A DNA stretch of 64,000 nucleotides from an uncultured candidate division Zixibacteria bacterium (GCA_963713865.1 OY970208.1:1792001-1856000); one strand, 5' to 3'. Counted from the first letter of the stretch, positions 1-64,000 are shown. A program made the numbers and translations. The notes: generated by a model not told the origin, from the sequence alone.

Positions 1-13
1 GGAATTAGGCTAC

Positions 14-475
14 ATGGTAAATCGAGATGAGCATTCAGCCATAGGCGGAACTTTTGTTATAGATGTAGAACCAGATGGAGGTGCATCTCGACTTGGATTA
101 AAAGCCAGATACCGCTACTGGTTAAGCGGAAATAGAAGCGTGGATATTGCTCCCGGCATATTATTAACCAACTGGAAAGACAAGTTTGACTTTCCGTCAT
201 TTACTTGCCATGCAGGCTTGAACTTGAATAAATGGTTTGCTATAACCGGGCAAGTTGACATCGTGCGTTGGAAAACATCCGGTTATGAATGCACCTTGCA
301 AAATGGTCAGACCCAGTTCACATGGCAGGAAAAAACAGTTACCAAACCGGAGTGGTATGTAGGATTCAAATTCGGAACCCCAGCCGGGGCAGGTATTGGT
401 ACATCTGCCATAGTAGTTGCAGCTCTGGCTGTGGCAATCACTTTCTCTGGTCCCATCATTAAAGGGCCTTTTTAG
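14..475 (+). CDS. hypothetical membrane/outer-membrane protein, probably 5'-truncated by the window edge
   Basis: Frame is open back to base 2 (ELGY-M). Amphipathic beta-strand pattern and hydrophobic C-terminal segment. Confidence 0.55.
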   Translation: MVNRDEHSAIGGTFVIDVEPDGGASRLGLKARYRYWLSGNRSVDIAPGILLTNWKDKFDFPSFTCHAGLNLNKWFAITGQVDIVRWKTSGYECTLQNGQTQFTWQEKTVTKPEWYVGFKFGTPAGAGIGTSAIVVAALAVAITFSGPIIKGPF

Positions 476-533
476 GCGAAGAATCCATAGAATTAATTTC
501 TTTGAAAATTAAGTTTCAAGGAGGAGGAGATAG

Positions 534-1259
534 ATGAAAAATTTAACTATTCTTTTGACAGGATTTGGACTGGGTTTAATCCTGGTCGCATGTGGGTTTG
601 AAAAATCCTCAGCAGCGGAAAAGGAGATTGACTCTCATGTTGATACTCTCTTAGGTGGTCAGGTGATAATAAATCAACCTGTAGAGATGGAAGCTAAGAG
701 GAATTTCATCTACATTGAGCCGGGTCCAGTAAAGTCGGATAAGATAGCTGGAGAAATCTTCGCAGGTGGAGCAGGAGCGTTATTAGGCGGAGTTTTGGGG
801 GCAGGTATAGGGTATAGCTTAACTTACAAGGAAAATGAGGGAGATTGGTTTAATTTAAGTGGTGTACCCGGGGCAGTTGTAGGATATGCTATAGCTTCAA
901 ATTTAGGTTGCGCTCTTGGGGTTTACTTAATAGGAAACAGTGGAGATGAAAAAGGGTCTTTTGGTGATGCCTTTGGTGGAAGTGTTGCAGGATCTTTGCT
1001 GGGTGGGGGATTGGCTTACTTAATCGCTCAGACTGATAAAGAAGCTGATGGAATATCATATGAATATGCTGTTTTTGTCGTAGCTGGCCAGGCTACAGGT
1101 GCAATCATAGGTTTCAATCATTCCAGAAAAAAGAAAGCGAAGATACCATCTGAGGGTTTGCTGAACATAAATAGCGGAAAACTGAGTCTAGCTTTTCCTC
1201 AGGTTGATATTTCCAAAGATTCTGATTATAAAGTTAATCTTTTTCAAGTAAAGTTTTAA
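534..1259 (+). CDS. hypothetical glycine-zipper membrane (lipo)protein
   Basis: GGAGGAGG RBS, LVAC lipobox-like signal, GxxxG-rich hydrophobic helices, C-terminal Phe. Confidence 0.6.
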   Translation: MKNLTILLTGFGLGLILVACGFEKSSAAEKEIDSHVDTLLGGQVIINQPVEMEAKRNFIYIEPGPVKSDKIAGEIFAGGAGALLGGVLGAGIGYSLTYKENEGDWFNLSGVPGAVVGYAIASNLGCALGVYLIGNSGDEKGSFGDAFGGSVAGSLLGGGLAYLIAQTDKEADGISYEYAVFVVAGQATGAIIGFNHSRKKKAKIPSEGLLNINSGKLSLAFPQVDISKDSDYKVNLFQVKF

Positions 1260-1274
1260 AGAGGAGGAGTAAAA

Positions 1275-2120
1275 ATGAAATTAGGATTAAAGCTTTGTTC
1301 GGTTTTGATGGTTCTGCCATTGGTTATGGGTGTACAGAAACATCGCTCGGATTCGCTCTATACGGATTTGACTATTGGAGGTGGAAGCGGCTCCTATGGA
1401 AACACTTTTTATACCCGGGCTTATACACCGGGATCAGGAACAGGGTGTGAAGGCAGTGGTAGTGGAGATTCTTACACCTACTATGAACATCGGAAAAAGA
1501 TAGGTTATCAGGACGGTGGTATTGGCTTTGAGACAGCTGTTTCCAAAAAGGCAAAGATTGGACTCAGAGCCGGCTATGTCAAGGATACCAGGGTTGAGGT
1601 GTTCGAGTCTGAATATCAGTTTAAATCTAAAACCAGCTATATCATCAATCCTCATTTTTCCTTCGAGTGGAGTTATTTTGACTTGGGTTTAGGTTTAGTG
1701 ATGGCTTCCGATGGCATTCATTATCCTTCGTTTAAGCAAGGGGACTATGGAGAAAATTATTTCAACGGAAACGGCTATGAAAAATCGGTTTTACCCAGTT
1801 ACCATTTACGCCTGGGGAATCCAGAATATATCTATGCATCAGTTAGCCATTTAGAGAATATCCCTCTTATCTCCGGTGGAGGATACCTTAATTATGGAAT
1901 TGGAACTGAGGCTATTCCCTGTTTTTCCTTATGGGTGGGGGTAAGCGACAAAAAACCCTTCGAGAAAAGTTCCTTTTTGTTGAAAGCTGGGCTTAAACTG
2001 AATCGAAATCTGTCTTTAAATTTTGCCTATCGCTCTGGTGAAAGTAAGGGGGATTATACATACCAACCTATAAAAGAGAGAGGATTTTCTACCAGACTGA
2101 ACTACAGGTTCTTCAGGTAA
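1275..2120 (+). CDS. hypothetical outer-membrane beta-barrel-like protein
   Basis: GAGGAGG RBS, signal peptide, aromatic alternating strands, ends RLNYRFFR. Confidence 0.55.
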   Translation: MKLGLKLCSVLMVLPLVMGVQKHRSDSLYTDLTIGGGSGSYGNTFYTRAYTPGSGTGCEGSGSGDSYTYYEHRKKIGYQDGGIGFETAVSKKAKIGLRAGYVKDTRVEVFESEYQFKSKTSYIINPHFSFEWSYFDLGLGLVMASDGIHYPSFKQGDYGENYFNGNGYEKSVLPSYHLRLGNPEYIYASVSHLENIPLISGGGYLNYGIGTEAIPCFSLWVGVSDKKPFEKSSFLLKAGLKLNRNLSLNFAYRSGESKGDYTYQPIKERGFSTRLNYRFFR

Positions 2121-2544
2121 TAAGGTATTGGTCGTATCAGGAGCTACTCCTGATACCCAATCTTCAGACAGGTCCAGGACCTGACTGAACAATAGAATGT
2201 AACGGAGGAATAAAAAGTGTCCACGAAAATATCAAAAGGGGTAGTTGGGGTGGTACGTAGCAGAGGTTCAAAACCTCTGCTATGTAAAAGGATTTTGTTT
2301 GACTTCTTTCATTTTTGTGGTATAAATATAGTGTTAATACAAAGCATATTAAGATTTATTAATTATATAGAATTGAAAAAACTTTTAACCTTAAAAAAGA
2401 TTTTAAATTAAGGCATTATGCTGTTTTTTTGTCAACGCGTTGACTCTGTTTGCAGAAGGAGGTGATTCAAAATATTTATAATGTAGTGCTCGGGAAGAAG
2501 TTTAATCGGGGAACATTAATTTTTAAAGGTTAAGGAGGAAAAAG

Positions 2545-4713
2545 ATGAAAAAGTTAATCGTTTTAATCGGGATTATCGGGATTCTGGGTATGTTCACTTT
2601 TGCTCAGGCGCAGGTTGATACTTTAACAATCTTACATCTGAACGATACCCATTCCCATCTCCTGCCCTATGGTCCTAAAGATGCTAGTGGAAACTGGACC
2701 TGGGGTGGGATGGCAAGGATAGCTACTTTAGTGGGGATGAACAGGATGTCTTTAAATAAAGTAATGCTTCTGCATTCTGGAGATATTTACCTTGGTGATT
2801 TTATGTTTCAAAAATACTTAAGCGTGGCAGAGCTTGAGATTATGAAAGCTCTGAACTATGATGCTATGGAATTAGGGAATCATGAATTCGACCTGTATCC
2901 CTCTACCCTTAAATATGTACTGAATGAAGCAGGATTCCCGGGCTCTGGATTTCCGGTTCTATGTGCCAATCTGGATATCTCCGGTGATCCAGAAATAGGT
3001 TATTTTGTCAAGCCTTACATTATAAAGGAGTATGGAGATCTAAAAGTCGGTATTTTTGGACTTTTAACTGAGAGCACCAATCAGATATCCAATCCTTCAC
3101 CGGTGGCAGTGCTTCCACCTTTATCTGTGGCTCAGATTTGGGTTGACTCTTTAAAGTATGGTCTTGACTGCGATATTGTAGTCCTCCTATCACACTTAGG
3201 AGTTTTCGAAGATCAACTGCTGGCTTCCTCTGTGACTGGAATAGATATCATAGTAGGTGGGCATACTCACACCTTACTTGCTACACCAGTTCAGATTGGA
3301 AATACCTTGATACTTCAGGCAGGAGAGTTCGGGAGATATTTAGGTAAACTGTCTCTATACCTGAATAATAAGACAATATCGGGCTGGAATTATGAGCTTC
3401 AGTCAGTTGATTCTTCTGTCCCGGAGGAACCGACATTGGCTTTTATGATTGGTCAATTAGCTGGAGGGGTAGAGACAGATCCGAGGTTCGGTCCAGTATA
3501 CACAGAGGTAATAGCTCAGGCCAAAACCGATATACAAAAGCCTTTAGGTGAAGGATTATTTAAAGATAATCCTTTAGGGAATCTGGTCTCAGATGCTTTG
3601 AGAGATAAAACCGGAACTGATATTGCCATTTATCCTCAGGGGTTTATGTCCCAGACTATTTATGCAGGAGCAGTTAAAGGTGCAGATATATGGCAGGCAA
3701 TCCCTTATGGCTTTGACCCAACCTCTGGATTAGGATTTAAGCTGGCAACTTTTCAGACCGATGGGATGTCAATCATTTACGGTTTAGAGTTTTCAGTTTA
3801 TAATCTCCCTTATATCGAGGATTTCTTTTTACATTGTTCTAATTTTTCCTATGCTTATAGTTCATCCAGTTCTCCTGGCTCCAGAGTAGATTATTCATCA
3901 ATTTTGGTGAATGGTCAACCTTTAAATCCTTACTCAAGCTATACCGTAACAGTTCCAGATGGAGTGGTTCCTTTTTTGAGTCAGATACCGGGATTTCAAA
4001 TTAATAATCTTTCAGTTACTGATCATTTCATTTATACTGTTGTAAAAGATTACATGATTTCTAATTCGCCAGTTTCATATTATACCGAGGGGAGAGTTGT
4101 CGATCTAGCTCAGCTTTCTGATCCGCTCAAAGGGATTGCAGCTCTTAAAGACGTCATAGACATCAATCTCGGAAATGGTTCAATAGATAATCATGCCATT
4201 GCTTGTATTTTAAAGTGGCAATTGCACAGGGTCCAATCTTTCTTACAGGAAGATAAATATGAGAAAGCTTTGAGAGCACTAAGAGTTTTCGAACTTCTGG
4301 TAAAATCTCAATCTAACAGGCATATCTCCTCAGAATCAGCAGATAGAATTATTTATCTGACTGATAAACTGATGGAATCAATTCCAAAAACATTATATGC
4401 TGAATTTCTGGAAGATACAAAGAAAAATATACCGAATGAATTCCAGCTACTTCAGAATTATCCCAATCCCTTTAATCCACAAACACAGATTGCGTATACA
4501 TTACCAGAAGATTCTTATGTCAAGCTTACCATCTATAACGTTCTGGGACAAAAGGTAAAATTAATGGTAAATGAGTATCAGACCGCAGGGACTAAAAACG
4601 TGGTTTGGGATGGCAGGAACGAGAATGGAGAAAAGGTGACCAGCGGAATCTACTTCTATAAATTACAGGCAGGTAATTTCGTCCAGACTAAAAAAATGAG
4701 CGTGGTAAAATAG
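2545..4713 (+). CDS. secreted 5'-nucleotidase/UDP-sugar hydrolase family metallophosphatase with helical (FIMAH-like) module and FlgD-Ig/T9SS-like C-terminal domain
   Basis: LHLNDTHSH, SGD, GNHEFD, LSHLG, GGHTH motifs; tail QNYPNPFNP...WDG...SGIYFYKL. Confidence 0.85.
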   Translation: MKKLIVLIGIIGILGMFTFAQAQVDTLTILHLNDTHSHLLPYGPKDASGNWTWGGMARIATLVGMNRMSLNKVMLLHSGDIYLGDFMFQKYLSVAELEIMKALNYDAMELGNHEFDLYPSTLKYVLNEAGFPGSGFPVLCANLDISGDPEIGYFVKPYIIKEYGDLKVGIFGLLTESTNQISNPSPVAVLPPLSVAQIWVDSLKYGLDCDIVVLLSHLGVFEDQLLASSVTGIDIIVGGHTHTLLATPVQIGNTLILQAGEFGRYLGKLSLYLNNKTISGWNYELQSVDSSVPEEPTLAFMIGQLAGGVETDPRFGPVYTEVIAQAKTDIQKPLGEGLFKDNPLGNLVSDALRDKTGTDIAIYPQGFMSQTIYAGAVKGADIWQAIPYGFDPTSGLGFKLATFQTDGMSIIYGLEFSVYNLPYIEDFFLHCSNFSYAYSSSSSPGSRVDYSSILVNGQPLNPYSSYTVTVPDGVVPFLSQIPGFQINNLSVTDHFIYTVVKDYMISNSPVSYYTEGRVVDLAQLSDPLKGIAALKDVIDINLGNGSIDNHAIACILKWQLHRVQSFLQEDKYEKALRALRVFELLVKSQSNRHISSESADRIIYLTDKLMESIPKTLYAEFLEDTKKNIPNEFQLLQNYPNPFNPQTQIAYTLPEDSYVKLTIYNVLGQKVKLMVNEYQTAGTKNVVWDGRNENGEKVTSGIYFYKLQAGNFVQTKKMSVVK

Positions 4714-4729
4714 AATCATCCTTTATTCT

Positions 4730-4755
4730 AAAAAGCCCCCATCTGGGGGCTTTTT
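4730..4755. terminator. intrinsic terminator, bidirectional-type
   Basis: AAAAAGCCCCC-atct-GGGGGCTTTTT directly after the CDS. Confidence 0.8.
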
Positions 4756-4893
4756 ATTTTAAATTATGAAAATAGTTACACCCCTGTATTCTAAATAATA
4801 ATATATTTTGATTTCTCACACAGAATAAAAACTGATCCCTTTATAACCTCTTACAGTAATTGAGGATAATATTTTTAAATATTCAGCTCAATG

Positions 4894-4909
4894 GGGCACT
4901 CCTTTTGCA
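4894..4909 (+). promoter_or_regulatory. sigma54 -24/-12 promoter
   Basis: GGGCACTCCTTTTGCA, GG-N10-GC, about 37 nt before the radical SAM ATG. Confidence 0.6.
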
Positions 4910-4945
4910 ATTGAAGAATAATAGAAAATTGCTAAGGAGGTCTCT

Positions 4946-6349
4946 ATGAAAGTTCTTTTAATCTATCCAGACACCAGTCAGGAGAGTGTGATTCCTAAAA
5001 AGCTTATAAATATTGAACCTTTAGGATTAGAGTATCTGGCTGGAACAATCCCGGAGCATCAGGTTGAAATCCTGGATATGAAGTTGGAGCATAACTGGCA
5101 GAAGAAACTTGAGGAATACGAGCCTGAGGTGGTAGGTATTTCCGGGACGGTGATTCATTCTTATCGGATGCTGGAGATTCTGAAAAAAGCAAAAGAGCTA
5201 AATCCCCTGACTTTGACTATTATAGGTGGAACTCATGCTACTCTGTCGCCAGAAGATTTTAATCAGCCCTGGGTGGATGTAATTGTCCTGGGTCACCGGG
5301 TTTCATCTTTCAGACAAATAGTCCAGAATTTTGAGTGGAAAAAATCATTTGAAAAAATTGGAGGGATAGCTTTACCTCAAAAAAACAAGCTATATTTTAC
5401 TACCACAAATAATAAGATAACCAGTTTAGACCATCTCCCTATGCCCCGAAGGGATTTAACTCAAAAATATCGTAAAAGATATTTCCATTTAGTCTGGAGA
5501 CCAACTGCTTTGATAGTTACCTCAGCCGGCTGCCCGTATCAGTGTAATTTCTGTCCCTGCCCGGTTCTTACCGGAGGAAAATTCTTAAAAAGGTCGCCGG
5601 AGCTGGTGCTGGAAGAATTATCTCAGATAAAAGAAGAATATATCTATGCCGGGGATGACAACTTTTTCTTTGATTATCAGCACGCTCTGAAAATATACCA
5701 GTTGATAAAAGATTCAGGTATCAAAAAGCAGTATTATATCTTAAGCCGGGTTGATGAGATAAACCGTCATCCGGATATAGTGGAGAAGTGGGTAGAGATC
5801 GGACTGAAAAAGGTCTTTTTAGGACTGGAGTCCTTTAAAGATGAAGAACTTAAATCTTTAAATAAAAAATGCACAGTAGAGAAAAATAATCGGGCAATAG
5901 AGATTTTGCATAAAAATAAAGTCGACCCTTTAGGAGCTTTTGTGATTCAGCCTTATTATAAGAAAGAGGATTTTGATGCACTCTTAGAATATATGGACAA
6001 AATGAAGATTTATTATCATGAGTTCACCATTTTAACCCCCTTCCCCGGGACTGAATTCTTCGACAAAGTCAAAGGTCAACTGCTCTTTACAGATAGCCGC
6101 CTTTTCGATTTGGCACACAGTCTTCTGCCCACCGAGCTCCCTTCAGAAGAGTTCTACAGACTCTATAGCCGACTTTATCGGAAAGCATTTTCTCCAATTA
6201 GAGCCTTAAAGATTAAGCCAACTGTTTCCCCCTTTGCTAAAATGGGTTTTATAAGACTTTTACCCGGGCTTTTTGCTTTATTTTATGCTGGTAGAAAAGC
6301 CTTTAGGGATTTAGCGAAACTTAAAAGCACTGCTCCACTCTTCTCTTGA
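4946..6349 (+). CDS. B12-binding domain radical SAM protein
   Basis: N-terminal PLGLEYLA...GGTHAT cobalamin-binding domain; CPYQCNFC motif; GLES. Confidence 0.9.
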   Translation: MKVLLIYPDTSQESVIPKKLINIEPLGLEYLAGTIPEHQVEILDMKLEHNWQKKLEEYEPEVVGISGTVIHSYRMLEILKKAKELNPLTLTIIGGTHATLSPEDFNQPWVDVIVLGHRVSSFRQIVQNFEWKKSFEKIGGIALPQKNKLYFTTTNNKITSLDHLPMPRRDLTQKYRKRYFHLVWRPTALIVTSAGCPYQCNFCPCPVLTGGKFLKRSPELVLEELSQIKEEYIYAGDDNFFFDYQHALKIYQLIKDSGIKKQYYILSRVDEINRHPDIVEKWVEIGLKKVFLGLESFKDEELKSLNKKCTVEKNNRAIEILHKNKVDPLGAFVIQPYYKKEDFDALLEYMDKMKIYYHEFTILTPFPGTEFFDKVKGQLLFTDSRLFDLAHSLLPTELPSEEFYRLYSRLYRKAFSPIRALKIKPTVSPFAKMGFIRLLPGLFALFYAGRKAFRDLAKLKSTAPLFS

Positions 6350-6412
6350 ATATTTTAGATTGTGTCAGAAGGTATTTTATTTGATTTAAAACTTTGTGAG
6401 TAAAAATAATAT

Positions 6413-6442
6413 TTGACAAATCAACTTAAGTTTTGATATATT
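6413..6442 (+). promoter_or_regulatory. sigma70-type promoter
   Basis: TTGACA-18-TATATT with TG extension, upstream of ferredoxin. Confidence 0.55.
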
Positions 6443-6509
6443 TATGCTTGAAAATGAGGAGTTAATTCGTATTAATTTAGGTTATAAATCGAGGAGGTGA
6501 TTATAGAAA

Positions 6510-6698
6510 ATGGCGATGAAGATAACCGATGAATGCACTGCGTGCGGTCTTTGCCTGCCGGAGTGTCCTCAAACCGCAATAAGCGAAGGGGATATATATG
6601 TGGTTGACCCTAACAAGTGCAATGAGTGCGAAGGCATAGAGGGTGGATCCAAATGTGTGCAGGTCTGCCCGGTTGATTGTATAATCAAAGCTACTTGA
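6510..6698 (+). CDS. 2[4Fe-4S] ferredoxin (YfhL-like)
   Basis: CTACGLCLPECP and CNEC...CVQVCP; GGAGGTG RBS. Confidence 0.92.
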   Translation: MAMKITDECTACGLCLPECPQTAISEGDIYVVDPNKCNECEGIEGGSKCVQVCPVDCIIKAT

Positions 6699-6839
6699 GG
6701 CTGTTAGAAAATATATTTTGGGATTTTGAGTATATAAATACGCCGTCGTTTTCCTGCGGATCCAACTTCGGACCTCAAGGAGCGATGGCGTTTTGACTCA
6801 TTTCAATAAGTTTATCATCGACTAACTTCAGGATAAAAA

Positions 6840-7040
6840 GTGAGTGGTAAAACCATAATAATATTAGTCCTTTCATTTTTATTAGTGATTTTCATCTTGC
6901 AAAATACCGGAATAGTTTTAATCAAAATACTTTTCTGGTCTTTGCAAATGTCCCGCTCTCTTCTGGTATTTTTGTTCTTTTTTATGGGATTTATGCTTGG
7001 GTATTTTATTTTTTCAGCATCAAGGAAAAAAGGGGGTTGA
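6840..7040 (+). CDS. LapA/DUF1049-family small membrane protein
   Basis: Two hydrophobic helices with FILQN motif and basic tail. Confidence 0.7.
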   Translation: MSGKTIIILVLSFLLVIFILQNTGIVLIKILFWSLQMSRSLLVFLFFFMGFMLGYFIFSASRKKGG

Positions 7041-7066
7041 GTTTAAATTCGCTTACGGTCTAAAAA

Positions 7067-7495
7067 ATGCCAAAATTTAAATTTTTAGATGACGTGGCAA
7101 TTGCAGATGCGGCCTTTATAGCTTATGGAAAGACTTTAGAGGAACTCTTTGAGTCCTGCGCTCTGGCTACTTTTGAGGTAATGGTGGTGACAAAAGGGAT
7201 CAAACCTGAGCAGAAAGAAGAAATAATGATAAAAGATCAGAATCTGGATGACCTTCTATTTGATTTTATATCCGAGCTTATCTATTTGAAAGATGTCCGG
7301 AAGATCTTTTTTTCCAAGTTCGATTTACTGATTAGAAAATACAAAGACTATAAATTGACTGGAACCGTTTGGGGTGAAAAGATCGATTATAAAAAACAAG
7401 AAATTAAAAGAGATGTGAAAGCTATCACTTATCACCTGCTTGAAATTAAGAAGAGTGGTGATGGCTGGAAAGCACAGGTAATTTTAGATACGTGA
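7067..7495 (+). CDS. archease
   Basis: FLDDVAIAD, VKAITYH, C-terminal ILDT; adjacent to rtcB. Confidence 0.9.
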   Translation: MPKFKFLDDVAIADAAFIAYGKTLEELFESCALATFEVMVVTKGIKPEQKEEIMIKDQNLDDLLFDFISELIYLKDVRKIFFSKFDLLIRKYKDYKLTGTVWGEKIDYKKQEIKRDVKAITYHLLEIKKSGDGWKAQVILDT

Positions 7496-7502
7496 GAGGA
7501 TT

Positions 7503-8948
7503 ATGCAGACTAAAAAAATAGAAGAGCATATCTGGGAGATTCCAGTTACTGAAAAGGAGGGGATGAGAGTTCCTGCCAGGATTATTGCTTCTGAGAAGAT
7601 AATGAAAGAGATGGATCAAGGGGTTTTTAATCAGATCACCAATGTAGCTTGTTTGCCTGGAATTCAAAATTATGCTTATTGCATGCCGGACGGGCACTGG
7701 GGTTATGGTTTTCCCATAGGTGGGGTAGCAGCCTTTGATTTGAAAGAGGGGGTTATCTCGCCGGGAGGGATAGGGTTTGACATTAATTGCGGAGTAAGAT
7801 CAGTTCGCACCAACTTGACTTTTGAAGAGGTGAAGCCCAGGTTAAATGAGCTTATGGATGCTTTGTTCAGACTCATTCCAGCAGGTGTAGGCTCAACTGG
7901 TTTTGTTAAACTGAACACCGAAAGGTTTAAAGAAATTATGATCAAAGGTGTGGACTGGTGTATTCAGAACGATTATGGCTGGGAGGAGGATCGGGAAAGG
8001 ATTGAGCAGGGGGGAAGGATTCCGGGAGCTAATCCAGATAAAGTCAGTCAAAAATCAATTTCCAGAGGAATGGATCAGTTGGGTACTTTGGGTTCCGGGA
8101 ATCATTATCTTGAATTACAGGTGGCTCAGACTGAGAGGATTTTTCATCCGGAAGCAGCTAAGGTATTTGGCATAGATAGACCTAACCAGGTATTTGTGAT
8201 GATTCATTGTGGCTCAAGAGGGTTTGGACACCAGGTCGCGACAGATTACCTCAGGATCTTTACGGAGGCGATGAGAAAGTATAATATCCGGGTCCTGGAT
8301 AAAGAGCTTGCCTGTGCCCCTTTTAGTTCCCCTGAAGGGCAGGATTATTATGGGGCGATGCTCTGTGCGGCTAATTCTGCTTTTGCCAATCGGCAGGTGA
8401 TCCTGCATAAAATAAGAGAGGCTTTTAGCCAGGTCTTTCATAAAGACCCAAAAGAGTTAGGTATGCACATAGTATATGATGTCGCACATAATATTGCCAA
8501 AATAGAGGAACATCTGGTAAACGGTGGCAAGAAAAAGGTTTTGGTGCATCGCAAGGGGGCAACTCGCTCTTTTGGACCAGGCCATCCAGAAGTGCCTGAG
8601 TTCTACAAACAGATCGGTCAGCCGGTAATAGTAGGTGGTTCCATGGAAACTTCTTCTTACCTTTTAGTTGGCACTCAAAAAGCTATGGAGATGACTATGG
8701 GCTCAACCTTACACGGTTCAGGCAGGACTATGTCCAGAGAGGCGGCTAAGAGAAAGGTCAGAGGATATGAATTAAAGAAATCGATGGAGGAAAGAGGGAT
8801 TTCTGTCAGGGCAGTATCAATGCCTGGATTAGCGGAAGAGGCAGGTATTGCCTATAAAAACATTTCTGAAGTAGTGGAAGCTGTTGATCGAGCAGGGATT
8901 TCCAGAAAAGTAATAGAGCTGAAGCCGATAGGGAATATTAAAGGATAG
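7503..8948 (+). CDS. rtcB: RtcB RNA-splicing/repair ligase
   Basis: MPDGHWGYGFPIGG, GFDINCGVR, GSGNHYLE, HCGSRG, HRKGAT, HGSGR motifs. Confidence 0.95.
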   Translation: MQTKKIEEHIWEIPVTEKEGMRVPARIIASEKIMKEMDQGVFNQITNVACLPGIQNYAYCMPDGHWGYGFPIGGVAAFDLKEGVISPGGIGFDINCGVRSVRTNLTFEEVKPRLNELMDALFRLIPAGVGSTGFVKLNTERFKEIMIKGVDWCIQNDYGWEEDRERIEQGGRIPGANPDKVSQKSISRGMDQLGTLGSGNHYLELQVAQTERIFHPEAAKVFGIDRPNQVFVMIHCGSRGFGHQVATDYLRIFTEAMRKYNIRVLDKELACAPFSSPEGQDYYGAMLCAANSAFANRQVILHKIREAFSQVFHKDPKELGMHIVYDVAHNIAKIEEHLVNGGKKKVLVHRKGATRSFGPGHPEVPEFYKQIGQPVIVGGSMETSSYLLVGTQKAMEMTMGSTLHGSGRTMSREAAKRKVRGYELKKSMEERGISVRAVSMPGLAEEAGIAYKNISEVVEAVDRAGISRKVIELKPIGNIKG

Positions 8949-9208
8949 TTCAATCCAACATAGGTGGACAAAAGTTCAAGAGTTTAAAGGTTGAAAAAAC
9001 TTGTAGGTCGACCAAAGCAACACTTGGTCGACTTTTTATATTCTGGAGTATAAAGCTTTAGCTTTACTTAAATAGACAAACCTAAAGGTTTATACTCCAA
9101 AGGTTTTATATTGTACAAGAACATCTACTTTAAGTAAAAATAGAAGGGAATGGGAACTATCCACTGACCACTGTGAACTATTCACCAATTTTGTCCCGAT
9201 TAATCGGG

Positions 9209-9292
9209 ACAAAATTAAAAGAGGGTGTTGATTCTGTACGGGTATTGGGGGGTATGAACAACCCGAAGTTACAGACGCACCCTCGTTTTTCT
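9209..9292. ncRNA. putative structured small RNA, copy 1 (paralog of 11297-11382)
   Basis: Three-stem hairpin GAGGGTG/CACCCTC, TCTGTA/TACAGA, CGGGT/ACCCG with G6 (C6 on minus) loop. Strand not resolved. Confidence 0.5.
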
Positions 9293-9389
9293 ATTAAGAA
9301 TTTATACTACTGCTCTCAGGCGGATGTTATCATCTGCCTATTTCATCGCTGGTTGATAATATCCAGCGTGAGTAGAGATATTTCTCAAG

Positions 9390-11090
9390 TTACAAATGAC
9401 AGGGTTCGGGACCTCCTTTAAAAAGGTAGTTTATAAGATAAACTACATCTGAAACGGTAACTTTTTGGTCAAGATTGACATCGGCTGATGCTGAGGGATA
9501 AGGTTCAGGTCCTCCCTTAAAAAGATAATTAATCAAGAAGACAACATCTGTAACATTTACTAAATTATCGCGGTTAGGATCCCCACATACAAGAGAGCCT
9601 ACTGTAACATGCCATTCCTTAGAGTCTACTAAAAGATTCTGAGGGTCATCTAAGACCATATCAGTAGAATCAAAAACTGTTCCTTTAATATTGAAATAAC
9701 CAGCAGAAGAGCTTGAAAAGTTAAATTGGTTATCTGAGGATTTTAATTGGTCGTTTACAAACCAGTTTACCTTCAAAGAATGAGTATTAGGTATCAACGT
9801 AGCAAGTTCAAATGGTATAACTGTTAAAGTATCAATACTTAAAGTGTCAGTTGAAGGAGAGTAGCTGTCATATCCCGCTACTCTTTTATATATGGATTTA
9901 ACGGTCTGTTCCCGACAAACTACACAGTAGTCTATTTGTAAAGACCTCATCATACAGGCATCATAGGTAGGGCGGTAAAGATTATTATAAGAGCATCCAA
10001 GATAAGTACCAACCCCGGGGTAACCAATAGTTATCCAGCTCTGCCATCCAGGTTGTGATGAACTAACGTCGCAATTGCAGTTTGACACATTGCCTGGATA
10101 ATTTCCATATAGATATTCATCTGCTAAATAAGCAAAACTATGACCTAACTCATGCATATATACATAAGGTCCCCAGTAACCATTGTAACTTGTGAGATAA
10201 TCGCCACCACTGCCACCATAAGTAGGGTCGTTTACAAGAACTGCAATTTCATCATACCAGGGAACAGACTGCGCTGCAGCATATACGCTTTCATCCTCTG
10301 CACAAATCAATCTGTCAATCCCGGCACACCCGTAATATGTTCCCAGAGCGGTATTGTGATAGACTGGCGGATTAGCTTCAGGATGGTCGGAGCCACTTTC
10401 TTGAGAAATCACCTTAACTTTATATACATTGAAATAGGTGCTGTATTCATTATACGGCGAGACAGAGCTAAACATAAAATTTATATAGTCTTTTACATCA
10501 CTGGTGTAGAGAGCTGTGTCATTAATAGTATATCCATCCCCTAAGAAGACAATATCTATACGGTTGGATGGGTCTCCATTATACATTATGGTATCTACTT
10601 CCCACATTGGATAAAGAGGGGTTTTGTGAACTTGTGCAGCAATCTTGTCCAAATCTGTTTGAGATATTTTAGCGCCTTTTGAATCAAAAATATAAAGATG
10701 TTTTGCATCAGTCAGATAAGGGATTCTGATTTTGAAAAGTTTTTGGTCCTTAAAAATTATCCCACCACTTAAGACTAAAGATGATGTATCCAAGAGGTCA
10801 TAAAATATTATTCTTGGGTCTCTAAAATAGGTCTGAAATAACAGTTTACCCTCTTGTGAATGGATTTCAATTTTATAACCATCTTGTAGAAATGTGGATT
10901 GTAGGGCTGAAGTTGAAATTAATATTGCTTCTTTTGATCTTAGCTCACCGTTATCTAAATTGAAATAAAGGTCAAGGGATTTACGACTGTTTTCAGTTGA
11001 TTGAGAAGCTGAAGGTAAAAAAATAAAAAACAGTGCTAAATAGAAAATCAGAAGAGCAAAGTAATTTTCAACTCGAATGAGCAGCTTCAT
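9390..11090 (-). CDS. secreted M64 (IgA-peptidase-like) metallopeptidase with C-terminal dockerin
   Basis: RIDIVFLGDGYT, HELGHSFAYLADEY, CMMR...CVVC; duplicated DxNxDxxVxVxDVVxLINYLFKGGP. Confidence 0.88.
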   Translation of the reverse strand: MKLLIRVENYFALLIFYLALFFIFLPSASQSTENSRKSLDLYFNLDNGELRSKEAILISTSALQSTFLQDGYKIEIHSQEGKLLFQTYFRDPRIIFYDLLDTSSLVLSGGIIFKDQKLFKIRIPYLTDAKHLYIFDSKGAKISQTDLDKIAAQVHKTPLYPMWEVDTIMYNGDPSNRIDIVFLGDGYTINDTALYTSDVKDYINFMFSSVSPYNEYSTYFNVYKVKVISQESGSDHPEANPPVYHNTALGTYYGCAGIDRLICAEDESVYAAAQSVPWYDEIAVLVNDPTYGGSGGDYLTSYNGYWGPYVYMHELGHSFAYLADEYLYGNYPGNVSNCNCDVSSSQPGWQSWITIGYPGVGTYLGCSYNNLYRPTYDACMMRSLQIDYCVVCREQTVKSIYKRVAGYDSYSPSTDTLSIDTLTVIPFELATLIPNTHSLKVNWFVNDQLKSSDNQFNFSSSSAGYFNIKGTVFDSTDMVLDDPQNLLVDSKEWHVTVGSLVCGDPNRDNLVNVTDVVFLINYLFKGGPEPYPSASADVNLDQKVTVSDVVYLINYLFKGGPEPCHL

Positions 11091-11296
11091 TCCTTAACCT
11101 ACTTTTGACAATACAAATTATGTCTTGAAGTATAATAATCAAAAATTTTAATTTGTCAAGTAAATTCTGTAAAACAAACTTGAATAGGCAAACTCAATTT
11201 TAATGTATTTAATTTAATCAATGATATAATTTTCAGAGAGAGCGGGGGGACAATTAACAAATATCTATACACCATTTAGTAATATTGTCCTGCGGG

Positions 11297-11382
11297 CAAA
11301 ATTAAAGAGGGTGTTAAGCTCTGTATGGGTAGAGGGGGGCTAGGAACTACCCGAAGTTACAGGGCACACCCTCGTTTTTTCT
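11297..11382. ncRNA. putative structured small RNA, copy 2
   Basis: GAGGGTGT/ACACCCTC, GCTCTGTA/TACAGGGC, TGGGTAG/CTACCCG stems with G6/C6 loop; pairing kept despite changes from copy 1. Confidence 0.55.
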
Positions 11383-11395
11383 TTTTACTAAAATT

Positions 11396-11463
11396 AATAT
11401 AAGTTACTGAAAAAATCTGACAATAAGGTAATTACCCTATTTTATTTTAAGGTATCTCCTACA
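11396..11463 (-). promoter_or_regulatory. minus-strand sigma70 promoter with abutting NarL/LuxR-type inverted repeat
   Basis: TTGTCA-16-TATATT (11423-11396); palindrome ATAAGGTAATTACCCTAT at 11423-11440; related TAAGGTATCTCCTACA at 11448-11463. Confidence 0.5.
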
Positions 11464-11522
11464 TATATTTTAGCAATTTTTAAGAGCATTAAATTGAAAA
11501 TTATGGTTAATACAGAATAAAA

Positions 11523-12185
11523 TCATTTTTTAGTATGCAGATCTGTTATCCCTTTACGAATAGCATACTTTACTAATTGAGCTACTTCATGAATATCTAA
11601 TTTCTCCATAATATGAGAGCGGTGAGCATCCACTGTCTTGGCACTGATAAAAAGTTTAGCCGCCACTTCTTTATTGGTATATCCTTCGGCAATCAACTGC
11701 AGTATTTCTCTTTCCCTTGAGGTTAAGAGGGTATAAGGTTCTTTTTCTGCCCTTTCAGTTTTTCCAAGAGAAGCTTCTATAACTGATCTGGAAATAGAAG
11801 GGCACAGATAGTATTGATTGTTATAAACTGCGCGAATGGCAGAAACCAGTTCCTCAACTGCAACATCTTTTAAAACATACCCGGAAGCACCAGAGTGAAG
11901 TGCCTGGAGCACGTATTCATCATCCCGGTACATAGTCAAGATTAGTATTTTTACCTCAGGAAGTTTCTTTTTTATCTGCCTGGTGGCTTCAAATCCATTT
12001 AGATTAGGCATACCGATATCCATCAGAACTACATCTGGTTTGAGCCTAAAAGTTTCTTTTAAAGTTTCCGGACCATCACTGGTTTCACCTATCACCTCAA
12101 TATCTAGTTGAGATGCAAGCAGGGAACGAATTCCCTGTCTCAATATCTTGTGATCATCAGCAATCAGTATTTTTATTTTACTCAA
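11523..12185 (-). CDS. NarL/LuxR-family response regulator
   Basis: REC domain (ADDH, MDIGMP) and LTSREREILQLIAEG...KTVDAHR HTH. Confidence 0.93.
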   Translation of the reverse strand: MSKIKILIADDHKILRQGIRSLLASQLDIEVIGETSDGPETLKETFRLKPDVVLMDIGMPNLNGFEATRQIKKKLPEVKILILTMYRDDEYVLQALHSGASGYVLKDVAVEELVSAIRAVYNNQYYLCPSISRSVIEASLGKTERAEKEPYTLLTSREREILQLIAEGYTNKEVAAKLFISAKTVDAHRSHIMEKLDIHEVAQLVKYAIRKGITDLHTKK

Positions 12186-14491
12186 TTAATCTCCTTCCAA
12201 GGAAGAGATATGTCTAATTTAGTGCCTCTTCCTTTATTTGAAATGATTTTAAATTTTCCTCCTAAAAGCTCTGTGTTTTCTTTCAGCCTGAACAAACCGA
12301 AACCGTGAACATATGGTAAATTCTCAAGTTCAAACCCGACTCCATTGTCTTGAATTATTATACGTGTAATGTTACCTTTTTTATAAAGAGAAACAGATGC
12401 CCGCTTTGCCTGGGAATGTTTTGCCACATTGGTTAAACCCTCCTGGATTATACGATAGATAGTGGTTTCAAATTCCGGAGGAAACTTATAATCCAGCTTT
12501 GGTATTTTAACTTTTATTTTAAGATTAGTTCTTAACTGGAAGCTGTCTATATACCAGCGAATGGTTGAAACAAGTCCAAAATGATCTAAAATAGGAGGCC
12601 GCAGATCTGAAGTTAAATTACGAACATTTTCCAGACTCTGAGAGGCTAATTTCTCGCATTCTTCGAGCTTATCTCTTATCAGAGTTTGTTGGTCTGAGAG
12701 AGTGCGCTGGCACATCTTCAAGTCAAATTTGATAGCGGTTAAATCCTGGGCGATTACATCATGTAATTTACCAGCCAGGATTTTTCTTTCATCTTCCTGT
12801 GCATTTATGATCCGGAGTGAGAGTTTCTCTAATTCCTTAGAATGCTTTTTCGAAAGCTCCATCAAACGGGCATTTTCAACTGCCATGGAAAGCTGGTTAG
12901 CTATGGCTTGGGCTAATTTTATTTCAGATTCTGTGAACTCATATTTTTTTGTGATGCTATTTAGGGCTAGGACCCCTAATAATTTGCCTTCTAAAATGAA
13001 AGGAATAGAGAGGACCGATTTAATACTTCTTTCCCTGAAATATTTCTTTTCTCTGGAAGAGAGAGAAGATTTAGCTACATCTAAGACGCTGAATATTTGC
13101 CTTGTCTTGATTCGTTTGATAATATCAGGAAAATCCTCTACACTTTTTGGATAATTCTCAAGTTTGGGTAGATGCTTAACCCTGGAAAAGTGGGTAAACA
13201 AAAGGTGATCACCTGTATTCTGATCAATTATCATCGATACAGCACGGTCCACTCCTAACAATTCGACAGTCTTTTTAGTAACTAATCTGAAAAGTTTTTT
13301 TAAGTCTAATGTTTGTGATAGGGCTTTGCTGATTTCTAAAAGAATACTCTGTTCATTAAATTGCTTTTCTAAAGCCTCAGATTGCTTTTGTATTTGTGTG
13401 CTTTTCTCCTGGAGATCCTGCATTAGTTTGGCATTTTCTATAGCTAAAGAAGCCAGATTAGCAATAGTCTGGCAAAGCTTTATCTCCGAGTCAGCAAAGA
13501 GATGGTAATCTTTTATTCTGCTTACCTGAAGAACTCCAGTCATCTTTCTGTCAGAGGAAAGTGGTAGTATCAGAGTAGATTTTATCCCGCTATCACGTAA
13601 ATATTTTCGAGCCCCGGGGGTTAGTGAGGTTGATAAAATATCTTCAGTTATGAAGAAGTTCTTTTTTTGAAGTTGTTTGTAGATATAAGGGAAATTAGCT
13701 AATGTGTATTTTCTCCCCACGTAGAAAGAACCATCTTTACCTTTTCCGAAGGATACAACTTCTCTGGAAATGTAGATTGATCTTATAACTCCCTGCTTTT
13801 GTCCTGGCTCGAAAGTGCTAATTGTGCACCGGTCCATTTTCAGGAGTTCGCAGGTTTTTTGAGTAATGAGGTTGAAAAGTTCCTGCAAATTTAAAGTCTG
13901 GAAAAGGGATTTGCTGATATTCAGAATAGCATTTTGCTGGTCATATTTATTTTTTATATCCTTTAAGAGATTAGCGTTCTTAATTGCTATCCCTACTTGA
14001 TTGGCTATGGTACAGCAGAGGTTTATGTCTGACGAGGAGAAAGGAGTTAAATTCTCGACTTTACTTAGATGAAATGCACCTAAAGGTTTCCGGTTTATAA
14101 AAATAGGAATCGCTAAAAAAGTTTTCATATTTAAATATTTAAAGAGCTTTTGCTCTTCGGGGGTAAATTTGGCCTTGTCATGAATAAAAAGATGAGCTAC
14201 TTTTCCACTCATAAGTTTTTGAGCAATGTGAGGGTATTGAATTACCTTAAACTTCATACCATTAATTGAAGGATAGGTAATCTTTTTACGATAAGTATAA
14301 ACAATCTCATGAGCATCTCTTGCAGTATTGAGCAATCCTATGGAACAACGGTCAGCCTTGAGAGCTTGGGCAGTCATTCTACAGGACATCTCAAGGATTT
14401 CATCTAAATTTAATGTCCGAGAGACTGCCTGGCTTATCTTTAGAACTGTATCGAGTTTTTTTTCTTTTGGAATTTGAAAACTTTTATCCAT
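12182..14491 (-). CDS. cytoplasmic triple-GAF sensor histidine kinase (HisKA_3/NarX-like)
   Basis: Three GAF repeats; EDERKILAGKLHD, QEGLTNVAKHS, DNGVGF, GFGL, GRGT. Confidence 0.9.
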   Translation of the reverse strand: MDKSFQIPKEKKLDTVLKISQAVSRTLNLDEILEMSCRMTAQALKADRCSIGLLNTARDAHEIVYTYRKKITYPSINGMKFKVIQYPHIAQKLMSGKVAHLFIHDKAKFTPEEQKLFKYLNMKTFLAIPIFINRKPLGAFHLSKVENLTPFSSSDINLCCTIANQVGIAIKNANLLKDIKNKYDQQNAILNISKSLFQTLNLQELFNLITQKTCELLKMDRCTISTFEPGQKQGVIRSIYISREVVSFGKGKDGSFYVGRKYTLANFPYIYKQLQKKNFFITEDILSTSLTPGARKYLRDSGIKSTLILPLSSDRKMTGVLQVSRIKDYHLFADSEIKLCQTIANLASLAIENAKLMQDLQEKSTQIQKQSEALEKQFNEQSILLEISKALSQTLDLKKLFRLVTKKTVELLGVDRAVSMIIDQNTGDHLLFTHFSRVKHLPKLENYPKSVEDFPDIIKRIKTRQIFSVLDVAKSSLSSREKKYFRERSIKSVLSIPFILEGKLLGVLALNSITKKYEFTESEIKLAQAIANQLSMAVENARLMELSKKHSKELEKLSLRIINAQEDERKILAGKLHDVIAQDLTAIKFDLKMCQRTLSDQQTLIRDKLEECEKLASQSLENVRNLTSDLRPPILDHFGLVSTIRWYIDSFQLRTNLKIKVKIPKLDYKFPPEFETTIYRIIQEGLTNVAKHSQAKRASVSLYKKGNITRIIIQDNGVGFELENLPYVHGFGLFRLKENTELLGGKFKIISNKGRGTKLDISLPWKEIN

Positions 14492-14621
14492 CTTTATTTA
14501 ACAAATGAACTAAAGTTATATAGTATTTTAACGGTGATTTGTCAATGACAAAAACTTTATAAAATCTGATAAAAACTTTAATTTCTGAAGTCGATAAAAA
14601 TCTTGTAGGTTCACACAAAAT

Positions 14622-14652
14622 AAAAAAGGAGCGAAATTTCCCGCTCCTTTTT
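14622..14652. terminator. intrinsic terminator downstream of the giant minus-strand gene
   Basis: AAAAAGGAGCG-aaatttcc-CGCTCCTTTTT. Confidence 0.75.
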
Positions 14653-14672
14653 AACTTAGTTTCTTAAATTTA

Positions 14673-17600
14673 TTATTTCATCAAGCACATCTTTCTGGTC
14701 TGGCTGTAATTTCCAGCAGTCAGTTTATAGAAATAGATACCAGAGGCAACTCTTTCATCTGAGCTATTGATTCCATCCCAGATTACTGTGAAAGTACCAG
14801 CTGGAAGGTTAGCATCTATCACGGTCTTAACTATTTGACCGGATAGATTGTATATTTTTAAGCTAACCCGAGAATCCTCAGGCAGAGCAAAACTGATGTT
14901 GGTAGTCGGGTTGAAAGGGTTAGGATAGTTGGGATACAGCGCGAAAGCAGTCGGGATAACCTTGTTGACCAAAGTGGTTTTCACCGGTCTGCCAAAGTTG
15001 TCAACTGCTTCGATCTTATCCAGCGTAGCTCCGGAAACGGTAAGCAGTTCACCAGTTAAGCCAGCGCCGGAGTTCATATAAACCAGAACTTTCATGTTAC
15101 CATCTACTACACCCTGTTCGAACGTCAAGTTGGAGCTGACTTTGCCCTCACCCTTGAAGGTAAACAGAGCTGCACCCAGATTAGCATTAGTAGAAACTTT
15201 GCCCTGGGATACATAGATGGTAGCTAAATCTGAACCTGGAGTCGGTTTCGGTATTGCGGAAGCATCATTCAGAATTATCCTTATCATAAGAATGAAGTCG
15301 GACAAGGAGAGCGGGTACCCGTCAGCATTGATATCGGTGTTGGCAATCTGAACTGGAGGATCGATGGTGAACACGCTGGTGCCATAGATGAAGTAGCTGG
15401 AGAACAATGTCAAGTCTGCTGGGTCATAAGCTATCAGGTTGAGGTTGATATCACCTCTCACCTTCTTGCCTGTGGTGCATATCAAAACACCTCCACAGGG
15501 CTCAAAGCAAACCCTATTCAAGACCTCATTTCCTGGATGATACTGAGTATCGCATTCCGCATAATTGAATTCTTCCGGATTAGAGGAAACATACAGAATA
15601 TATCCAGTTGGATCTGAGAAAGTGTTTTGAGTACACTCCCCTTCGTCCCATTCAAAACATACATTGGTGAAGAAGCCTCTAAGGTTGTTATCATTAGCCA
15701 CCTTAAATTTTACTCTGGCTAATTCTACATAATCTGAGTTAGGTTCTATCGGTATGCCTGCATGCAAATCTTTAATATCGTAAAACCCTAAGAGGAGAAG
15801 TTTATATTTACAGCATCCACACATAGGGCAGGGGAGCTGTCGATAAGTGAAATACTCCCAGTCAGCGGAAAGTCCATCTCCACGAGTAACATTCAAGAAA
15901 TAGAAAATGGTGGGGTCGAATTCAATCCTTAGATCAAATCCACCTATAGGCGTTGAGGTTTTGAGCAAAATCGGTACGGAGACTGTATCTCCAGGATTTG
16001 CACAATCGACTTCACCGATTTTGACATAGATGTCACAGGCGCAATTCTGGACAGTTACATAAACCGTGTCTATTACGTATGCTCCACAATGATCTGTAAC
16101 TCTGAATACCACCTTATGAGGATTGTTTAAGGTGTCTGAAGGAGATGGTATCCAGGACCATTCTCCCGTTAAAGGTGGTTTTCCATTACGTGGAGGGAAA
16201 TCACCCACGCCGGAGAGTTTTTCTAAAGTGATGTTATAGTCTTTATCCGGATCGTCTCCCTTCACAGCGAATTTAGCTGTATCACCCAGGCAGGCACTTA
16301 TAGTCTGAGGCACAACAAGGGTTGGTAGACTATTAATGGTTATAATCCAGGTAGCGGTATCATAATCCGCAGCTCCACACCCATTGGTTACCTTATATAC
16401 ATAATTATAAGTTCCAGATGAGGTGATATTGAATTGCACATTAGCTGAGACATTATTGACACCTTTCTTGGGTGTTGGTATCCCTGAACCTTCTAAGGTT
16501 ATGGTATCTCCAGGATCCGGATCAGTAGCAGTCACGGTGAATCCGATAACTCCGGAAGTACATAGGAATTTAGTTGAATCCGGGCTGGTAACAACCGGCG
16601 GGCTGTTTACGGACTTGTTGACTATAACGGTATCCTTGTCTAAGGCACCGCAGGAGTCGGTTACCGTTACGATGATGATATCCGGCACAGAAGTAGTAGC
16701 AGTATAATAGACTGAATCGCCGGACAGCGTGCCCTTATTGGTACTCTTAGACTGGATGTTGTTGTCGGTATCAGAGAAAGTAAACGGCTTCACGCTAATC
16801 GTAGCCGGCAGTGAGCAGAGGGCGATATTTTTATCAGCCGGGCTGGTAACAACCGGCGGGCTGTTTACGGACTTGTTGACTATAACGGTATCTTTGTCTA
16901 AGGCACCGCAGGAGTCGGTTACCGTTACGATGATGGTATCCGGCACAGAAGTAGTAACAGTATAATAGACTGAATCGCCGGACAGCGTGCCCTTATTGGT
17001 ACTCTTAGACTGGATGTTGTTGTCGGTATCAGAGAAAGTAAACGGCTTCACGCTAATCGTAGCCGGCAGTGAGCAGAGGGCGATATTTTTATCAGCCGGG
17101 CTGGTAACAACCGGCGGGCTGTTTACGGACTTGTTGACTATAACGGTATCCTTGTCTAAGGCACCGCAGGAGTCGGTTACCGTTACGATGATGGTATCCG
17201 GCACAGAAGTAGTAACAGTATAATAGACTGAATCGCCGGACAGCGTGCCCTTATTGGTACTCTTAGACTGGATGTTGTTGTCGGTATCAGAGAAAGTAAA
17301 CGGCTTCACGCTAATCGTAGCCGGCAGTGAGCAGAGGGCGATATTTTTATCAGCCGGGCCAGTAACAACCGGCGGGCTGTTTACGGACTTGTTGACTATA
17401 ACGGTATCCTTGTCTAAGGCACCGCAGGAGTCGGTTACCGTTACGATGATGGTATCCGGCACAGAAGTAGTAGCAGTATAATAGACTGAATCGCCGGACA
17501 GCGTGCCCTTATTGGTACTCTTGGACTGGATGTTGTTGTCGGTATCAGAGAAAGTAAACGGCTTCACGCTAATCGTAGCCGGCAGTGAGCAGAGGGCGAT

Positions 17601-20483
17601 ATTTTTATCAGCCGGGCCAGTAACAACCGGCGGGCTGTTTACGGACTTGGTAACTATAACGGTATCCTTGTCTAAGGCACCGCAGGAGTCGGTTACCGTT
17701 ACGATGATGGTATCCGGCACAGAAGTAGTAGCAGTATAATAGACTGAATCGCCGGACAGCGTGCCCTTATTGGTACTCTTGGACTGGATGTTGTTGTCGG
17801 TATCAGAGAAAGTAAACGGCTTCACGCTAATCGTAGCCGGCAGTGAGCAGAGGGCGATATTTTTATCAGCCGGGCCAGTAACAACCGGCGGGCTGTTTAC
17901 GGACTTGTTGACTATAACGGTATCCTTGTCTAAGGCACCGCAGGAGTCGGTTACCGTTACGATGATGGTATCCGGCACAGAAGTAGTAACAGTATAATAG
18001 ACTGAATCGCCGGACAGCGTGCCCTTATTGGTACTCTTAGACTGGATGTTGTTGTCGGTATCAGAGAAAGTAAACGGCTTCACGCTAATCGTAGCCGGCA
18101 GTGAGCAGAGGGCGATATTTTTATCAGCCGGGCCAGTAACAACCGGCGGGCTGTTTACGGTCACCACCCAGGTAGCAGTATCATAATCTACTACTCCACA
18201 GGCATCAGTTACTTTATAGATGAAGTTATATGTACCAGCAGTTGTTGGTGCCCATTTCTGAGCTCCGGTTAAAGGAGAGGTGCCATTAATCGTGGTAAAA
18301 CTACCAGGGCCTGAGATCTTCTCCAAAGTGAGGTTCTGACCTGTATTCGGATCTGTTGCGCTAACATTGAAATTAACGCTATCGCCCGGATTACATATGA
18401 ACTTGTTATTATCCGGTGCAGTTACAGTTGGTGGAGAGTTTATAGTGATAACATAAGTTGCAGTATCAAAATCATATCTACTGCACTTGTCCACTGATTT
18501 GAAAATAAATTCATAAGTCCCACTGGCAGTTACATAATATTTCAACACACCTGAAAGAGGTGGATAACCGTTGAGCATGTTGAAAGTCCCTGGACCAGAG
18601 TACTTATATAAGGATATGGTATCATTAGGATTACCATCCGTGGCTGTAACTGTGAATCTTATGGTGTCAGGACCGCATAAAAACTTATTTGAATCCGGTG
18701 CAGAAACGACTGGAGGAGGATCTAAAGATATTATCCAGGTAGCAGTATCATAATCTACGGCACTACAAGCATCCGTTACTTTATAGATGAAGTTATATGT
18801 GCCTGCAGCTGATGGTGCCCATTTCTGAGTTCCGGTTAGAGGAGAAGAACCATTTACTGTTGTAAAACTACCAGGACCTGAAACCTTTTCCAAGATCAGG
18901 TTCTGACCTGTATTCGGATCTGTTGCATTAACATTGAAATTAACGCTATCATTCGTATAGCATATAAATTTGTTGCTATCCGGTGCTGTTACTGAAGGCG
19001 GTGAGTTAAAAGAGATAACCCAAGTAGCAGTATCCTTATCAGTAGCACCGCATTTATCTGTTACAGTATAGATATAATCATAAGTTCCCGCAGAGTTAAT
19101 ATAGATTTTAATATTGGCAGATAAGGGTGAAAGTCCCTTAATCGGAGTAGCTATCCCGGGACCAGAGAGAGTTAGAGTATCACCAGAGTTTGGATCAGTG
19201 GCAGTAACGGTGAACCGGATGGTATCCGGTCCACAGAAGAACTTGGATGAATCCGGGCCGGTAACAACCGGCGGGCTGTTTACGGTCTTGGTGACTATAA
19301 CGGTATCCTTGTCTAAGGCACCGCAGGAGTCGGTTACCGTTACGATGATGGTATCCGGCCCGGAAGTAGTAGCAGTATAATAGACTGAATCGCCGGACAG
19401 CGTCCCTTTACTGGTACTCTTAGACTGAATGTTGTTGTTGGGGTCAGAGAAAGTAAACGGCTTTACGCTAATCGTAGCCGGCAGGGTGCAGAGTGCGATA
19501 TTTTTATCAGCCGGGCCAGTAACCGTTGGAGCAGAGTTCATCGTAATAATATAAGTGGACGTATCATAATCAACCTTGCCACATTTATCTGTGGCTTTGA
19601 AGATGAAATTATAAGTCCCACTGGCTGTCACATAGTATTTTAACAAACCGGATAAAGGAGAGGTACCAGTTACAGTATTAAAAGTCCCTGGTCCTGAGGT
19701 TTTTTGTAATGTCAGGCTGTCACCAGCATCTATATCTGTAGCAGTAACGGTAAACCTGATTGTGTCAGGGTTACAAAGTATTTTGGTTGAGTCGGGAGCA
19801 GTTATCACCGGCGGGTTACCAAGAGAGATTGCACCCACAATCATATCATTGTGATCCATGTTAGCATCGGTGTGGTCATCGTCGATATAGATGAGATAGT
19901 CAAAGTCTCCGCTGGTAGTGAAATCTTCAGTGAAGGTGTCAAAGAAATATGTGGCACCAGTCCCTTTAAAGGCACTCACATCATAAACCATGAACCACTG
20001 GTGTTCACCGACAGTCGACCCCCGGGTTAGCATTCTTTCACTAAACAGATAAGAATCGTTGCCATCGTAATGTCCGTTACCATTCTGGTCGTTGAGAAGC
20101 CAGAGACCAATCCTGGCCCCGGCAGTAATATTGGTAGTGTCTTTAGCACCGGCAGCGTCTGGGCCACTGAACACCAGCACCGTGTTGTGCCCAACTCCCA
20201 AATCGGTGTAGTAGCCAAAGCGATTGACATTGTCCCACTCAGTGTATTCTTGTAGAAGCTTCCACTCCTGCTTGCCACTACAGAAGCTAATCAGAACATC
20301 CTGCTGGCTAGAAGCCAGGGGAGTCTGTAAATTGCCATTTACGTACAAACTTGGTACGGCTCCAGTGGTGTTAGGTAACTCTACATACCGGGAGTCAGCT
20401 CCTAAACTCTCCGTCACATTGAAGACCCATAGGAATAAGGTTAAGATATATACGAGTCCAAATAGCTTTAGCTTTTTTCTCAT
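14673..20483 (-). CDS. giant secreted scaffoldin/adhesin-like protein: DUF4114-like N-domain, many Ig/cadherin-like repeats, cohesin-like domain, dockerin-like pair, FlgD-Ig/T9SS-like tail
   Basis: Signal peptide; NSPPxVT repeats; PGDTVSVPILL...GGFDLRIEFDP; RGDINLN...TDINADG; NYPNPFNP tail. Confidence 0.8.
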   Translation of the reverse strand: MRKKLKLFGLVYILTLFLWVFNVTESLGADSRYVELPNTTGAVPSLYVNGNLQTPLASSQQDVLISFCSGKQEWKLLQEYTEWDNVNRFGYYTDLGVGHNTVLVFSGPDAAGAKDTTNITAGARIGLWLLNDQNGNGHYDGNDSYLFSERMLTRGSTVGEHQWFMVYDVSAFKGTGATYFFDTFTEDFTTSGDFDYLIYIDDDHTDANMDHNDMIVGAISLGNPPVITAPDSTKILCNPDTIRFTVTATDIDAGDSLTLQKTSGPGTFNTVTGTSPLSGLLKYYVTASGTYNFIFKATDKCGKVDYDTSTYIITMNSAPTVTGPADKNIALCTLPATISVKPFTFSDPNNNIQSKSTSKGTLSGDSVYYTATTSGPDTIIVTVTDSCGALDKDTVIVTKTVNSPPVVTGPDSSKFFCGPDTIRFTVTATDPNSGDTLTLSGPGIATPIKGLSPLSANIKIYINSAGTYDYIYTVTDKCGATDKDTATWVISFNSPPSVTAPDSNKFICYTNDSVNFNVNATDPNTGQNLILEKVSGPGSFTTVNGSSPLTGTQKWAPSAAGTYNFIYKVTDACSAVDYDTATWIISLDPPPVVSAPDSNKFLCGPDTIRFTVTATDGNPNDTISLYKYSGPGTFNMLNGYPPLSGVLKYYVTASGTYEFIFKSVDKCSRYDFDTATYVITINSPPTVTAPDNNKFICNPGDSVNFNVSATDPNTGQNLTLEKISGPGSFTTINGTSPLTGAQKWAPTTAGTYNFIYKVTDACGVVDYDTATWVVTVNSPPVVTGPADKNIALCSLPATISVKPFTFSDTDNNIQSKSTNKGTLSGDSVYYTVTTSVPDTIIVTVTDSCGALDKDTVIVNKSVNSPPVVTGPADKNIALCSLPATISVKPFTFSDTDNNIQSKSTNKGTLSGDSVYYTATTSVPDTIIVTVTDSCGALDKDTVIVTKSVNSPPVVTGPADKNIALCSLPATISVKPFTFSDTDNNIQSKSTNKGTLSGDSVYYTATTSVPDTIIVTVTDSCGALDKDTVIVNKSVNSPPVVTGPADKNIALCSLPATISVKPFTFSDTDNNIQSKSTNKGTLSGDSVYYTVTTSVPDTIIVTVTDSCGALDKDTVIVNKSVNSPPVVTSPADKNIALCSLPATISVKPFTFSDTDNNIQSKSTNKGTLSGDSVYYTVTTSVPDTIIVTVTDSCGALDKDTVIVNKSVNSPPVVTSPADKNIALCSLPATISVKPFTFSDTDNNIQSKSTNKGTLSGDSVYYTATTSVPDIIIVTVTDSCGALDKDTVIVNKSVNSPPVVTSPDSTKFLCTSGVIGFTVTATDPDPGDTITLEGSGIPTPKKGVNNVSANVQFNITSSGTYNYVYKVTNGCGAADYDTATWIITINSLPTLVVPQTISACLGDTAKFAVKGDDPDKDYNITLEKLSGVGDFPPRNGKPPLTGEWSWIPSPSDTLNNPHKVVFRVTDHCGAYVIDTVYVTVQNCACDIYVKIGEVDCANPGDTVSVPILLKTSTPIGGFDLRIEFDPTIFYFLNVTRGDGLSADWEYFTYRQLPCPMCGCCKYKLLLLGFYDIKDLHAGIPIEPNSDYVELARVKFKVANDNNLRGFFTNVCFEWDEGECTQNTFSDPTGYILYVSSNPEEFNYAECDTQYHPGNEVLNRVCFEPCGGVLICTTGKKVRGDINLNLIAYDPADLTLFSSYFIYGTSVFTIDPPVQIANTDINADGYPLSLSDFILMIRIILNDASAIPKPTPGSDLATIYVSQGKVSTNANLGAALFTFKGEGKVSSNLTFEQGVVDGNMKVLVYMNSGAGLTGELLTVSGATLDKIEAVDNFGRPVKTTLVNKVIPTAFALYPNYPNPFNPTTNISFALPEDSRVSLKIYNLSGQIVKTVIDANLPAGTFTVIWDGINSSDERVASGIYFYKLTAGNYSQTRKMCLMK
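16581..18160 (-). repeat. six near-identical 258-bp (86-aa) tandem repeats plus a partial unit; a seventh related copy at about 19255-19523
   Basis: Unit boundaries at 18158, 17900, 17642, 17384, 17126, 16868, 16610; few substitutions between units. Confidence 0.95.
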
Positions 20484-20529
20484 TTTTTTTCCCTTGGTTA
20501 GGGGTTATATATATTTAACATCATATTAT

Positions 20530-20545
20530 CGCAATTTAAGTGCCG
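20530..20545 (-). promoter_or_regulatory. sigma54 -24/-12 promoter of the giant gene
   Basis: Minus strand CGGCACTTAAATTGCG, GG-N10-GC. Confidence 0.65.
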
Positions 20546-21034
20546 ATTTAACCAGAACAGTTATCAATTTTTTTCATCTGCATATCTATTTGTCAATTAA
20601 CGATATATCGAACTGTTTTAAAATCACAAAAGAATGTCTCAAAATGCTATGCATGATAAATCACAAAAACTGAAAAATATTTCAATATTACACTTAAGCT
20701 AATTTCTAAAAGAACAAATATTTTACTCATAAATAAATAAAAAAAGATAAAACTACACACTTGAGATTTTTAAAATCTTTTTTGAGGACTTAAAATTTTC
20801 TAAAAAGAGGTAACGCCTTACACCTTTTACACTTGCAATATAATCTGCCATTTTTTTTTGTCAAGGATTTTCTTTATATTTCCAAACTTTTTTTATTAAA
20901 ATAATTTTGTAGCTAACTGATTGTATATCTACGGCTTACCTTTTCCAACCTCAGGAGTTTACTTTACATTAATATTTAATGCTAGTTAGGTCTAATAAGA
21001 TTTTCAGATAATCCGTTATAAACTGAAATAATTC

Positions 21035-21063
21035 TTGACAAAATTTAGCATTTGGATTATTTT
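21035..21063 (+). promoter_or_regulatory. sigma70-type promoter
   Basis: TTGACA-17-TATTTT upstream of 21183. Confidence 0.45.
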
Positions 21064-21182
21064 ATTTTAAAAGAACAATGAAGCTGATCTTTTCGACTAA
21101 TCTTTAACTAAGGAGAACAATTTAAAAACTGCTTTTTACTTATGAGTGTAATATTTTAACCTAAAGGACAAGGAGGTTTAAG

Positions 21183-23132
21183 ATGAAGAAGGTCGTAATA
21201 GCTTTTGGGGTGATATTGCTTGTTCTCTTTCCTTACTTTGCCAAAGCTCAGGATCCTGGTGTGGCTGATACAGCTATAGTGCAGTGTTTAGAGAAGGTCA
21301 GGCCTAATTCCCAGGTAATTTTGAACGTTTATATAATTAATGATGAACACTTAGGTGGATTTGCGATCCCTATTGCCTTTCCGGATTCCGCTACTAATCT
21401 GGATATCATTTGTGATTCTATAAGCTTTGTAGGCACAAGAGCGGCTGATGCTGGCATTAAAAGCGATACGGCATATATAAATAATGCCAAAAACAGGCTT
21501 CTTATTTTTGCGGCCTGGATTGGAGGAGATTTAGCTCCAGGGAATGGTTCGGTTGCCAAACTATTTTTCAGAACCGGTCCTGCCTGGGATTCAACCATGT
21601 ATGTTAAAGTTGATTCCATTTTATGGCCTCCTATTTCCAGTTTAGAATTCACCAAGACGGATGGTAATGGATTCTTACCTGCTTTTATTAAAGGATGTCT
21701 GGGTAAGCCAGCTGTTCCCACCATTACAGTTTCCTCTCCCAATGGAGGGGAGAACTGGAGAGTGGGAAGTGTACATGATATAACCTGGAGTTCTCAAAAT
21801 TTTACCGGGAATGTAAAAATAGAATATTCCACCAATGCCGGTTCAACCTGGATTACAATTATCTCAAGCACAGTTGATGATGGGGTCCATCCCTGGGCTA
21901 TACCTAACGCACCTACAACTCAAGGCAGGGTAAAAGTCTCAGGCGCAGCCACTGGAACTCCATCTGATATAAGTAATGCTAATTTTACCATAAGCACTGC
22001 TCCCGTTATTACTGTTCCAGGTATGCAAACTGTCTTATGCGATACTCTCAACTGTGATACTCTTCGTTTTGAAGTCTATGCCACAGATGGGGATCCTGCA
22101 GATATCCTGACTATTACCAAATACGGGGTAGGAGATTTTTATACCGTACCTCATCCAACCCCTGATACTGGATTCTTGAACTGGGTGCCAGTGCCTGCAG
22201 ATACTGGGACCGGGGTTGGGATATATATAGACACCTTCGTAGTGAATGATGGGACAGGTTTAGCTGATACTGATATGGTTACGATTAAGGTAAAACCTCG
22301 CCCGGTTGTTCCTCCCTCAGGTAACGAAGGTGACGTAAATGGAGATGGAAAAATTAATGTTACTGATGCAATCTTTCTGGTTAATTTCCTTTTTAAAAAT
22401 GGTCCTGAACCAAATCCACCCCCAGCCGGGGATATTAATGCTGATTGTGTTACCACTGTGTCAGATATAGTTTACTTGATTAATTATCTATACAAGGGAG
22501 GTGCTGCTCCAAAGATCAGGTGTAACCCGGGCGATATAGATTATGATGGGTATGTGAATGTTCCAGACGTAATCTATTTTATCAATTATCTCTTCAAGAG
22601 TGGACCTGCTCCCAGATCTATGAAATCCTCAGATGTGAATGCGGATTGCTCTGTGGATATCGTGGATTTGATCTATCTGATAAATTTTCTTTTCCGAGGA
22701 GGTCCTATACCTCAGCCCGGCTGTGTGGAGCCTATGTATAAAGCTATTCCTCCAGCCTTAGCAGAAGTGGAACTTTTTGAACCAAAAGAGGTAAGCGGAA
22801 TCATAGAGATCCCTGTTAATTCGAACTTTGATCTTCCTGTGGCTGGTGTTCAGATCCTGATAGAATTTGACCCATCTCAATTTGAACCTTTGGATCCGAT
22901 TTTGACAGAGAGGAGCCAGAACCTTTCACTCTTCTCCTCTTATAAAGATAATCATCAGATAATGGGGTTGCTCGATTTACAAGGACAAAATTACATTCAG
23001 CCCGGTACCGGTTCAATCGCTACTCTAAAATTTAAACCTAAGATAGCTAATTACGATTTGAGCCGTTTGAAGATTTCTGAGGCAATCCTGGTGGATAGTG
23101 AAGCTAATACTCTTCAGACTACAATTAAATGA
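21183..23132 (+). CDS. secreted adaptor-like protein: cohesin-like, Ig-like, two dockerins, C-terminal cohesin-like
   Basis: Signal peptide; VILNVYIINDEHLGGFAIPIAF; SPNGGENW Ig domain; four EF-hand-like dockerin repeats; IEIPVNSNFDLPVAGVQILIEFDP. Confidence 0.78.
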   Translation: MKKVVIAFGVILLVLFPYFAKAQDPGVADTAIVQCLEKVRPNSQVILNVYIINDEHLGGFAIPIAFPDSATNLDIICDSISFVGTRAADAGIKSDTAYINNAKNRLLIFAAWIGGDLAPGNGSVAKLFFRTGPAWDSTMYVKVDSILWPPISSLEFTKTDGNGFLPAFIKGCLGKPAVPTITVSSPNGGENWRVGSVHDITWSSQNFTGNVKIEYSTNAGSTWITIISSTVDDGVHPWAIPNAPTTQGRVKVSGAATGTPSDISNANFTISTAPVITVPGMQTVLCDTLNCDTLRFEVYATDGDPADILTITKYGVGDFYTVPHPTPDTGFLNWVPVPADTGTGVGIYIDTFVVNDGTGLADTDMVTIKVKPRPVVPPSGNEGDVNGDGKINVTDAIFLVNFLFKNGPEPNPPPAGDINADCVTTVSDIVYLINYLYKGGAAPKIRCNPGDIDYDGYVNVPDVIYFINYLFKSGPAPRSMKSSDVNADCSVDIVDLIYLINFLFRGGPIPQPGCVEPMYKAIPPALAEVELFEPKEVSGIIEIPVNSNFDLPVAGVQILIEFDPSQFEPLDPILTERSQNLSLFSSYKDNHQIMGLLDLQGQNYIQPGTGSIATLKFKPKIANYDLSRLKISEAILVDSEANTLQTTIK

Positions 23133-23160
23133 GTAGCCTTTAGAAATCCGAATAAACTAA

Positions 23161-23197
23161 AAATAGCCTTCCTGGAAAATTACCAGGAAGGCTATTT
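23161..23197. terminator. intrinsic terminator
   Basis: AAATAGCCTTCCTGG-aaaatta-CCAGGAAGGCTATTT. Confidence 0.75.
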
Positions 23198-23239
23198 AAA
23201 TTGTTACCTGTTTTTTCAAGCAGGCTTACACTCAAGCAT

Positions 23240-23316
23240 AAAAAAATACAGGGCAGTCCCGCATTTTGCGGGATCGCCCTGCTGGAACTGAAAGAACTAA
23301 TTGGGCCTTCTGCCCG
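23240..23316 (-). ncRNA. putative sigma28-dependent small RNA
   Basis: Upstream TAAG-15-TCCGATAT (23349-23323); 5' GGGC/GCCC hairpin; unpaired spacer; terminal hairpin CAGGGCGATCCCGC...GCGGGACTGCCCTG followed by TATTTTTTT. Confidence 0.5.
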
Positions 23317-23364
23317 ATTATTATATCGGAAGAAGAAAGGTTAAACTTAATAACTGTTGAATAT

Positions 23365-23389
23365 AAAAAAGCCCCCGTAGGGGGGCTTT
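23365..23389. terminator. intrinsic terminator of the small minus-strand ORF
   Basis: AAAAAAGCCCCC-gta-GGGGGCTTTT. Confidence 0.75.
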
Positions 23390-23407
23390 TAGGCAGACGG
23401 GAACTTT

Positions 23408-23572
23408 CTATTTCTTCTTGGGCTTCATCACTTCACCACAGCACATCAGAGTGCTGGTTCCAATCCCGGCTTTGGTGATTGCTACCTCCATCCCGCAAGG
23501 TACGCAGTAATAGACCTTCTTTGCCTTTTTAGGAGCCACTTTTTTACGGGCAACTTTTTTCTTCATAACCAT
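23408..23572 (-). CDS. 54-aa Lys-rich protein with desulforedoxin-like Cys4 motif (not in the ORF track)
   Basis: MVMKKKVARKKVAPKKAKKVYYCVPCGMEVAITKAGIGTSTLMCCGEVMKPKKK; GGAGGTG RBS; own terminator. Confidence 0.8.
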   Translation of the reverse strand: MVMKKKVARKKVAPKKAKKVYYCVPCGMEVAITKAGIGTSTLMCCGEVMKPKKK

Positions 23573-23860
23573 CTATCTCACCTCCCTCAAAGGAGTGTTA
23601 TTAAAATACTTGAAATCAAAGTAATAATAGTCAATCATTTTAAAATAAACAAGAGCTAATTTTAAACATATTAAATATGTTTAAAAGATATTTTGACTGA
23701 AATTGAGATATAACGGTATGGTTTTCATTCAGAAAGCTATTAGGATAGATTAAAAAACTAATTGATTTTTAAAAATTTTTGATTAGATTAGTATTAGCTT
23801 TGATAGTAATCTAAACCTTCTGGTTTAGATATCTCCATCAATTGAACTACAGGTTTTAAG

Positions 23861-26233
23861 ATGAATTTACCTTTAATAGAGATTTTCTTCTCGCTGATTT
23901 TACTCCTGCTCTGGTTTACTTTAGTAAATTTGAGAGACAGGTATTTAGAACTCAACCTCAAAGGATGGGGTGAGATGAGCTTGGGTGTCTTTTTTATTTT
24001 CGTAGGAAGCCTGTTAGAATTGAGTGAGAATATCCCTGAGATTCAACCTTATCTATCTGTAAAAAATATGGCATGGGGAGAGTTCTGCAAAATAGCTTTA
24101 TATGTTACAGGTATTATCCTGGTCAGCTTCAGCCCCATAAACTGGCTACCAGCCATTCTAAATGAAAGAGATAGATTTAAGAAAATAAGAAGAAAATATG
24201 TGGAAATAAATTCTTTTTTATCGGAGCTGGATAAATCATCTAATCAGGTTGAGGTTAAAGATGCCTTGAGCTCCCTGCTTGACTTTTCCCTGACATATCT
24301 TTGCCAAGAACTCAAAGCAGAATCTGGAGCAATCTTCCTTTTCAATGATTTTGAAAGGGAGTTAGCCTTAACACATTCCCTGGGTTTAGCCCCAACGATT
24401 AAAGAAAATGTCAAGAAAATAATGAAAGAGGTAAATATTTTCAAACGTGCTCTAAAGGGTAATTGTGTTGAAACCACAAATGAACTCATAAATTCTGAAC
24501 GAAAATTAGCACTGGCAGTAAAAGATGATAATTTAGAATCCTGTATCTGCATTCCTCTTTATTCAAACGAAGAGCCTATAGGTGTAGTCTCACTGTTCTC
24601 TATGAACAAATATCTTTTTGAAAATCCCGATTCTGAGAATTTATTAGAATGGGCAGGGGTTTTAGGGAGAAGAATCCAGGGATTGCTAATAATAGAGAGA
24701 TTAGAACAACAAAAGAGGGAATTAAAGATAGCCCGGGAGAAAGAGAGAGCACTCAGACTTATAGCAGAAAATTTAGTTGAAGATAATTTTGAAGAGGTAT
24801 TTTCTCGTATAGTAAAAACCGGCGCAGAAATATTTCATCCTTGTGATTGTAAAATTTATCTTCGGGAAGGGGACACTTTATTTTTAAGAGCTACTTCGCA
24901 GACCGAATTTTCAAGAGCTGAGATCTATTTACCTGGATATTGCTGGTTTAAAGAGGCAATGGAAGATAATGAAATAAAATTTTTATCGGATGAACAGGAT
25001 CCAGAACTGAAGGTCAAAGGGGTCAAAAAAGTTGTAGCGATTCCTCTTAAAATGAAAGATAAAGCTTCCGGGTTAATCGTTTTTGAATGTAAAACCAAGC
25101 AAGATAGTCTCTCTTTGTCTGAGCTGGACTTTGTTAAAACCTTAGCTCTACAGGCTACAGTTGCCCTGGAGGGGATTATCTTAAATCAGATCTTGGAGAA
25201 GAAGGAAAAGATGATCATCTCATTTTTAGATTCATTGGAGGATCGAGTAACAGTTCATGATAGAAATCAGAGAATTATTAAAATAAATAAAGCTGGTTTA
25301 AAGCTTTTGGATCTGACCGAGGAAGAGGTATTGGGAAAGAATTGTTTTCAGGTGCTATATCAACAAAACCAGCCTGAAGTCTGCCCCTGTTATCTTACTT
25401 TCAAAGAGAAAAAGCCTTATTTCAAACAGATTAAATTGGTTAATGAAAAATCAAAAGATGAAGGATTATTAAAAATCTGGACCTATCCTTTACTGGATGA
25501 TAAAGGGGAGGTGGAGATGGTGGTGGAATATGCCAAATTTGAAAAAGTTCCGGGATCTCTGTCTAAAACAGATAAAGGTAAAAGGGAAGTTTCCAGAGAG
25601 TTCTTCAATGACCTGAATAATATCTTAGCCGGGATTTTAGGCAATGCTGAGCTTATAAGGTTTCAGATTAAATCCTATAAAGATTTAGCTTTTAATACCA
25701 TTGCGGATCAGATGAGTTTGATAGAGGAATTAGTGATCGAAGGAAGCAAACTTATCCGTGAGGTAAAAGGCGAGACGGAGGAGATTCCAGAGAAAAAAAT
25801 GATCTCAGATAAAGAGATTGATATTACAGAAGAGAAGAGGATAGCGGAGAGTCTGAAGATTTTAGCTATAGATGATCAGAAGATAATCCGCGACCTTTTA
25901 GAGAGTATTCTACTGGGATTAGGGCACAGTATAAAAGTAGCTTCTTCAGGTAAAGATGGACTTGAGCTTTTCCAGCGTGATGGCTTTGATCTTGTGATAA
26001 CTGATCTGGGAATGCCAGAGATGTTTGGCTGGGAGGTCTCTCAAAGGGTAAAGGAGATAAGAAAAGAGACACCGGTGGTAATGATAACCGGCTGGGGTGT
26101 AAGTTTTGAGCAGGAGAAAATCAAGGAGTTTGGCGTGGACTATCTTTTGCCAAAACCTTTCAGGGTAGAGCAATTATCCAGACTTTTGGACCTGATCAGG
26201 GATGAGAAGATTCGGAAAAGAAATCAGGTTTGA
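23861..26233 (+). CDS. membrane-anchored GAF-GAF-PAS-receiver signalling protein with degenerate HisKA and no HATPase
   Basis: Three TM helices; FFNDLNNILAGILGNAEL lacks the His; REC domain IDDQ...TDLGMP...KPF. Confidence 0.8.
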   Translation: MNLPLIEIFFSLILLLLWFTLVNLRDRYLELNLKGWGEMSLGVFFIFVGSLLELSENIPEIQPYLSVKNMAWGEFCKIALYVTGIILVSFSPINWLPAILNERDRFKKIRRKYVEINSFLSELDKSSNQVEVKDALSSLLDFSLTYLCQELKAESGAIFLFNDFERELALTHSLGLAPTIKENVKKIMKEVNIFKRALKGNCVETTNELINSERKLALAVKDDNLESCICIPLYSNEEPIGVVSLFSMNKYLFENPDSENLLEWAGVLGRRIQGLLIIERLEQQKRELKIAREKERALRLIAENLVEDNFEEVFSRIVKTGAEIFHPCDCKIYLREGDTLFLRATSQTEFSRAEIYLPGYCWFKEAMEDNEIKFLSDEQDPELKVKGVKKVVAIPLKMKDKASGLIVFECKTKQDSLSLSELDFVKTLALQATVALEGIILNQILEKKEKMIISFLDSLEDRVTVHDRNQRIIKINKAGLKLLDLTEEEVLGKNCFQVLYQQNQPEVCPCYLTFKEKKPYFKQIKLVNEKSKDEGLLKIWTYPLLDDKGEVEMVVEYAKFEKVPGSLSKTDKGKREVSREFFNDLNNILAGILGNAELIRFQIKSYKDLAFNTIADQMSLIEELVIEGSKLIREVKGETEEIPEKKMISDKEIDITEEKRIAESLKILAIDDQKIIRDLLESILLGLGHSIKVASSGKDGLELFQRDGFDLVITDLGMPEMFGWEVSQRVKEIRKETPVVMITGWGVSFEQEKIKEFGVDYLLPKPFRVEQLSRLLDLIRDEKIRKRNQV

Positions 26234-26410
26234 ATATTGATTAAAATATAACTGAGAATAAAACATCTAAAGGGGTACGTTGTCCGCCAAGGGCGGATGC
26301 CCCCACTTTTTCTTTGACAAACAATCTAAATTTACTTAAATTTTCCAACAAGATATAAGGGCGTATTTCAAATGCCATACCAACTAATAAATTTTAAAAC
26401 AGGGAAAAAA

Positions 26411-26716
26411 ATGTTAGCACAATTTAGTATGTTTCCTCTGGATAAGGGGAAGAGTTTAAGTAGATATGTGGCAGGGATAGTTGATTTGGTTGATAGAAGT
26501 GGGTTGCCTTATCAGGCTACTTCTATGAGCACTATCGTTGAAGGGGAGTGGGACAAAATTTTCAGCTTAATCAAAAAATGTCATAAAACCTTAAGAAAAG
26601 AATCAAATCGGGTTTATGTGGTAATCACCCTCGATGACCGGAAAGGAGCTAAGAACCGGATAAAAGGGAAATTGGATTCGATAGAAAATGTTTTGAAACG
26701 GAAAATAAAAAGATAA
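26411..26716 (+). CDS. MTH1187/thiamine-binding family protein
   Basis: MLAQFSMFPL...SMSTIVEGEW...DDRKG; the in-frame ATG at 26372 is an alternative start. Confidence 0.85.
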   Translation: MLAQFSMFPLDKGKSLSRYVAGIVDLVDRSGLPYQATSMSTIVEGEWDKIFSLIKKCHKTLRKESNRVYVVITLDDRKGAKNRIKGKLDSIENVLKRKIKR

Positions 26717-26758
26717 TACCTTAAAAAATTCAAGACTCAAAAGTTTAAAAGTTTAAGC

Positions 26759-27073
26759 GTGGAAGATTTCATTGTCATACTCGTAACTGCTTCGTCTGAG
26801 GGGGAAGCTAAAAAGATTGCCCGGTCTTTAGTTGAGAAAAGACTGGCGGCTTGCGTTAATATTATTAAAGATGTTCAATCTGTTTTCAGATGGAAAGGTA
26901 AGATCTTAGATGAAAAAGAGCTGTTATTGATTATTAAAACCAGAAAAAAGCTGTATAAAAACGTAGAAGAAGAGATCAAAACTCTTCATGCTTACGAAGT
27001 GCCGGAGATAATCGCTTTGCCAATTATCTCAGGTTCTAAAGATTATTTATACTGGATTGATTCGGAGACTTAG
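26759..27073 (+). CDS. cutA: divalent-cation tolerance protein CutA
   Basis: LAACVN, SVFRWKG, HAYEVPEIIALP. Confidence 0.92.
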   Translation: MEDFIVILVTASSEGEAKKIARSLVEKRLAACVNIIKDVQSVFRWKGKILDEKELLLIIKTRKKLYKNVEEEIKTLHAYEVPEIIALPIISGSKDYLYWIDSET

Positions 27074-27235
27074 TTAAGGATGTTCTTGTTGAACTATTTG
27101 AAAATGCGGAAGAGAATTGTCGGGAAGGGGTGTCCGACCTACGGGAAATCAACCCATTTTTGCACCCGTAAGCAGGACTCCCAGTCCTGCAAAGCGAGTT
27201 TTTCAAAAGACCTCTCTGGTATTTGAGGAGATAAG

Positions 27236-27661
27236 ATGCAATACAAAAAGTTTGGGAATGACTATGTGATCAGGCTGGAAACAGGGGAGGAGATAATAGA
27301 TTCCCTAAAAAAGTTTGTAGAGAAGGAAAAGATCGAAGGTGGGTTTTTCTATGGGTTAGGTGCGGTGAAGGATGTGACCCTGGGTTATTTTAACCTGGAG
27401 AAGAAAGAATATAAAGAAAAATCTTTCAAAGAAGATTTTGAATTAACCAGCCTGGTTGGAGACGTAGCGTTTTCAAATGGGAAGATAATTGTTCATGCTC
27501 ATGTTACCTTGGCAGATGAGGATTTTAAAACCTTTTCAGGACATTTAGGAAAAGCTATTGTTACAGCAACCGTGGAATTAGTTTTTAATCTTATTAAAGG
27601 AAAACTATTGAAAAAACCTGATCCGAAATCCGGCTTAAACTTTTTGGATTTGAAGGGATAA
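27236..27661 (+). CDS. PPC/DUF296 domain protein
   Basis: RLETGEE, GLGAV, ELTSLVG, HAHVTL, GHL. Confidence 0.88.
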   Translation: MQYKKFGNDYVIRLETGEEIIDSLKKFVEKEKIEGGFFYGLGAVKDVTLGYFNLEKKEYKEKSFKEDFELTSLVGDVAFSNGKIIVHAHVTLADEDFKTFSGHLGKAIVTATVELVFNLIKGKLLKKPDPKSGLNFLDLKG

Positions 27662-27666
27662 AGTAG

Positions 27667-28457
27667 ATGCAGCCAAACTGGATAATCACTCTGACCACAG
27701 ATTTCGGTAATACCAGCAGTTATGCAGGAGCAGTTAAAGGTGTTCTTCTCAAGATCAATCCCCGGATAAAAATTGTAGATATAACTCATGAGGTCTCATG
27801 TTTTAACATTTTGGAAGGGGCTTTAGTTTTAAGCTCTTATTATCAATATTTTCCAAAAGGTACGATTCATTTAGTAGTTGTTGATCCAGGTGTCGGAGGA
27901 AAGCGAAAAGGGATTTTGATCCAGACGGATAATCATTATTTCATTGGTCCGGACAACGGGTTATTCAGTTTTATCTTTGAAAAAGAAAAAATAAGGGGAA
28001 TCTCGATTTGACCAATTCAAAATATTTCTTAAATAAACCCTCCACCACTTTTCAGGCCAGGGATGTTTTTGCACCGGTTTCAGCCTATCTATCCCTGGGA
28101 GTTGACCCGAAAGAGTTTGGCGCTATAACTAAGGAATGCTATAAATTCAAATTGTCCCAGCCTGTTTATAAGAATGATTATATTACAGGAGAAATAATAT
28201 ATATTGATAGATTTGGAAATCTGGTCTCTAATATAGATTCTAATCTGACAAAAGAAGAAAAAAAGTTTCAGCTTAAAATCGGAAATAAAAAATTGGGTCA
28301 TCTCCGAACTTATTATGCAGAGGTAAAAGAAGGTGAAATTATTGCCCTTATAGGAAGTAACAATTTATTAGAAATAGCGGTCAATCAGGGTAATGCTCAA
28401 AAAATATTAAAAGCTAAAATAGGAGACAAAATCACAATTGAAAAAATTAAGAAGTAA
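27667..28457 (+). pseudogene. SAM hydrolase/adenosyltransferase (DUF62, chlorinase/fluorinase family), split by a -1 frameshift near 27981-28011
   Basis: N-half ITLTTDFG, VVDPGVG, GPDNG; C-half TFQARDVFAP, IDRFGNL, EIAVNQG in another frame. Confidence 0.75.
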
Positions 28458-28995
28458 AACCGGTATAAGATTAAAGAACAAAAAGGGCACAACTAAAGCT
28501 GGATTAAAATACAGAGAAAGACCCTCCTGGGATCAATATTTTATGAATATAGCTCGTTTGGCTTCCACCCGTTCTACCTGTCTCAGGCGTCAGGTGGGCG
28601 CAGTAATTGTCAAAGACAAGAAAATCTTAGCTACGGGGTATAATGGAGCTCCAAGCGGGCTTAAACACTGTCTGGATATCGGGTGTTTGAGAGAAAAATT
28701 GGGTATTCCATCTGGTGAAAGGCATGAGCTTTGCAGGGCTACTCATGCGGAACAGAATGCTATTGTCCAGGCCGCAACTTTCGGGATCAGCATAAAAGAC
28801 GGCATAATTTATTCAACCGCCCATCCCTGCATTTTATGCTCAAAACTTCTTATTAATGCCGGGATAAAAAGAATAATAATAGAAGATAGCTATCCGGACG
28901 AGATGTCCTGGAAGATGTTGAGAGAAGCTGGAGTCAAAACTGAAATTTTAAAAAGTGGAAAAAAGAATGTAAATAAGAGAGGTAGAAAAAGATGA
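28438..28995 (+). CDS. dCMP deaminase (ComEB-like); true start uncertain, possibly further downstream
   Basis: [31 protein letters not shown]. Confidence 0.9.
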
Positions 28996-29444
28996 AATGC
29001 CCTTTTTGTGGAAACGAGGAAGATAAAGTGATAGATTCTCGCACCTCTCAGGAGGGAAGATCGGTGAGAAGAAGAAGGGAGTGCGAGAAGTGCGGGAAAA
29101 GGTTCACTACTTACGAATACGTGGAGAACGTTTCTTTGACTGTGGTTAAAAACGATGGCAGAAGGGAAGATTTCGACCGGCAGAAACTGCAAAGAGGGAT
29201 AGAGCTTGCCTGCAATAAAAGGCCCATCAGCTTGAAAAAGATCGCATCGCTGGTAGATGAGATAGAAGAGGAGTTGCAGGGACTGTCCAAAAAGGAAGTT
29301 ACCTCAAAAGAAATAGGGGAACTGGTAATGAAAAAGCTTAAGGATTTAGATGAGGTCGCTTATGTCCGCTTTGCCTCGGTCTATCACAAGTTCAAGGATA
29401 TAAATGAGTTCTTAGCTGAGCTTCAGGGTTTGCTGGGGTCTTGA
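28992..29444 (+). CDS. nrdR: transcriptional repressor NrdR
   Basis: MKCPFC...VIDSR...RRRRECEKC...RFTTYE; ATP cone; AYVRFASVY. Confidence 0.97.
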
Positions 29445-29709
29445 AAAATTCTTTTTACAAATCCATGCCCATCCCCAAAACAAGGTAAGATATATTACTG
29501 GTTGTTGGTCTCCTGATCAACGAAGTGCTTAATCTTAGTTTGTCAAACAATCCTTCGGGGTTGGTTATTTACGCATTTACCCGGCATATTTTTTGTAAAT
29601 CTAAAGTTTACTCTCCAATTATCAATTGACAAAATATCAAAATAGATGTTATTTAAGCCTGGTTATGTTATCATCAGGTAGTTTTTCTTTATAAGAAGGT
29701 AAACATATA

Positions 29710-30441
29710 ATGCCCAAGGAAAAAGAGATGACATTTTTAGACCACTTAGAGGAGTTCAGGTCAAGATTGATCAAATGCCTTGTTGCGGTGCTTATATTTT
29801 CTATTGCTGCTTTCTTCTTCTCTGACAAGCTTATAGATTTCATTGCCAAACCCTTACCCGGGGTTTATTTTATGGGACCGGCTGAGGCGGTATATGTTCG
29901 GATGAAAATAGCAATGATTTTGGGAGCTATCGTAAGCTCACCGGTGATACTCTACCAGCTCTGGCAGTTTGTGGTGCCTGGACTCTTAGAGAAAGAAGTA
30001 AAGGTCGTAGTCCCTTTAGTGATTTTATCCACGCTCTCTTTTTTGATCGGATCTTCTTTCGCCTTTTTTGTGGTTCTGCCTTATATGGTTAAATTCCTAT
30101 TGTCATTCGGCACGGACAAGCTTCATCCCTGGATAAAGATCGATGATTATTTGAGTTTCATTGGCTATACTACTCTAATTTTCGGAGCGGTTTTTGAACT
30201 GCCTATAGTTTCTTATTTCTTAGGTAAGATTGGAATTATCTCCTCAAAAACTTTAAGAAAGGGAAGAAGGTATGCAATAGTAGCAATCCTGATAGTAGCG
30301 GCTTTCGTTACTCCTACTCCGGATGTTTTCAATATGATGCTTTTAGCGGTACCTCTTTATGTTTTATTTGAGGTCAGCATTTTGGTTCTGATACTCCTGG
30401 AGAGAAGTAAACGGAAGAATGCTAAAGAAGAGGTTGAATGA
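29710..30441 (+). CDS. tatC: twin-arginine translocase subunit TatC
   Basis: MTFLDHLEEFRSRL, QLWQFVVPGL, FELP, TPTPD. Confidence 0.95.
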   Translation: MPKEKEMTFLDHLEEFRSRLIKCLVAVLIFSIAAFFFSDKLIDFIAKPLPGVYFMGPAEAVYVRMKIAMILGAIVSSPVILYQLWQFVVPGLLEKEVKVVVPLVILSTLSFLIGSSFAFFVVLPYMVKFLLSFGTDKLHPWIKIDDYLSFIGYTTLIFGAVFELPIVSYFLGKIGIISSKTLRKGRRYAIVAILIVAAFVTPTPDVFNMMLLAVPLYVLFEVSILVLILLERSKRKNAKEEVE

Positions 30442-32378
30442 AAAAGCCCTGGATAATGATATTGGTCATTTTAATATTTTTGAGTTCATTTTCTTTCGCT
30501 CAAGAAATTAATTCAAACTCAGATTCTCTTAAAACTGTTGCCTTAGATGAAGCCTTGAAATGTATCAAGCTAAAAAAAGATGATTTGACTTTCCGGAATG
30601 ATTACCTGGATATAGATGAGTTCAGACTGCAGAATATAGACCAGTTGATGAAAAATCCCTTAGAGATTTCCTCTTTTTCAGAAAAATTGGGTTCAAGTTT
30701 AGAAAAGGGGAAAGATTCACCCACTGCTCTTTTAAAAAACGGGTTTAAATGTATAATATCAAAATCCAAAAAAGTAAATAATTTTGAGATAAATGAACTC
30801 CAGGCTGAATTTAAAATAACTCCAGAAGATGAACTTTTTCTAAACAAAAATCTAAAAAAGATAGACAAACTGCCTGAGGAGTTAAAAAAGGCTATAAGGT
30901 ATCTCTTCCTGGGACTCTCCCGGGCCGATAAAGGGTGGGAAGACGCCCTGGCTGAACTTTCATCTGAGGAGATCGATTCTCTGAAGAAGTACTTCCCTAT
31001 TCTGATCCTGGAGGATGTGATGGATGAATTCAAAAGCGTTGAGGAGATGGATAAAGAACAAAAATATGAGGAAAAATTGGCTAAAGATTTGATTCCTCTG
31101 GCAGAAAAATTTAAACTCGAAAAAGCTTATCCTAAAAATATTGAACTGTGTAAGATGGTGGAGAAAGCGATTTCTATTTTAAATGAATACCTATCCACAT
31201 CCCCGAAAATAAAATCAAATGAGAATGATATGATAACTACAACGAAAACAGAATATGGCGAAATCGTAGTGGGAGGATTTGGCTCTTCAATTTATAAGGG
31301 GAATCCGAGGATAATAATTGATTTGGGCGGTGATGACCAGTATATTCTATCTTCCTCAAAGAAATCTTCGGTTATCTTAGATTTTGGAGGAAACGATACC
31401 TACCAAAGCGTAGACGATTATACTTCAGGTTCCGGTTTTTGGGGAACAGGTATTCTGATTGATAAATCCGGGGATGACAACTATATGTGCAGGAGTTTCT
31501 CTCTGGGAGCAGGGCTTTTTGGAGTAGGAATTCTTATCGATGAGGAGGGTAACGATAAGTATTTCGGGGACATTTTTACTCAAGGTGCCGGGAGTTTTGG
31601 TATCGGTATTTTATCAGATATACAGGGAGCGGATCAATATAATGGAGCTTTATATGCCCAGGGATTTGGTTTTGTTTCTGGTTTTGGAGCGCTATTTGAT
31701 TCAACCGGTAACGATTCCTATTTTGCTGGAGGAAAATATAAAGATATCCTTAGATACAAAGATCATTATCTGAGTTTATCCCAGGGATTTGCTTATGGCT
31801 TAAGACCGATTATGTCTGGCGGTTTTGGATTCCTTTGTGATTTTTCAGGGAATGATATTTATATCTCAGATATTTTCGGACAGGGGTCAAGCTACTGGTG
31901 GGGACTGGGAAGTCTCTTAGATTTTTCAGGAAATGATAAATATATTTCATATCAGTATGCTCAGGGAGCAGCCACCCATTTGACTTTAGGATTACTTTTA
32001 GATAAATCCGGGGATGATGATTATATCTCACACGGAGTCTCTCAAGGATGTGGTCATGATTTAGCTTGTGGTATACTGGAGGATCAATCTGGAAATGACA
32101 ATTATCTTTCCTTTGATCTGTCCCAGGGAGCGGGGAGTGCCAACGGAATCGGTATCCTGATGGACTATCAGGGGGATGACAGCTATTTGGTAACCTTAAA
32201 AAGCAATACTCAGGGTTATGGTAATCCGAGAAGAGAATATGGTTCTATAGGGATCTTTTTGGATTTGTCGGGCAAAGACAAATATTCTGGAAACGGAGAG
32301 GATAATACCTGGTGGACTACTCCTTCTATGTGGGGAGCAGGAATAGATGGTGAATTTAATAAAGCAGGTAGCAAGTAG
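30438..32378 (+). CDS. secreted hypothetical protein with about 12 DxxGxDxY Gly-rich repeats
   Basis: Signal peptide; repeats such as GILIDKSGDDNY and GLLLDKSGDDDY. Confidence 0.75.
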   Translation: MKKPWIMILVILIFLSSFSFAQEINSNSDSLKTVALDEALKCIKLKKDDLTFRNDYLDIDEFRLQNIDQLMKNPLEISSFSEKLGSSLEKGKDSPTALLKNGFKCIISKSKKVNNFEINELQAEFKITPEDELFLNKNLKKIDKLPEELKKAIRYLFLGLSRADKGWEDALAELSSEEIDSLKKYFPILILEDVMDEFKSVEEMDKEQKYEEKLAKDLIPLAEKFKLEKAYPKNIELCKMVEKAISILNEYLSTSPKIKSNENDMITTTKTEYGEIVVGGFGSSIYKGNPRIIIDLGGDDQYILSSSKKSSVILDFGGNDTYQSVDDYTSGSGFWGTGILIDKSGDDNYMCRSFSLGAGLFGVGILIDEEGNDKYFGDIFTQGAGSFGIGILSDIQGADQYNGALYAQGFGFVSGFGALFDSTGNDSYFAGGKYKDILRYKDHYLSLSQGFAYGLRPIMSGGFGFLCDFSGNDIYISDIFGQGSSYWWGLGSLLDFSGNDKYISYQYAQGAATHLTLGLLLDKSGDDDYISHGVSQGCGHDLACGILEDQSGNDNYLSFDLSQGAGSANGIGILMDYQGDDSYLVTLKSNTQGYGNPRREYGSIGIFLDLSGKDKYSGNGEDNTWWTTPSMWGAGIDGEFNKAGSK

Positions 32379-32432
32379 CTTGTGGCCAGTAGCTAAAGGC
32401 GAACGGCGAATAGCAAATATCAAGGAGCGAAT

Positions 32433-32873
32433 ATGAAAATTGCTTTAGGGGCGGATCATAAAGGGTATCAATATAAAGAAAAGGTAAAAAAATTCCTTCA
32501 GGGAAAAGGATATGAGATTAACGATTTTGGCACTTTTTCTGAGGAATCAGTGGATTATCCTGATTTCGGGTTTAAGGTGGCTAAAGCTGTTTCAAATGGA
32601 GACGTAGAAAGAGGGATTTTATTCTGCTGGTCAGGAATAGGGATGTGCATCTCAGCTAATAAGATTAAAGGAGTAAGAGCGGCTTTATGTTTAAACGAAG
32701 AAATGGCTAAGCTCTCCCGTGAGCATAACGATTCCAACGTTCTTTCCCTTTCTGCTAAATTTATACCTGAGGAAAAACTTATGAAGATCGTAGAGATCTG
32801 GTTAAATACTCCTTTTGAAGGAGGCAGGCATCAGAGAAGACTGGATAAAATTTCCTTAGAGGAGAGAATGTAG
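32433..32873 (+). CDS. rpiB: ribose-5-phosphate isomerase B
   Basis: GADHKG, VDYPD, CWSGIG, ANKIKGVRAA, FEGGRHQRR. Confidence 0.95.
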   Translation: MKIALGADHKGYQYKEKVKKFLQGKGYEINDFGTFSEESVDYPDFGFKVAKAVSNGDVERGILFCWSGIGMCISANKIKGVRAALCLNEEMAKLSREHNDSNVLSLSAKFIPEEKLMKIVEIWLNTPFEGGRHQRRLDKISLEERM

Positions 32874-33473
32874 CGGAGGTCTTCAGACCTCCATTAGATG
32901 TGGAAGGCTGAAACCTTCCGCTACAAAACCCAAATGGTTAAACGAAAAAGAAATAGACTTAGTCTGTCCCTTTATAAAGGGATTAAAGCTTATTTTGTCA
33001 CTATCTGCACTAATAATCAGCAGAAGGTTTTTACAGATATGGAAACTATTTCTAAGCACCTCAAGATCTTAAATGCTTGCTGTAAAAAAGAAAATATTTT
33101 TGTTTGGGCATATTGTTTTATGCCCGATCATCTTCATCTACTTCTAATTGCTAAAGAAAACTCAGACCTAATTAAATTCATCCGAATATATAAACAACTC
33201 AGTGGATATGAGTATAAGAAGGCAACTGGAAAAGTCCTGTGGCAAAAAAGTTTTTATGACCACATCTTAAGAAAGGAAGAAAATATTCCTGAAGTGATAA
33301 AGTATATTTTAGAAAATCCAGTGAGAAAAGGCTTAGTAGAGTTTTTCGCGGACTATCATTTCTCCGGTTCTTTAGAGTTTGGGAAAGAGATCTTTAAAAT
33401 GTAGCGGAGGTCTTCAGACCTCCAGGGGCTGGGATATGAAGAAAAATTGTGGAAAGCTGAAGCTTTCCGCTAC
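32870..33473 (+). mobile_element. RAYT element: tyrosine transposase flanked by inverted GTAG-REP doublets
   Basis: REPs at 32870-32892, 32902-32924 (inverted), 33401-33423 and 33451-33473 (inverted); consensus GTAGCGGA(A/G)G-x-TTCAG-x-CC. Confidence 0.85.
32934..33404 (+). CDS. REP-associated tyrosine transposase (HUH/Y1, TnpA-REP)
   Basis: YFVTICT, MPDHLH (HUH), LWQKSFYDHILR, YILENPVRKGL. The ORF-track start 32898 runs through a REP, so 32934 is preferred. Confidence 0.9.
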   Translation: MVKRKRNRLSLSLYKGIKAYFVTICTNNQQKVFTDMETISKHLKILNACCKKENIFVWAYCFMPDHLHLLLIAKENSDLIKFIRIYKQLSGYEYKKATGKVLWQKSFYDHILRKEENIPEVIKYILENPVRKGLVEFFADYHFSGSLEFGKEIFKM

Positions 33474-33506
33474 AAAAAAATAACAGAGTTTTAAGGAGCG
33501 TTTATT

Positions 33507-34766
33507 ATGAGCAAGTTAAAAGAGGTCGATCCAGAGGTCTATTCTGCGATTTTGGGTGAGACCAAAAGAGAGGCTTATCAACTGGAGCTTATCGCCTCTG
33601 AAAATTTCGTGAGCGAAGCCGTCTTAGAGGCTCTAGGCTCGGTTATGACCAATAAATACGCTGAAGGTTATCCGGGGAAAAGATATTATGGTGGATGCAA
33701 GTATATGGATATGGTTGAGAATTTAGCCCGGGAGCGAGCCAAGCAGCTTTTTGGATGTGAACATGTAAACGTTCAGCCTCATTCCGGCTCCCAGGCTAAT
33801 ATGGGAGTTTATTTCTGCGTTCTGAAACCCGGAGATACCATCTTAGGATTGAATCTCTCTCACGGGGGACATCTCACCCACGGCTCTCCGGTTAATTTTT
33901 CCGGTAAATTTTTCAAGGTATGTTTTTATGGAGTTAGAAAAGATACTGAAGTTTTAGATTATGATGAAGTTTTACAAATAGCTAAAGACTGTAAGCCAAA
34001 ATTGATTGTGGCAGGGGCAACCGCTTATCCCAGGATTTTGGATTTTGAAAAGTTTCGTAAGATTGCAGATGAGGTTAGCGCTTATTTGATGGTAGATATC
34101 GCTCATATAGCCGGATTGGTCATTGCCGGGATTCATCCTTCGCCCGTGCCCTATGCCGATTTTGTTACCTCTACCACCCATAAGACCTTGCGTGGTCCCA
34201 GGGGCGGGATGATTATGTGTAAGGAAAAATATGCCAAGGATCTGGATAAAGAGATAATGCCGGGCATACAGGGTGGTCCACTTATGCACGTGATTGCCTC
34301 CAAGGCTGTGGCTTTCAAGGAAGCTCTGGAGCCTTCTTTTATAGAATACCAACGTCAGATTGTAAAGAATGCCAGGACGTTGGCTCAAGAGCTTGTAAAT
34401 TATGGTTATCACGTGGTAGCTGGTGGAACAGATACCCATCTGATGCTGGTTAGTTTTGTAGAAAAAGGAATAACTGGCAAAGTAGTGGAGGAGGCTTTAG
34501 ATAAAGCAGGTATTACAGTTAACAAGAATACCGTTCCTTTTGACCCGCAGAAACCTTTTATCACCTCCGGTATAAGGATCGGAACCCCTGCAGTTACTAC
34601 CCGAGGAATGAAGGAGCCAGAAATGAAAATAATTGCCCGGTTTATTCACGAAACCATCTCCAATTTAGGGAATGATGAGCTCTATAAGAGAGTCAAAAAA
34701 GAGGTTGAGGAACTCTGTAATATATTTCCTTTGTATAAAGAGAGATTGGAAATTAGTAGACAGTAG
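33507..34766 (+). CDS. glyA: serine hydroxymethyltransferase
   Basis: [41 protein letters not shown]. Confidence 0.98.
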
Positions 34767-34790
34767 GTAGTAGACAGTAGACAGGGAAAT

Positions 34791-34869
34791 GTAGCGGGGG
34801 TCTTCAGACCTTCATAAAAGAATGGAAGGCTAAAGTCTAAAGACTAAAGACCTTGAGGCTTTCCTCTAC
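34791..34869. repeat. GTAG-REP doublet; second copy carries an internal insertion
   Basis: GTAGCGGGGGTCTTCAGACCTTC followed by inverted GGAAGGCTAAAGTC...GGCTTTCCTCTAC. Confidence 0.8.
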
Positions 34870-34877
34870 ATTAACAG

Positions 34878-35885
34878 ATGAGTATCCACAAAGATAGAAT
34901 CAGAGCGGTTTTAGAAGGGGAGAGGGCTGACCGGGTGCCAGTTTCTATGTGGAGACATTTTTATGATAAAGAGTCAAACGCTTCTGGGTTAGCAGAGGCA
35001 ATGACAGCTTTTCAGAAAAAATATGACTGGGACTTTATGAAGGTAAATCCACGGGCAAGTTATCATATCGAAGGCTGGGGAGCAGAGGTGGCATTCAGTC
35101 GAAAACCCTGGATTAAAACTAAGGTCGTAGAACATCCGGTTAAAAAAACTGAAGACTGGAAAAAACTGAAAGTATTAAAATCATCAGTCAAGGCTTTGAC
35201 GGAACAATTGAAGGCTCTTAAATTAATTAAAAAAAGATTCAAAGATGAGATATTCATGGTTGAAACGGTCTTTACTCCTTTATCCATAGCTGGAGATTTG
35301 GTGAAAGAGAAGAAGGATTTATTAAGGGACTTAAGAAAGAGCCCTGGATTGATTCATACAGCCTTAGAGATAATCACTGAGACTTTTTCGGGTTTCGCAG
35401 TTGAATGTTTGAATGCGGGAGCAGATGGGATTTTCTTTGCCACCACCGAATGGGCGACCAAGAATCTATTGACTGAAGAAGAATATTTAGAATTTGGCAA
35501 GCCTTATGACCTTAAGCTCTTGCAGAAGATAGAATCTGTCGAGTTTAATATTATGCATATCTGTAAAAGCCATAATTTTCTCCGGCTTTTCTTTGATTAT
35601 CCCGTAATGGTGGTTAACTGGGATTCGAATGATCCGACAAATCTAAATCTCAAAGATGGTGCAAAAATATTGCATAAAACAGTTATGGGCGGAATAGACC
35701 AGGAGAATTTGCTGGTTAAGGGAACTCCAGAAAAGGTATCCGAAAAAATAAAACAATTGGTTAGTCTCAACCAGGAACTCAGACTGATTCTGGGACCCGG
35801 ATGTGTAATCTCTCCGCAAACACCTGAAGAAAATATCAAAGCGGTAAGAGATGCGGTTGAGAATCCTTGGATCAATCTTAAGTGA
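34878..35885 (+). CDS. uroporphyrinogen decarboxylase-family protein
   Basis: DRVPVSMWRHF, AGADGIFFA, GGID, ILGPGC; URO-D/MtaA-type barrel. Confidence 0.8.
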   Translation: MSIHKDRIRAVLEGERADRVPVSMWRHFYDKESNASGLAEAMTAFQKKYDWDFMKVNPRASYHIEGWGAEVAFSRKPWIKTKVVEHPVKKTEDWKKLKVLKSSVKALTEQLKALKLIKKRFKDEIFMVETVFTPLSIAGDLVKEKKDLLRDLRKSPGLIHTALEIITETFSGFAVECLNAGADGIFFATTEWATKNLLTEEEYLEFGKPYDLKLLQKIESVEFNIMHICKSHNFLRLFFDYPVMVVNWDSNDPTNLNLKDGAKILHKTVMGGIDQENLLVKGTPEKVSEKIKQLVSLNQELRLILGPGCVISPQTPEENIKAVRDAVENPWINLK

Positions 35886-35953
35886 AGGGCTATAGAAGTT
35901 TTGAGAATTTAGCCCCCCTACATTGAAAACCAAAAAGTTTGAAGGAGTAATGG

Positions 35954-36407
35954 ATGGAAAGCAAAAGTATAGAAATAATTCATCAAATAAAAGAATTAGC
36001 AAAGTCAAAGATCAAAAAGGAAGATATTCTTAAGGAAGTCGTAAAAATTTTAAAGAACAACTTTATTTATTATAACTGGGTTGGAATTTATCTTTTAGAG
36101 GGAGAGGAGCTGGTGCTTGGTCCTTTTTTAGGCAAACCTTCACCTCATACCCGGATCCGTTTAAATAGTGGAATATGCGGGGCGGCAGCTAGTCAGAAAA
36201 AATCTATAATCATCCCGGATGTTAAATCCGATCCGAGGTATTTAGCCTGTAGCCTGGAAACTAAATCTGAGATTGTTGTTCCTATAATGATAGGCGAGAA
36301 GGTTCTGGGGTGAGATAGATATTGATTCTGGTAGATTGGATGCTTTTAAAGAAGAAGATAAGCATTTATTAGAAGAGATCTGCTCCATTTTAGCTGAATT
36401 ATTTTGA
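35954..36407 (+). pseudogene. GAF-domain free methionine-(R)-sulfoxide reductase-like protein, frameshifted (+1 G at 36307-36310)
   Basis: YNWVGIY, GICGAA, YLAC...SEIVVP; removing one G restores VLGEIDIDS...LAELF-stop at 36407. Confidence 0.8.
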
Positions 36408-36625
36408 TTTTTTTTGTGTTTTAGCTTGCATCTAATATGAAAGGAAATGCATAAGAAATGAATTATTTACTAATAATTTAAAGTTATTAGATTATTTTGT
36501 ATTACAAACATTCAAATTATATTAATAACTAACTTCACAATAGGTAAAGTATTATGAATGATATTTAAAGTATTACATTATACTCCTATCCTAACATTTC
36601 TCTGTACTCATTAAAAATTTGCTAA

Positions 36626-36641
36626 CGGCATATCTTTTGCA
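36626..36641 (+). promoter_or_regulatory. sigma54 -24/-12 promoter
   Basis: CGGCATATCTTTTGCA, GG-N10-GC, 40 nt before ATG 36681. Confidence 0.6.
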
Positions 36642-36680
36642 TTTCTCATATAAAAATAGACATACTTAGAAAGGATAAAA

Positions 36681-37493
36681 ATGGAACAAGAAACCTCTAA
36701 AGACAGTTTAAAATATCATCTTCTAAGGCTTTTAGCTGTAAAGATCAACAACTCAGTTCCCCTTAAAGAAATAATTCAGGAAGGAATAGATAAAACCCTG
36801 GAAATAATGGGACTGGAAGCTGGTTCAGTTGCTATATGGGATGAGGATACAAAAGAATTAATCTGTGAAGCTATTTCCGGTAAACCTGATAAAGCTGATT
36901 TCCTTTCAGCCATGGAAAAAAGTGTCATTCAAACGATGAGAAAGGATTTTAAAATCGAGTCTATATATCTGACCCTGCAAAAAGATGGGTTATATAGCCT
37001 TTTCTCCTATCCGATTAAAGCAGATGGCAGATTATTAGGGGCAATAACTGGACTGAGCTCAGGAAATAGAAATCTGATTTTAGAGGAGGAGTTTTTAGAA
37101 GCTTTAGGGAGTCAGTTAGGATTAGGAGTTTCTAAATCTGAAGGGTATCTTACTAAGGTTGAGAAGAGAAAGATAGAAGAGGAAAAAGAACAAGCTTTAA
37201 AATCTGAAATGCTTTCTGCCATAACTCTCACTTCTGGAACTGTAAATCATGAGATTAATAACCCTTTAACCGCGATTTTAGGAAATGCACAACTGCTTTT
37301 AGCTCGTAAAGAATATCTTGATCAGGAGACAGTGGAAAAGCTAAAGAAGATTGAAGAAAATGCTCTGAAGATAGAAGAGGTCACTCACAATCTTCTCAGA
37401 ATAATTGAGCCGGTGATTGTGGAATATGCACCGGGAGTAAAGATTATAGACCTAGCAGGTTCCAAAAAGAGAGAATTTTCCTCTGAATCTTAA
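36681..37493 (+). CDS. GAF + HisKA phosphoacceptor protein lacking HATPase
   Basis: GAF-like N-terminus; VNHEINNPLTAILGNAQL; ends with no N/G1/F/G2 boxes. Confidence 0.8.
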   Translation: MEQETSKDSLKYHLLRLLAVKINNSVPLKEIIQEGIDKTLEIMGLEAGSVAIWDEDTKELICEAISGKPDKADFLSAMEKSVIQTMRKDFKIESIYLTLQKDGLYSLFSYPIKADGRLLGAITGLSSGNRNLILEEEFLEALGSQLGLGVSKSEGYLTKVEKRKIEEEKEQALKSEMLSAITLTSGTVNHEINNPLTAILGNAQLLLARKEYLDQETVEKLKKIEENALKIEEVTHNLLRIIEPVIVEYAPGVKIIDLAGSKKREFSSES

Positions 37494-37543
37494 TAGTAGA
37501 GACACATTGCAAAGCGTCTCTGCTATTAATTCTAAAATAAAAC

Positions 37544-37571
37544 AAAAAAAGGCGAATAATCTCGCCTTTTT
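37544..37571. terminator. bidirectional terminator between convergent genes
   Basis: AAAAAAAGGCGA-ataatc-TCGCCTTTTT. Confidence 0.7.
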
Positions 37572-37590
37572 ATTGTTTCTTATTCTTGGC

Positions 37591-37815
37591 TTATCCTACT
37601 TCAACCTTTTTCTCTTCAGCTCTGAGAGGTTCAGTTAATATGGTTTTTGCCTTCAAACTATCCATTCTTTCCTTTTTTAAGCGGATTAATACTCCTAAGG
37701 AGATTAACATAAACATAAGGGAATTGACCTGTCTGAAGATCTCTCCATAATTAAAAATGCTGTCTAAAAACGCTAACACTCCCAGGAAAAAAAGCATAGT
37801 TGACCAAAATAGCAT
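37591..37815 (-). CDS. small two-TM hypothetical protein
   Basis: GGAGG RBS, two hydrophobic segments, upstream sigma28-like promoter. Confidence 0.7.
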   Translation of the reverse strand: MLFWSTMLFFLGVLAFLDSIFNYGEIFRQVNSLMFMLISLGVLIRLKKERMDSLKAKTILTEPLRAEEKKVEVG

Positions 37816-37875
37816 AAATCTACCTCCACGAAAAGGGTTAATCTATTTCATCATCTTTTTCTATTTACTTATTCT

Positions 37876-37902
37876 TAATCGGCAATTTATGAACAAACCT
37901 TA
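37876..37902 (-). promoter_or_regulatory. sigma28 (FliA/WhiG)-type promoter
   Basis: Minus strand TAAG-15-GCCGATTA. Confidence 0.55.
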
Positions 37903-38177
37903 GAGTTAATCTTTAAAAATTTAAGAATTTCTGCGCATAAGTGTCTTGTTAAATAAGATTTATATTTTTGGTTGTAGAGTCTAATACAAAAGAGGGAACT
38001 TTAGAGTGCAAACCTTTAGGTTTGACCAAAATTGTTTAATTGGTTTATAAAGAATTTAAGGTAAAGCTAAAGCTTTACAATCCAATGTTTATTTCCAGAA
38101 GTTTTACTTTTTCAGAGAATAATAAATAAATTCTTGACAGTCGTGGTAAGATAGAATAAATTAATACCCTTATTGTT

Positions 38178-39581
38178 ATGATAGAAAATTTGTTACATGA
38201 GAATTGTGGTGTCTTTGCTATTTACCGTGCAAAGAAAGCCGCAGAGCTGACTTACTTAGGGCTTTATGCTCTTCAGCACAGAGGGCAGGAGGCATCCGGG
38301 ATAGTCTCCTCTGACGGCAGTAAGCTCTTCCAGTTAAAGGGGATGGGACAGGTGAACGAAGTCTTTGCTAGTAAAGAAGTTTTAGGTGACTTAAAAGGGG
38401 AGGTAGCTATCGGACATAATCGATATTCCACCACCGGCTCTTCTACTGTAGCCAATATCCAGCCTCTCCAGATTACTTATAAAGGGGATAAGCTCTTAGC
38501 AGTAGGACATAACGGAAATCTGACCAACTCCACGGGCTTGAGAAAAAAATTAGAGAAAGGAGGTTCGATCTTTCAAACCACTACCGATAGCGAGATAATT
38601 TTACACCTGATTGCGCGCTCTAAAAAAGAAAAGATCGAGGATAGCTTATCGGATGCTCTTTCTCAGGTGAGCGGCGCATACAGTTTAGTGTTTATAACGT
38701 CGGATTCTATATTAGCTGCCAGGGATCCATACGGATGGAGACCTTTGGCTTTAGGGAGGCTCAGAGATGCCTGGGTGGTTGCTTCTGAGACCTGTGCCTT
38801 CGATATTATTGGAGCAAAATATGTAAGGGACATAAAGCCGGGCGAAATTATTTTGATAAATAATAAAGGTTTAAAATCTTTTTCACCTTTTAAAAAAGTC
38901 AAGCATGCTTTCTGTATTTTTGAATTTATATATTTTGCACGGCCTGACAGTATGATCTTCGGTGAAAATGTGGACAAGGTCAGAAGAAGGTTGGGTCATC
39001 AACTCGCTAAAGAACGGCCGGCAGATGCGGATATAGTGATTGCGGTTCCGGATTCAAGTAATACCCATACCCTGGGCTATTCTGAACAATCCGGAATAAA
39101 ATTTGAAGTTGGTTTAATCCGAAATCATTATATTGGCAGAACTTTTATCCATCCGGAGCAAAAGATCAGGGATCTGGATGCGAGGATTAAATATAATCCG
39201 GTTAAAGGGGTATTAAAGGATAAGAAGATAATAATAGTGGACGATTCGATCGTGCGCGGGACTACCAGTAGAAAATTAGTCGGGATGTTAAGAAATGCCG
39301 GAGCTAAAGAGGTTCACTTCAGGGTAAGTTCCCCTCCCATCATCAGCCCCTGTTTTTACGGGATAGATATGCCCACCAAAAAGGAGTTGATCGCCTCTTC
39401 AAAATCGGTCGAGGAGATCAGAAGATATTTAGGCGTGGATTCCTTAGGTTATCTCTCGATCGAAGGGATGCTATCGATGCCCTCACTACCCAGGGAAGAT
39501 TTCTGCGTAGCCTGCTTCTCTGGCAAATATCCTTCTAAAATCGAGAACAATATTGGAAAGTTCGCCCTGGAATTGAAATAA
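38178..39581 (+). CDS. purF: amidophosphoribosyltransferase
   Basis: ENCGVF, LQHRGQE, GHNRYST, HNGNLTN, VDDSIVRGTT, CFYGIDMP; promoter TTGACA-17-TAAATT at 38134-38162. Confidence 0.97.
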   Translation: MIENLLHENCGVFAIYRAKKAAELTYLGLYALQHRGQEASGIVSSDGSKLFQLKGMGQVNEVFASKEVLGDLKGEVAIGHNRYSTTGSSTVANIQPLQITYKGDKLLAVGHNGNLTNSTGLRKKLEKGGSIFQTTTDSEIILHLIARSKKEKIEDSLSDALSQVSGAYSLVFITSDSILAARDPYGWRPLALGRLRDAWVVASETCAFDIIGAKYVRDIKPGEIILINNKGLKSFSPFKKVKHAFCIFEFIYFARPDSMIFGENVDKVRRRLGHQLAKERPADADIVIAVPDSSNTHTLGYSEQSGIKFEVGLIRNHYIGRTFIHPEQKIRDLDARIKYNPVKGVLKDKKIIIVDDSIVRGTTSRKLVGMLRNAGAKEVHFRVSSPPIISPCFYGIDMPTKKELIASSKSVEEIRRYLGVDSLGYLSIEGMLSMPSLPREDFCVACFSGKYPSKIENNIGKFALELK

Positions 39582-39633
39582 AAATCTCGACCCTTTTATC
39601 AAGGATCGAGATTTAAAAAAGATTAAAAATCCA

Positions 39634-41595
39634 CTAATAATTGTTCGGATACTTATAGCAGATCAGTGGCTTGGGTCCTCCTTTAAAAAGATAATTAATT
39701 AACCATACCACATCTCCTATAAAGGGTCTCCCATCACAATTCGCATCTGCCATATCTCTAACCGGCATAGGCGCTGGACCACCTTGCATTAGATAAGCTA
39801 TTAGATAATTCACATCTGATATATTAATAGATTTATCATTATTTACATCACCTCGACTGATAGCTAAAAGCGCCCTGAAAGCATTTAAACGACCGTAGCC
39901 ATAATTTTCACCTTTCCAAACAGTATCATCATTTATTCCACCAAAGATATAACTGGAATCTTCAGCTGATTTACAAACTATATTCATTACCTGAGTTCCA
40001 TAAAGGGTATCTTGTGGATAAAGAAGTTTGTATTGTGACAATATCAGTGCACATGATGCAGCCACTTGTGGAGCAGCTGCAGAAGTGCCACCGAATGCAC
40101 CATAATAGTTAATGTTAGCGGGAGTTGGAGGATAAACGTATGTGGGATTATAACCTCTCTCCCCTATAAGGTCGGTGGTATAAATGTTACCATTACCTAT
40201 CCCTCGATTACCGCTTGGAGCTACCAAATCTAACTCTAGCCCTGGACTGCTATACCAGGCAACATTATCAAGGCTATCTGTAGCTCCTACTGCGAGTACC
40301 GTGGGAAGATTGGCTGGGAATTCTACACATCCCTGACCGTATTTATTTCTGTTGTTTCCTGCTGAGAATACCACTACCCTGCCTGTTGGATTATTCCAAC
40401 TTGGTTGAACAAATTCATTAATTGCATCAGCAATAATATCACTATAATAATAACAGGGAAAAGCCCAGCTACAACTGGCTATATTTGCTCTATATGAAGC
40501 AGCCCAATAAAACGCATCCGCAATTATAGTTTCGTCTCCTGACAATTGGCAACACTGATTATAACCCTGATAAAAGCAGGGAGACTGAGAATCATCCTCG
40601 CCAAATTTTATGACTACAAGCTTACATTCGGGTGCTAAGCCAGCTACTCCGATAACACTATGAGCTCCTGCAATCAAGCCAGCACAAGCCTGTTCGTGAG
40701 CACAACTATCACCAGGACTGGCGTCCCAATCTGTCTGCGGGTTATATACGTCCTCACCTACAAGGTCTATTCCGCCTGCAAAAAGGTCAGGAGGAAAATC
40801 CTCATGGGTTTCCACACCCTGCCCTATAACAGCAATTTTTACAGAGGAGTCCCCCATACTTACATCCCAGGCTAAAGGTGCGTCAATATCCGCATCAAAT
40901 CTTCCACCAGTTTGCCCCAGATTATGATAGTTCCATTGATAGACGAAGAAGGAGTCACTCGGCAGGCTGTGCAATCTCAGTTCTGCGAAAAAATTCGGAT
41001 GGGCATATATAGTTCTCGAGTCCTGATAATATTGATTAGAAGTTACAAGAACATCTTTATTAATGAAGCCGGTGAGTTTAAGAACATAAACATTGCACAG
41101 CCCAAGTATTGACTTATCAACGACCACTCCATAGTGAGAGTTAAGAGAGTCTATCTCAGCACGAGTGGCTTCCGGATAAAATTTAACCACAAATTCATCC
41201 GTTGCAATTAGCTCAAAGGAATCTGGGGTCAGATAAACTGGATTTGCAAGCACAATTTCTGCCTTTGCTCTAAGTCTTAAAATCAAGGTTTCAATATTGT
41301 TCTCTGGAAGAACATTAAGGATGTGAAACTTATTTAGTATGAGTTCCGGTGATATTGTGGGATCTAAGGAGCTATCAGTGGTAACGAAGTTTTCAATCTC
41401 CTGCTGAGTTAAAGTAGGTATGAATTTCACAGCCACTTTCTTGGGTGAAAGAAACAATGCCCTCTGTTCTCCCCCTCCGTAATAGTAATAGTTAACCTGT
41501 GCAAGAGCAAATGAACTCGTAAAAATGATTGGTAAAATTATAAGAAAACCTCTAAACCAGCTTGTTATTTTGGATAGGCATTGAAAGAATGACAT
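39634..41595 (-). CDS. secreted S8 subtilase with prodomain and C-terminal dockerin; atypical Asp motif
   Basis: VVVFSAGN, DLVAP, GTSAAAPQVA, YGYGRLNA; IAVIGQG and HEQACAG deviate from consensus. Confidence 0.85.
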   Translation of the reverse strand: MSFFQCLSKITSWFRGFLIILPIIFTSSFALAQVNYYYYGGGEQRALFLSPKKVAVKFIPTLTQQEIENFVTTDSSLDPTISPELILNKFHILNVLPENNIETLILRLRAKAEIVLANPVYLTPDSFELIATDEFVVKFYPEATRAEIDSLNSHYGVVVDKSILGLCNVYVLKLTGFINKDVLVTSNQYYQDSRTIYAHPNFFAELRLHSLPSDSFFVYQWNYHNLGQTGGRFDADIDAPLAWDVSMGDSSVKIAVIGQGVETHEDFPPDLFAGGIDLVGEDVYNPQTDWDASPGDSCAHEQACAGLIAGAHSVIGVAGLAPECKLVVIKFGEDDSQSPCFYQGYNQCCQLSGDETIIADAFYWAASYRANIASCSWAFPCYYYSDIIADAINEFVQPSWNNPTGRVVVFSAGNNRNKYGQGCVEFPANLPTVLAVGATDSLDNVAWYSSPGLELDLVAPSGNRGIGNGNIYTTDLIGERGYNPTYVYPPTPANINYYGAFGGTSAAAPQVAASCALILSQYKLLYPQDTLYGTQVMNIVCKSAEDSSYIFGGINDDTVWKGENYGYGRLNAFRALLAISRGDVNNDKSINISDVNYLIAYLMQGGPAPMPVRDMADANCDGRPFIGDVVWLINYLFKGGPKPLICYKYPNNY

Positions 41596-41643
41596 ATTGC
41601 ACCTCCTTGTGTGAATAAGGTTTGAAATATTACTCCCTAACTA

Positions 41644-42738
41644 TTAAAGAGCAATGTAATGCAGGGACATATTTCTTGGGCTGGGCCAGATTATAGCATT
41701 AACCGCTTCATTTTTAATTAAATCCAAAATTATAATCTTGTCTCCACAAGTGCTAACATACCCTTTTTTGCCATCCGGGGTTATAGCCATCCAGATGGTG
41801 GGAAGTGGCTGGTGATAGACTGTATCCCAGAAAGCCTCAGTCGAGATATTAGGCAAAAGGGTGTTGGTCTCAGTATCAAACAGCACGATTTCCCCTGAAG
41901 GAGGTAGCCCTATTGATATACAACCACCCCCTTCACCAGGGTCGGTAACGTAAACATATTTGCCATCTGGTCTCATCGCCATATTCCCGCCCGCATGTAT
42001 AGGAAAAATGGCAATCAGACTATCTTTTTCTATGTCAAATATCCCCAAAAGAGTTTGAGTGTAGCCGGTTAAAAAATAGACCTTCTTGGAATCAGGGGAA
42101 AGAACAAAAGTACCTGTGCCTATCTTCCTGCCATCTGGATAGTGAAGATAGATAGTCTTCTCCCACTTCATCCTTATATAATTAAAGGCCCTTATACTGG
42201 GGCCCTCGGCAGCTCCATAGAGAAGCGGTGCTTTTTTATCAAACCACACAGGTGAAAAATCGATGGTTTCCGCATAAACTAATTTATGTGTGTGGGCATC
42301 GAAAATATGGAACTCATATAAGGGAGATTGCCCAAATGATTTAAAAAGATACCTGCCATTCGGTGAGACTATAAAGCTGGTATTTGGTCCGATATATTTG
42401 AATCTCTTGGTTCGCGTATCGATCTCACAGTTAATTACTTTAGTCGTGTGAGTTACAGTATCCCACTCAAGTAGCCTTGCGTAGAGGGTCCCCTTATCCG
42501 GAGAAACTGAGAAGATAAACGGAGAGGCATTAAGGCTTATGGAATCAACTACTAAATCTGTCTCAGTTGAAATTACGTAGATATTATAATAAGGATATCC
42601 ACTGGTATTTCCTGCATATAGATATATAGGTTTGGGTTGATATCTGGTTGGGTTTTTAGTGCAGTTGTAGTGTATAAATAAAATAAAGAAAACAACGCTG
42701 ATTAATAGGACAAATCCTATTTTGATTTTACCTTTCAT
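41644..42738 (-). CDS. YncE/YVTN-like beta-propeller lipoprotein
   Basis: Signal ending in Cys; SPDKG, SPNGR, SPDSKK, RPDGKYVYV, TPDGKKGYV blades. Confidence 0.75.
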   Translation of the reverse strand: MKGKIKIGFVLLISVVFFILFIHYNCTKNPTRYQPKPIYLYAGNTSGYPYYNIYVISTETDLVVDSISLNASPFIFSVSPDKGTLYARLLEWDTVTHTTKVINCEIDTRTKRFKYIGPNTSFIVSPNGRYLFKSFGQSPLYEFHIFDAHTHKLVYAETIDFSPVWFDKKAPLLYGAAEGPSIRAFNYIRMKWEKTIYLHYPDGRKIGTGTFVLSPDSKKVYFLTGYTQTLLGIFDIEKDSLIAIFPIHAGGNMAMRPDGKYVYVTDPGEGGGCISIGLPPSGEIVLFDTETNTLLPNISTEAFWDTVYHQPLPTIWMAITPDGKKGYVSTCGDKIIILDLIKNEAVNAIIWPSPRNMSLHYIAL

Positions 42739-42906
42739 TTTGACCCCTTTAATTAGTAGATTTTTTTTACTCCCGCCCTAAGGGATATTCTTATCTCAAA
42801 TCAACTCAAATCTGAGTATAAAATAGATTACTTTAATAACTTTGTCAATTACTTTTTTGAGAAAAATTATAACTTATTTTATATCCCTATCTCTTACTTC
42901 CTGAAA

Positions 42907-42933
42907 TGAAGATAAGTCCTGTTCTGCCGATAA
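42907..42933 (+). promoter_or_regulatory. sigma28-type promoter
   Basis: TGAA-15-GCCGATAA upstream of the sigma54 activator gene. Confidence 0.5.
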
Positions 42934-43015
42934 AATTAAAGCAGATTATAAATACAGGCTAAAGGCAAAAGGCTATAGTCTATTTAATAATTCCAGTAAG
43001 ATATTTGAGGGTAGT

Positions 43016-44377
43016 ATGGAAAAGGCTAAAATAATGGTTATAGATGATGAAGAGAGCATGTGCCGGTTTATGCAGATAATGCTGCAGAAAGAAGGATATG
43101 AGGTAACCTCTACCGTAAGCAGCAAAGAAGCTTTAGAGGAGATAAAAAATAAAAACTATGATTTAGTGATCGCAGATCTGATGATGCCGGAGATGAACGG
43201 TTTGGAGCTTTTATCCCGGGCTAAATCTATTTCTCCGGATATAAACTTCATCGTTATGACCGCTTATGCCTCGGTTGATACTGCTATCGAAGCTCTTAAA
43301 AAAGGTGCCTTTGACTATATCACCAAACCGTTTAAAGTAGATGAGATAAAAATCGCTATAAAGAAATCATTAGAACAGAAAAAAATAACAGAGGAGAATA
43401 TAAATCTTAAACGGCAGTTGAAAAAAGAGTTCGGCTTGCATAATCTAATCGGTAATTCTCCAGAGATTATTCAGTTGAAGAAATTAGTGGAGAGGGTTGC
43501 GGAAACTGATAGCACTGTTCTGATCCAGGGGGAAAGCGGGACCGGGAAAGAATTAGTCGCTAAAGCCATCCATCAGCTAAGCCATAGAGTAGATCAACCC
43601 TTTATCACCATTAACTGTGCAGCTCTGCCGGAAAGTCTTCTGGAAAGCGAGCTTTTCGGGCATATAAAGGGGTCTTTCACCGGAGCAGTAAGGGATAAAG
43701 AAGGGCTTTTCCAGGTGGCTGATCAGGGAACTTTTTTCATGGATGAGATCGGGGTAACCTCATCAACTATTCAGGTGAAACTTTTGAGAGTATTAGAGGA
43801 AAAACAGTTCACTCCAGTGGGAAGCACCAAACCAGTGGATGTGGATGTAAGGCTTATTGCCGCCACGAATACAAATTTAGAAGAGGAAGTAAAATTAGGG
43901 AATTTCAGATCTGACCTTTATTACCGACTTAATGTAATTCCTATACATATCCCACCTCTAAGGGAGAGAAAAGGGGATACTGAAATCTTAATAAGATATT
44001 TTATTAAAAAATATTGTGATAAACTGGGGGTTTTAGAGAAGGAGATTTCTTCTGAAGCTATAAGTAGTTTGGTCAGCTATCCCTGGCCTGGAAATGTCAG
44101 GGAATTAGAGAATACCCTGGAGAGAGCAGTTCTCTTGACATCAGGTGAAATTATAGATCTGAATTCCCTTACCCAAAATATCGTAGAGAATAAACCCTTA
44201 GGGTTTATTCGGCCAACTCAACCTGAGATCCCAGCTTTGGAATCAATAGAGAAAGCATATATCTTCTGGGTATTGAATCAAACTGGCTGGCAGAAAACCA
44301 AAACCGCCCAGATACTGGGGATAGATGCTTCTACCCTCTACCGCAAAATAGAAAGATATAATCTCAAAGAGAAATGA
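43016..44377 (+). CDS. sigma54-dependent response regulator (NtrC/PilR-like)
   Basis: REC; GESGTGKE; ESELFGH; GSFTGA; WPGNVRELEN; Fis-type HTH. Confidence 0.93.
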   Translation: MEKAKIMVIDDEESMCRFMQIMLQKEGYEVTSTVSSKEALEEIKNKNYDLVIADLMMPEMNGLELLSRAKSISPDINFIVMTAYASVDTAIEALKKGAFDYITKPFKVDEIKIAIKKSLEQKKITEENINLKRQLKKEFGLHNLIGNSPEIIQLKKLVERVAETDSTVLIQGESGTGKELVAKAIHQLSHRVDQPFITINCAALPESLLESELFGHIKGSFTGAVRDKEGLFQVADQGTFFMDEIGVTSSTIQVKLLRVLEEKQFTPVGSTKPVDVDVRLIAATNTNLEEEVKLGNFRSDLYYRLNVIPIHIPPLRERKGDTEILIRYFIKKYCDKLGVLEKEISSEAISSLVSYPWPGNVRELENTLERAVLLTSGEIIDLNSLTQNIVENKPLGFIRPTQPEIPALESIEKAYIFWVLNQTGWQKTKTAQILGIDASTLYRKIERYNLKEK

Positions 44378-46308
44378 AGAATCCTTCCAAATCCTGTGAA
44401 TACAAATATGGACATAAGTCCTGGTTTTTAGCAGTACTTTTTTTCACGACTTTCCTGTGGGTATACTGGAGAACTTCCTGTCCAACCATATTCTGGTGGG
44501 ATAGTGCAGAATTTGTAGCCGCCATTGCTACTCTGGGCATACCACATCCTCCGAGCTTTCCTTTATATGTTTTACTGGGTAAAGCTTTCTCGTTTTTACC
44601 TGTTTTCTCTTTATCTTTAAAACTGAATTTACTTTCCGGTATATTCTCTGCGCTTAGCCTGGCGATTTTCTTCCTGCTTTTTCTAAAGGTTACCCGGATA
44701 TTCCTTTACGAATTAGCTAAAAATGAAAAATTACTTATTTTCTCTTCTACGCTTTTGCTTTTAGTGGCGGGATTGAACTATGCCTTCTGGATTCAAGGAG
44801 TCAGGGCAGAGGTCTATTCTTTAAACGGTTTACTCTTTATCCTCTTGTTCTTTTGTGGAGTAAACTACTTGGATGGATCTAATTTTGATCAAGTTCCAGA
44901 CGGGATCGATCTGGAGAAAATTAGAACTTGCCAGAAAAATCTCCGCTGGCTATATCTATTCTTTTTTGTTTTTGGATTAGGGATGGGAAATCACAACGTT
45001 ACTTTGTTATCTATATTTCCAGCTTTCATTTATCTTTTTATCTTTAATGATTTTCATAATTTCCTTAAGCTGAAAAATTTGGGCATCTCCTTTATATTTT
45101 TTATCTTAGGCTGCAGCATCTATCTTTATCTACCTTTAAGGGCAATTAACTCACCAGCTTTGAACTGGGGGAATCCTTCTAATCTGGGAAAGACCATAAC
45201 TGCGGTCCTGGCATTAAAATCTGTTAAACAGATAGGATTTGCCCTGAATTATACCCTGTGGGAAAGGACTAAAGATGCCTGGGGGATGATCTACTCGCAA
45301 TTAACTTTTTTACCTTTTTTCTTAAGCTTAATCGGGTCGCTTTGTTTGATAAGGAAAAATTTCAAGTTATTTATTTTCTTTCTTCTCTTGATTATCGGGA
45401 ACTCGTTAACCATTATAGTTCTTCCCTCAGAGTTTATCTCCACCAGCACAGATTTTCAGGGGTATATACTTCCTACCATCTTATCTTTTGCTTTTCTTTT
45501 TGGGTTGGGAGTTTTATTTATACTGAAGAAAATAAATGAATGGGTGAGAAATACAGAGTTTAGCCCGGGTTTTAGAAAAAGTCTGGTAATTGTGTTCTCC
45601 TCTTTCTTTCTTTCAATTTCTTTTTTGCCATATTTGACATTTAACCGACTGGCTGATTTATCTAAAAATGATCTGGCTTATAAATATGGAAAAGGAGTTC
45701 TATCTCAGGCAAAGAAGAGTGCAGTTTTGTTTATCGACAATCCCAATCTCTATTTTATACTTTGTGCTCTCAAATATGGGGAGGGGTATAGAAATGATGT
45801 TGCGGTTTTAGACCGGGGCTTGTTAAAAGCGAAATGGAACTGTCAACAGGAGAGAAGTAATTATCCTGAAAATTTTTCGGGTATCAATTCTGATTTAACC
45901 GGTGAAGACCTGTTCCTGGCTTTAATGAGTAAAGGATTGCGCCAGAATTTACCACTATATCTGGAATTTACCGAGGGGGACTCAGACTTGATTGATTTTC
46001 TCTCTCCTGCTGGTTTCCTTTTTAAGATAGAGAAGAAAATTACGACTAAATTTCCAGATGAAATTTTATACAAGCAGATGGAATTTGAAGAGAAGTATTT
46101 TACCCAAAAAGAGGAGAGGGCTTTTCTATATGATTATGATGCTCAGAGGATGTTCGTATTTATAACTTATCGCTGGGGACTTTACTATGAAAAAAAGGGA
46201 ATGTTAAAAGAAGCTTTAAAGAATTTTTCTATGGCTGGAGAACAGGATCCTTTTAATCTTGAACTTCAATGGAGGATTGAAACCTTAAAGAATAAAATTC
46301 AATCCTGA
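44374..46308 (+). CDS. DUF2723/TMEM260-like polytopic GT-C glycosyltransferase candidate
   Basis: WDSAEF...LGIPHPPSFPLY, AEVYSL, YLYLPLRA...NWGNP; many TM helices; TPR-like end. Confidence 0.8.
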   Translation: MKNPSKSCEYKYGHKSWFLAVLFFTTFLWVYWRTSCPTIFWWDSAEFVAAIATLGIPHPPSFPLYVLLGKAFSFLPVFSLSLKLNLLSGIFSALSLAIFFLLFLKVTRIFLYELAKNEKLLIFSSTLLLLVAGLNYAFWIQGVRAEVYSLNGLLFILLFFCGVNYLDGSNFDQVPDGIDLEKIRTCQKNLRWLYLFFFVFGLGMGNHNVTLLSIFPAFIYLFIFNDFHNFLKLKNLGISFIFFILGCSIYLYLPLRAINSPALNWGNPSNLGKTITAVLALKSVKQIGFALNYTLWERTKDAWGMIYSQLTFLPFFLSLIGSLCLIRKNFKLFIFFLLLIIGNSLTIIVLPSEFISTSTDFQGYILPTILSFAFLFGLGVLFILKKINEWVRNTEFSPGFRKSLVIVFSSFFLSISFLPYLTFNRLADLSKNDLAYKYGKGVLSQAKKSAVLFIDNPNLYFILCALKYGEGYRNDVAVLDRGLLKAKWNCQQERSNYPENFSGINSDLTGEDLFLALMSKGLRQNLPLYLEFTEGDSDLIDFLSPAGFLFKIEKKITTKFPDEILYKQMEFEEKYFTQKEERAFLYDYDAQRMFVFITYRWGLYYEKKGMLKEALKNFSMAGEQDPFNLELQWRIETLKNKIQS

Positions 46309-46473
46309 GAACGGTTCAAGGGATTGGTAAAAATCTGAACAGAGATAAAGTCTCGCATTTCGCAAGTAAATAAGCGAAACGCCTTCTTTTTTAGAATGAA
46401 AAAGAGAAAGTTCATTTAATAGATACTAACCAAGTACATTGTCTTAAAGAAGTTATAAATTAGAGCTTTTGTA

Positions 46474-46489
46474 TGGCATATTATTTGCG
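46474..46489 (+). promoter_or_regulatory. sigma54 -24/-12 promoter of the pilin genes
   Basis: TGGCATATTATTTGCG, GG-N10-GC. Confidence 0.7.
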
Positions 46490-46567
46490 ATAAATTCAGT
46501 TAAAATTGGAATCACCAACACCCAAAAAACCAATAACCTTAAAAGAAAGGAGAGGGGGTGAAAAAAG

Positions 46568-46996
46568 ATGCTGAGTAAAATGAAAAAAGGGCAGAAGGGT
46601 TTCACCCTGATCGAGTTAATGATCGTAGTGGTCATCATCGGTATATTGGCAGCTTTAGCTATACCGAGATTTATGAAGGCAACTACCAAGTCCAAACAGT
46701 CTGAGGCAAAGACGATTTTGAAGCAGATATATACCATGCAGCATGCTTACCGACAGGAGTATGATGCTTACTGCTGTAACGGAGCTTCAGCCGCAGCGGA
46801 TGCTTCTATCCCGGTACTGGGAATTGATATTATGCATTCTGCCAGATATACTTATACCATAACTTCGGCGACTGCATCTGCTTTTCTTGCTACTGCTACT
46901 GCTACTGTGAACCTGGATGACGATGCTACTGTGGATACCTGGACAATTAATGATGCTGGTACGCTTATCAATACCATCAATGATGCTCAACTCTAA
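46568..46996 (+). CDS. type IV pilin (PilA-like)
   Basis: Class III signal [24 protein letters not shown]. Confidence 0.92.
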
Positions 46997-47080
46997 TTAA
47001 TAAGGGGCAGGAGAATAGGTTAGCCCAGTCCGCCTCAGGCGGGCTGGGCTAACTACGACAAGACTCAAAAGAGAATAAAA

Positions 47081-47500
47081 ATGGCTCGCAGAAAAGAAAA
47101 AGGATTCACCCTGATCGAGCTAATGATCGTGGTGGTCATCATCGGTATATTGGCTGCTCTGGCTATTCCCAGATTTATGCGGGCTACTACTAAGACTAAG
47201 CAAACAGAAGCAAAACAGATATTGAAGCAGATATATGCAATGCAACATGCTTACCGGCAGGAATATGACTCTTACTGCTGTAACGGAGCTTCAGTTGTGG
47301 CGGATGGTTCTATTCCGGTTCTGGGAATTGATATTATGCATACTGCCAGGTATACATATACCATAGCTGCAAATGCGAATACTTTTACAGCTACCGCTAC
47401 TGCAGATTTAGATGATGATCCAGCCATAGACACCTGGACGGTAAGCGATTCTGGAGTAATAAGCTGTACCATTAATGATGCCAATAGCTTAGCTTTGTAG
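47081..47500 (+). CDS. type IV pilin, paralog 2
   Basis: Same class III signal; highly similar to the upstream pilin. Confidence 0.9.
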   Translation: MARRKEKGFTLIELMIVVVIIGILAALAIPRFMRATTKTKQTEAKQILKQIYAMQHAYRQEYDSYCCNGASVVADGSIPVLGIDIMHTARYTYTIAANANTFTATATADLDDDPAIDTWTVSDSGVISCTINDANSLAL

Positions 47501-47607
47501 AATCTTTCTACATTTCAATTTCCCCCCTATCAAATCTTAAAATATTTTTATATATACTTTTGGCTCTCTTGGTGGGCCCCTTTCAAGGTCGCCTGGTTGA
47601 ATAAAAT

Positions 47608-47647
47608 AGAAAGCTAAAGTCTCAAGACCTTGATGGCTTTCCCCTAC
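47608..47647 (-). repeat. extended GTAG-REP copy
   Basis: Reverse complement is near-identical to 58737-58776. Confidence 0.75.
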
Positions 47648-47761
47648 ATTTTTATTTAACATTCGGTATTCATCATCAGTCATTTGATATTAGCTTAATA
47701 TTTATCTTGAAAAAAAGAATCAATTTTTATATCTTCCTTAAAACTTATTGAGGAGAAACAG

Positions 47762-48751
47762 GTGAATCTAAAAGGTAAAAAAGTTTTTATCACCGGGGCA
47801 GGTGGTTTTGTGGGGAGCCACTTAGTTGAAACTTTAATTAAAATCGGAGCTAAGGTTAGAGCTTTAGTTCATTATAATTCCAGAAATGACTGGGGGATGT
47901 TGGAGGATTTAGATAAGAAAGTCTTGAGAGAAGTCGAGGTGGTAACTGGTGATATCAGGGATGGAGAGGGGATAAGATGGATGATCAAAGATCAAGAAGT
48001 CGTATTTCACCTTGCGGCTTTGATCGGTATCCCTTATTCTTATGTAAACCCAAAAGACGTTATCGAGACTAACGTTTTGGGGAGTTTAAATCTTCTTTTG
48101 GCGGCTTTAGATACTAATATAGAAAAGTTCGTCCACACTTCTACCTCAGAAGTTTATGGAACAGCTAAATATATACCAATGGATGAAAAACATCATTTGA
48201 ATCCCCAATCTCCTTATGCGGCAAGTAAAGTTAGCGCTGACCAGTTAGCTTTGAGTTTTTACCATTCCTACAATCTGCCGGTTGGTATAATCCGTCCTTT
48301 TAATATCTACGGGCCAAGACAGTCAGCCAGAGCCATCATACCTAATATAATTATGCAGGGGTTAGAAGGCAGAAAGATTAGACTTGGTTCTTTTTCCCCT
48401 ACCAGGGATTTAACCTACGTCGAGGATGCGGTTAGTGGTTTTATCTGTTTTGCTCAATCGGACAAAACGGTAGGAGAGATAGTGCATATAGGTACAAATC
48501 AGCAGGTCTCGATATTAGAATTGGTGGATTCAATCGGGCAGATGCTTCATAAAAACCTGACCGCTAAATCTGAGAGAAGAAGGGTTCGACCTTATAAAAG
48601 CGAGGTGGAAAGATTAATGGCTGATATCTCTAAAGCTAAAAGACTTTTTAACTGGAAACCAAAAATCAGCCTGGGAAAAGGGATAGAAAAAACGATTAAA
48701 TGGATGAATGAAAACTCCTGGAGATATAAAAAAGAAATTTATAATATCTAA
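47762..48751 (+). CDS. NAD-dependent nucleotide-sugar 4,6-dehydratase (LegB-like)
   Basis: GAGGFVG, FHLAALIGIPYSY, STSEVYG, YAASK, RPFNIYGPRQS. Confidence 0.85.
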   Translation: MNLKGKKVFITGAGGFVGSHLVETLIKIGAKVRALVHYNSRNDWGMLEDLDKKVLREVEVVTGDIRDGEGIRWMIKDQEVVFHLAALIGIPYSYVNPKDVIETNVLGSLNLLLAALDTNIEKFVHTSTSEVYGTAKYIPMDEKHHLNPQSPYAASKVSADQLALSFYHSYNLPVGIIRPFNIYGPRQSARAIIPNIIMQGLEGRKIRLGSFSPTRDLTYVEDAVSGFICFAQSDKTVGEIVHIGTNQQVSILELVDSIGQMLHKNLTAKSERRRVRPYKSEVERLMADISKAKRLFNWKPKISLGKGIEKTIKWMNENSWRYKKEIYNI

Positions 48752-48754
48752 AAA

Positions 48755-49477
48755 ATGTCCGAAACCGAATCCGTAGGAAAAACGATAATATTGGCTGGAG
48801 GAGAAGGGAAGAGGCTCAATCCCTTCACTATCATTTTACCCAAACCTTTAATGCCGGTTGGAAATATCCCTGTCTTAGAGGTGATAATTAAACAGCTTAA
48901 AAAATATAAGTTTACCGATGTCATCTTAGCAATAGGTTACTTAGGGAACTTGATACAAACCTTTTTCGGAGATGGTGATAAATTTGGAGTAAAGATAGAG
49001 TACAGTTATGAGGATAAACCTTTAGGCACGATGGGACCTTTAAGTTTAATACCCGGACTCGATAAAACCTTTATGGTTATGAATGGCGATCTTTTAACTT
49101 CCCTTGATTACCGAAAACTTATCGATTATCATGGTTCTAAAAGACCTATAGCCACAATTGCAGTACAAAGAAGAGAAATTGAGACAGATTACGGAGTTTT
49201 AGAATATGATAAAAGATATGTCTTAACTAAATACAGTGAAAAGCCCAAACTTCCTTACCGGGTGAGTATGGGTATCTATATCTTTGAACCAGAGATATTG
49301 AATTTCATACCCCGGAACAAAAAATTCGATTTCCCGGAATTAATGAGCCTTTTACTTGAAAAAGGGGAAAAGGTTTTAGTCTATCCCTCGACGGATTACT
49401 GGTTGGATATCGGCAGGCCTGAAGATTACCGGAAGGCGATTGAAGAATTTAACAAGATCAAGAAACAGATTTTATAG
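48755..49477 (+). CDS. sugar-1-phosphate nucleotidyltransferase
   Basis: LAGGEGKRL...PKPL, EDKPLGT, NGDLL, WLDIG. Confidence 0.88.
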   Translation: MSETESVGKTIILAGGEGKRLNPFTIILPKPLMPVGNIPVLEVIIKQLKKYKFTDVILAIGYLGNLIQTFFGDGDKFGVKIEYSYEDKPLGTMGPLSLIPGLDKTFMVMNGDLLTSLDYRKLIDYHGSKRPIATIAVQRREIETDYGVLEYDKRYVLTKYSEKPKLPYRVSMGIYIFEPEILNFIPRNKKFDFPELMSLLLEKGEKVLVYPSTDYWLDIGRPEDYRKAIEEFNKIKKQIL

Positions 49478-49517
49478 TTTATTTTAAATTCATTTTCTAA
49501 TTAGTTGACCAAAAAAG

Positions 49518-50657
49518 ATGAGTTGGAAAATTCCCCTATTTGATCTGGATTATAATCAAAAAGAAATCAATGCAGTTTTAAAAGTTCTAAGAAGAAGATG
49601 GCTTACCATGGGGGAAAGGGTGGAGGAGTTTGAAAATAAGTTTGCAGAATTTCTGAAAGCCAGATATGCAATTGCACTTTCCAGCGGGACGGCAGCTTTA
49701 CATTTAGCCTTGAAATCTCTGGGAATTAAAGAAAGAGATGAGGTCCTGGTTCCGGTTATAACCTTTGTAGCCAGTGCCAACGCAGTATTATATTGTGGAG
49801 CAAAACCTGTTTTTGTTGATTCTACAAGTTTAGAGGATTTTAATATTTCAATTACAGATCTGGAAAAAAAGACAAGCTCGAAAACCAGAGGGGTAGTTGT
49901 GGTTCATTACGGTGGATTTTTAGCTGATATGGAGAAAATAAACCGGCTGGCAAAAAAATACGATCTTTTTGTGATCGAAGACTCGGCTCATTCTATTGGC
50001 ACTAAATACGGATCAAAAATGGCAGGAACTTTTGGAGATGCAGGCTGTTACAGCTTTTTCTCCAATAAGAATTTAGCCACTGGTGAAGGAGGGATGATAG
50101 TCACCCCTGACCGGAAATTAGCCCAGAAGATCAAACTGCTAAGAACTCATGGAATGACCAGGTCGACCTGGGAGAGGTTTGAATCAAATTCATCTGGCTA
50201 TGATATTATAGAGCTGGGTTATAATTATAGAATGACCGAGATTAGTGCGGTCTTGGGTTTAGAACAATTGAAAAAGCTTGAGCGTAATAACTATAAAAGA
50301 AGATTACTTACTCAGATTTATATTAAATATTTAGGTGAAATCCAAGAAATCTCCATTCCCTTCAAAAACCATCCTGGAGATTCCAGCCATCATCTTTTTC
50401 CGATGCTTTTGGATAAGAACACCGGACGGGAAGAGTTTATGCGTAAGCTGGAGCAGAAAGGAATACAGACCAGCATCCACTATCAACCTGTTCATAAGTT
50501 CTCCTATTACCGAAAGAATTTTCCGCAGAAATCCGGAACGCTCTCCATCAGCGAAGAGATTGGAAAAAGGGAGGTAAGCCTGCCTTTACATCCGCAAATG
50601 AGCGAAGATGATGTCGTTTTTATCTGCCAGCAGATTAAAAAGATATTAAGTAGATAA
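49518..50657 (+). CDS. DegT/DnrJ/EryC1/StrS nucleotide-sugar aminotransferase
   Basis: SSGTAALHLA, IEDSAH, SFFSNKNLATGEGG, GYNYRM. Confidence 0.9.
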   Translation: MSWKIPLFDLDYNQKEINAVLKVLRRRWLTMGERVEEFENKFAEFLKARYAIALSSGTAALHLALKSLGIKERDEVLVPVITFVASANAVLYCGAKPVFVDSTSLEDFNISITDLEKKTSSKTRGVVVVHYGGFLADMEKINRLAKKYDLFVIEDSAHSIGTKYGSKMAGTFGDAGCYSFFSNKNLATGEGGMIVTPDRKLAQKIKLLRTHGMTRSTWERFESNSSGYDIIELGYNYRMTEISAVLGLEQLKKLERNNYKRRLLTQIYIKYLGEIQEISIPFKNHPGDSSHHLFPMLLDKNTGREEFMRKLEQKGIQTSIHYQPVHKFSYYRKNFPQKSGTLSISEEIGKREVSLPLHPQMSEDDVVFICQQIKKILSR

Positions 50658-50684
50658 ACTGACTTTATAACCGATAAAATAAAT

Positions 50685-51464
50685 ATGAATATTTTTATCG
50701 GAATTATTATTTTCATTTTCGGTCTGGCCATAGGCAGTTTCTTGAATGTCTGTATCTACCGTATTCCTTTGAGAAAATCAATAATTTTCCCCGCTTCTCA
50801 TTGTCCCAAATGCGGAAATAAAATCAGAGCTTTTGATAACATTCCGGTTTTGAGTTATCTCATCTTAAAAGGTAAGTGCCGATATTGCAAAGAGAAAATC
50901 TCATTTATTTACCCGGTGGTTGAGCTTCTGAGCGGGCTTTTATTCCTTTCACTTTACTTAAGATATGGATTAAGCTGGGAATTTGCTTCTAAAATATTTT
51001 TATTCACCAGCCTTCTGGTAATCTTTTTTATTGACTTAAAATATCAATTGATTCCTGATGTCATTACGCTACCGGGTATAGTTATTGGCTTTATATTCTC
51101 ACTTTTGGCACAATCACCCCCTTTTCTTGAATCCCTAATTGGCTTTTTTGCTGGTGGTGGAATTTTATATTTGATTGCTATCTTTGGAGATAAAATATTT
51201 AAGAAGGAAAGTATGGGGGGTGGAGATATTAAACTGGCAGCTATGCTTGGCACTTTTTTAGGCTGGAAGATGGTTTTGCTGGTTATTTTCTTGGCATCTT
51301 TTTTAGGGGCTATAGTCGGGATAACATATATAATATTTTCAAAACAGAGGAGAGGAAATAGGTTGATCCCTTTTGGACCTTTTCTGGCGATATCAACTCT
51401 GATTGCAGTTTTCTTAGGCAGCCAAATAGTTGAGCTTTACTTCGGGTTATTCTCTCGTATGTAG
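50685..51464 (+). CDS. pilD: prepilin peptidase/N-methyltransferase (A24A)
   Basis: GSFLNVCIYRIP, SHCPKC, GKCRYC, FIDL, MGGGDIKL, IPFGPFL. Confidence 0.92.
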   Translation: MNIFIGIIIFIFGLAIGSFLNVCIYRIPLRKSIIFPASHCPKCGNKIRAFDNIPVLSYLILKGKCRYCKEKISFIYPVVELLSGLLFLSLYLRYGLSWEFASKIFLFTSLLVIFFIDLKYQLIPDVITLPGIVIGFIFSLLAQSPPFLESLIGFFAGGGILYLIAIFGDKIFKKESMGGGDIKLAAMLGTFLGWKMVLLVIFLASFLGAIVGITYIIFSKQRRGNRLIPFGPFLAISTLIAVFLGSQIVELYFGLFSRM

Positions 51465-51494
51465 GAATCTTCAAAACCTCTCTCTATTAAAAAC

Positions 51495-51522
51495 TAAATC
51501 CGTTTTTTAGATGTGCCGATAA
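51495..51522 (+). promoter_or_regulatory. sigma28-type promoter
   Basis: TAAA-16-GCCGATAA; implies the kinase starts at a downstream ATG (about 51552). Confidence 0.55.
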
Positions 51523-51551
51523 AAGAAATGTCCTTAATTATCAAAGATGAC

Positions 51552-53435
51552 ATGAAGAAATATTTCAGGTTTAACTACGAATCAGAGATCAGGCTCTCGC
51601 TTTTGTTGTTAATCCTGTTTTTTGTTTTGATTAACTATGGAGTAGCATATCTTCTGGATCTGTCTAAAAGCGGGTGGAAGGAGGAGTCCCTTCAGAGCCT
51701 CAAAGGAATAGCTTATTCTGCCAGTCAGCTTTACCAGAATACTGCTGGGGGAAAAGAGTTGAATTCCGAATTTAGAAATCTAACTTATCTCTGGGGGATC
51801 AAAAGGGTCGAGGTCATTGATTTGAATGGGAATGTCATCGCTTCTTCAGCCGATCGAGTCGAAAAAGGAGGCGATTCGCCGGCCTCTTCTTCGTTAAGCC
51901 GCTTCCGGTCTCAGCTATTTAAAGGTAATAGTTTCCTCTCAGATGTATATCCAGGCTTAGAGGGTGGAAATTACCAGAGCTACTTTTATTCTTTCATAGA
52001 CAAGAAAACTCAAAATACTTTTTTGGCTAGAGCAGAAAAAGAAGTAACTGAACTTTCCCGGATTGAACAAATATCCAAATACGAAGGTTGGGTTATAGGA
52101 TTGGGGATTATCGGAGTTCTGTTTCTGTCATTTTTCCTTTTTAAGAATATCTTCTCTCCGTATCAGAAGATGAAAAGGAAGGCGGAAGAGGAGAATATTC
52201 TTTCTCCTTCAACCCCGAAGGAAGATGTGGAAGTGGTGGTAGAAGTATTTCAGAAGGTTATAGCGGATCTTAAAGAAAAAGAGAGTAAACTGCAGGAACT
52301 CTATGTTCAAACGAATAACAAGGCTAAAGATTTAGAAAGGTATAATGAATACATACTCAAAAGCATAAACAACGGGGTGATAATCTGCGACAACCAGGGG
52401 AGGATAACCGGATTTAATCAAGCCGCTCAAAGGCTTCTCGGCTCATCTTTTAAATTGAGCTTAAATCTTCATTACAAAGAGGTCCTGGGTAAGAACACCT
52501 CGATTTCCAATATGTTAGAGGATATCGTGGTAAAGAAGAATTTAGCCCATGAAGTTGAAATAAATATTAAAGGGGGCAGGGAGGGAGACAGGTTTTTAAT
52601 GGCCGATAGTGCTCTTTTACGGGACGAAAATGAAAATATAATCGGCCTGGTATTAGTTTTGACTGATCTAACTGAGCTTAAAAAGATTCAGCAGGAGATG
52701 GCTTTCAAACAGAAAATGGCTACCCTGGGAGAGATCTCGGCCGGGCTGGCTCACGAGTTAAGAAACTCTATGGGAGCACTGCTGGGTTACAGCAAGATGC
52801 TAAAAAAAGGATTCAAAGTGAATAACCCTGCTTATCCCGTGGTTGAAAGCATCATAACGGAATCCCTGACCATAGAAAATCTTCTGCAGAGATTTTTGGA
52901 TTTTGCCAAACCCCTGGAGGTAAAGTGGGTAAAGTTTGACCTTGGCGAAGTGATTCAGGATTGCATTAAGATAGCTAGGGGAAAAAGACCGGATATGAAA
53001 ATTTCATTAACAACCGAAGAAAAAATTCCCCTTCTCCCGGGAGATCCATTCCTTTTAAGACAGGCTTTCCAAAACCTGATTCAGAATTCGATCGATGCTC
53101 TTAAAGATAGAGGTGAAATTAAGATTATCCTTCAAGTATTGAAGGATAATGGAAAACCCTGGCTTAAAATAATGGTTGAAGATAATGGCTGTGGAATCCC
53201 GGAGGATAATCTAGGACAGATATTTAATCCCTTCTTTACCTCCAAAGAGAAGGGGATAGGTTTAGGATTGAGCCTGGTAAAGAAAATAATCGATTTACAT
53301 AAAGGTGAAATCGAGGTTAAAAGTGAACTGGGGAAAGGAACGGTTTTTGCGTTACTTCTTCCTTTAACGGAGCCTCAATTGAAATCTAAAGAGAAAAATG
53401 ATTTAAAGCTTGAATCTGTTAGAATCCCTGCTTGA
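51552..53435 (+). CDS. membrane PAS sensor histidine kinase (NtrB/PilS-like)
   Basis: Two TM helices, PAS, AHELRN, NLIQNS, DNGCGI, FNPFFTSK, GLGL. Start uncertain (51513, 51528 or 51552). Confidence 0.9.
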   Translation: MKKYFRFNYESEIRLSLLLLILFFVLINYGVAYLLDLSKSGWKEESLQSLKGIAYSASQLYQNTAGGKELNSEFRNLTYLWGIKRVEVIDLNGNVIASSADRVEKGGDSPASSSLSRFRSQLFKGNSFLSDVYPGLEGGNYQSYFYSFIDKKTQNTFLARAEKEVTELSRIEQISKYEGWVIGLGIIGVLFLSFFLFKNIFSPYQKMKRKAEEENILSPSTPKEDVEVVVEVFQKVIADLKEKESKLQELYVQTNNKAKDLERYNEYILKSINNGVIICDNQGRITGFNQAAQRLLGSSFKLSLNLHYKEVLGKNTSISNMLEDIVVKKNLAHEVEINIKGGREGDRFLMADSALLRDENENIIGLVLVLTDLTELKKIQQEMAFKQKMATLGEISAGLAHELRNSMGALLGYSKMLKKGFKVNNPAYPVVESIITESLTIENLLQRFLDFAKPLEVKWVKFDLGEVIQDCIKIARGKRPDMKISLTTEEKIPLLPGDPFLLRQAFQNLIQNSIDALKDRGEIKIILQVLKDNGKPWLKIMVEDNGCGIPEDNLGQIFNPFFTSKEKGIGLGLSLVKKIIDLHKGEIEVKSELGKGTVFALLLPLTEPQLKSKEKNDLKLESVRIPA

Positions 53436-53540
53436 TCGTTATTTAAATTCCCACAATCAACTCTTCTTATTTAATTTCTCTTGTCTTAATATTTTTTTGT
53501 TAGTATTATACTTTAAGTTGTTTTTTATGGTTAAATTGAG

Positions 53541-54665
53541 ATGCGAATAATTCATCTATCAGATACCCATTTAGGAGCGGGAGGAGTTAGCCGTAAGGTT
53601 TCGCCTTCTGGAATAAATCAAAGGGAAGAAGATATTTGTAATTCTTTCATCGGGGCGCTCGATCAAATTATTGAAATCAAACCAGATCTGGTTATCCATT
53701 CTGGCGATTTGTTTAACTCGGTCCGGCCTACTAACCGCATTATAAATTTAGCCATCAGACAGCTTTTACGCCTGACTTCTATCTCCATTCCGGTAATAAT
53801 CATCTCCGGAAACCATGATACACCTAAACAGAGAGAGATAGGTTCGATCTTTTCTTTCTTCGAGGTTTTCCCGGGTTTGAGATTGGTCTATCAGGACAGA
53901 TACGAGAAGATTAGGATAAAAGACTTAGCAGTGCATTCGGTTCCGCATTGTCTTTCACCAGCTACTTTTCAGTCAGAGCTTGAGAAAATAGAGATAGACA
54001 GGGAGACTCGCTTCAATGTCTTGACACTACACGGTGTAGTCTCCGGCATAAAGGAATTCTCCATGGGAGAACTTGCAGAATTAGAAATACCTTCCTCTCT
54101 ATTTAAAAAAGGGTTTGATTATGTTGCCTTGGGTCATTATCATCGATATACTCAGGTTGAAGAAAATGTCTATTACGCTGGTTCAACTGAGAGGATTACC
54201 ATGGCGGAATTAGGTCAGGAAAAAGGGTTCGTAGCAGTAGATTTACCTTTGAAAGAAACAAGATTTCATATTGTTCCAACCCGTCCAATGGTTGAGCTCC
54301 CTGATATAAATGCAGAGGGAAAAGATCACGAGCAGATTATAGAGGAGATAGAAAACTTGCTTGAGACAAATGAAATTAAGGATAAAATAGTTCGTTTAAA
54401 AATTGCTCAGATCCCTGCCTACGTCTATAATTCTCTGAATTTCAGAAAACTATCTGAGCTCAAAGCTCAGGCTTTTTATTTAGATTTAAAATTTGAAAAG
54501 AAAGAGGAGAAAGAAACGGATTTCTCAACCCAAACCAGCATAGGTAAATTAACTGAGGAGTTTAACCAGTATCTTAAGGGATATATCGTCGAAGATTTAA
54601 AAAGAGAAAAGCTCCAGGAATTAGGTTTAAAATATTTATCCGAGAAAAGAGGAGAAGAGGAATAA
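53541..54665 (+). CDS. sbcD: SbcD/Mre11 nuclease
   Basis: HLSDTHLG, SGDLF, SGNHD, LHG, ALGHYH. Confidence 0.88.
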   Translation: MRIIHLSDTHLGAGGVSRKVSPSGINQREEDICNSFIGALDQIIEIKPDLVIHSGDLFNSVRPTNRIINLAIRQLLRLTSISIPVIIISGNHDTPKQREIGSIFSFFEVFPGLRLVYQDRYEKIRIKDLAVHSVPHCLSPATFQSELEKIEIDRETRFNVLTLHGVVSGIKEFSMGELAELEIPSSLFKKGFDYVALGHYHRYTQVEENVYYAGSTERITMAELGQEKGFVAVDLPLKETRFHIVPTRPMVELPDINAEGKDHEQIIEEIENLLETNEIKDKIVRLKIAQIPAYVYNSLNFRKLSELKAQAFYLDLKFEKKEEKETDFSTQTSIGKLTEEFNQYLKGYIVEDLKREKLQELGLKYLSEKRGEEE

Positions 54666-54717
54666 GAAGTCTAAAAGCTTAAGACTTTAGACTATAGCCT
54701 CAAGACTATAGACTGTT

Positions 54718-57111
54718 ATGTATTTGCAATCGATTCAATTGGAAAATTATAGACGTTTTAAATCTGTCCAGACCGATTTCCCGGATGGGATAGTAGGTAT
54801 AATCGGGACCAATGGCGCCGGGAAATCGACCCTGATGGAAGCTATTGCCTGGACTTTATATGGAAATGAGGCTGCCCGCACTGGAAAAGATGAGATAAAA
54901 AGGTTAAATGCAAAACCTCAAGAGGTTAGCCGGGTTATTCTGGATTTCGAACTTCAGGGCGAAAACTATCGGGTAGTTAGAGAATTAAAAGGTGCTTCCA
55001 ATCAACAAGATTCTTCAGTCTTAATTAACGGTAAGGTAGTGGCAAGGGGAGTAACTCCGGTCAATGATTTTATCGAAAAAACCCTGGATATGGATTACAG
55101 AGCTTTTGTCACCTCTTTCTATGCGCCTCAGAAAGAATTAAACATTCTATCCGATTTTCCACCCTATAAGCGCAAGGAGATCTTAGCCCGAATGTTAGGG
55201 ATAGAAAGAATTGACTCGGCGTTGAAGAACTTACGCATCGATATTAGGGAGATAAAGTTAAGGGTTGAGGTCAACGAAACACATCTGAAAGATATAAATG
55301 AGCTAATTAACAAGAAAAAAGATCTTGCAGAAGAACTCAAGAATTTCTCTAATATCATAAATGAAGAGGAAAAGAGTTTTCAGGTGGAAGAGATTAGTTT
55401 GAAGGCAATTGAAGAAGAACTTAAAAAGAAAAAGGGGGAGTCGGAAGTTTTCAATAAATTTAAAAACGACCTTACGGTCAAACAGGCTTTATCAGCCGAA
55501 CTTATTATTCAGATAACCAAGGGCAAAAAAGAAATTGAGACATTTGAAAATCTCACCCCAGAATTGGATGAGCTTGAAAAAGAAGTGAAAGCTTACCCTC
55601 AGGTTAAAGAAGATTTTATGTTATATGAAGGTCTTAAGCTAAAGGCTGAACAGAAAATAAATATTCTAATTCAGGTAGAAAACATTCTCCAATCCATAGA
55701 TAAAGACAAGAAAAGAATTGAAACTTTAGAACTAACCAGAATTGATTTAGAGAAGAAAAATAAAACTTCAGATGAGTTAAAAATTAAATCTCTGGAGATT
55801 GAACAGCAATTAGAAAAAACCAGGTCGGAATTCGTTCAGGTTCAATCTGTTTATAAGGTAAGCTCAGAAGAACAAAAAAAGGTTCAAACCCAGCTTGAAG
55901 GCATAGACAAATTGGGACCGGATTCTATATGCGACCGTTGCTTAAGACCAATGGGAGCAGATTACCCCAAAATTAAAAATCACCTTAACTTAGACCTAGA
56001 GAAAATAAAGAATAATTTAGGTTCAATCCTGGACGAGCGAAAGAGAATAGAAGATAAGGGGAAGGAGCTTAAAAAAGGGAAAATGAACTTGGAGGAAAAT
56101 ATAGGTAGGTTGCAAAAAGAGATAGAACAACTTTTGAAAGAAAAAGGTGAACAGGAAACCTTAAAGAAAAGCCTTTTGGACAAGGAAAATAATCTTTCGT
56201 TCTTACAGGAAAATTTAAATAAACTGGGTGAATTTAATTACGATGCTGCAGTTCATTTAGAATTGAAAACAAATATGGAAAGGTTAGAGGTACTCAGAGA
56301 AAAATATCTGGCGTTAAATCAAGAAAGGAATAAACTCCCTCAACTAAAACAGAACCTGGCTCAATTAGAAAATAAACTAACAGATCTTAATAGGGAGATT
56401 GAAACGCTTAAGGAGAAAATTAAGCTTCTCTCATATTCCGGGGAAGAGCTCAAAAGCGCTGAGAAGAGAGTGGAAGATAAAAGGTCAAAAGTCCATCAGT
56501 TAGAGCTGAATTTAAAGGACCTCTATTACCAGAAGGAGCTTTTTTCCCTGGAACTCGAGAAAATAGAGAAAGAGATAGAAGAAACCCAGAAACTTAAAGG
56601 AGAGCTTAAATCTTTGGGCGAGGATAAGCTTTATTTAGAAAAATTAGATGAAATCTTAGCAGGTTTTAAGGCTTCTTTGATCTCCAGAATCAGACCAGCT
56701 CTCTCAGTTTATGCCAAAGAACTCTTCTATGAATTGACTGACGGAAGGTATGAAGATTTAGAGCTAAACGAAGAGTATGAGATTTACATCTTCGATCAGG
56801 GGGAGAAATTCTCCGTTGAGCGTTTTTCCGGCGGTGAAAAAGATCTGGCGAACCTGTGTTTAAGGCTGGCGATCTCCCTTTTGATCTCTGAATCCAGCGG
56901 GGTGGAGTTCTCCTTTATAATTTTAGATGAGATCTTCGGGAGTCAGGATGATTCCCGTAAAGAAAACATCCTCAAAGGGCTGGCTAAACTGAAGAATAGA
57001 TTCAGGCAGATATTTTTAATCACCCATATAGATGACATCAAAGATTCAGTCGAAAATTTAATCACCGTTCTGGAAAATGAGGATGGCACCAGCCAAATCG
57101 TTCTCCAGTAA
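54718..57111 (+). CDS. sbcC: SbcC/Rad50 SMC-like ATPase
   Basis: GTNGAGKS, coiled coil with CDRC zinc hook, FSGGE, ILDE, ITH. Confidence 0.88.
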   Translation: MYLQSIQLENYRRFKSVQTDFPDGIVGIIGTNGAGKSTLMEAIAWTLYGNEAARTGKDEIKRLNAKPQEVSRVILDFELQGENYRVVRELKGASNQQDSSVLINGKVVARGVTPVNDFIEKTLDMDYRAFVTSFYAPQKELNILSDFPPYKRKEILARMLGIERIDSALKNLRIDIREIKLRVEVNETHLKDINELINKKKDLAEELKNFSNIINEEEKSFQVEEISLKAIEEELKKKKGESEVFNKFKNDLTVKQALSAELIIQITKGKKEIETFENLTPELDELEKEVKAYPQVKEDFMLYEGLKLKAEQKINILIQVENILQSIDKDKKRIETLELTRIDLEKKNKTSDELKIKSLEIEQQLEKTRSEFVQVQSVYKVSSEEQKKVQTQLEGIDKLGPDSICDRCLRPMGADYPKIKNHLNLDLEKIKNNLGSILDERKRIEDKGKELKKGKMNLEENIGRLQKEIEQLLKEKGEQETLKKSLLDKENNLSFLQENLNKLGEFNYDAAVHLELKTNMERLEVLREKYLALNQERNKLPQLKQNLAQLENKLTDLNREIETLKEKIKLLSYSGEELKSAEKRVEDKRSKVHQLELNLKDLYYQKELFSLELEKIEKEIEETQKLKGELKSLGEDKLYLEKLDEILAGFKASLISRIRPALSVYAKELFYELTDGRYEDLELNEEYEIYIFDQGEKFSVERFSGGEKDLANLCLRLAISLLISESSGVEFSFIILDEIFGSQDDSRKENILKGLAKLKNRFRQIFLITHIDDIKDSVENLITVLENEDGTSQIVLQ

Positions 57112-57321
57112 AAAAGTAGACAGTAGATAGTAGACAGGATAAATCACCGTCGAAGGAAGTATCGTTGGTCTCTTGACCAATGGCAAGCAGGAGTTTATTC
57201 TTTGTAAAACTCTCTAATTGTTCATCTTTAATACAGCGATTACCCTCAAGGATTCACAGTTTTTCCGATAATATAAATGATAATTCGAAGAAACGATTTT
57301 CACCTATAAAGAGGTAAACTT

Positions 57322-58683
57322 ATGCCCTCCATTCTTGTAATTGATGATAAAGAGAGCATGCGCCAGATGCTGGCTAAGACCTTGGAGTCAGAAGGATTTG
57401 AGGTTGATACTGCCAGGGATGGAGAAGGGGGATTGGATAAAGCCAAAGAAAAAAGATTCGATTTAATCCTGACAGATTTAAAACTACCCAAGATGGATGG
57501 TTTGGAGGTTTTGTCTTCTATAAAAGATTTAGATCCAGAGGTAGCGGTTATAGTAATGACTGCTTATGGAACTATTGAGACTGCGGTTCAAGCCATAAAG
57601 CAGGGTGCCTTTGATTTCTTGACCAAACCTTTTGATGTAGATCACCTGTATGTCCTGATTCAAAGAGCCTTAGAAAATCGACGACTTCTTGCAGAGAATG
57701 TTCTTTTAAGGGAGGAACTTGCTCACAACTTAGGTTTTACTGAAATAATCGGTAAATCCGAAAAGATGAAAGAGGTAACCAGACTTGTAAAGAAGGTAGC
57801 TTATAGTGATACCACAGTATTACTCTTAGGCGAAAGTGGTACCGGCAAAGAACTTTTTGCCAGGGCAATTCACAGCCTGAGCCCTCGAAAAAGTGGACCT
57901 TATGTGGCAATAAATTGTGCAGCAATTCCCAGAGAGTTGCTGGAGAATGAACTTTTTGGTTCAGAAAGAGGAGCATACACTGGAGCAGTTACCAGAAAGA
58001 TGGGTAAATTCGAAATAGCTGAAAAAGGAACGATCTTTTTGGACGAGATAGGGGATTTGGATATCGCTCTTCAGGCTAAGATTTTAAGGGTACTACAGGA
58101 AAAAAGATTTGAGAGATTAGGCGGGACAAAGACTATAAATATAGATGTGCGGGTGATTGCTGCTTCCAATTTTGACCTTAAAAAAGCAATCGAGAAAAAG
58201 AATTTTAGAGAAGACCTTTATTATAGATTATCTGTTTTCCCAATTCATATTCCTCCTTTAAGGGAAAGAAGGGAGGATATACCGGAATTGGCTGATTTTT
58301 TTATCCGTAAATATTGTTTAGAGATGAAAAAGGAAAAAAGGGCTCTTTCCAAAGAAGCTTTAAGCCTGATGGATAAATACCACTGGCCCGGAAATGTGCG
58401 TGAGTTAGAAAATACCATTGAAAGGGCGATTATCTTATGTGAAGGTAAAAAGATTATGCCTGAACACTTAGCTATAAGGCTCCCTTCAAATTCAGAGATA
58501 AGATTAAGAGAAGGGGCTGGCTTGAAAGAGGTGAGCCAATATGCTCAGGCAGAGGCTGAAAAAGCGATGATTTTAAGAGTGTTAAACCAGACCAGGGGGA
58601 ATAAAAGAAAGACCGCAGAGATTCTGAAGATAGATTATACTACGTTATTTGAGAAGATTAAGAAGTATAATATCGATGCCTGA
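57322..58683 (+). CDS. sigma54-dependent response regulator (NtrC/AtoC-like)
   Basis: REC; GESGTGKE; GAYTGA; WPGNVRELEN; HTH. Confidence 0.93.
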   Translation: MPSILVIDDKESMRQMLAKTLESEGFEVDTARDGEGGLDKAKEKRFDLILTDLKLPKMDGLEVLSSIKDLDPEVAVIVMTAYGTIETAVQAIKQGAFDFLTKPFDVDHLYVLIQRALENRRLLAENVLLREELAHNLGFTEIIGKSEKMKEVTRLVKKVAYSDTTVLLLGESGTGKELFARAIHSLSPRKSGPYVAINCAAIPRELLENELFGSERGAYTGAVTRKMGKFEIAEKGTIFLDEIGDLDIALQAKILRVLQEKRFERLGGTKTINIDVRVIAASNFDLKKAIEKKNFREDLYYRLSVFPIHIPPLRERREDIPELADFFIRKYCLEMKKEKRALSKEALSLMDKYHWPGNVRELENTIERAIILCEGKKIMPEHLAIRLPSNSEIRLREGAGLKEVSQYAQAEAEKAMILRVLNQTRGNKRKTAEILKIDYTTLFEKIKKYNIDA

Positions 58684-58736
58684 GTCAAAGAAAGTAGGTA
58701 GTAGACAGTAAACAGAATACAGGTTAAAAAAAGAAT

Positions 58737-58776
58737 GTAGCGGAAAACCATCAAGGTCTTGAGACTTCAGCCTTCC
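58737..58776 (+). repeat. extended GTAG-REP copy
   Basis: GTAGCGGAAAACCATCAAGGTCTTGAGACTTCAGCCTTCC. Confidence 0.8.
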
Positions 58777-58791
58777 ATACTTGCCAGAAAG

Positions 58792-59364
58792 TTAAAATCC
58801 ATCCTCTGCCCCCTCTTTTGCTTTCTGTTTAACCTGCTCTTCCATTTGTTTCTTGATCTCAACAGAAGTCATCTTGAATATAGCTAAGTCTGCTTCCTGG
58901 TGTCCAACCAAGAGACCTACAATTCCTTTACGTCTTTCAGCCTCCACGTTATTAAAAACTAGATTTAAGTTAGCTATAGTTCCATTCCAAATATATTCTT
59001 CAATATCTTTATCTGGCTTATTTCCTTCACCGAATTGCGCAAATACTAAATCTTTTAGTGCTGTCCAATTTTTTTCTCCTTGCGTCCAAATCTCCACCTC
59101 GTAGAATTTGTTGTGCCAAAAACCATATTTGATTAGAAAGAGCTTGACATCCCCTAACTTCAAAACCTCTTCTTTCTTTTTATAATACTCTATTCCACCA
59201 TATCTCTTTACCGTCTCAAAATGTTTTAAAGTCGGGAAGGAATCCAGGGGCGTTCCCCACTTCATTCCCCTGAAGCTATTTGGCTCATTTTCATAGGCAA
59301 AGGAGGTATCGCACAGGCTCAAAATTGAGCACACTAACAAACTAAAGAATAAAATCTTTCTCAT
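58792..59364 (-). CDS. secreted hypothetical protein
   Basis: Signal peptide MRKILFF...SFA; FRGMKWG motif; AAAGGGGTG RBS. Confidence 0.7.
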   Translation of the reverse strand: MRKILFFSLLVCSILSLCDTSFAYENEPNSFRGMKWGTPLDSFPTLKHFETVKRYGGIEYYKKKEEVLKLGDVKLFLIKYGFWHNKFYEVEIWTQGEKNWTALKDLVFAQFGEGNKPDKDIEEYIWNGTIANLNLVFNNVEAERRKGIVGLLVGHQEADLAIFKMTSVEIKKQMEEQVKQKAKEGAEDGF

Positions 59365-59494
59365 TTTTCTCACCCCTTTCACTTAAAGTTTACTCTGTTC
59401 ATTTGTTTATTTTATTAGGTTCTCTTAAAATAACTCAGATGTAGGAGAATAACAATGGTTCTGTAGCCTTTATATTTTTCTCCTTGTTTGATTG

Positions 59495-62357
59495 TTATGG
59501 TTCACAAGGTGGCTTGCCACCCTTGAAGAGATAGTTAATTAGATATACCACATCTGTAATATTGACTTGATTCTCACAGTTCACATTTCCTGCTTCAATT
59601 GGCCTGGGTGCAGGTCCGCCTTTGAAAAGGTAGTTAATGAGATAGATAATGTCTGAAACGCTTACCTGACCATCTGTGTTTGCATCGCCAACTGTGTAGC
59701 GAATACCCATAGTCTGGTTAGAATGGTTACTTTCATTTCCTGAGAAATCTGTGGCAGAAACAAGATAGTAATAGGGTTCTCCTAATTGAGCCGTGGAATC
59801 AGTGAAAACTGAGTCAATGCTAAAAGCGAACCTGTTATTGGGAGAAGGCTGAAATTGACTGGTGGTGTCCCGATAGAGGGTGTAGTAGTCGAAATCCTCG
59901 CTATTAGACTTTTTCCAAACTAACTTTGTTACCGCAGGCTTATGAGAAGCAAAAAGACCTGTTGGTGGTGAAGGAGAAAGGTTATCCAGGGAATATCCGG
60001 AGTCAACCGGTGAGTCGAAATATACCGTAGGATTATCTGTTCCTGCCCTGATGAAGAAGAGAGACCAATACATTCCTTCTGCTATAGTTGAATCTTTCAA
60101 AGTTGGAACTATAACTGAATATAGCGTCTCTCCAAAAGCAGGAATAGTGACCAGCCAATCCCATTCACCAGGAGGATAGGTTAAAAGCAAGCTTTTATCA
60201 ACAGGGGAAGAAGAAGCTAATGTTAATAAAGAATCTCTTTTTCTAAAGACGGAAAAGTTAGTTACCAAAGGGTCATCACCTGGGAAGCTCGACCATTTAA
60301 CTGAAACCTGTTTACCTTGGTCATTACCTACATCAGAAATCCCGGATATAGTGACATTATAAGAAGAACAGGTGGTCAAAAGGGAAGTTGAGTCTTTCAC
60401 AAAAGGATTGGTCAGGGAAACTCCTTTCAGAGTTATCTTATCCGTTGTGCCTATCGGAACACTGGGGATTGATACATCGAATAAAACTGAATCCTGTTGC
60501 CCTGGATTTAGTGTGATTTTGTAGCTCGGTGGTTGAATAGACCAACCCAAAAAATCGGATATGGTCAAGCGACTGGAGTCTGTAACAATACCTGTATTCT
60601 GAACATAGAATTTTGCTATGATGTGGCTATTGGCTTCACCACTTCTGTTACTGCTTGGTGAAACATCCAGACCTTCTTTGTAGGCGTTGCAGGTAACAGT
60701 AAGAGTTGCAGAATCACGGGCAAGCGCATTGGATTTGGAAACCGCAAGTAAAATGACCTGGTCACTTGTCCCCAAAGGAACATAAGGAATAGTGACAGTA
60801 AAACCTGCTGGTTCAGTCTCACCAGTGTCGAGGGTAATATCATAATGAAGCGGAACAATGCTCCAACCCTTGGAATCTGATATGTCAAGGCTATAACTGT
60901 CGGTAACTACACCAACATTTTTGACGAGATAAGATATTGAAACCGAGCTGTCTGCATAACCGCTTTGGTTACTGCCTGCGGTTACATCCACTCCCTCCAC
61001 TATAGCATTACACCAAACAATTAAATATGCGGTATCTGCAACAGAGGGATCGGCCTGAGATAAAGCAGTTAATCGGAGCTTATCTGTTGTCCCAATCAGA
61101 ACTGAGGGTATAGATACGGTGAAGGTTATCGTATCAACTTGTCCTGAATCCAGAGAAACCTCGTAGTAAGAAGGAACAATGGTCCAGCCGAGGGAATCAG
61201 TTATATTCAGGTCGTAAGTATCTGAAAGAAAACCGGTGTTTCTCACATAGAATTCTACAATGACATTACTTTGAGCTCTTCCTCCCTTATTAGCACCGGG
61301 ACTTAATTCTACTGATCGGGGCTGTTCTCCACAACCAACACCAAACGCACCAATATCTGTTCCCCCTTCCCCCGCACCAACGCAAGGCGATGCGCTTGAG
61401 AGATAATAGTTACCAGTCGCAGTATCACAGAAGAGGGGGTCAGCAGATATGCTACCTGGACCAGGAACTAAACCATAGTAATTATCAGGAAGGTTATTCC
61501 AAACGTCATTATAGATTACCATTAGACCGACTGAAGAATAAGAGTAAATGCCGTGGCCTTGGTTGGATCCCACTATGATATTATCGTCTACTTTTGGGTA
61601 ATTTTCATTCCAGATAGAGATACCGCCTCCTGTTGGTGCGTTATTCCCTACTAATGTATTGTGAGATACAATGTTTGAACTTCCCCCATACATTCGTATG
61701 CCCCCTCCAGTCGTCAATGCCCGATTATTTACTAATAGGTTGTTTTTTACATTTACTCCGTTGCAGCCGAGAAGATGGATACCACCCCCATGGGCACCAA
61801 CATTGTTGTTTTTCAGAATATTGTAATCAATAATGGCGGAATTGGAGGAGACTATTTCAAGTGTTCCTTGCCCGGAAGAATTGTTCTCTTCTATTACATT
61901 GTTCCTTATCAGTGGATTACCAGAAATGCTATAAATTGTGCCTTCTTCAGTGGCTGTGTTATTTCTGATAATGTTATGGTTAATCGTGGGGGATGAATTA
62001 TAACAATAAATAGCAGGGCCTTTACCTGCTATCCCGTTTACAATTGTGAATCCGTCAAGTATGGAGTTTCTCTGTTCTGTGTGGTCGAATGTCAGTATAG
62101 ACACACCTGAGTAAGCCTTGTTTATTATGGTGCTCTCCGCTCCAGCTTCACTTTTTACTAAGATTGCTTTACCATAGAAATTAATATTTCTCATAATAAG
62201 TCCCAAGAGCCACCAAAACTGTATCCCCATTTACAGATCCATATATTCCCTGTTGAATAGTGGCTGAATCACTGGGGACGTGGATAATCTTAGCCTGAGC
62301 GGACAGTGAAACAAAGGTAAAGAGACAGACCAGCAATAAAACTTTAAACTTAGGCAT
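59495..62357 (-). pseudogene. secreted right-handed beta-helix + Ig-like + FN3 + dockerin protein, frameshifted near 62187-62189
   Basis: True start 62357 (AAAGGAGG RBS; MPKFKVLLLV...AQAKIIHVPSDSATIQQGI...GDTVLVALGTYYE). One extra A shifts the frame before NINFYGK. C-terminal dockerin. Confidence 0.78.
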
Positions 62358-62550
62358 AAATGCCTCCTTTCTTTACTTTTCATACTTGAACTTTTAAGCT
62401 TTTGTCCTCCTTTGGCGGGTTTCTCGGACTTCAGCTTACGATTGAAAATTAAAAGATATACCGCCCGTGGGCGCCTACCCCTTTAAAGCATACAGTAGAT
62501 AGTATACAGTAAACAGGGTGTAGGGTATGGAACACCCTGCCCTACTTGGT

Positions 62551-64000
62551 TCAACAGGAACCTGGAATACAGGGTGGGTTTCCGCCTTTGAAAAGGTAAT
62601 TGATCATATAGATCACATCCGAAACTGTTACTTTACCATCACAGTTGGCATCACCTAACTCTTTAGGGTCAGGCTCAGGTCCGCCTTTGAAAAGGTAATT
62701 GATGAGGAAAACCACATCCGAGACTGTCTTTTTCCCGTCGCCATTGGCATCTCCTTGCAGATTTTCAGTGACTGAATATGTACATGTATCTGGCTGGCCT
62801 GGTTGAGGGACTGAGTAGGTACGTTCTGGAGCCTCATTCCCGTCTAATTTCACGCCCGTGGTATAGTGAGCAGTATCCGGAACACCTTCTTCTCTTATGA
62901 CTCTCACACTATATGGACCTATCAGGGGCTTGGGTATGACAACATTGTCATCACTTTCTCCATCCCCATTAAGATCTGTAATTTCATCATAGTAGGAGCC
63001 ATTTCCAATAGTGTTGAAACTTACCCCGATTGAGTCTAAATTCGGGTCGGTGACGATTAAATCAACTGGGGAGTAAGCGAAAACGCTCAGAGTGTCAGTT
63101 CTGTATAACACATATTTGATCGTGGCATAATCATTACCTGTTCCACTGCCCCAACTTGTTCCAGTTATATACACATTACCTGTAACATCCATTGCTATAG
63201 CTGTAGCACCATCAGAACCGTTTCCCGGCCCGTTGTATCTTCTAACCCAAGATGTATCTCCATTAGAATAGTATTTTACGGTGGCATAATCAGAAGATGT
63301 CCCACTCCCCCAACTACCTCCAGTAACATACACATTGCCAGAACCATCCACTGCTATAGCGTTTGATCCATCACCACCATTGCCTGGCCCATTATAACTT
63401 CTAACCCAGAGCTGGTCTCCATTTGATCCATACTTTATGGTGGCGTAATCAAACGCTGTTCCGGTGTTGTAACTACGTCCTGTCACATAAGCATTACCAG
63501 AATTATCTACGGCTATAGCATAGGCTTCGTCATAGTCGAGCCCTGATCCAAAATAACCTCTGAGCCAGAGCTGATTCCCATTTAAGTCATACTTTATGGT
63601 GATATATATACTTCTTGCCATGCTTACGTAACTCGTTCCGGTCACATAAACATTACCGGAAACGTCTACTGCTATTGCGTTAGCATAATCGTCGCGGTCT
63701 GGCCCATTGTATCTCCTCACCCAGGCAGTATCTCCGTTAGAGTAATACTTTATAGTGGCATAATCATCCTGTGATATGCCACCGCCGTAACTATTTCCGG
63801 TAACATAAACATTACCAGAACTATCTACGGCTATGGCAGAAGCCTCATCCGAGCCGTTTCCTGGTCCGTTGTACGTTCTTACCCAAACAGTACCGCCATT
63901 GGAATTATATTTAATGGTGGCATAATCATAATTTGATCCACTGCCAAAACTTTCTCCAGTCACATAAACATTGCCGGAACCGTCTACTGCTATGGCGTGA
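62551..64000 (-). CDS. SBBP-repeat beta-propeller protein with C-terminal dockerin (5' end outside the window)
   Basis: Repeats AIAVDxSGNVYVTGxS...DYATIKY; GDANGDGKKTVSDVVFLINYLFKGG. Confidence 0.85.
   Translation of the reverse strand, partial: HAIAVDGSGNVYVTGESFGSGSNYDYATIKYNSNGGTVWVRTYNGPGNGSDEASAIAVDSSGNVYVTGNSYGGGISQDDYATIKYYSNGDTAWVRRYNGPDRDDYANAIAVDVSGNVYVTGTSYVSMARSIYITIKYDLNGNQLWLRGYFGSGLDYDEAYAIAVDNSGNAYVTGRSYNTGTAFDYATIKYGSNGDQLWVRSYNGPGNGGDGSNAIAVDGSGNVYVTGGSWGSGTSSDYATVKYYSNGDTSWVRRYNGPGNGSDGATAIAMDVTGNVYITGTSWGSGTGNDYATIKYVLYRTDTLSVFAYSPVDLIVTDPNLDSIGVSFNTIGNGSYYDEITDLNGDGESDDNVVIPKPLIGPYSVRVIREEGVPDTAHYTTGVKLDGNEAPERTYSVPQPGQPDTCTYSVTENLQGDANGDGKKTVSDVVFLINYLFKGGPEPDPKELGDANCDGKVTVSDVIYMINYLFKGGNPPCIPGSC

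Follow-up and report, generated by a model that had tools for sequence, protein, structure and literature searches.

Several described systems use cohesin-dockerin pairs to assemble proteins. The clostridial cellulosome, exemplified by C. thermocellum CipA and the anchoring scaffoldins, belongs to monoderm bacteria, is attached by SLH modules or sortase, and combines mostly glycoside hydrolase cargo with a CBM-bearing scaffoldin. The amylosome of Ruminococcus bromii and the mucinolysome of Limousia put the same plug-and-socket pair to use on other substrates; both occur in Firmicutes and remain centred on glycan-active enzymes. The Porphyromonas gingivalis gingipains (C25) are type A cargo of a type IX secretion system (T9SS) and are surface-attached after cleavage of the C-terminal domain (CTD). 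A cellulosome-like complex has been proposed, by MAG inference only, for 'Ca. Stygibacter' of the Cloacimonadota (Williams et al. 2021, Front Microbiol 12:741077). That complex is described as T9SS-anchored and partly proteolytic, so that this kind of system is already known. For Zixibacteria, no description of such a cohesin-dockerin system was found in the literature.

Domain architecture of the divergent gene pair

Within a stretch of 64,000 nucleotides (the window), a divergent gene pair was found as reported in a first-pass annotation, encoding proteins of 1936 aa (P0001) and 649 aa (P0002). The domains of each protein are listed from the N- to the C-terminus.

14673-20483, minus strand: P0001 open reading frame, 1936 aa
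20403..20483, minus strand: signal peptide, residues 1-27 (hydrophobic N-terminus, by eye)
19821..20402, minus strand: N-terminal (putative distal tip) domain, residues ~28-221
16050..19820, minus strand: stalk of ~14 Ig-like (Big_9-type) modules, residues ~222-1478
15477..16043, minus strand: cohesin, residues 1481-1669 (Pfam and fold match)
15258..15464, minus strand: divergent dockerin, residues ~1674-1742 (hhalign; missed by profile HMMs)
14964..15227, minus strand: beta-sandwich spacer domain, residues ~1753-1840 (model strands)
14688..14927, minus strand: T9SS type A C-terminal sorting domain, residues 1853-1932 (Pfam and NCBIfam)
20484..21182, no strand: spacer between the divergent genes, 699 bp, AT-rich, presumed to be their shared promoter region
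21183-23132, plus strand: P0002 open reading frame, 649 aa
21261..21707, plus strand: N-terminal cohesin of a divergent 'N-class', residues 27-175 (own HMM and fold match)
21714..22298, plus strand: two Ig-like linker domains, residues ~178-372 (model strands, alignment)
22329..22724, plus strand: tandem dockerins of the genome's main class, residues 383-446 and 449-514
22755..23129, plus strand: C-terminal cohesin, residues 525-649 (Pfam, own HMM and model)
23861..26233, plus strand: GAF-PAS-receiver protein downstream of P0002 (Pfam)

The N-terminal domain of P0001 had no match in a Pfam search; a weak Atlas lead pointed to DUF4114 (score 0.80). In the stalk, Big_9 was matched at E 1.3e-24 (Pfam) and the modules were spaced by 86-95 aa. 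The stalk also contains a tandem repeat of a 258-bp unit (x 6.1, 98% identity, 16580-18160). The cohesin, first placed at about 15480-16035, reached 35.8 bits with Pfam Cohesin (PF00963, cut-off 24.1) when residues 1468-1761 were scanned alone. Its model matched 5nrk_A, a solved cohesin of type I, at Z 16.3 and an rmsd of 2.1 A (141/143 residues aligned). An alignment of orthologues revealed a Cys-rich insert, LPCPxCGCCKYK, within this domain. The segment behind the cohesin carries two motifs resembling Ca loops, each followed by a helix, and each loop exceeds the canonical length by one residue. The loop residues did not vary across 11 orthologues; in the model the helices are present and the loops have a pLDDT below 50. 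The segment was matched neither by Pfam Dockerin_1 (E<=1) nor by an HMM trained on the 65 dockerins of this genome. When a profile of the 11 orthologous segments was compared with the genome dockerin profile, however, hhalign aligned the two across both repeats (probability 96.4%, E 1.2e-9), and the segment is therefore classed as a divergent relative of dockerins rather than a canonical Dockerin_1 (PF00404) member. The dockerin-like pair claimed for P0001 thus stands as a matter of homology and falls outside both profile HMMs.

The beta-sandwich spacer was recognized in the model by strands at cassette residues 286-373 (pLDDT 83-91). The tail behind it, previously noted as a CTD, matched Por_Secre_tail (31.6 bits, Pfam) and TIGR04183 (42.9 bits, cut-off 23, NCBIfam), the signal for a T9SS type A anchor; together with the hydrophobic Sec-type N-terminus this corresponds to T9SS type A cargo. 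Because the anchor is C-terminal, the cohesin would lie at the cell-proximal base, by analogy with type A attachment, with the Ig stalk pointing outward. This would correct the picture of a cohesin held out on a stalk.

P0002 has the adaptor build ascribed to it, with two cohesins and two dockerins. Its N-terminal domain had no Pfam match and scored only 28 bits (i-E 1e-6) with an HMM of this genome's cohesins. The model of residues 27-175 matched 6kgc_A with Z 17.7 and an rmsd of 2.4 A (136/144 aligned), and the domain is predicted to fold like solved type I cohesins. Both cohesin-like segments that might have been unrelated Ig or CBM folds (P0001, Z 16.3; P0002 N-terminus, Z 17.7) thereby matched solved cohesins. 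The C-terminal cohesin, barely sampled in the structure-match list for P0002, scored 27.6 bits in Pfam (cut-off 24.1) and 98.7 bits with the genome's own HMM, and its model had a pLDDT of 92-96. The tandem dockerins scored 69.7 bits with Pfam Dockerin_1 in two stretches and 97.3 and 93.6 bits with the own HMM; Ca loops and helices are visible in alignment and model (pLDDT 80-91). The Ig-like linkers show beta strands at low pLDDT and are conserved in the orthologue alignment. Pfam detected no T9SS sorting domain in P0002 and no CBM or SLH family in either protein. Overall, the HMM search suggested by the first-pass annotation (PF00963, PF00404) placed the P0001 cohesin, the C-terminal P0002 cohesin and the dockerins of P0002 and of the cargo proteins above the cut-offs. 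The GAF-PAS-receiver gene is a conserved neighbour: in 4 of the 10 related loci inspected it also lies downstream of P0002's orthologue (53-90% identity).

Cohesins and dockerins in the genome and the phylum

Four further open reading frames (ORFs) in the window bear a dockerin.

9390..11090, minus strand: M64 peptidase with C-terminal dockerin (Peptidase_M64 E 1e-35; Dockerin_1 41.9 bits, Pfam)
39634..41595, minus strand: S8 subtilase with C-terminal dockerin (Peptidase_S8 E 1.8e-30; Dockerin_1 32.8 bits, Pfam)
59495..62230, minus strand: 911-aa protein with C-terminal dockerin (Dockerin_1 30.4 bits, Pfam)
62551..64000, minus strand: SBBP beta-propeller with C-terminal dockerin (SBBP and Dockerin_1, Pfam); the ORF extends beyond the window end, full length 629 aa

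All four had been named as dockerin proteins, and each dockerin scored 30-44 bits with Pfam Dockerin_1; the beta-helix ascribed to the 911-aa protein was not recovered, with no such family in Pfam or NCBIfam. What had been taken for a local pair with four clients turned out to be genome-wide. In the whole genome, 66 dockerin and 17 cohesin matches were distributed over 69 ORFs, 58 with dockerins only, 7 with cohesins only and 4 with both Pfam modules, giving 62 dockerin and 11 Pfam-cohesin ORFs. Cohesins and dockerins co-occur in one 27-kb scaffoldin locus, and the main scaffoldin locus lies ~750 kb from the pair. The genome encodes ~10 small anchors, every one bearing 1-2 cohesins, and Por_Secre_tail terminates 9 of the 11 Pfam-cohesin ORFs. 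Most dockerin ORFs begin with a signal-peptide-like segment, and the dockerin lies at most 20 residues from the C-terminus in 55/62.

Peptidases account for 15 of the dockerin ORFs firmly (14 by Pfam, one more by NCBIfam above the cut-off) and for two borderline M6-like cases; the families are S8, C25, M1, M14, C1, M64, M6-like and an HExxH family. Other cargo comprises 10 SBBP, 3 FG-GAP, 1 Kelch, 4 beta-helix and 2 cadherin-like proteins. Describing the system as built for peptidases was therefore overstated, since ORFs that are non-catalytic (propeller, beta-helix, cadherin-like) or lack a known domain outnumber the peptidases. The claim that glycoside hydrolases are missing was borne out: none of the 62 dockerin ORFs carried such a family, whether searched with Pfam (E<=1e-4) or, for the 21 with the least annotation, with NCBIfam. 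Searches of the genome, which is 94% complete, did not find GH13, GH5 or GH18, and it seems poor in glycoside hydrolases altogether.

We consider it rather likely that the two genes form part of a display system built on cohesins and dockerins, non-cellulosomal and genome-wide, whose cohesins are almost phylum-wide. What it apparently presents on the surface are enzymes that degrade protein and binding proteins shaped like propellers, instead of sugar-degrading enzymes. Proteins with a type A sorting domain would leave through the type IX system and become attached to the external side of the outer membrane; nine of them carry Pfam cohesins and would so act as sockets. The plug would be the single, highly uniform terminal dockerin of ~60 Sec-exported proteins, which would be held on these sockets. 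P0001 would form a long Ig-repeat fibril whose anchored base presents one cohesin, followed by the divergent dockerin. P0002, an adaptor with no anchor, would plug into anchored cohesins with its two main-class dockerins and offer its two differing cohesins as further sockets. With such cargo the cell may wear a coat that is both proteolytic and adhesive, and that would suit a diet of detrital protein.

As the first-pass annotation suggested, P0002 and the other proteins with both modules might instead chain together into a self-assembling extracellular matrix, with no simple hierarchy of anchor, adaptor and cargo. Both Pfam modules occur on four ORFs, and the genome's own HMM found the N-class cohesin-like domain in at least four further dockerin ORFs. 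Moreover, repeats 1 and 2 of the main-class dockerins are almost identical, which would allow two binding orientations, as in known dockerins. The cohesins of the genome, however, fall into several divergent classes, and in cellulosomes such classes usually mean distinct specificities and ordered assembly. We regard a matrix of this kind as quite unlikely.

Conservation was examined across the phylum. A cohesin was detected in 147 of 151 sampled genomes; for dockerins, at E<=1e-7, the figure was 28 of 31. P0002 had matches in 15/15 genomes of the order and the C-terminal cassette of P0001 in 14/15, and three other genomes of the family retain the divergent arrangement. The cassette of cohesin and divergent dockerin ahead of a sorting domain recurred in giant Ig-repeat proteins of 873 representative clusters (E<=1e-10). 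The sampled phylum is probably Zixibacteria, a name that rests on MAG labels: several homologues come from MAGs labelled Zixibacteria, and the closest relative from one labelled 'uncultured Ignavibacteria bacterium'. The host is an uncultured sediment bacterium.

Cohesin and dockerin numbers are uncoupled across part of the phylum, some genomes having 3-6 cohesin and 0-2 strong dockerin matches, and part of the cohesins may therefore pair with other proteins. Outside cellulosomes, cohesins and dockerins that lack a known partner are reportedly widespread. Both observations would suit dockerins that are Ca2+-dependent stabilizing or ligand-binding tails, and cohesins that are generic beta-sandwich spacers, the two never pairing. 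In this genome, however, both modules are expanded, they stand together in single proteins and in the 27-kb scaffoldin locus, the ~60 dockerins are extremely uniform, and the cohesins are concentrated on anchor proteins. The absence of any pairing is therefore very improbable.

Export of the dockerin-bearing proteins

The genome encodes the SprA translocon (an ORF of 1987 aa, SprA_N E 7.8e-35) and 27 T9SS sorting domains at E<=1e-5. Judged by these genes the host is a T9SS-bearing diderm, in line with the lineage first supposed. Of the 27 ORFs with a sorting domain, 9 to 11 also have cohesin or cohesin-like domains. Pfam found no sorting domain on the dockerin cargo proteins, no dedicated type II system was found in the genome, and its only two secretins lie within gene clusters for type IV pili, one of them PilMNO-PilQ and the other an MSHA-like set. 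Since the dockerin proteins are CTD-less and both secretins belong to pilus clusters, the display model has no recognized route for cargo across the outer membrane. S8, M6-like, SBBP and FG-GAP families were also found with a T9SS sorting domain in place of the dockerin; the two tags thus look like alternative routes to one place.

These findings could also be explained by co-export, in which cohesin-CTD proteins in the periplasm would carry dockerin-tagged, Sec-exported cargo piggyback through T9SS and keep it on the surface. This reading extends the display model and does not exclude display. It agrees with the Sec-type N-termini of most of the 62 dockerin ORFs, with the lack of a sorting domain on any enzyme among them, with the pilus-bound secretins, with the share of sorting-domain ORFs that bear cohesins, and with the paralogous cargo families that bear either tag. 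T9SS passes folded proteins through a very large barrel, according to a review (PMC9251779). The pore would, however, need to admit a complex that is non-covalent and whose cargo reaches ~1800 aa; a narrow literature search found no case of co-export by T9SS, and cargo could leave by a pilus-type machine, by vesicles or by an unrecognized system. On balance co-export appears unlikely. If it did occur, the dockerin would be a trans-acting tag for secretion and anchoring, one sorting domain would serve many cargo proteins, and 62 CTD-less secreted proteins would be accounted for with no recognizable type II system. Type IX secretion would thereby gain its first described co-export mechanism, and the widespread cohesin and divergent-dockerin cassette would belong to the export machinery.

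Relation to known systems

The system was compared with those described above. It shares with the clostridial cellulosome the module folds (solved type I complexes 1ohz, 5nrk, 6kgc; Z 14-18 for the cohesins), Dockerin_1 modules with two Ca loops and the logic of anchor, adaptor and C-terminally plugged cargo. In contrast, it is found in a diderm and relies on a T9SS sorting domain, and its cohesins are only 9-24% identical to solved cohesins. By domain content it would not qualify as a cellulosome: none of the 62 dockerin ORFs bears a glycoside hydrolase family, P0001 and P0002 contain no CBM or SLH family, and the anchors have T9SS sorting domains instead. The non-cellulosomal cohesin 2xdh of Archaeoglobus fulgidus likewise matched both cohesin models (Z 15.1 and 13.9). 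The amylosome and mucinolysome share the reuse of the pair, whereas the cargo here consists of peptidases and non-catalytic binders in a T9SS-bearing diderm.

The 'Ca. Stygibacter' proposal likewise rests on MAGs only and concerns an uncultured diderm of the FCB group. S8 and gingipain-like C25 peptidases are among the enzymes that have a signal peptide and end in a dockerin there, and a T9SS C-terminal domain ends a scaffoldin-like cohesin protein. That cargo also includes GH18 and GH57, unlike the 62 dockerin ORFs here, and a single 3755-aa scaffoldin combines tandem cohesins with CBM2/CBM3, as opposed to the ~10 small anchors and the CBM-free pair. Further differences are the several adaptors that combine cohesin with dockerin, the cassette at the base of the Ig fibril, and the other phylum. 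With Bacteroidota T9SS type A cargo the system has in common SprA, the type A sorting domain on the anchors, and C25, S8 and other peptidases as a surface arsenal. There each enzyme carries its own sorting domain, whereas in this genome a dockerin replaces it on most enzymes and the cohesin proteins are the ones that bear it.

The divergent gene pair and its cohesins

P0001 and P0002 are encoded by divergent open reading frames with a 699-bp AT-rich spacer between them.

14673-20483 (-): P0001, 1936 aa; signal-peptide-like segment at the N-terminus, a stalk of ~14 Ig-like modules of 86-95 residues each (Pfam Big_9), and a C-terminal cassette of 469 residues (cohesin, divergent dockerin, beta-sandwich, type A T9SS sorting domain)
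21183-23132 (+): P0002, 649 aa; in order, signal peptide, N-terminal domain, two Ig-like domains, two dockerins, C-terminal cohesin

Pfam Cohesin was detected in the P0001 cassette (35.8 bits, cut-off 24.1) and in the C-terminal domain of P0002 (27.6 bits versus 24.1), and the N-terminal domain of P0002 had no Pfam match. Structure models were computed from an alignment of 20 P0002 homologues (mean pLDDT of the P0002 model 72.8) and from an alignment of 11 P0001-type cassettes (mean pLDDT of the cassette model 74.6). Residues 27-175 of the P0002 model superimposed on 6kgc_A (Z 17.7, rmsd 2.4 Å, 136/144 aligned) and on 1ohz_A (Z 16.1). Residues 14-202 of the cassette model, corresponding to P0001 residues 1481-1669, superimposed on 5nrk_A (Z 16.3, rmsd 2.1 Å, 141/143 aligned). 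The models of both proteins match type I cohesins and not unrelated Ig or CBM domains; thus, the segments that the first-pass annotation had called cohesin-like are cohesins. We noticed a Cys-rich insert, LPCPxCGCCKYK, in the P0001-type cohesins (15750-15800, P0001 residues ~1563-1575). It is conserved among closer orthologues and, as far as the alignments show, is not seen in solved cohesins. Possible roles are a metal site and a disulfide knot.

The dockerin-like pair proposed for P0001 was matched neither by Pfam nor by an HMM of the genome's 65 Pfam-detected dockerins. In the 11 orthologous cassettes, alignment and model reveal two invariant Ca-binding-type loop motifs, each followed by a helix. 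When the profile of this segment was compared with the genome dockerin profile, hhalign gave a probability of 96.4% (E 1.2e-9) across both repeats, with a one-residue insertion in each loop. The pair is thus a divergent dockerin, placed directly after the cohesin. It is followed by a beta-sandwich (pLDDT 83-91) and by the C-terminal tail, whose earlier assignment as a sorting domain (CTD) was confirmed as type A T9SS (Por_Secre_tail; TIGR04183 42.9 bits, cut-off 23). Known type A cargo loses its C-terminal domain, and the new C-terminus becomes attached to the cell surface. P0001 attached in this way would have its cohesin and divergent dockerin at the base of the molecule, with the Ig stalk and the tip pointing away from the cell. 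The tip domain, ~190 residues after the signal segment, has no Pfam match; an Atlas look-up gave a weak DUF4114 lead for it (score 0.80). Six of the Ig-like modules are accounted for by a 258-bp tandem unit (6.1 copies, 98% identity, 16580-18160). GC content is raised across this repeat, and the number of copies could be unstable or affected by mis-assembly.

Dockerin ORFs and sorting-domain cohesins in the genome

The genome containing the window is a single contig of 2.72 Mb (94% complete). Among 20 sequencing runs that contain part of the window, none is catalogued as RNA. Genome-wide, Pfam detected Dockerin_1 at 66 places and Cohesin at 17. These matches fall into 69 ORFs: dockerin occurs alone in 58, cohesin alone in 7, and both together in 4. 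All 69 were scanned with Pfam (64 plus five window ORFs), and the 21 least-annotated ORFs were also scanned against NCBIfam.

Domains in the 62 dockerin ORFs (number of ORFs)
S8 peptidases: 6
C25 peptidases: 2
M1 peptidases: 2
M14 peptidases: 2
C1 peptidase: 1
M64 peptidase: 1
MXAN_6640-type HExxH metalloprotease, exceeding its cut-off: 1
M6-like peptidases, borderline: 2
Cell-wall amidase: 1
SBBP propellers: 10
FG-GAP proteins: 3
Kelch protein: 1
Beta-helix proteins: 4
Cadherin/Big_9 giants: 2
Cohesin-plus-dockerin proteins: 4
Without other recognised domain: ~20

The first-pass annotation had recognised no glycoside hydrolase among the dockerin proteins, and this holds genome-wide (0/62 dockerin ORFs). 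Searches of the whole genome found no GH13, GH5 or GH18, GH13 being present in 13 of 14 control genomes. The lack of sugar-active cargo is hence a feature of the organism and not of how the system selects its cargo.

The main-class dockerin carried by most of this cargo varies very little, and its first repeat is almost a copy of its second. In 55/62 ORFs the dockerin is found no more than 20 residues from the C-terminus, and a Cys is present among the last 12 residues in 52/62 (in the window, for example, at 9390-9420 and 59495-59530). In the dockerin consensus the second Ca loop also contains a Cys, which suggests from sequence that the two may form a disulfide staple; alternatively, the terminal Cys could be a processing or attachment site. 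By inspection, most dockerin ORFs start with a Sec-type signal segment and have no lipoprotein Cys. The two dockerins of P0002 are of the main class, scoring 97.3 and 93.6 bits against the HMM built from this genome's dockerins, so P0002 and the cargo are predicted to be competitors for the same sockets.

A tree of 25 cohesin-like domains resolved several deep groups. One class, which includes the N-terminal domain of P0002, always directly follows a signal peptide, and the genome's own HMM found it in at least 4 further dockerin proteins. The C-terminal cohesin of P0002 clusters with the C-terminal cohesins of cohesin-dockerin-cohesin anchors. The P0001 cohesin clusters with that of a paralogue, with 71% identity across the whole cassette, encoded at the main scaffoldin locus.

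T9SS sorting domains end 9 of the 11 Pfam-cohesin ORFs. Five of these nine are clustered at genome 1.037-1.054 Mb, two of them having the order cohesin-dockerin-cohesin-CTD with a dockerin of a second class. The main scaffoldin locus (genome 1,036,770-1,064,357; stretches L016, L017 and L052) lies ~750 kb before the window and consists of ten adjacent genes on a single strand. Six of the genes encode cohesin or cohesin-like proteins that carry T9SS sorting domains, one being the P0001-cassette paralogue; interspersed are the genes of two cadherin/Big_9 giants (1517 and 1815 aa) and of two further dockerin proteins. At genome 1,086,922-1,091,053 (stretches L053 and L018:1-3606) we noticed a two-cohesin CTD scaffoldin apparently split by a one-base frame change. 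Its upstream frame of 214 codons encodes an N-class cohesin that shares 85% identity with the N-terminal cohesin of P0002. In two genomes of the same family, G123 and G152, the relatives are one fused ORF of ~1370-1390 aa; either a sequencing error or a genuine frameshift would account for the split.

The genome encodes the SprA translocon and 27 T9SS sorting domains (E<=1e-5). Among the sorting-domain proteins that have no Pfam cohesin are S8 (2), M4, M28 and M6-like peptidases, the last with FG-GAP repeats, as well as FG-GAP, SBBP, multihaem cytochrome and 5'-nucleotidase proteins. Either tag is thus found on members of the same families, and dockerin-tagged ORFs exceed cohesin-less sorting-domain ORFs in number, ~62 to 17. 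The 5'-nucleotidase/metallophosphatase is encoded in the window at 2545-4713; it is tagged directly by the sorting domain and has no dockerin.

Conservation of the pair and of the basal cassette

Of 151 genomes sampled across the phylum, each at least 80% complete, 147 contain Pfam cohesin; they have 1-11 matches apiece, versus 15 in the present genome. Dockerin (E<=1e-7) was found in 28/31 genomes, with 0-39 matches each versus 56 here, which argues for a lineage-specific dockerin expansion. The 150 relatives sampled belong without exception to one class, consistent with a phylum of a single class. Zixibacteria is the label of many NCBI-named homologues, and the MAG of a 91%-identical relative is labelled 'uncultured Ignavibacteria bacterium'. 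The sampled phylum is probably Zixibacteria.

Within the order, P0002 had matches (E<=1e-20) in 15/15 genomes and the P0001 cassette (E<=1e-40) in 14/15. Near-full-length matches to P0002 reach 69% identity in the family, and its C-terminal half is 45-58% identical in other families of the order. The divergent pairing of P0001 and P0002 is retained in three other genomes of the family (G152, G123 and G092). Downstream of P0002 lies a GAF-GAF-PAS-receiver gene (23861-26233), which recurs in 4/10 related loci examined. On the other flank of the pair (11523-14491) are genes for a triple-GAF histidine kinase and a LuxR-type response regulator. An IS200-like (Y1_Tnp) transposase gene is located amid housekeeping genes at 32898-33404.

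With the cohesin-plus-divergent-dockerin part of the cassette (269 aa) as query, HMMER was run in full against 1.84 billion representative proteins. At cut-offs of E<=0.001, E<=1e-10 and E<=1e-30, the query matched 1351, 873 and 107 proteins, respectively. A large number of the matches span the whole query in one stretch, 200-290 residues from the C-terminus, in proteins of up to 3815 aa. From 150 matches listed, 10 were chosen for length and spread and domain-scanned: 7/10 are Ig/PKD-repeat giants and 8/10 end in a FlgD_ig or Por_Secre_tail-type domain. The widespread matches and these architectures place P0001 in a large class of T9SS fibrils that have this cassette at the base.

A proposed surface display and the outer membrane

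Our best reading is a surface display system with predicted cohesin-dockerin pairing. T9SS-anchored cohesin proteins would provide the sockets, and the plugs would be the main-class dockerins of peptidases and binding proteins exported by Sec. P0002 may act as an adaptor without anchor that multiplies sockets, and P0001 would be an adhesin-like fibril with a putative docking site at its base. Judged from gene content, cohesin-dockerin pairing would be the genome's main way to dress its diderm surface, with a peptidase and binding-protein cargo and a T9SS anchor.

This display reading leaves the cargo's crossing of the outer membrane unexplained, as the cargo has no sorting domain and secretins occur only in pilus clusters. 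The genome has only two secretins, in stretches L050 (1,858,531-1,874,000) and L051 (2,047,000-2,064,000). One belongs to a PilMNO-AMIN-PilQ cluster and the other to an MSHA-like cluster (secretin, AAA_22, TPR, MshE-type ATPase, T2SSF). No GspC/L/M-type genes were seen adjoining either, and with both secretins inside pilus clusters we rejected them as a mark of a type II secretion system. Export of the cargo by a pilus-type machine or in vesicles is possible. Dockerin cargo might also be co-exported with cohesin-CTD proteins through the T9SS, which would extend the display reading. We regard this as unlikely; our literature search found no precedent for such co-export, and 'piggyback', in the accessible text of one review, concerns peroxisomes.

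The proposed display system raises the question for the T9SS of how proteins with a dockerin and without a sorting domain cross the outer membrane. Its cohesin side is near-universal in a phylum widespread in sediments and bears on the attack of detrital protein by uncultured sediment bacteria. The several classes in one genome form a natural set of predicted orthogonal cohesin-dockerin pairs for a diderm envelope, and their use in surface display is possible.

In the literature we found no description of dockerins in Zixibacteria; a search for a cellulosome in this phylum gave only an unrelated co-mention, and cellulosome papers were found without Zixibacteria. A 2024 survey of cellulosome-displaying bacteria (PMC11557425) makes, in its accessible part, no mention of Gram-negative, diderm, protease, non-cellulosomal or phyla. 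A cellulosome-like structure for polypeptides and polysaccharides has been proposed for the Cloacimonadota genus 'Ca. Stygibacter' (Williams et al. 2021), so that, from the accessible part of that paper, the idea is already in print for a sister lineage. As described there, 'Ca. Stygibacter' carries dockerins on S8, C25, GH18 and GH57 enzymes, and its scaffoldin of 3755 aa combines cohesins, CBMs and a T9SS C-terminal domain.
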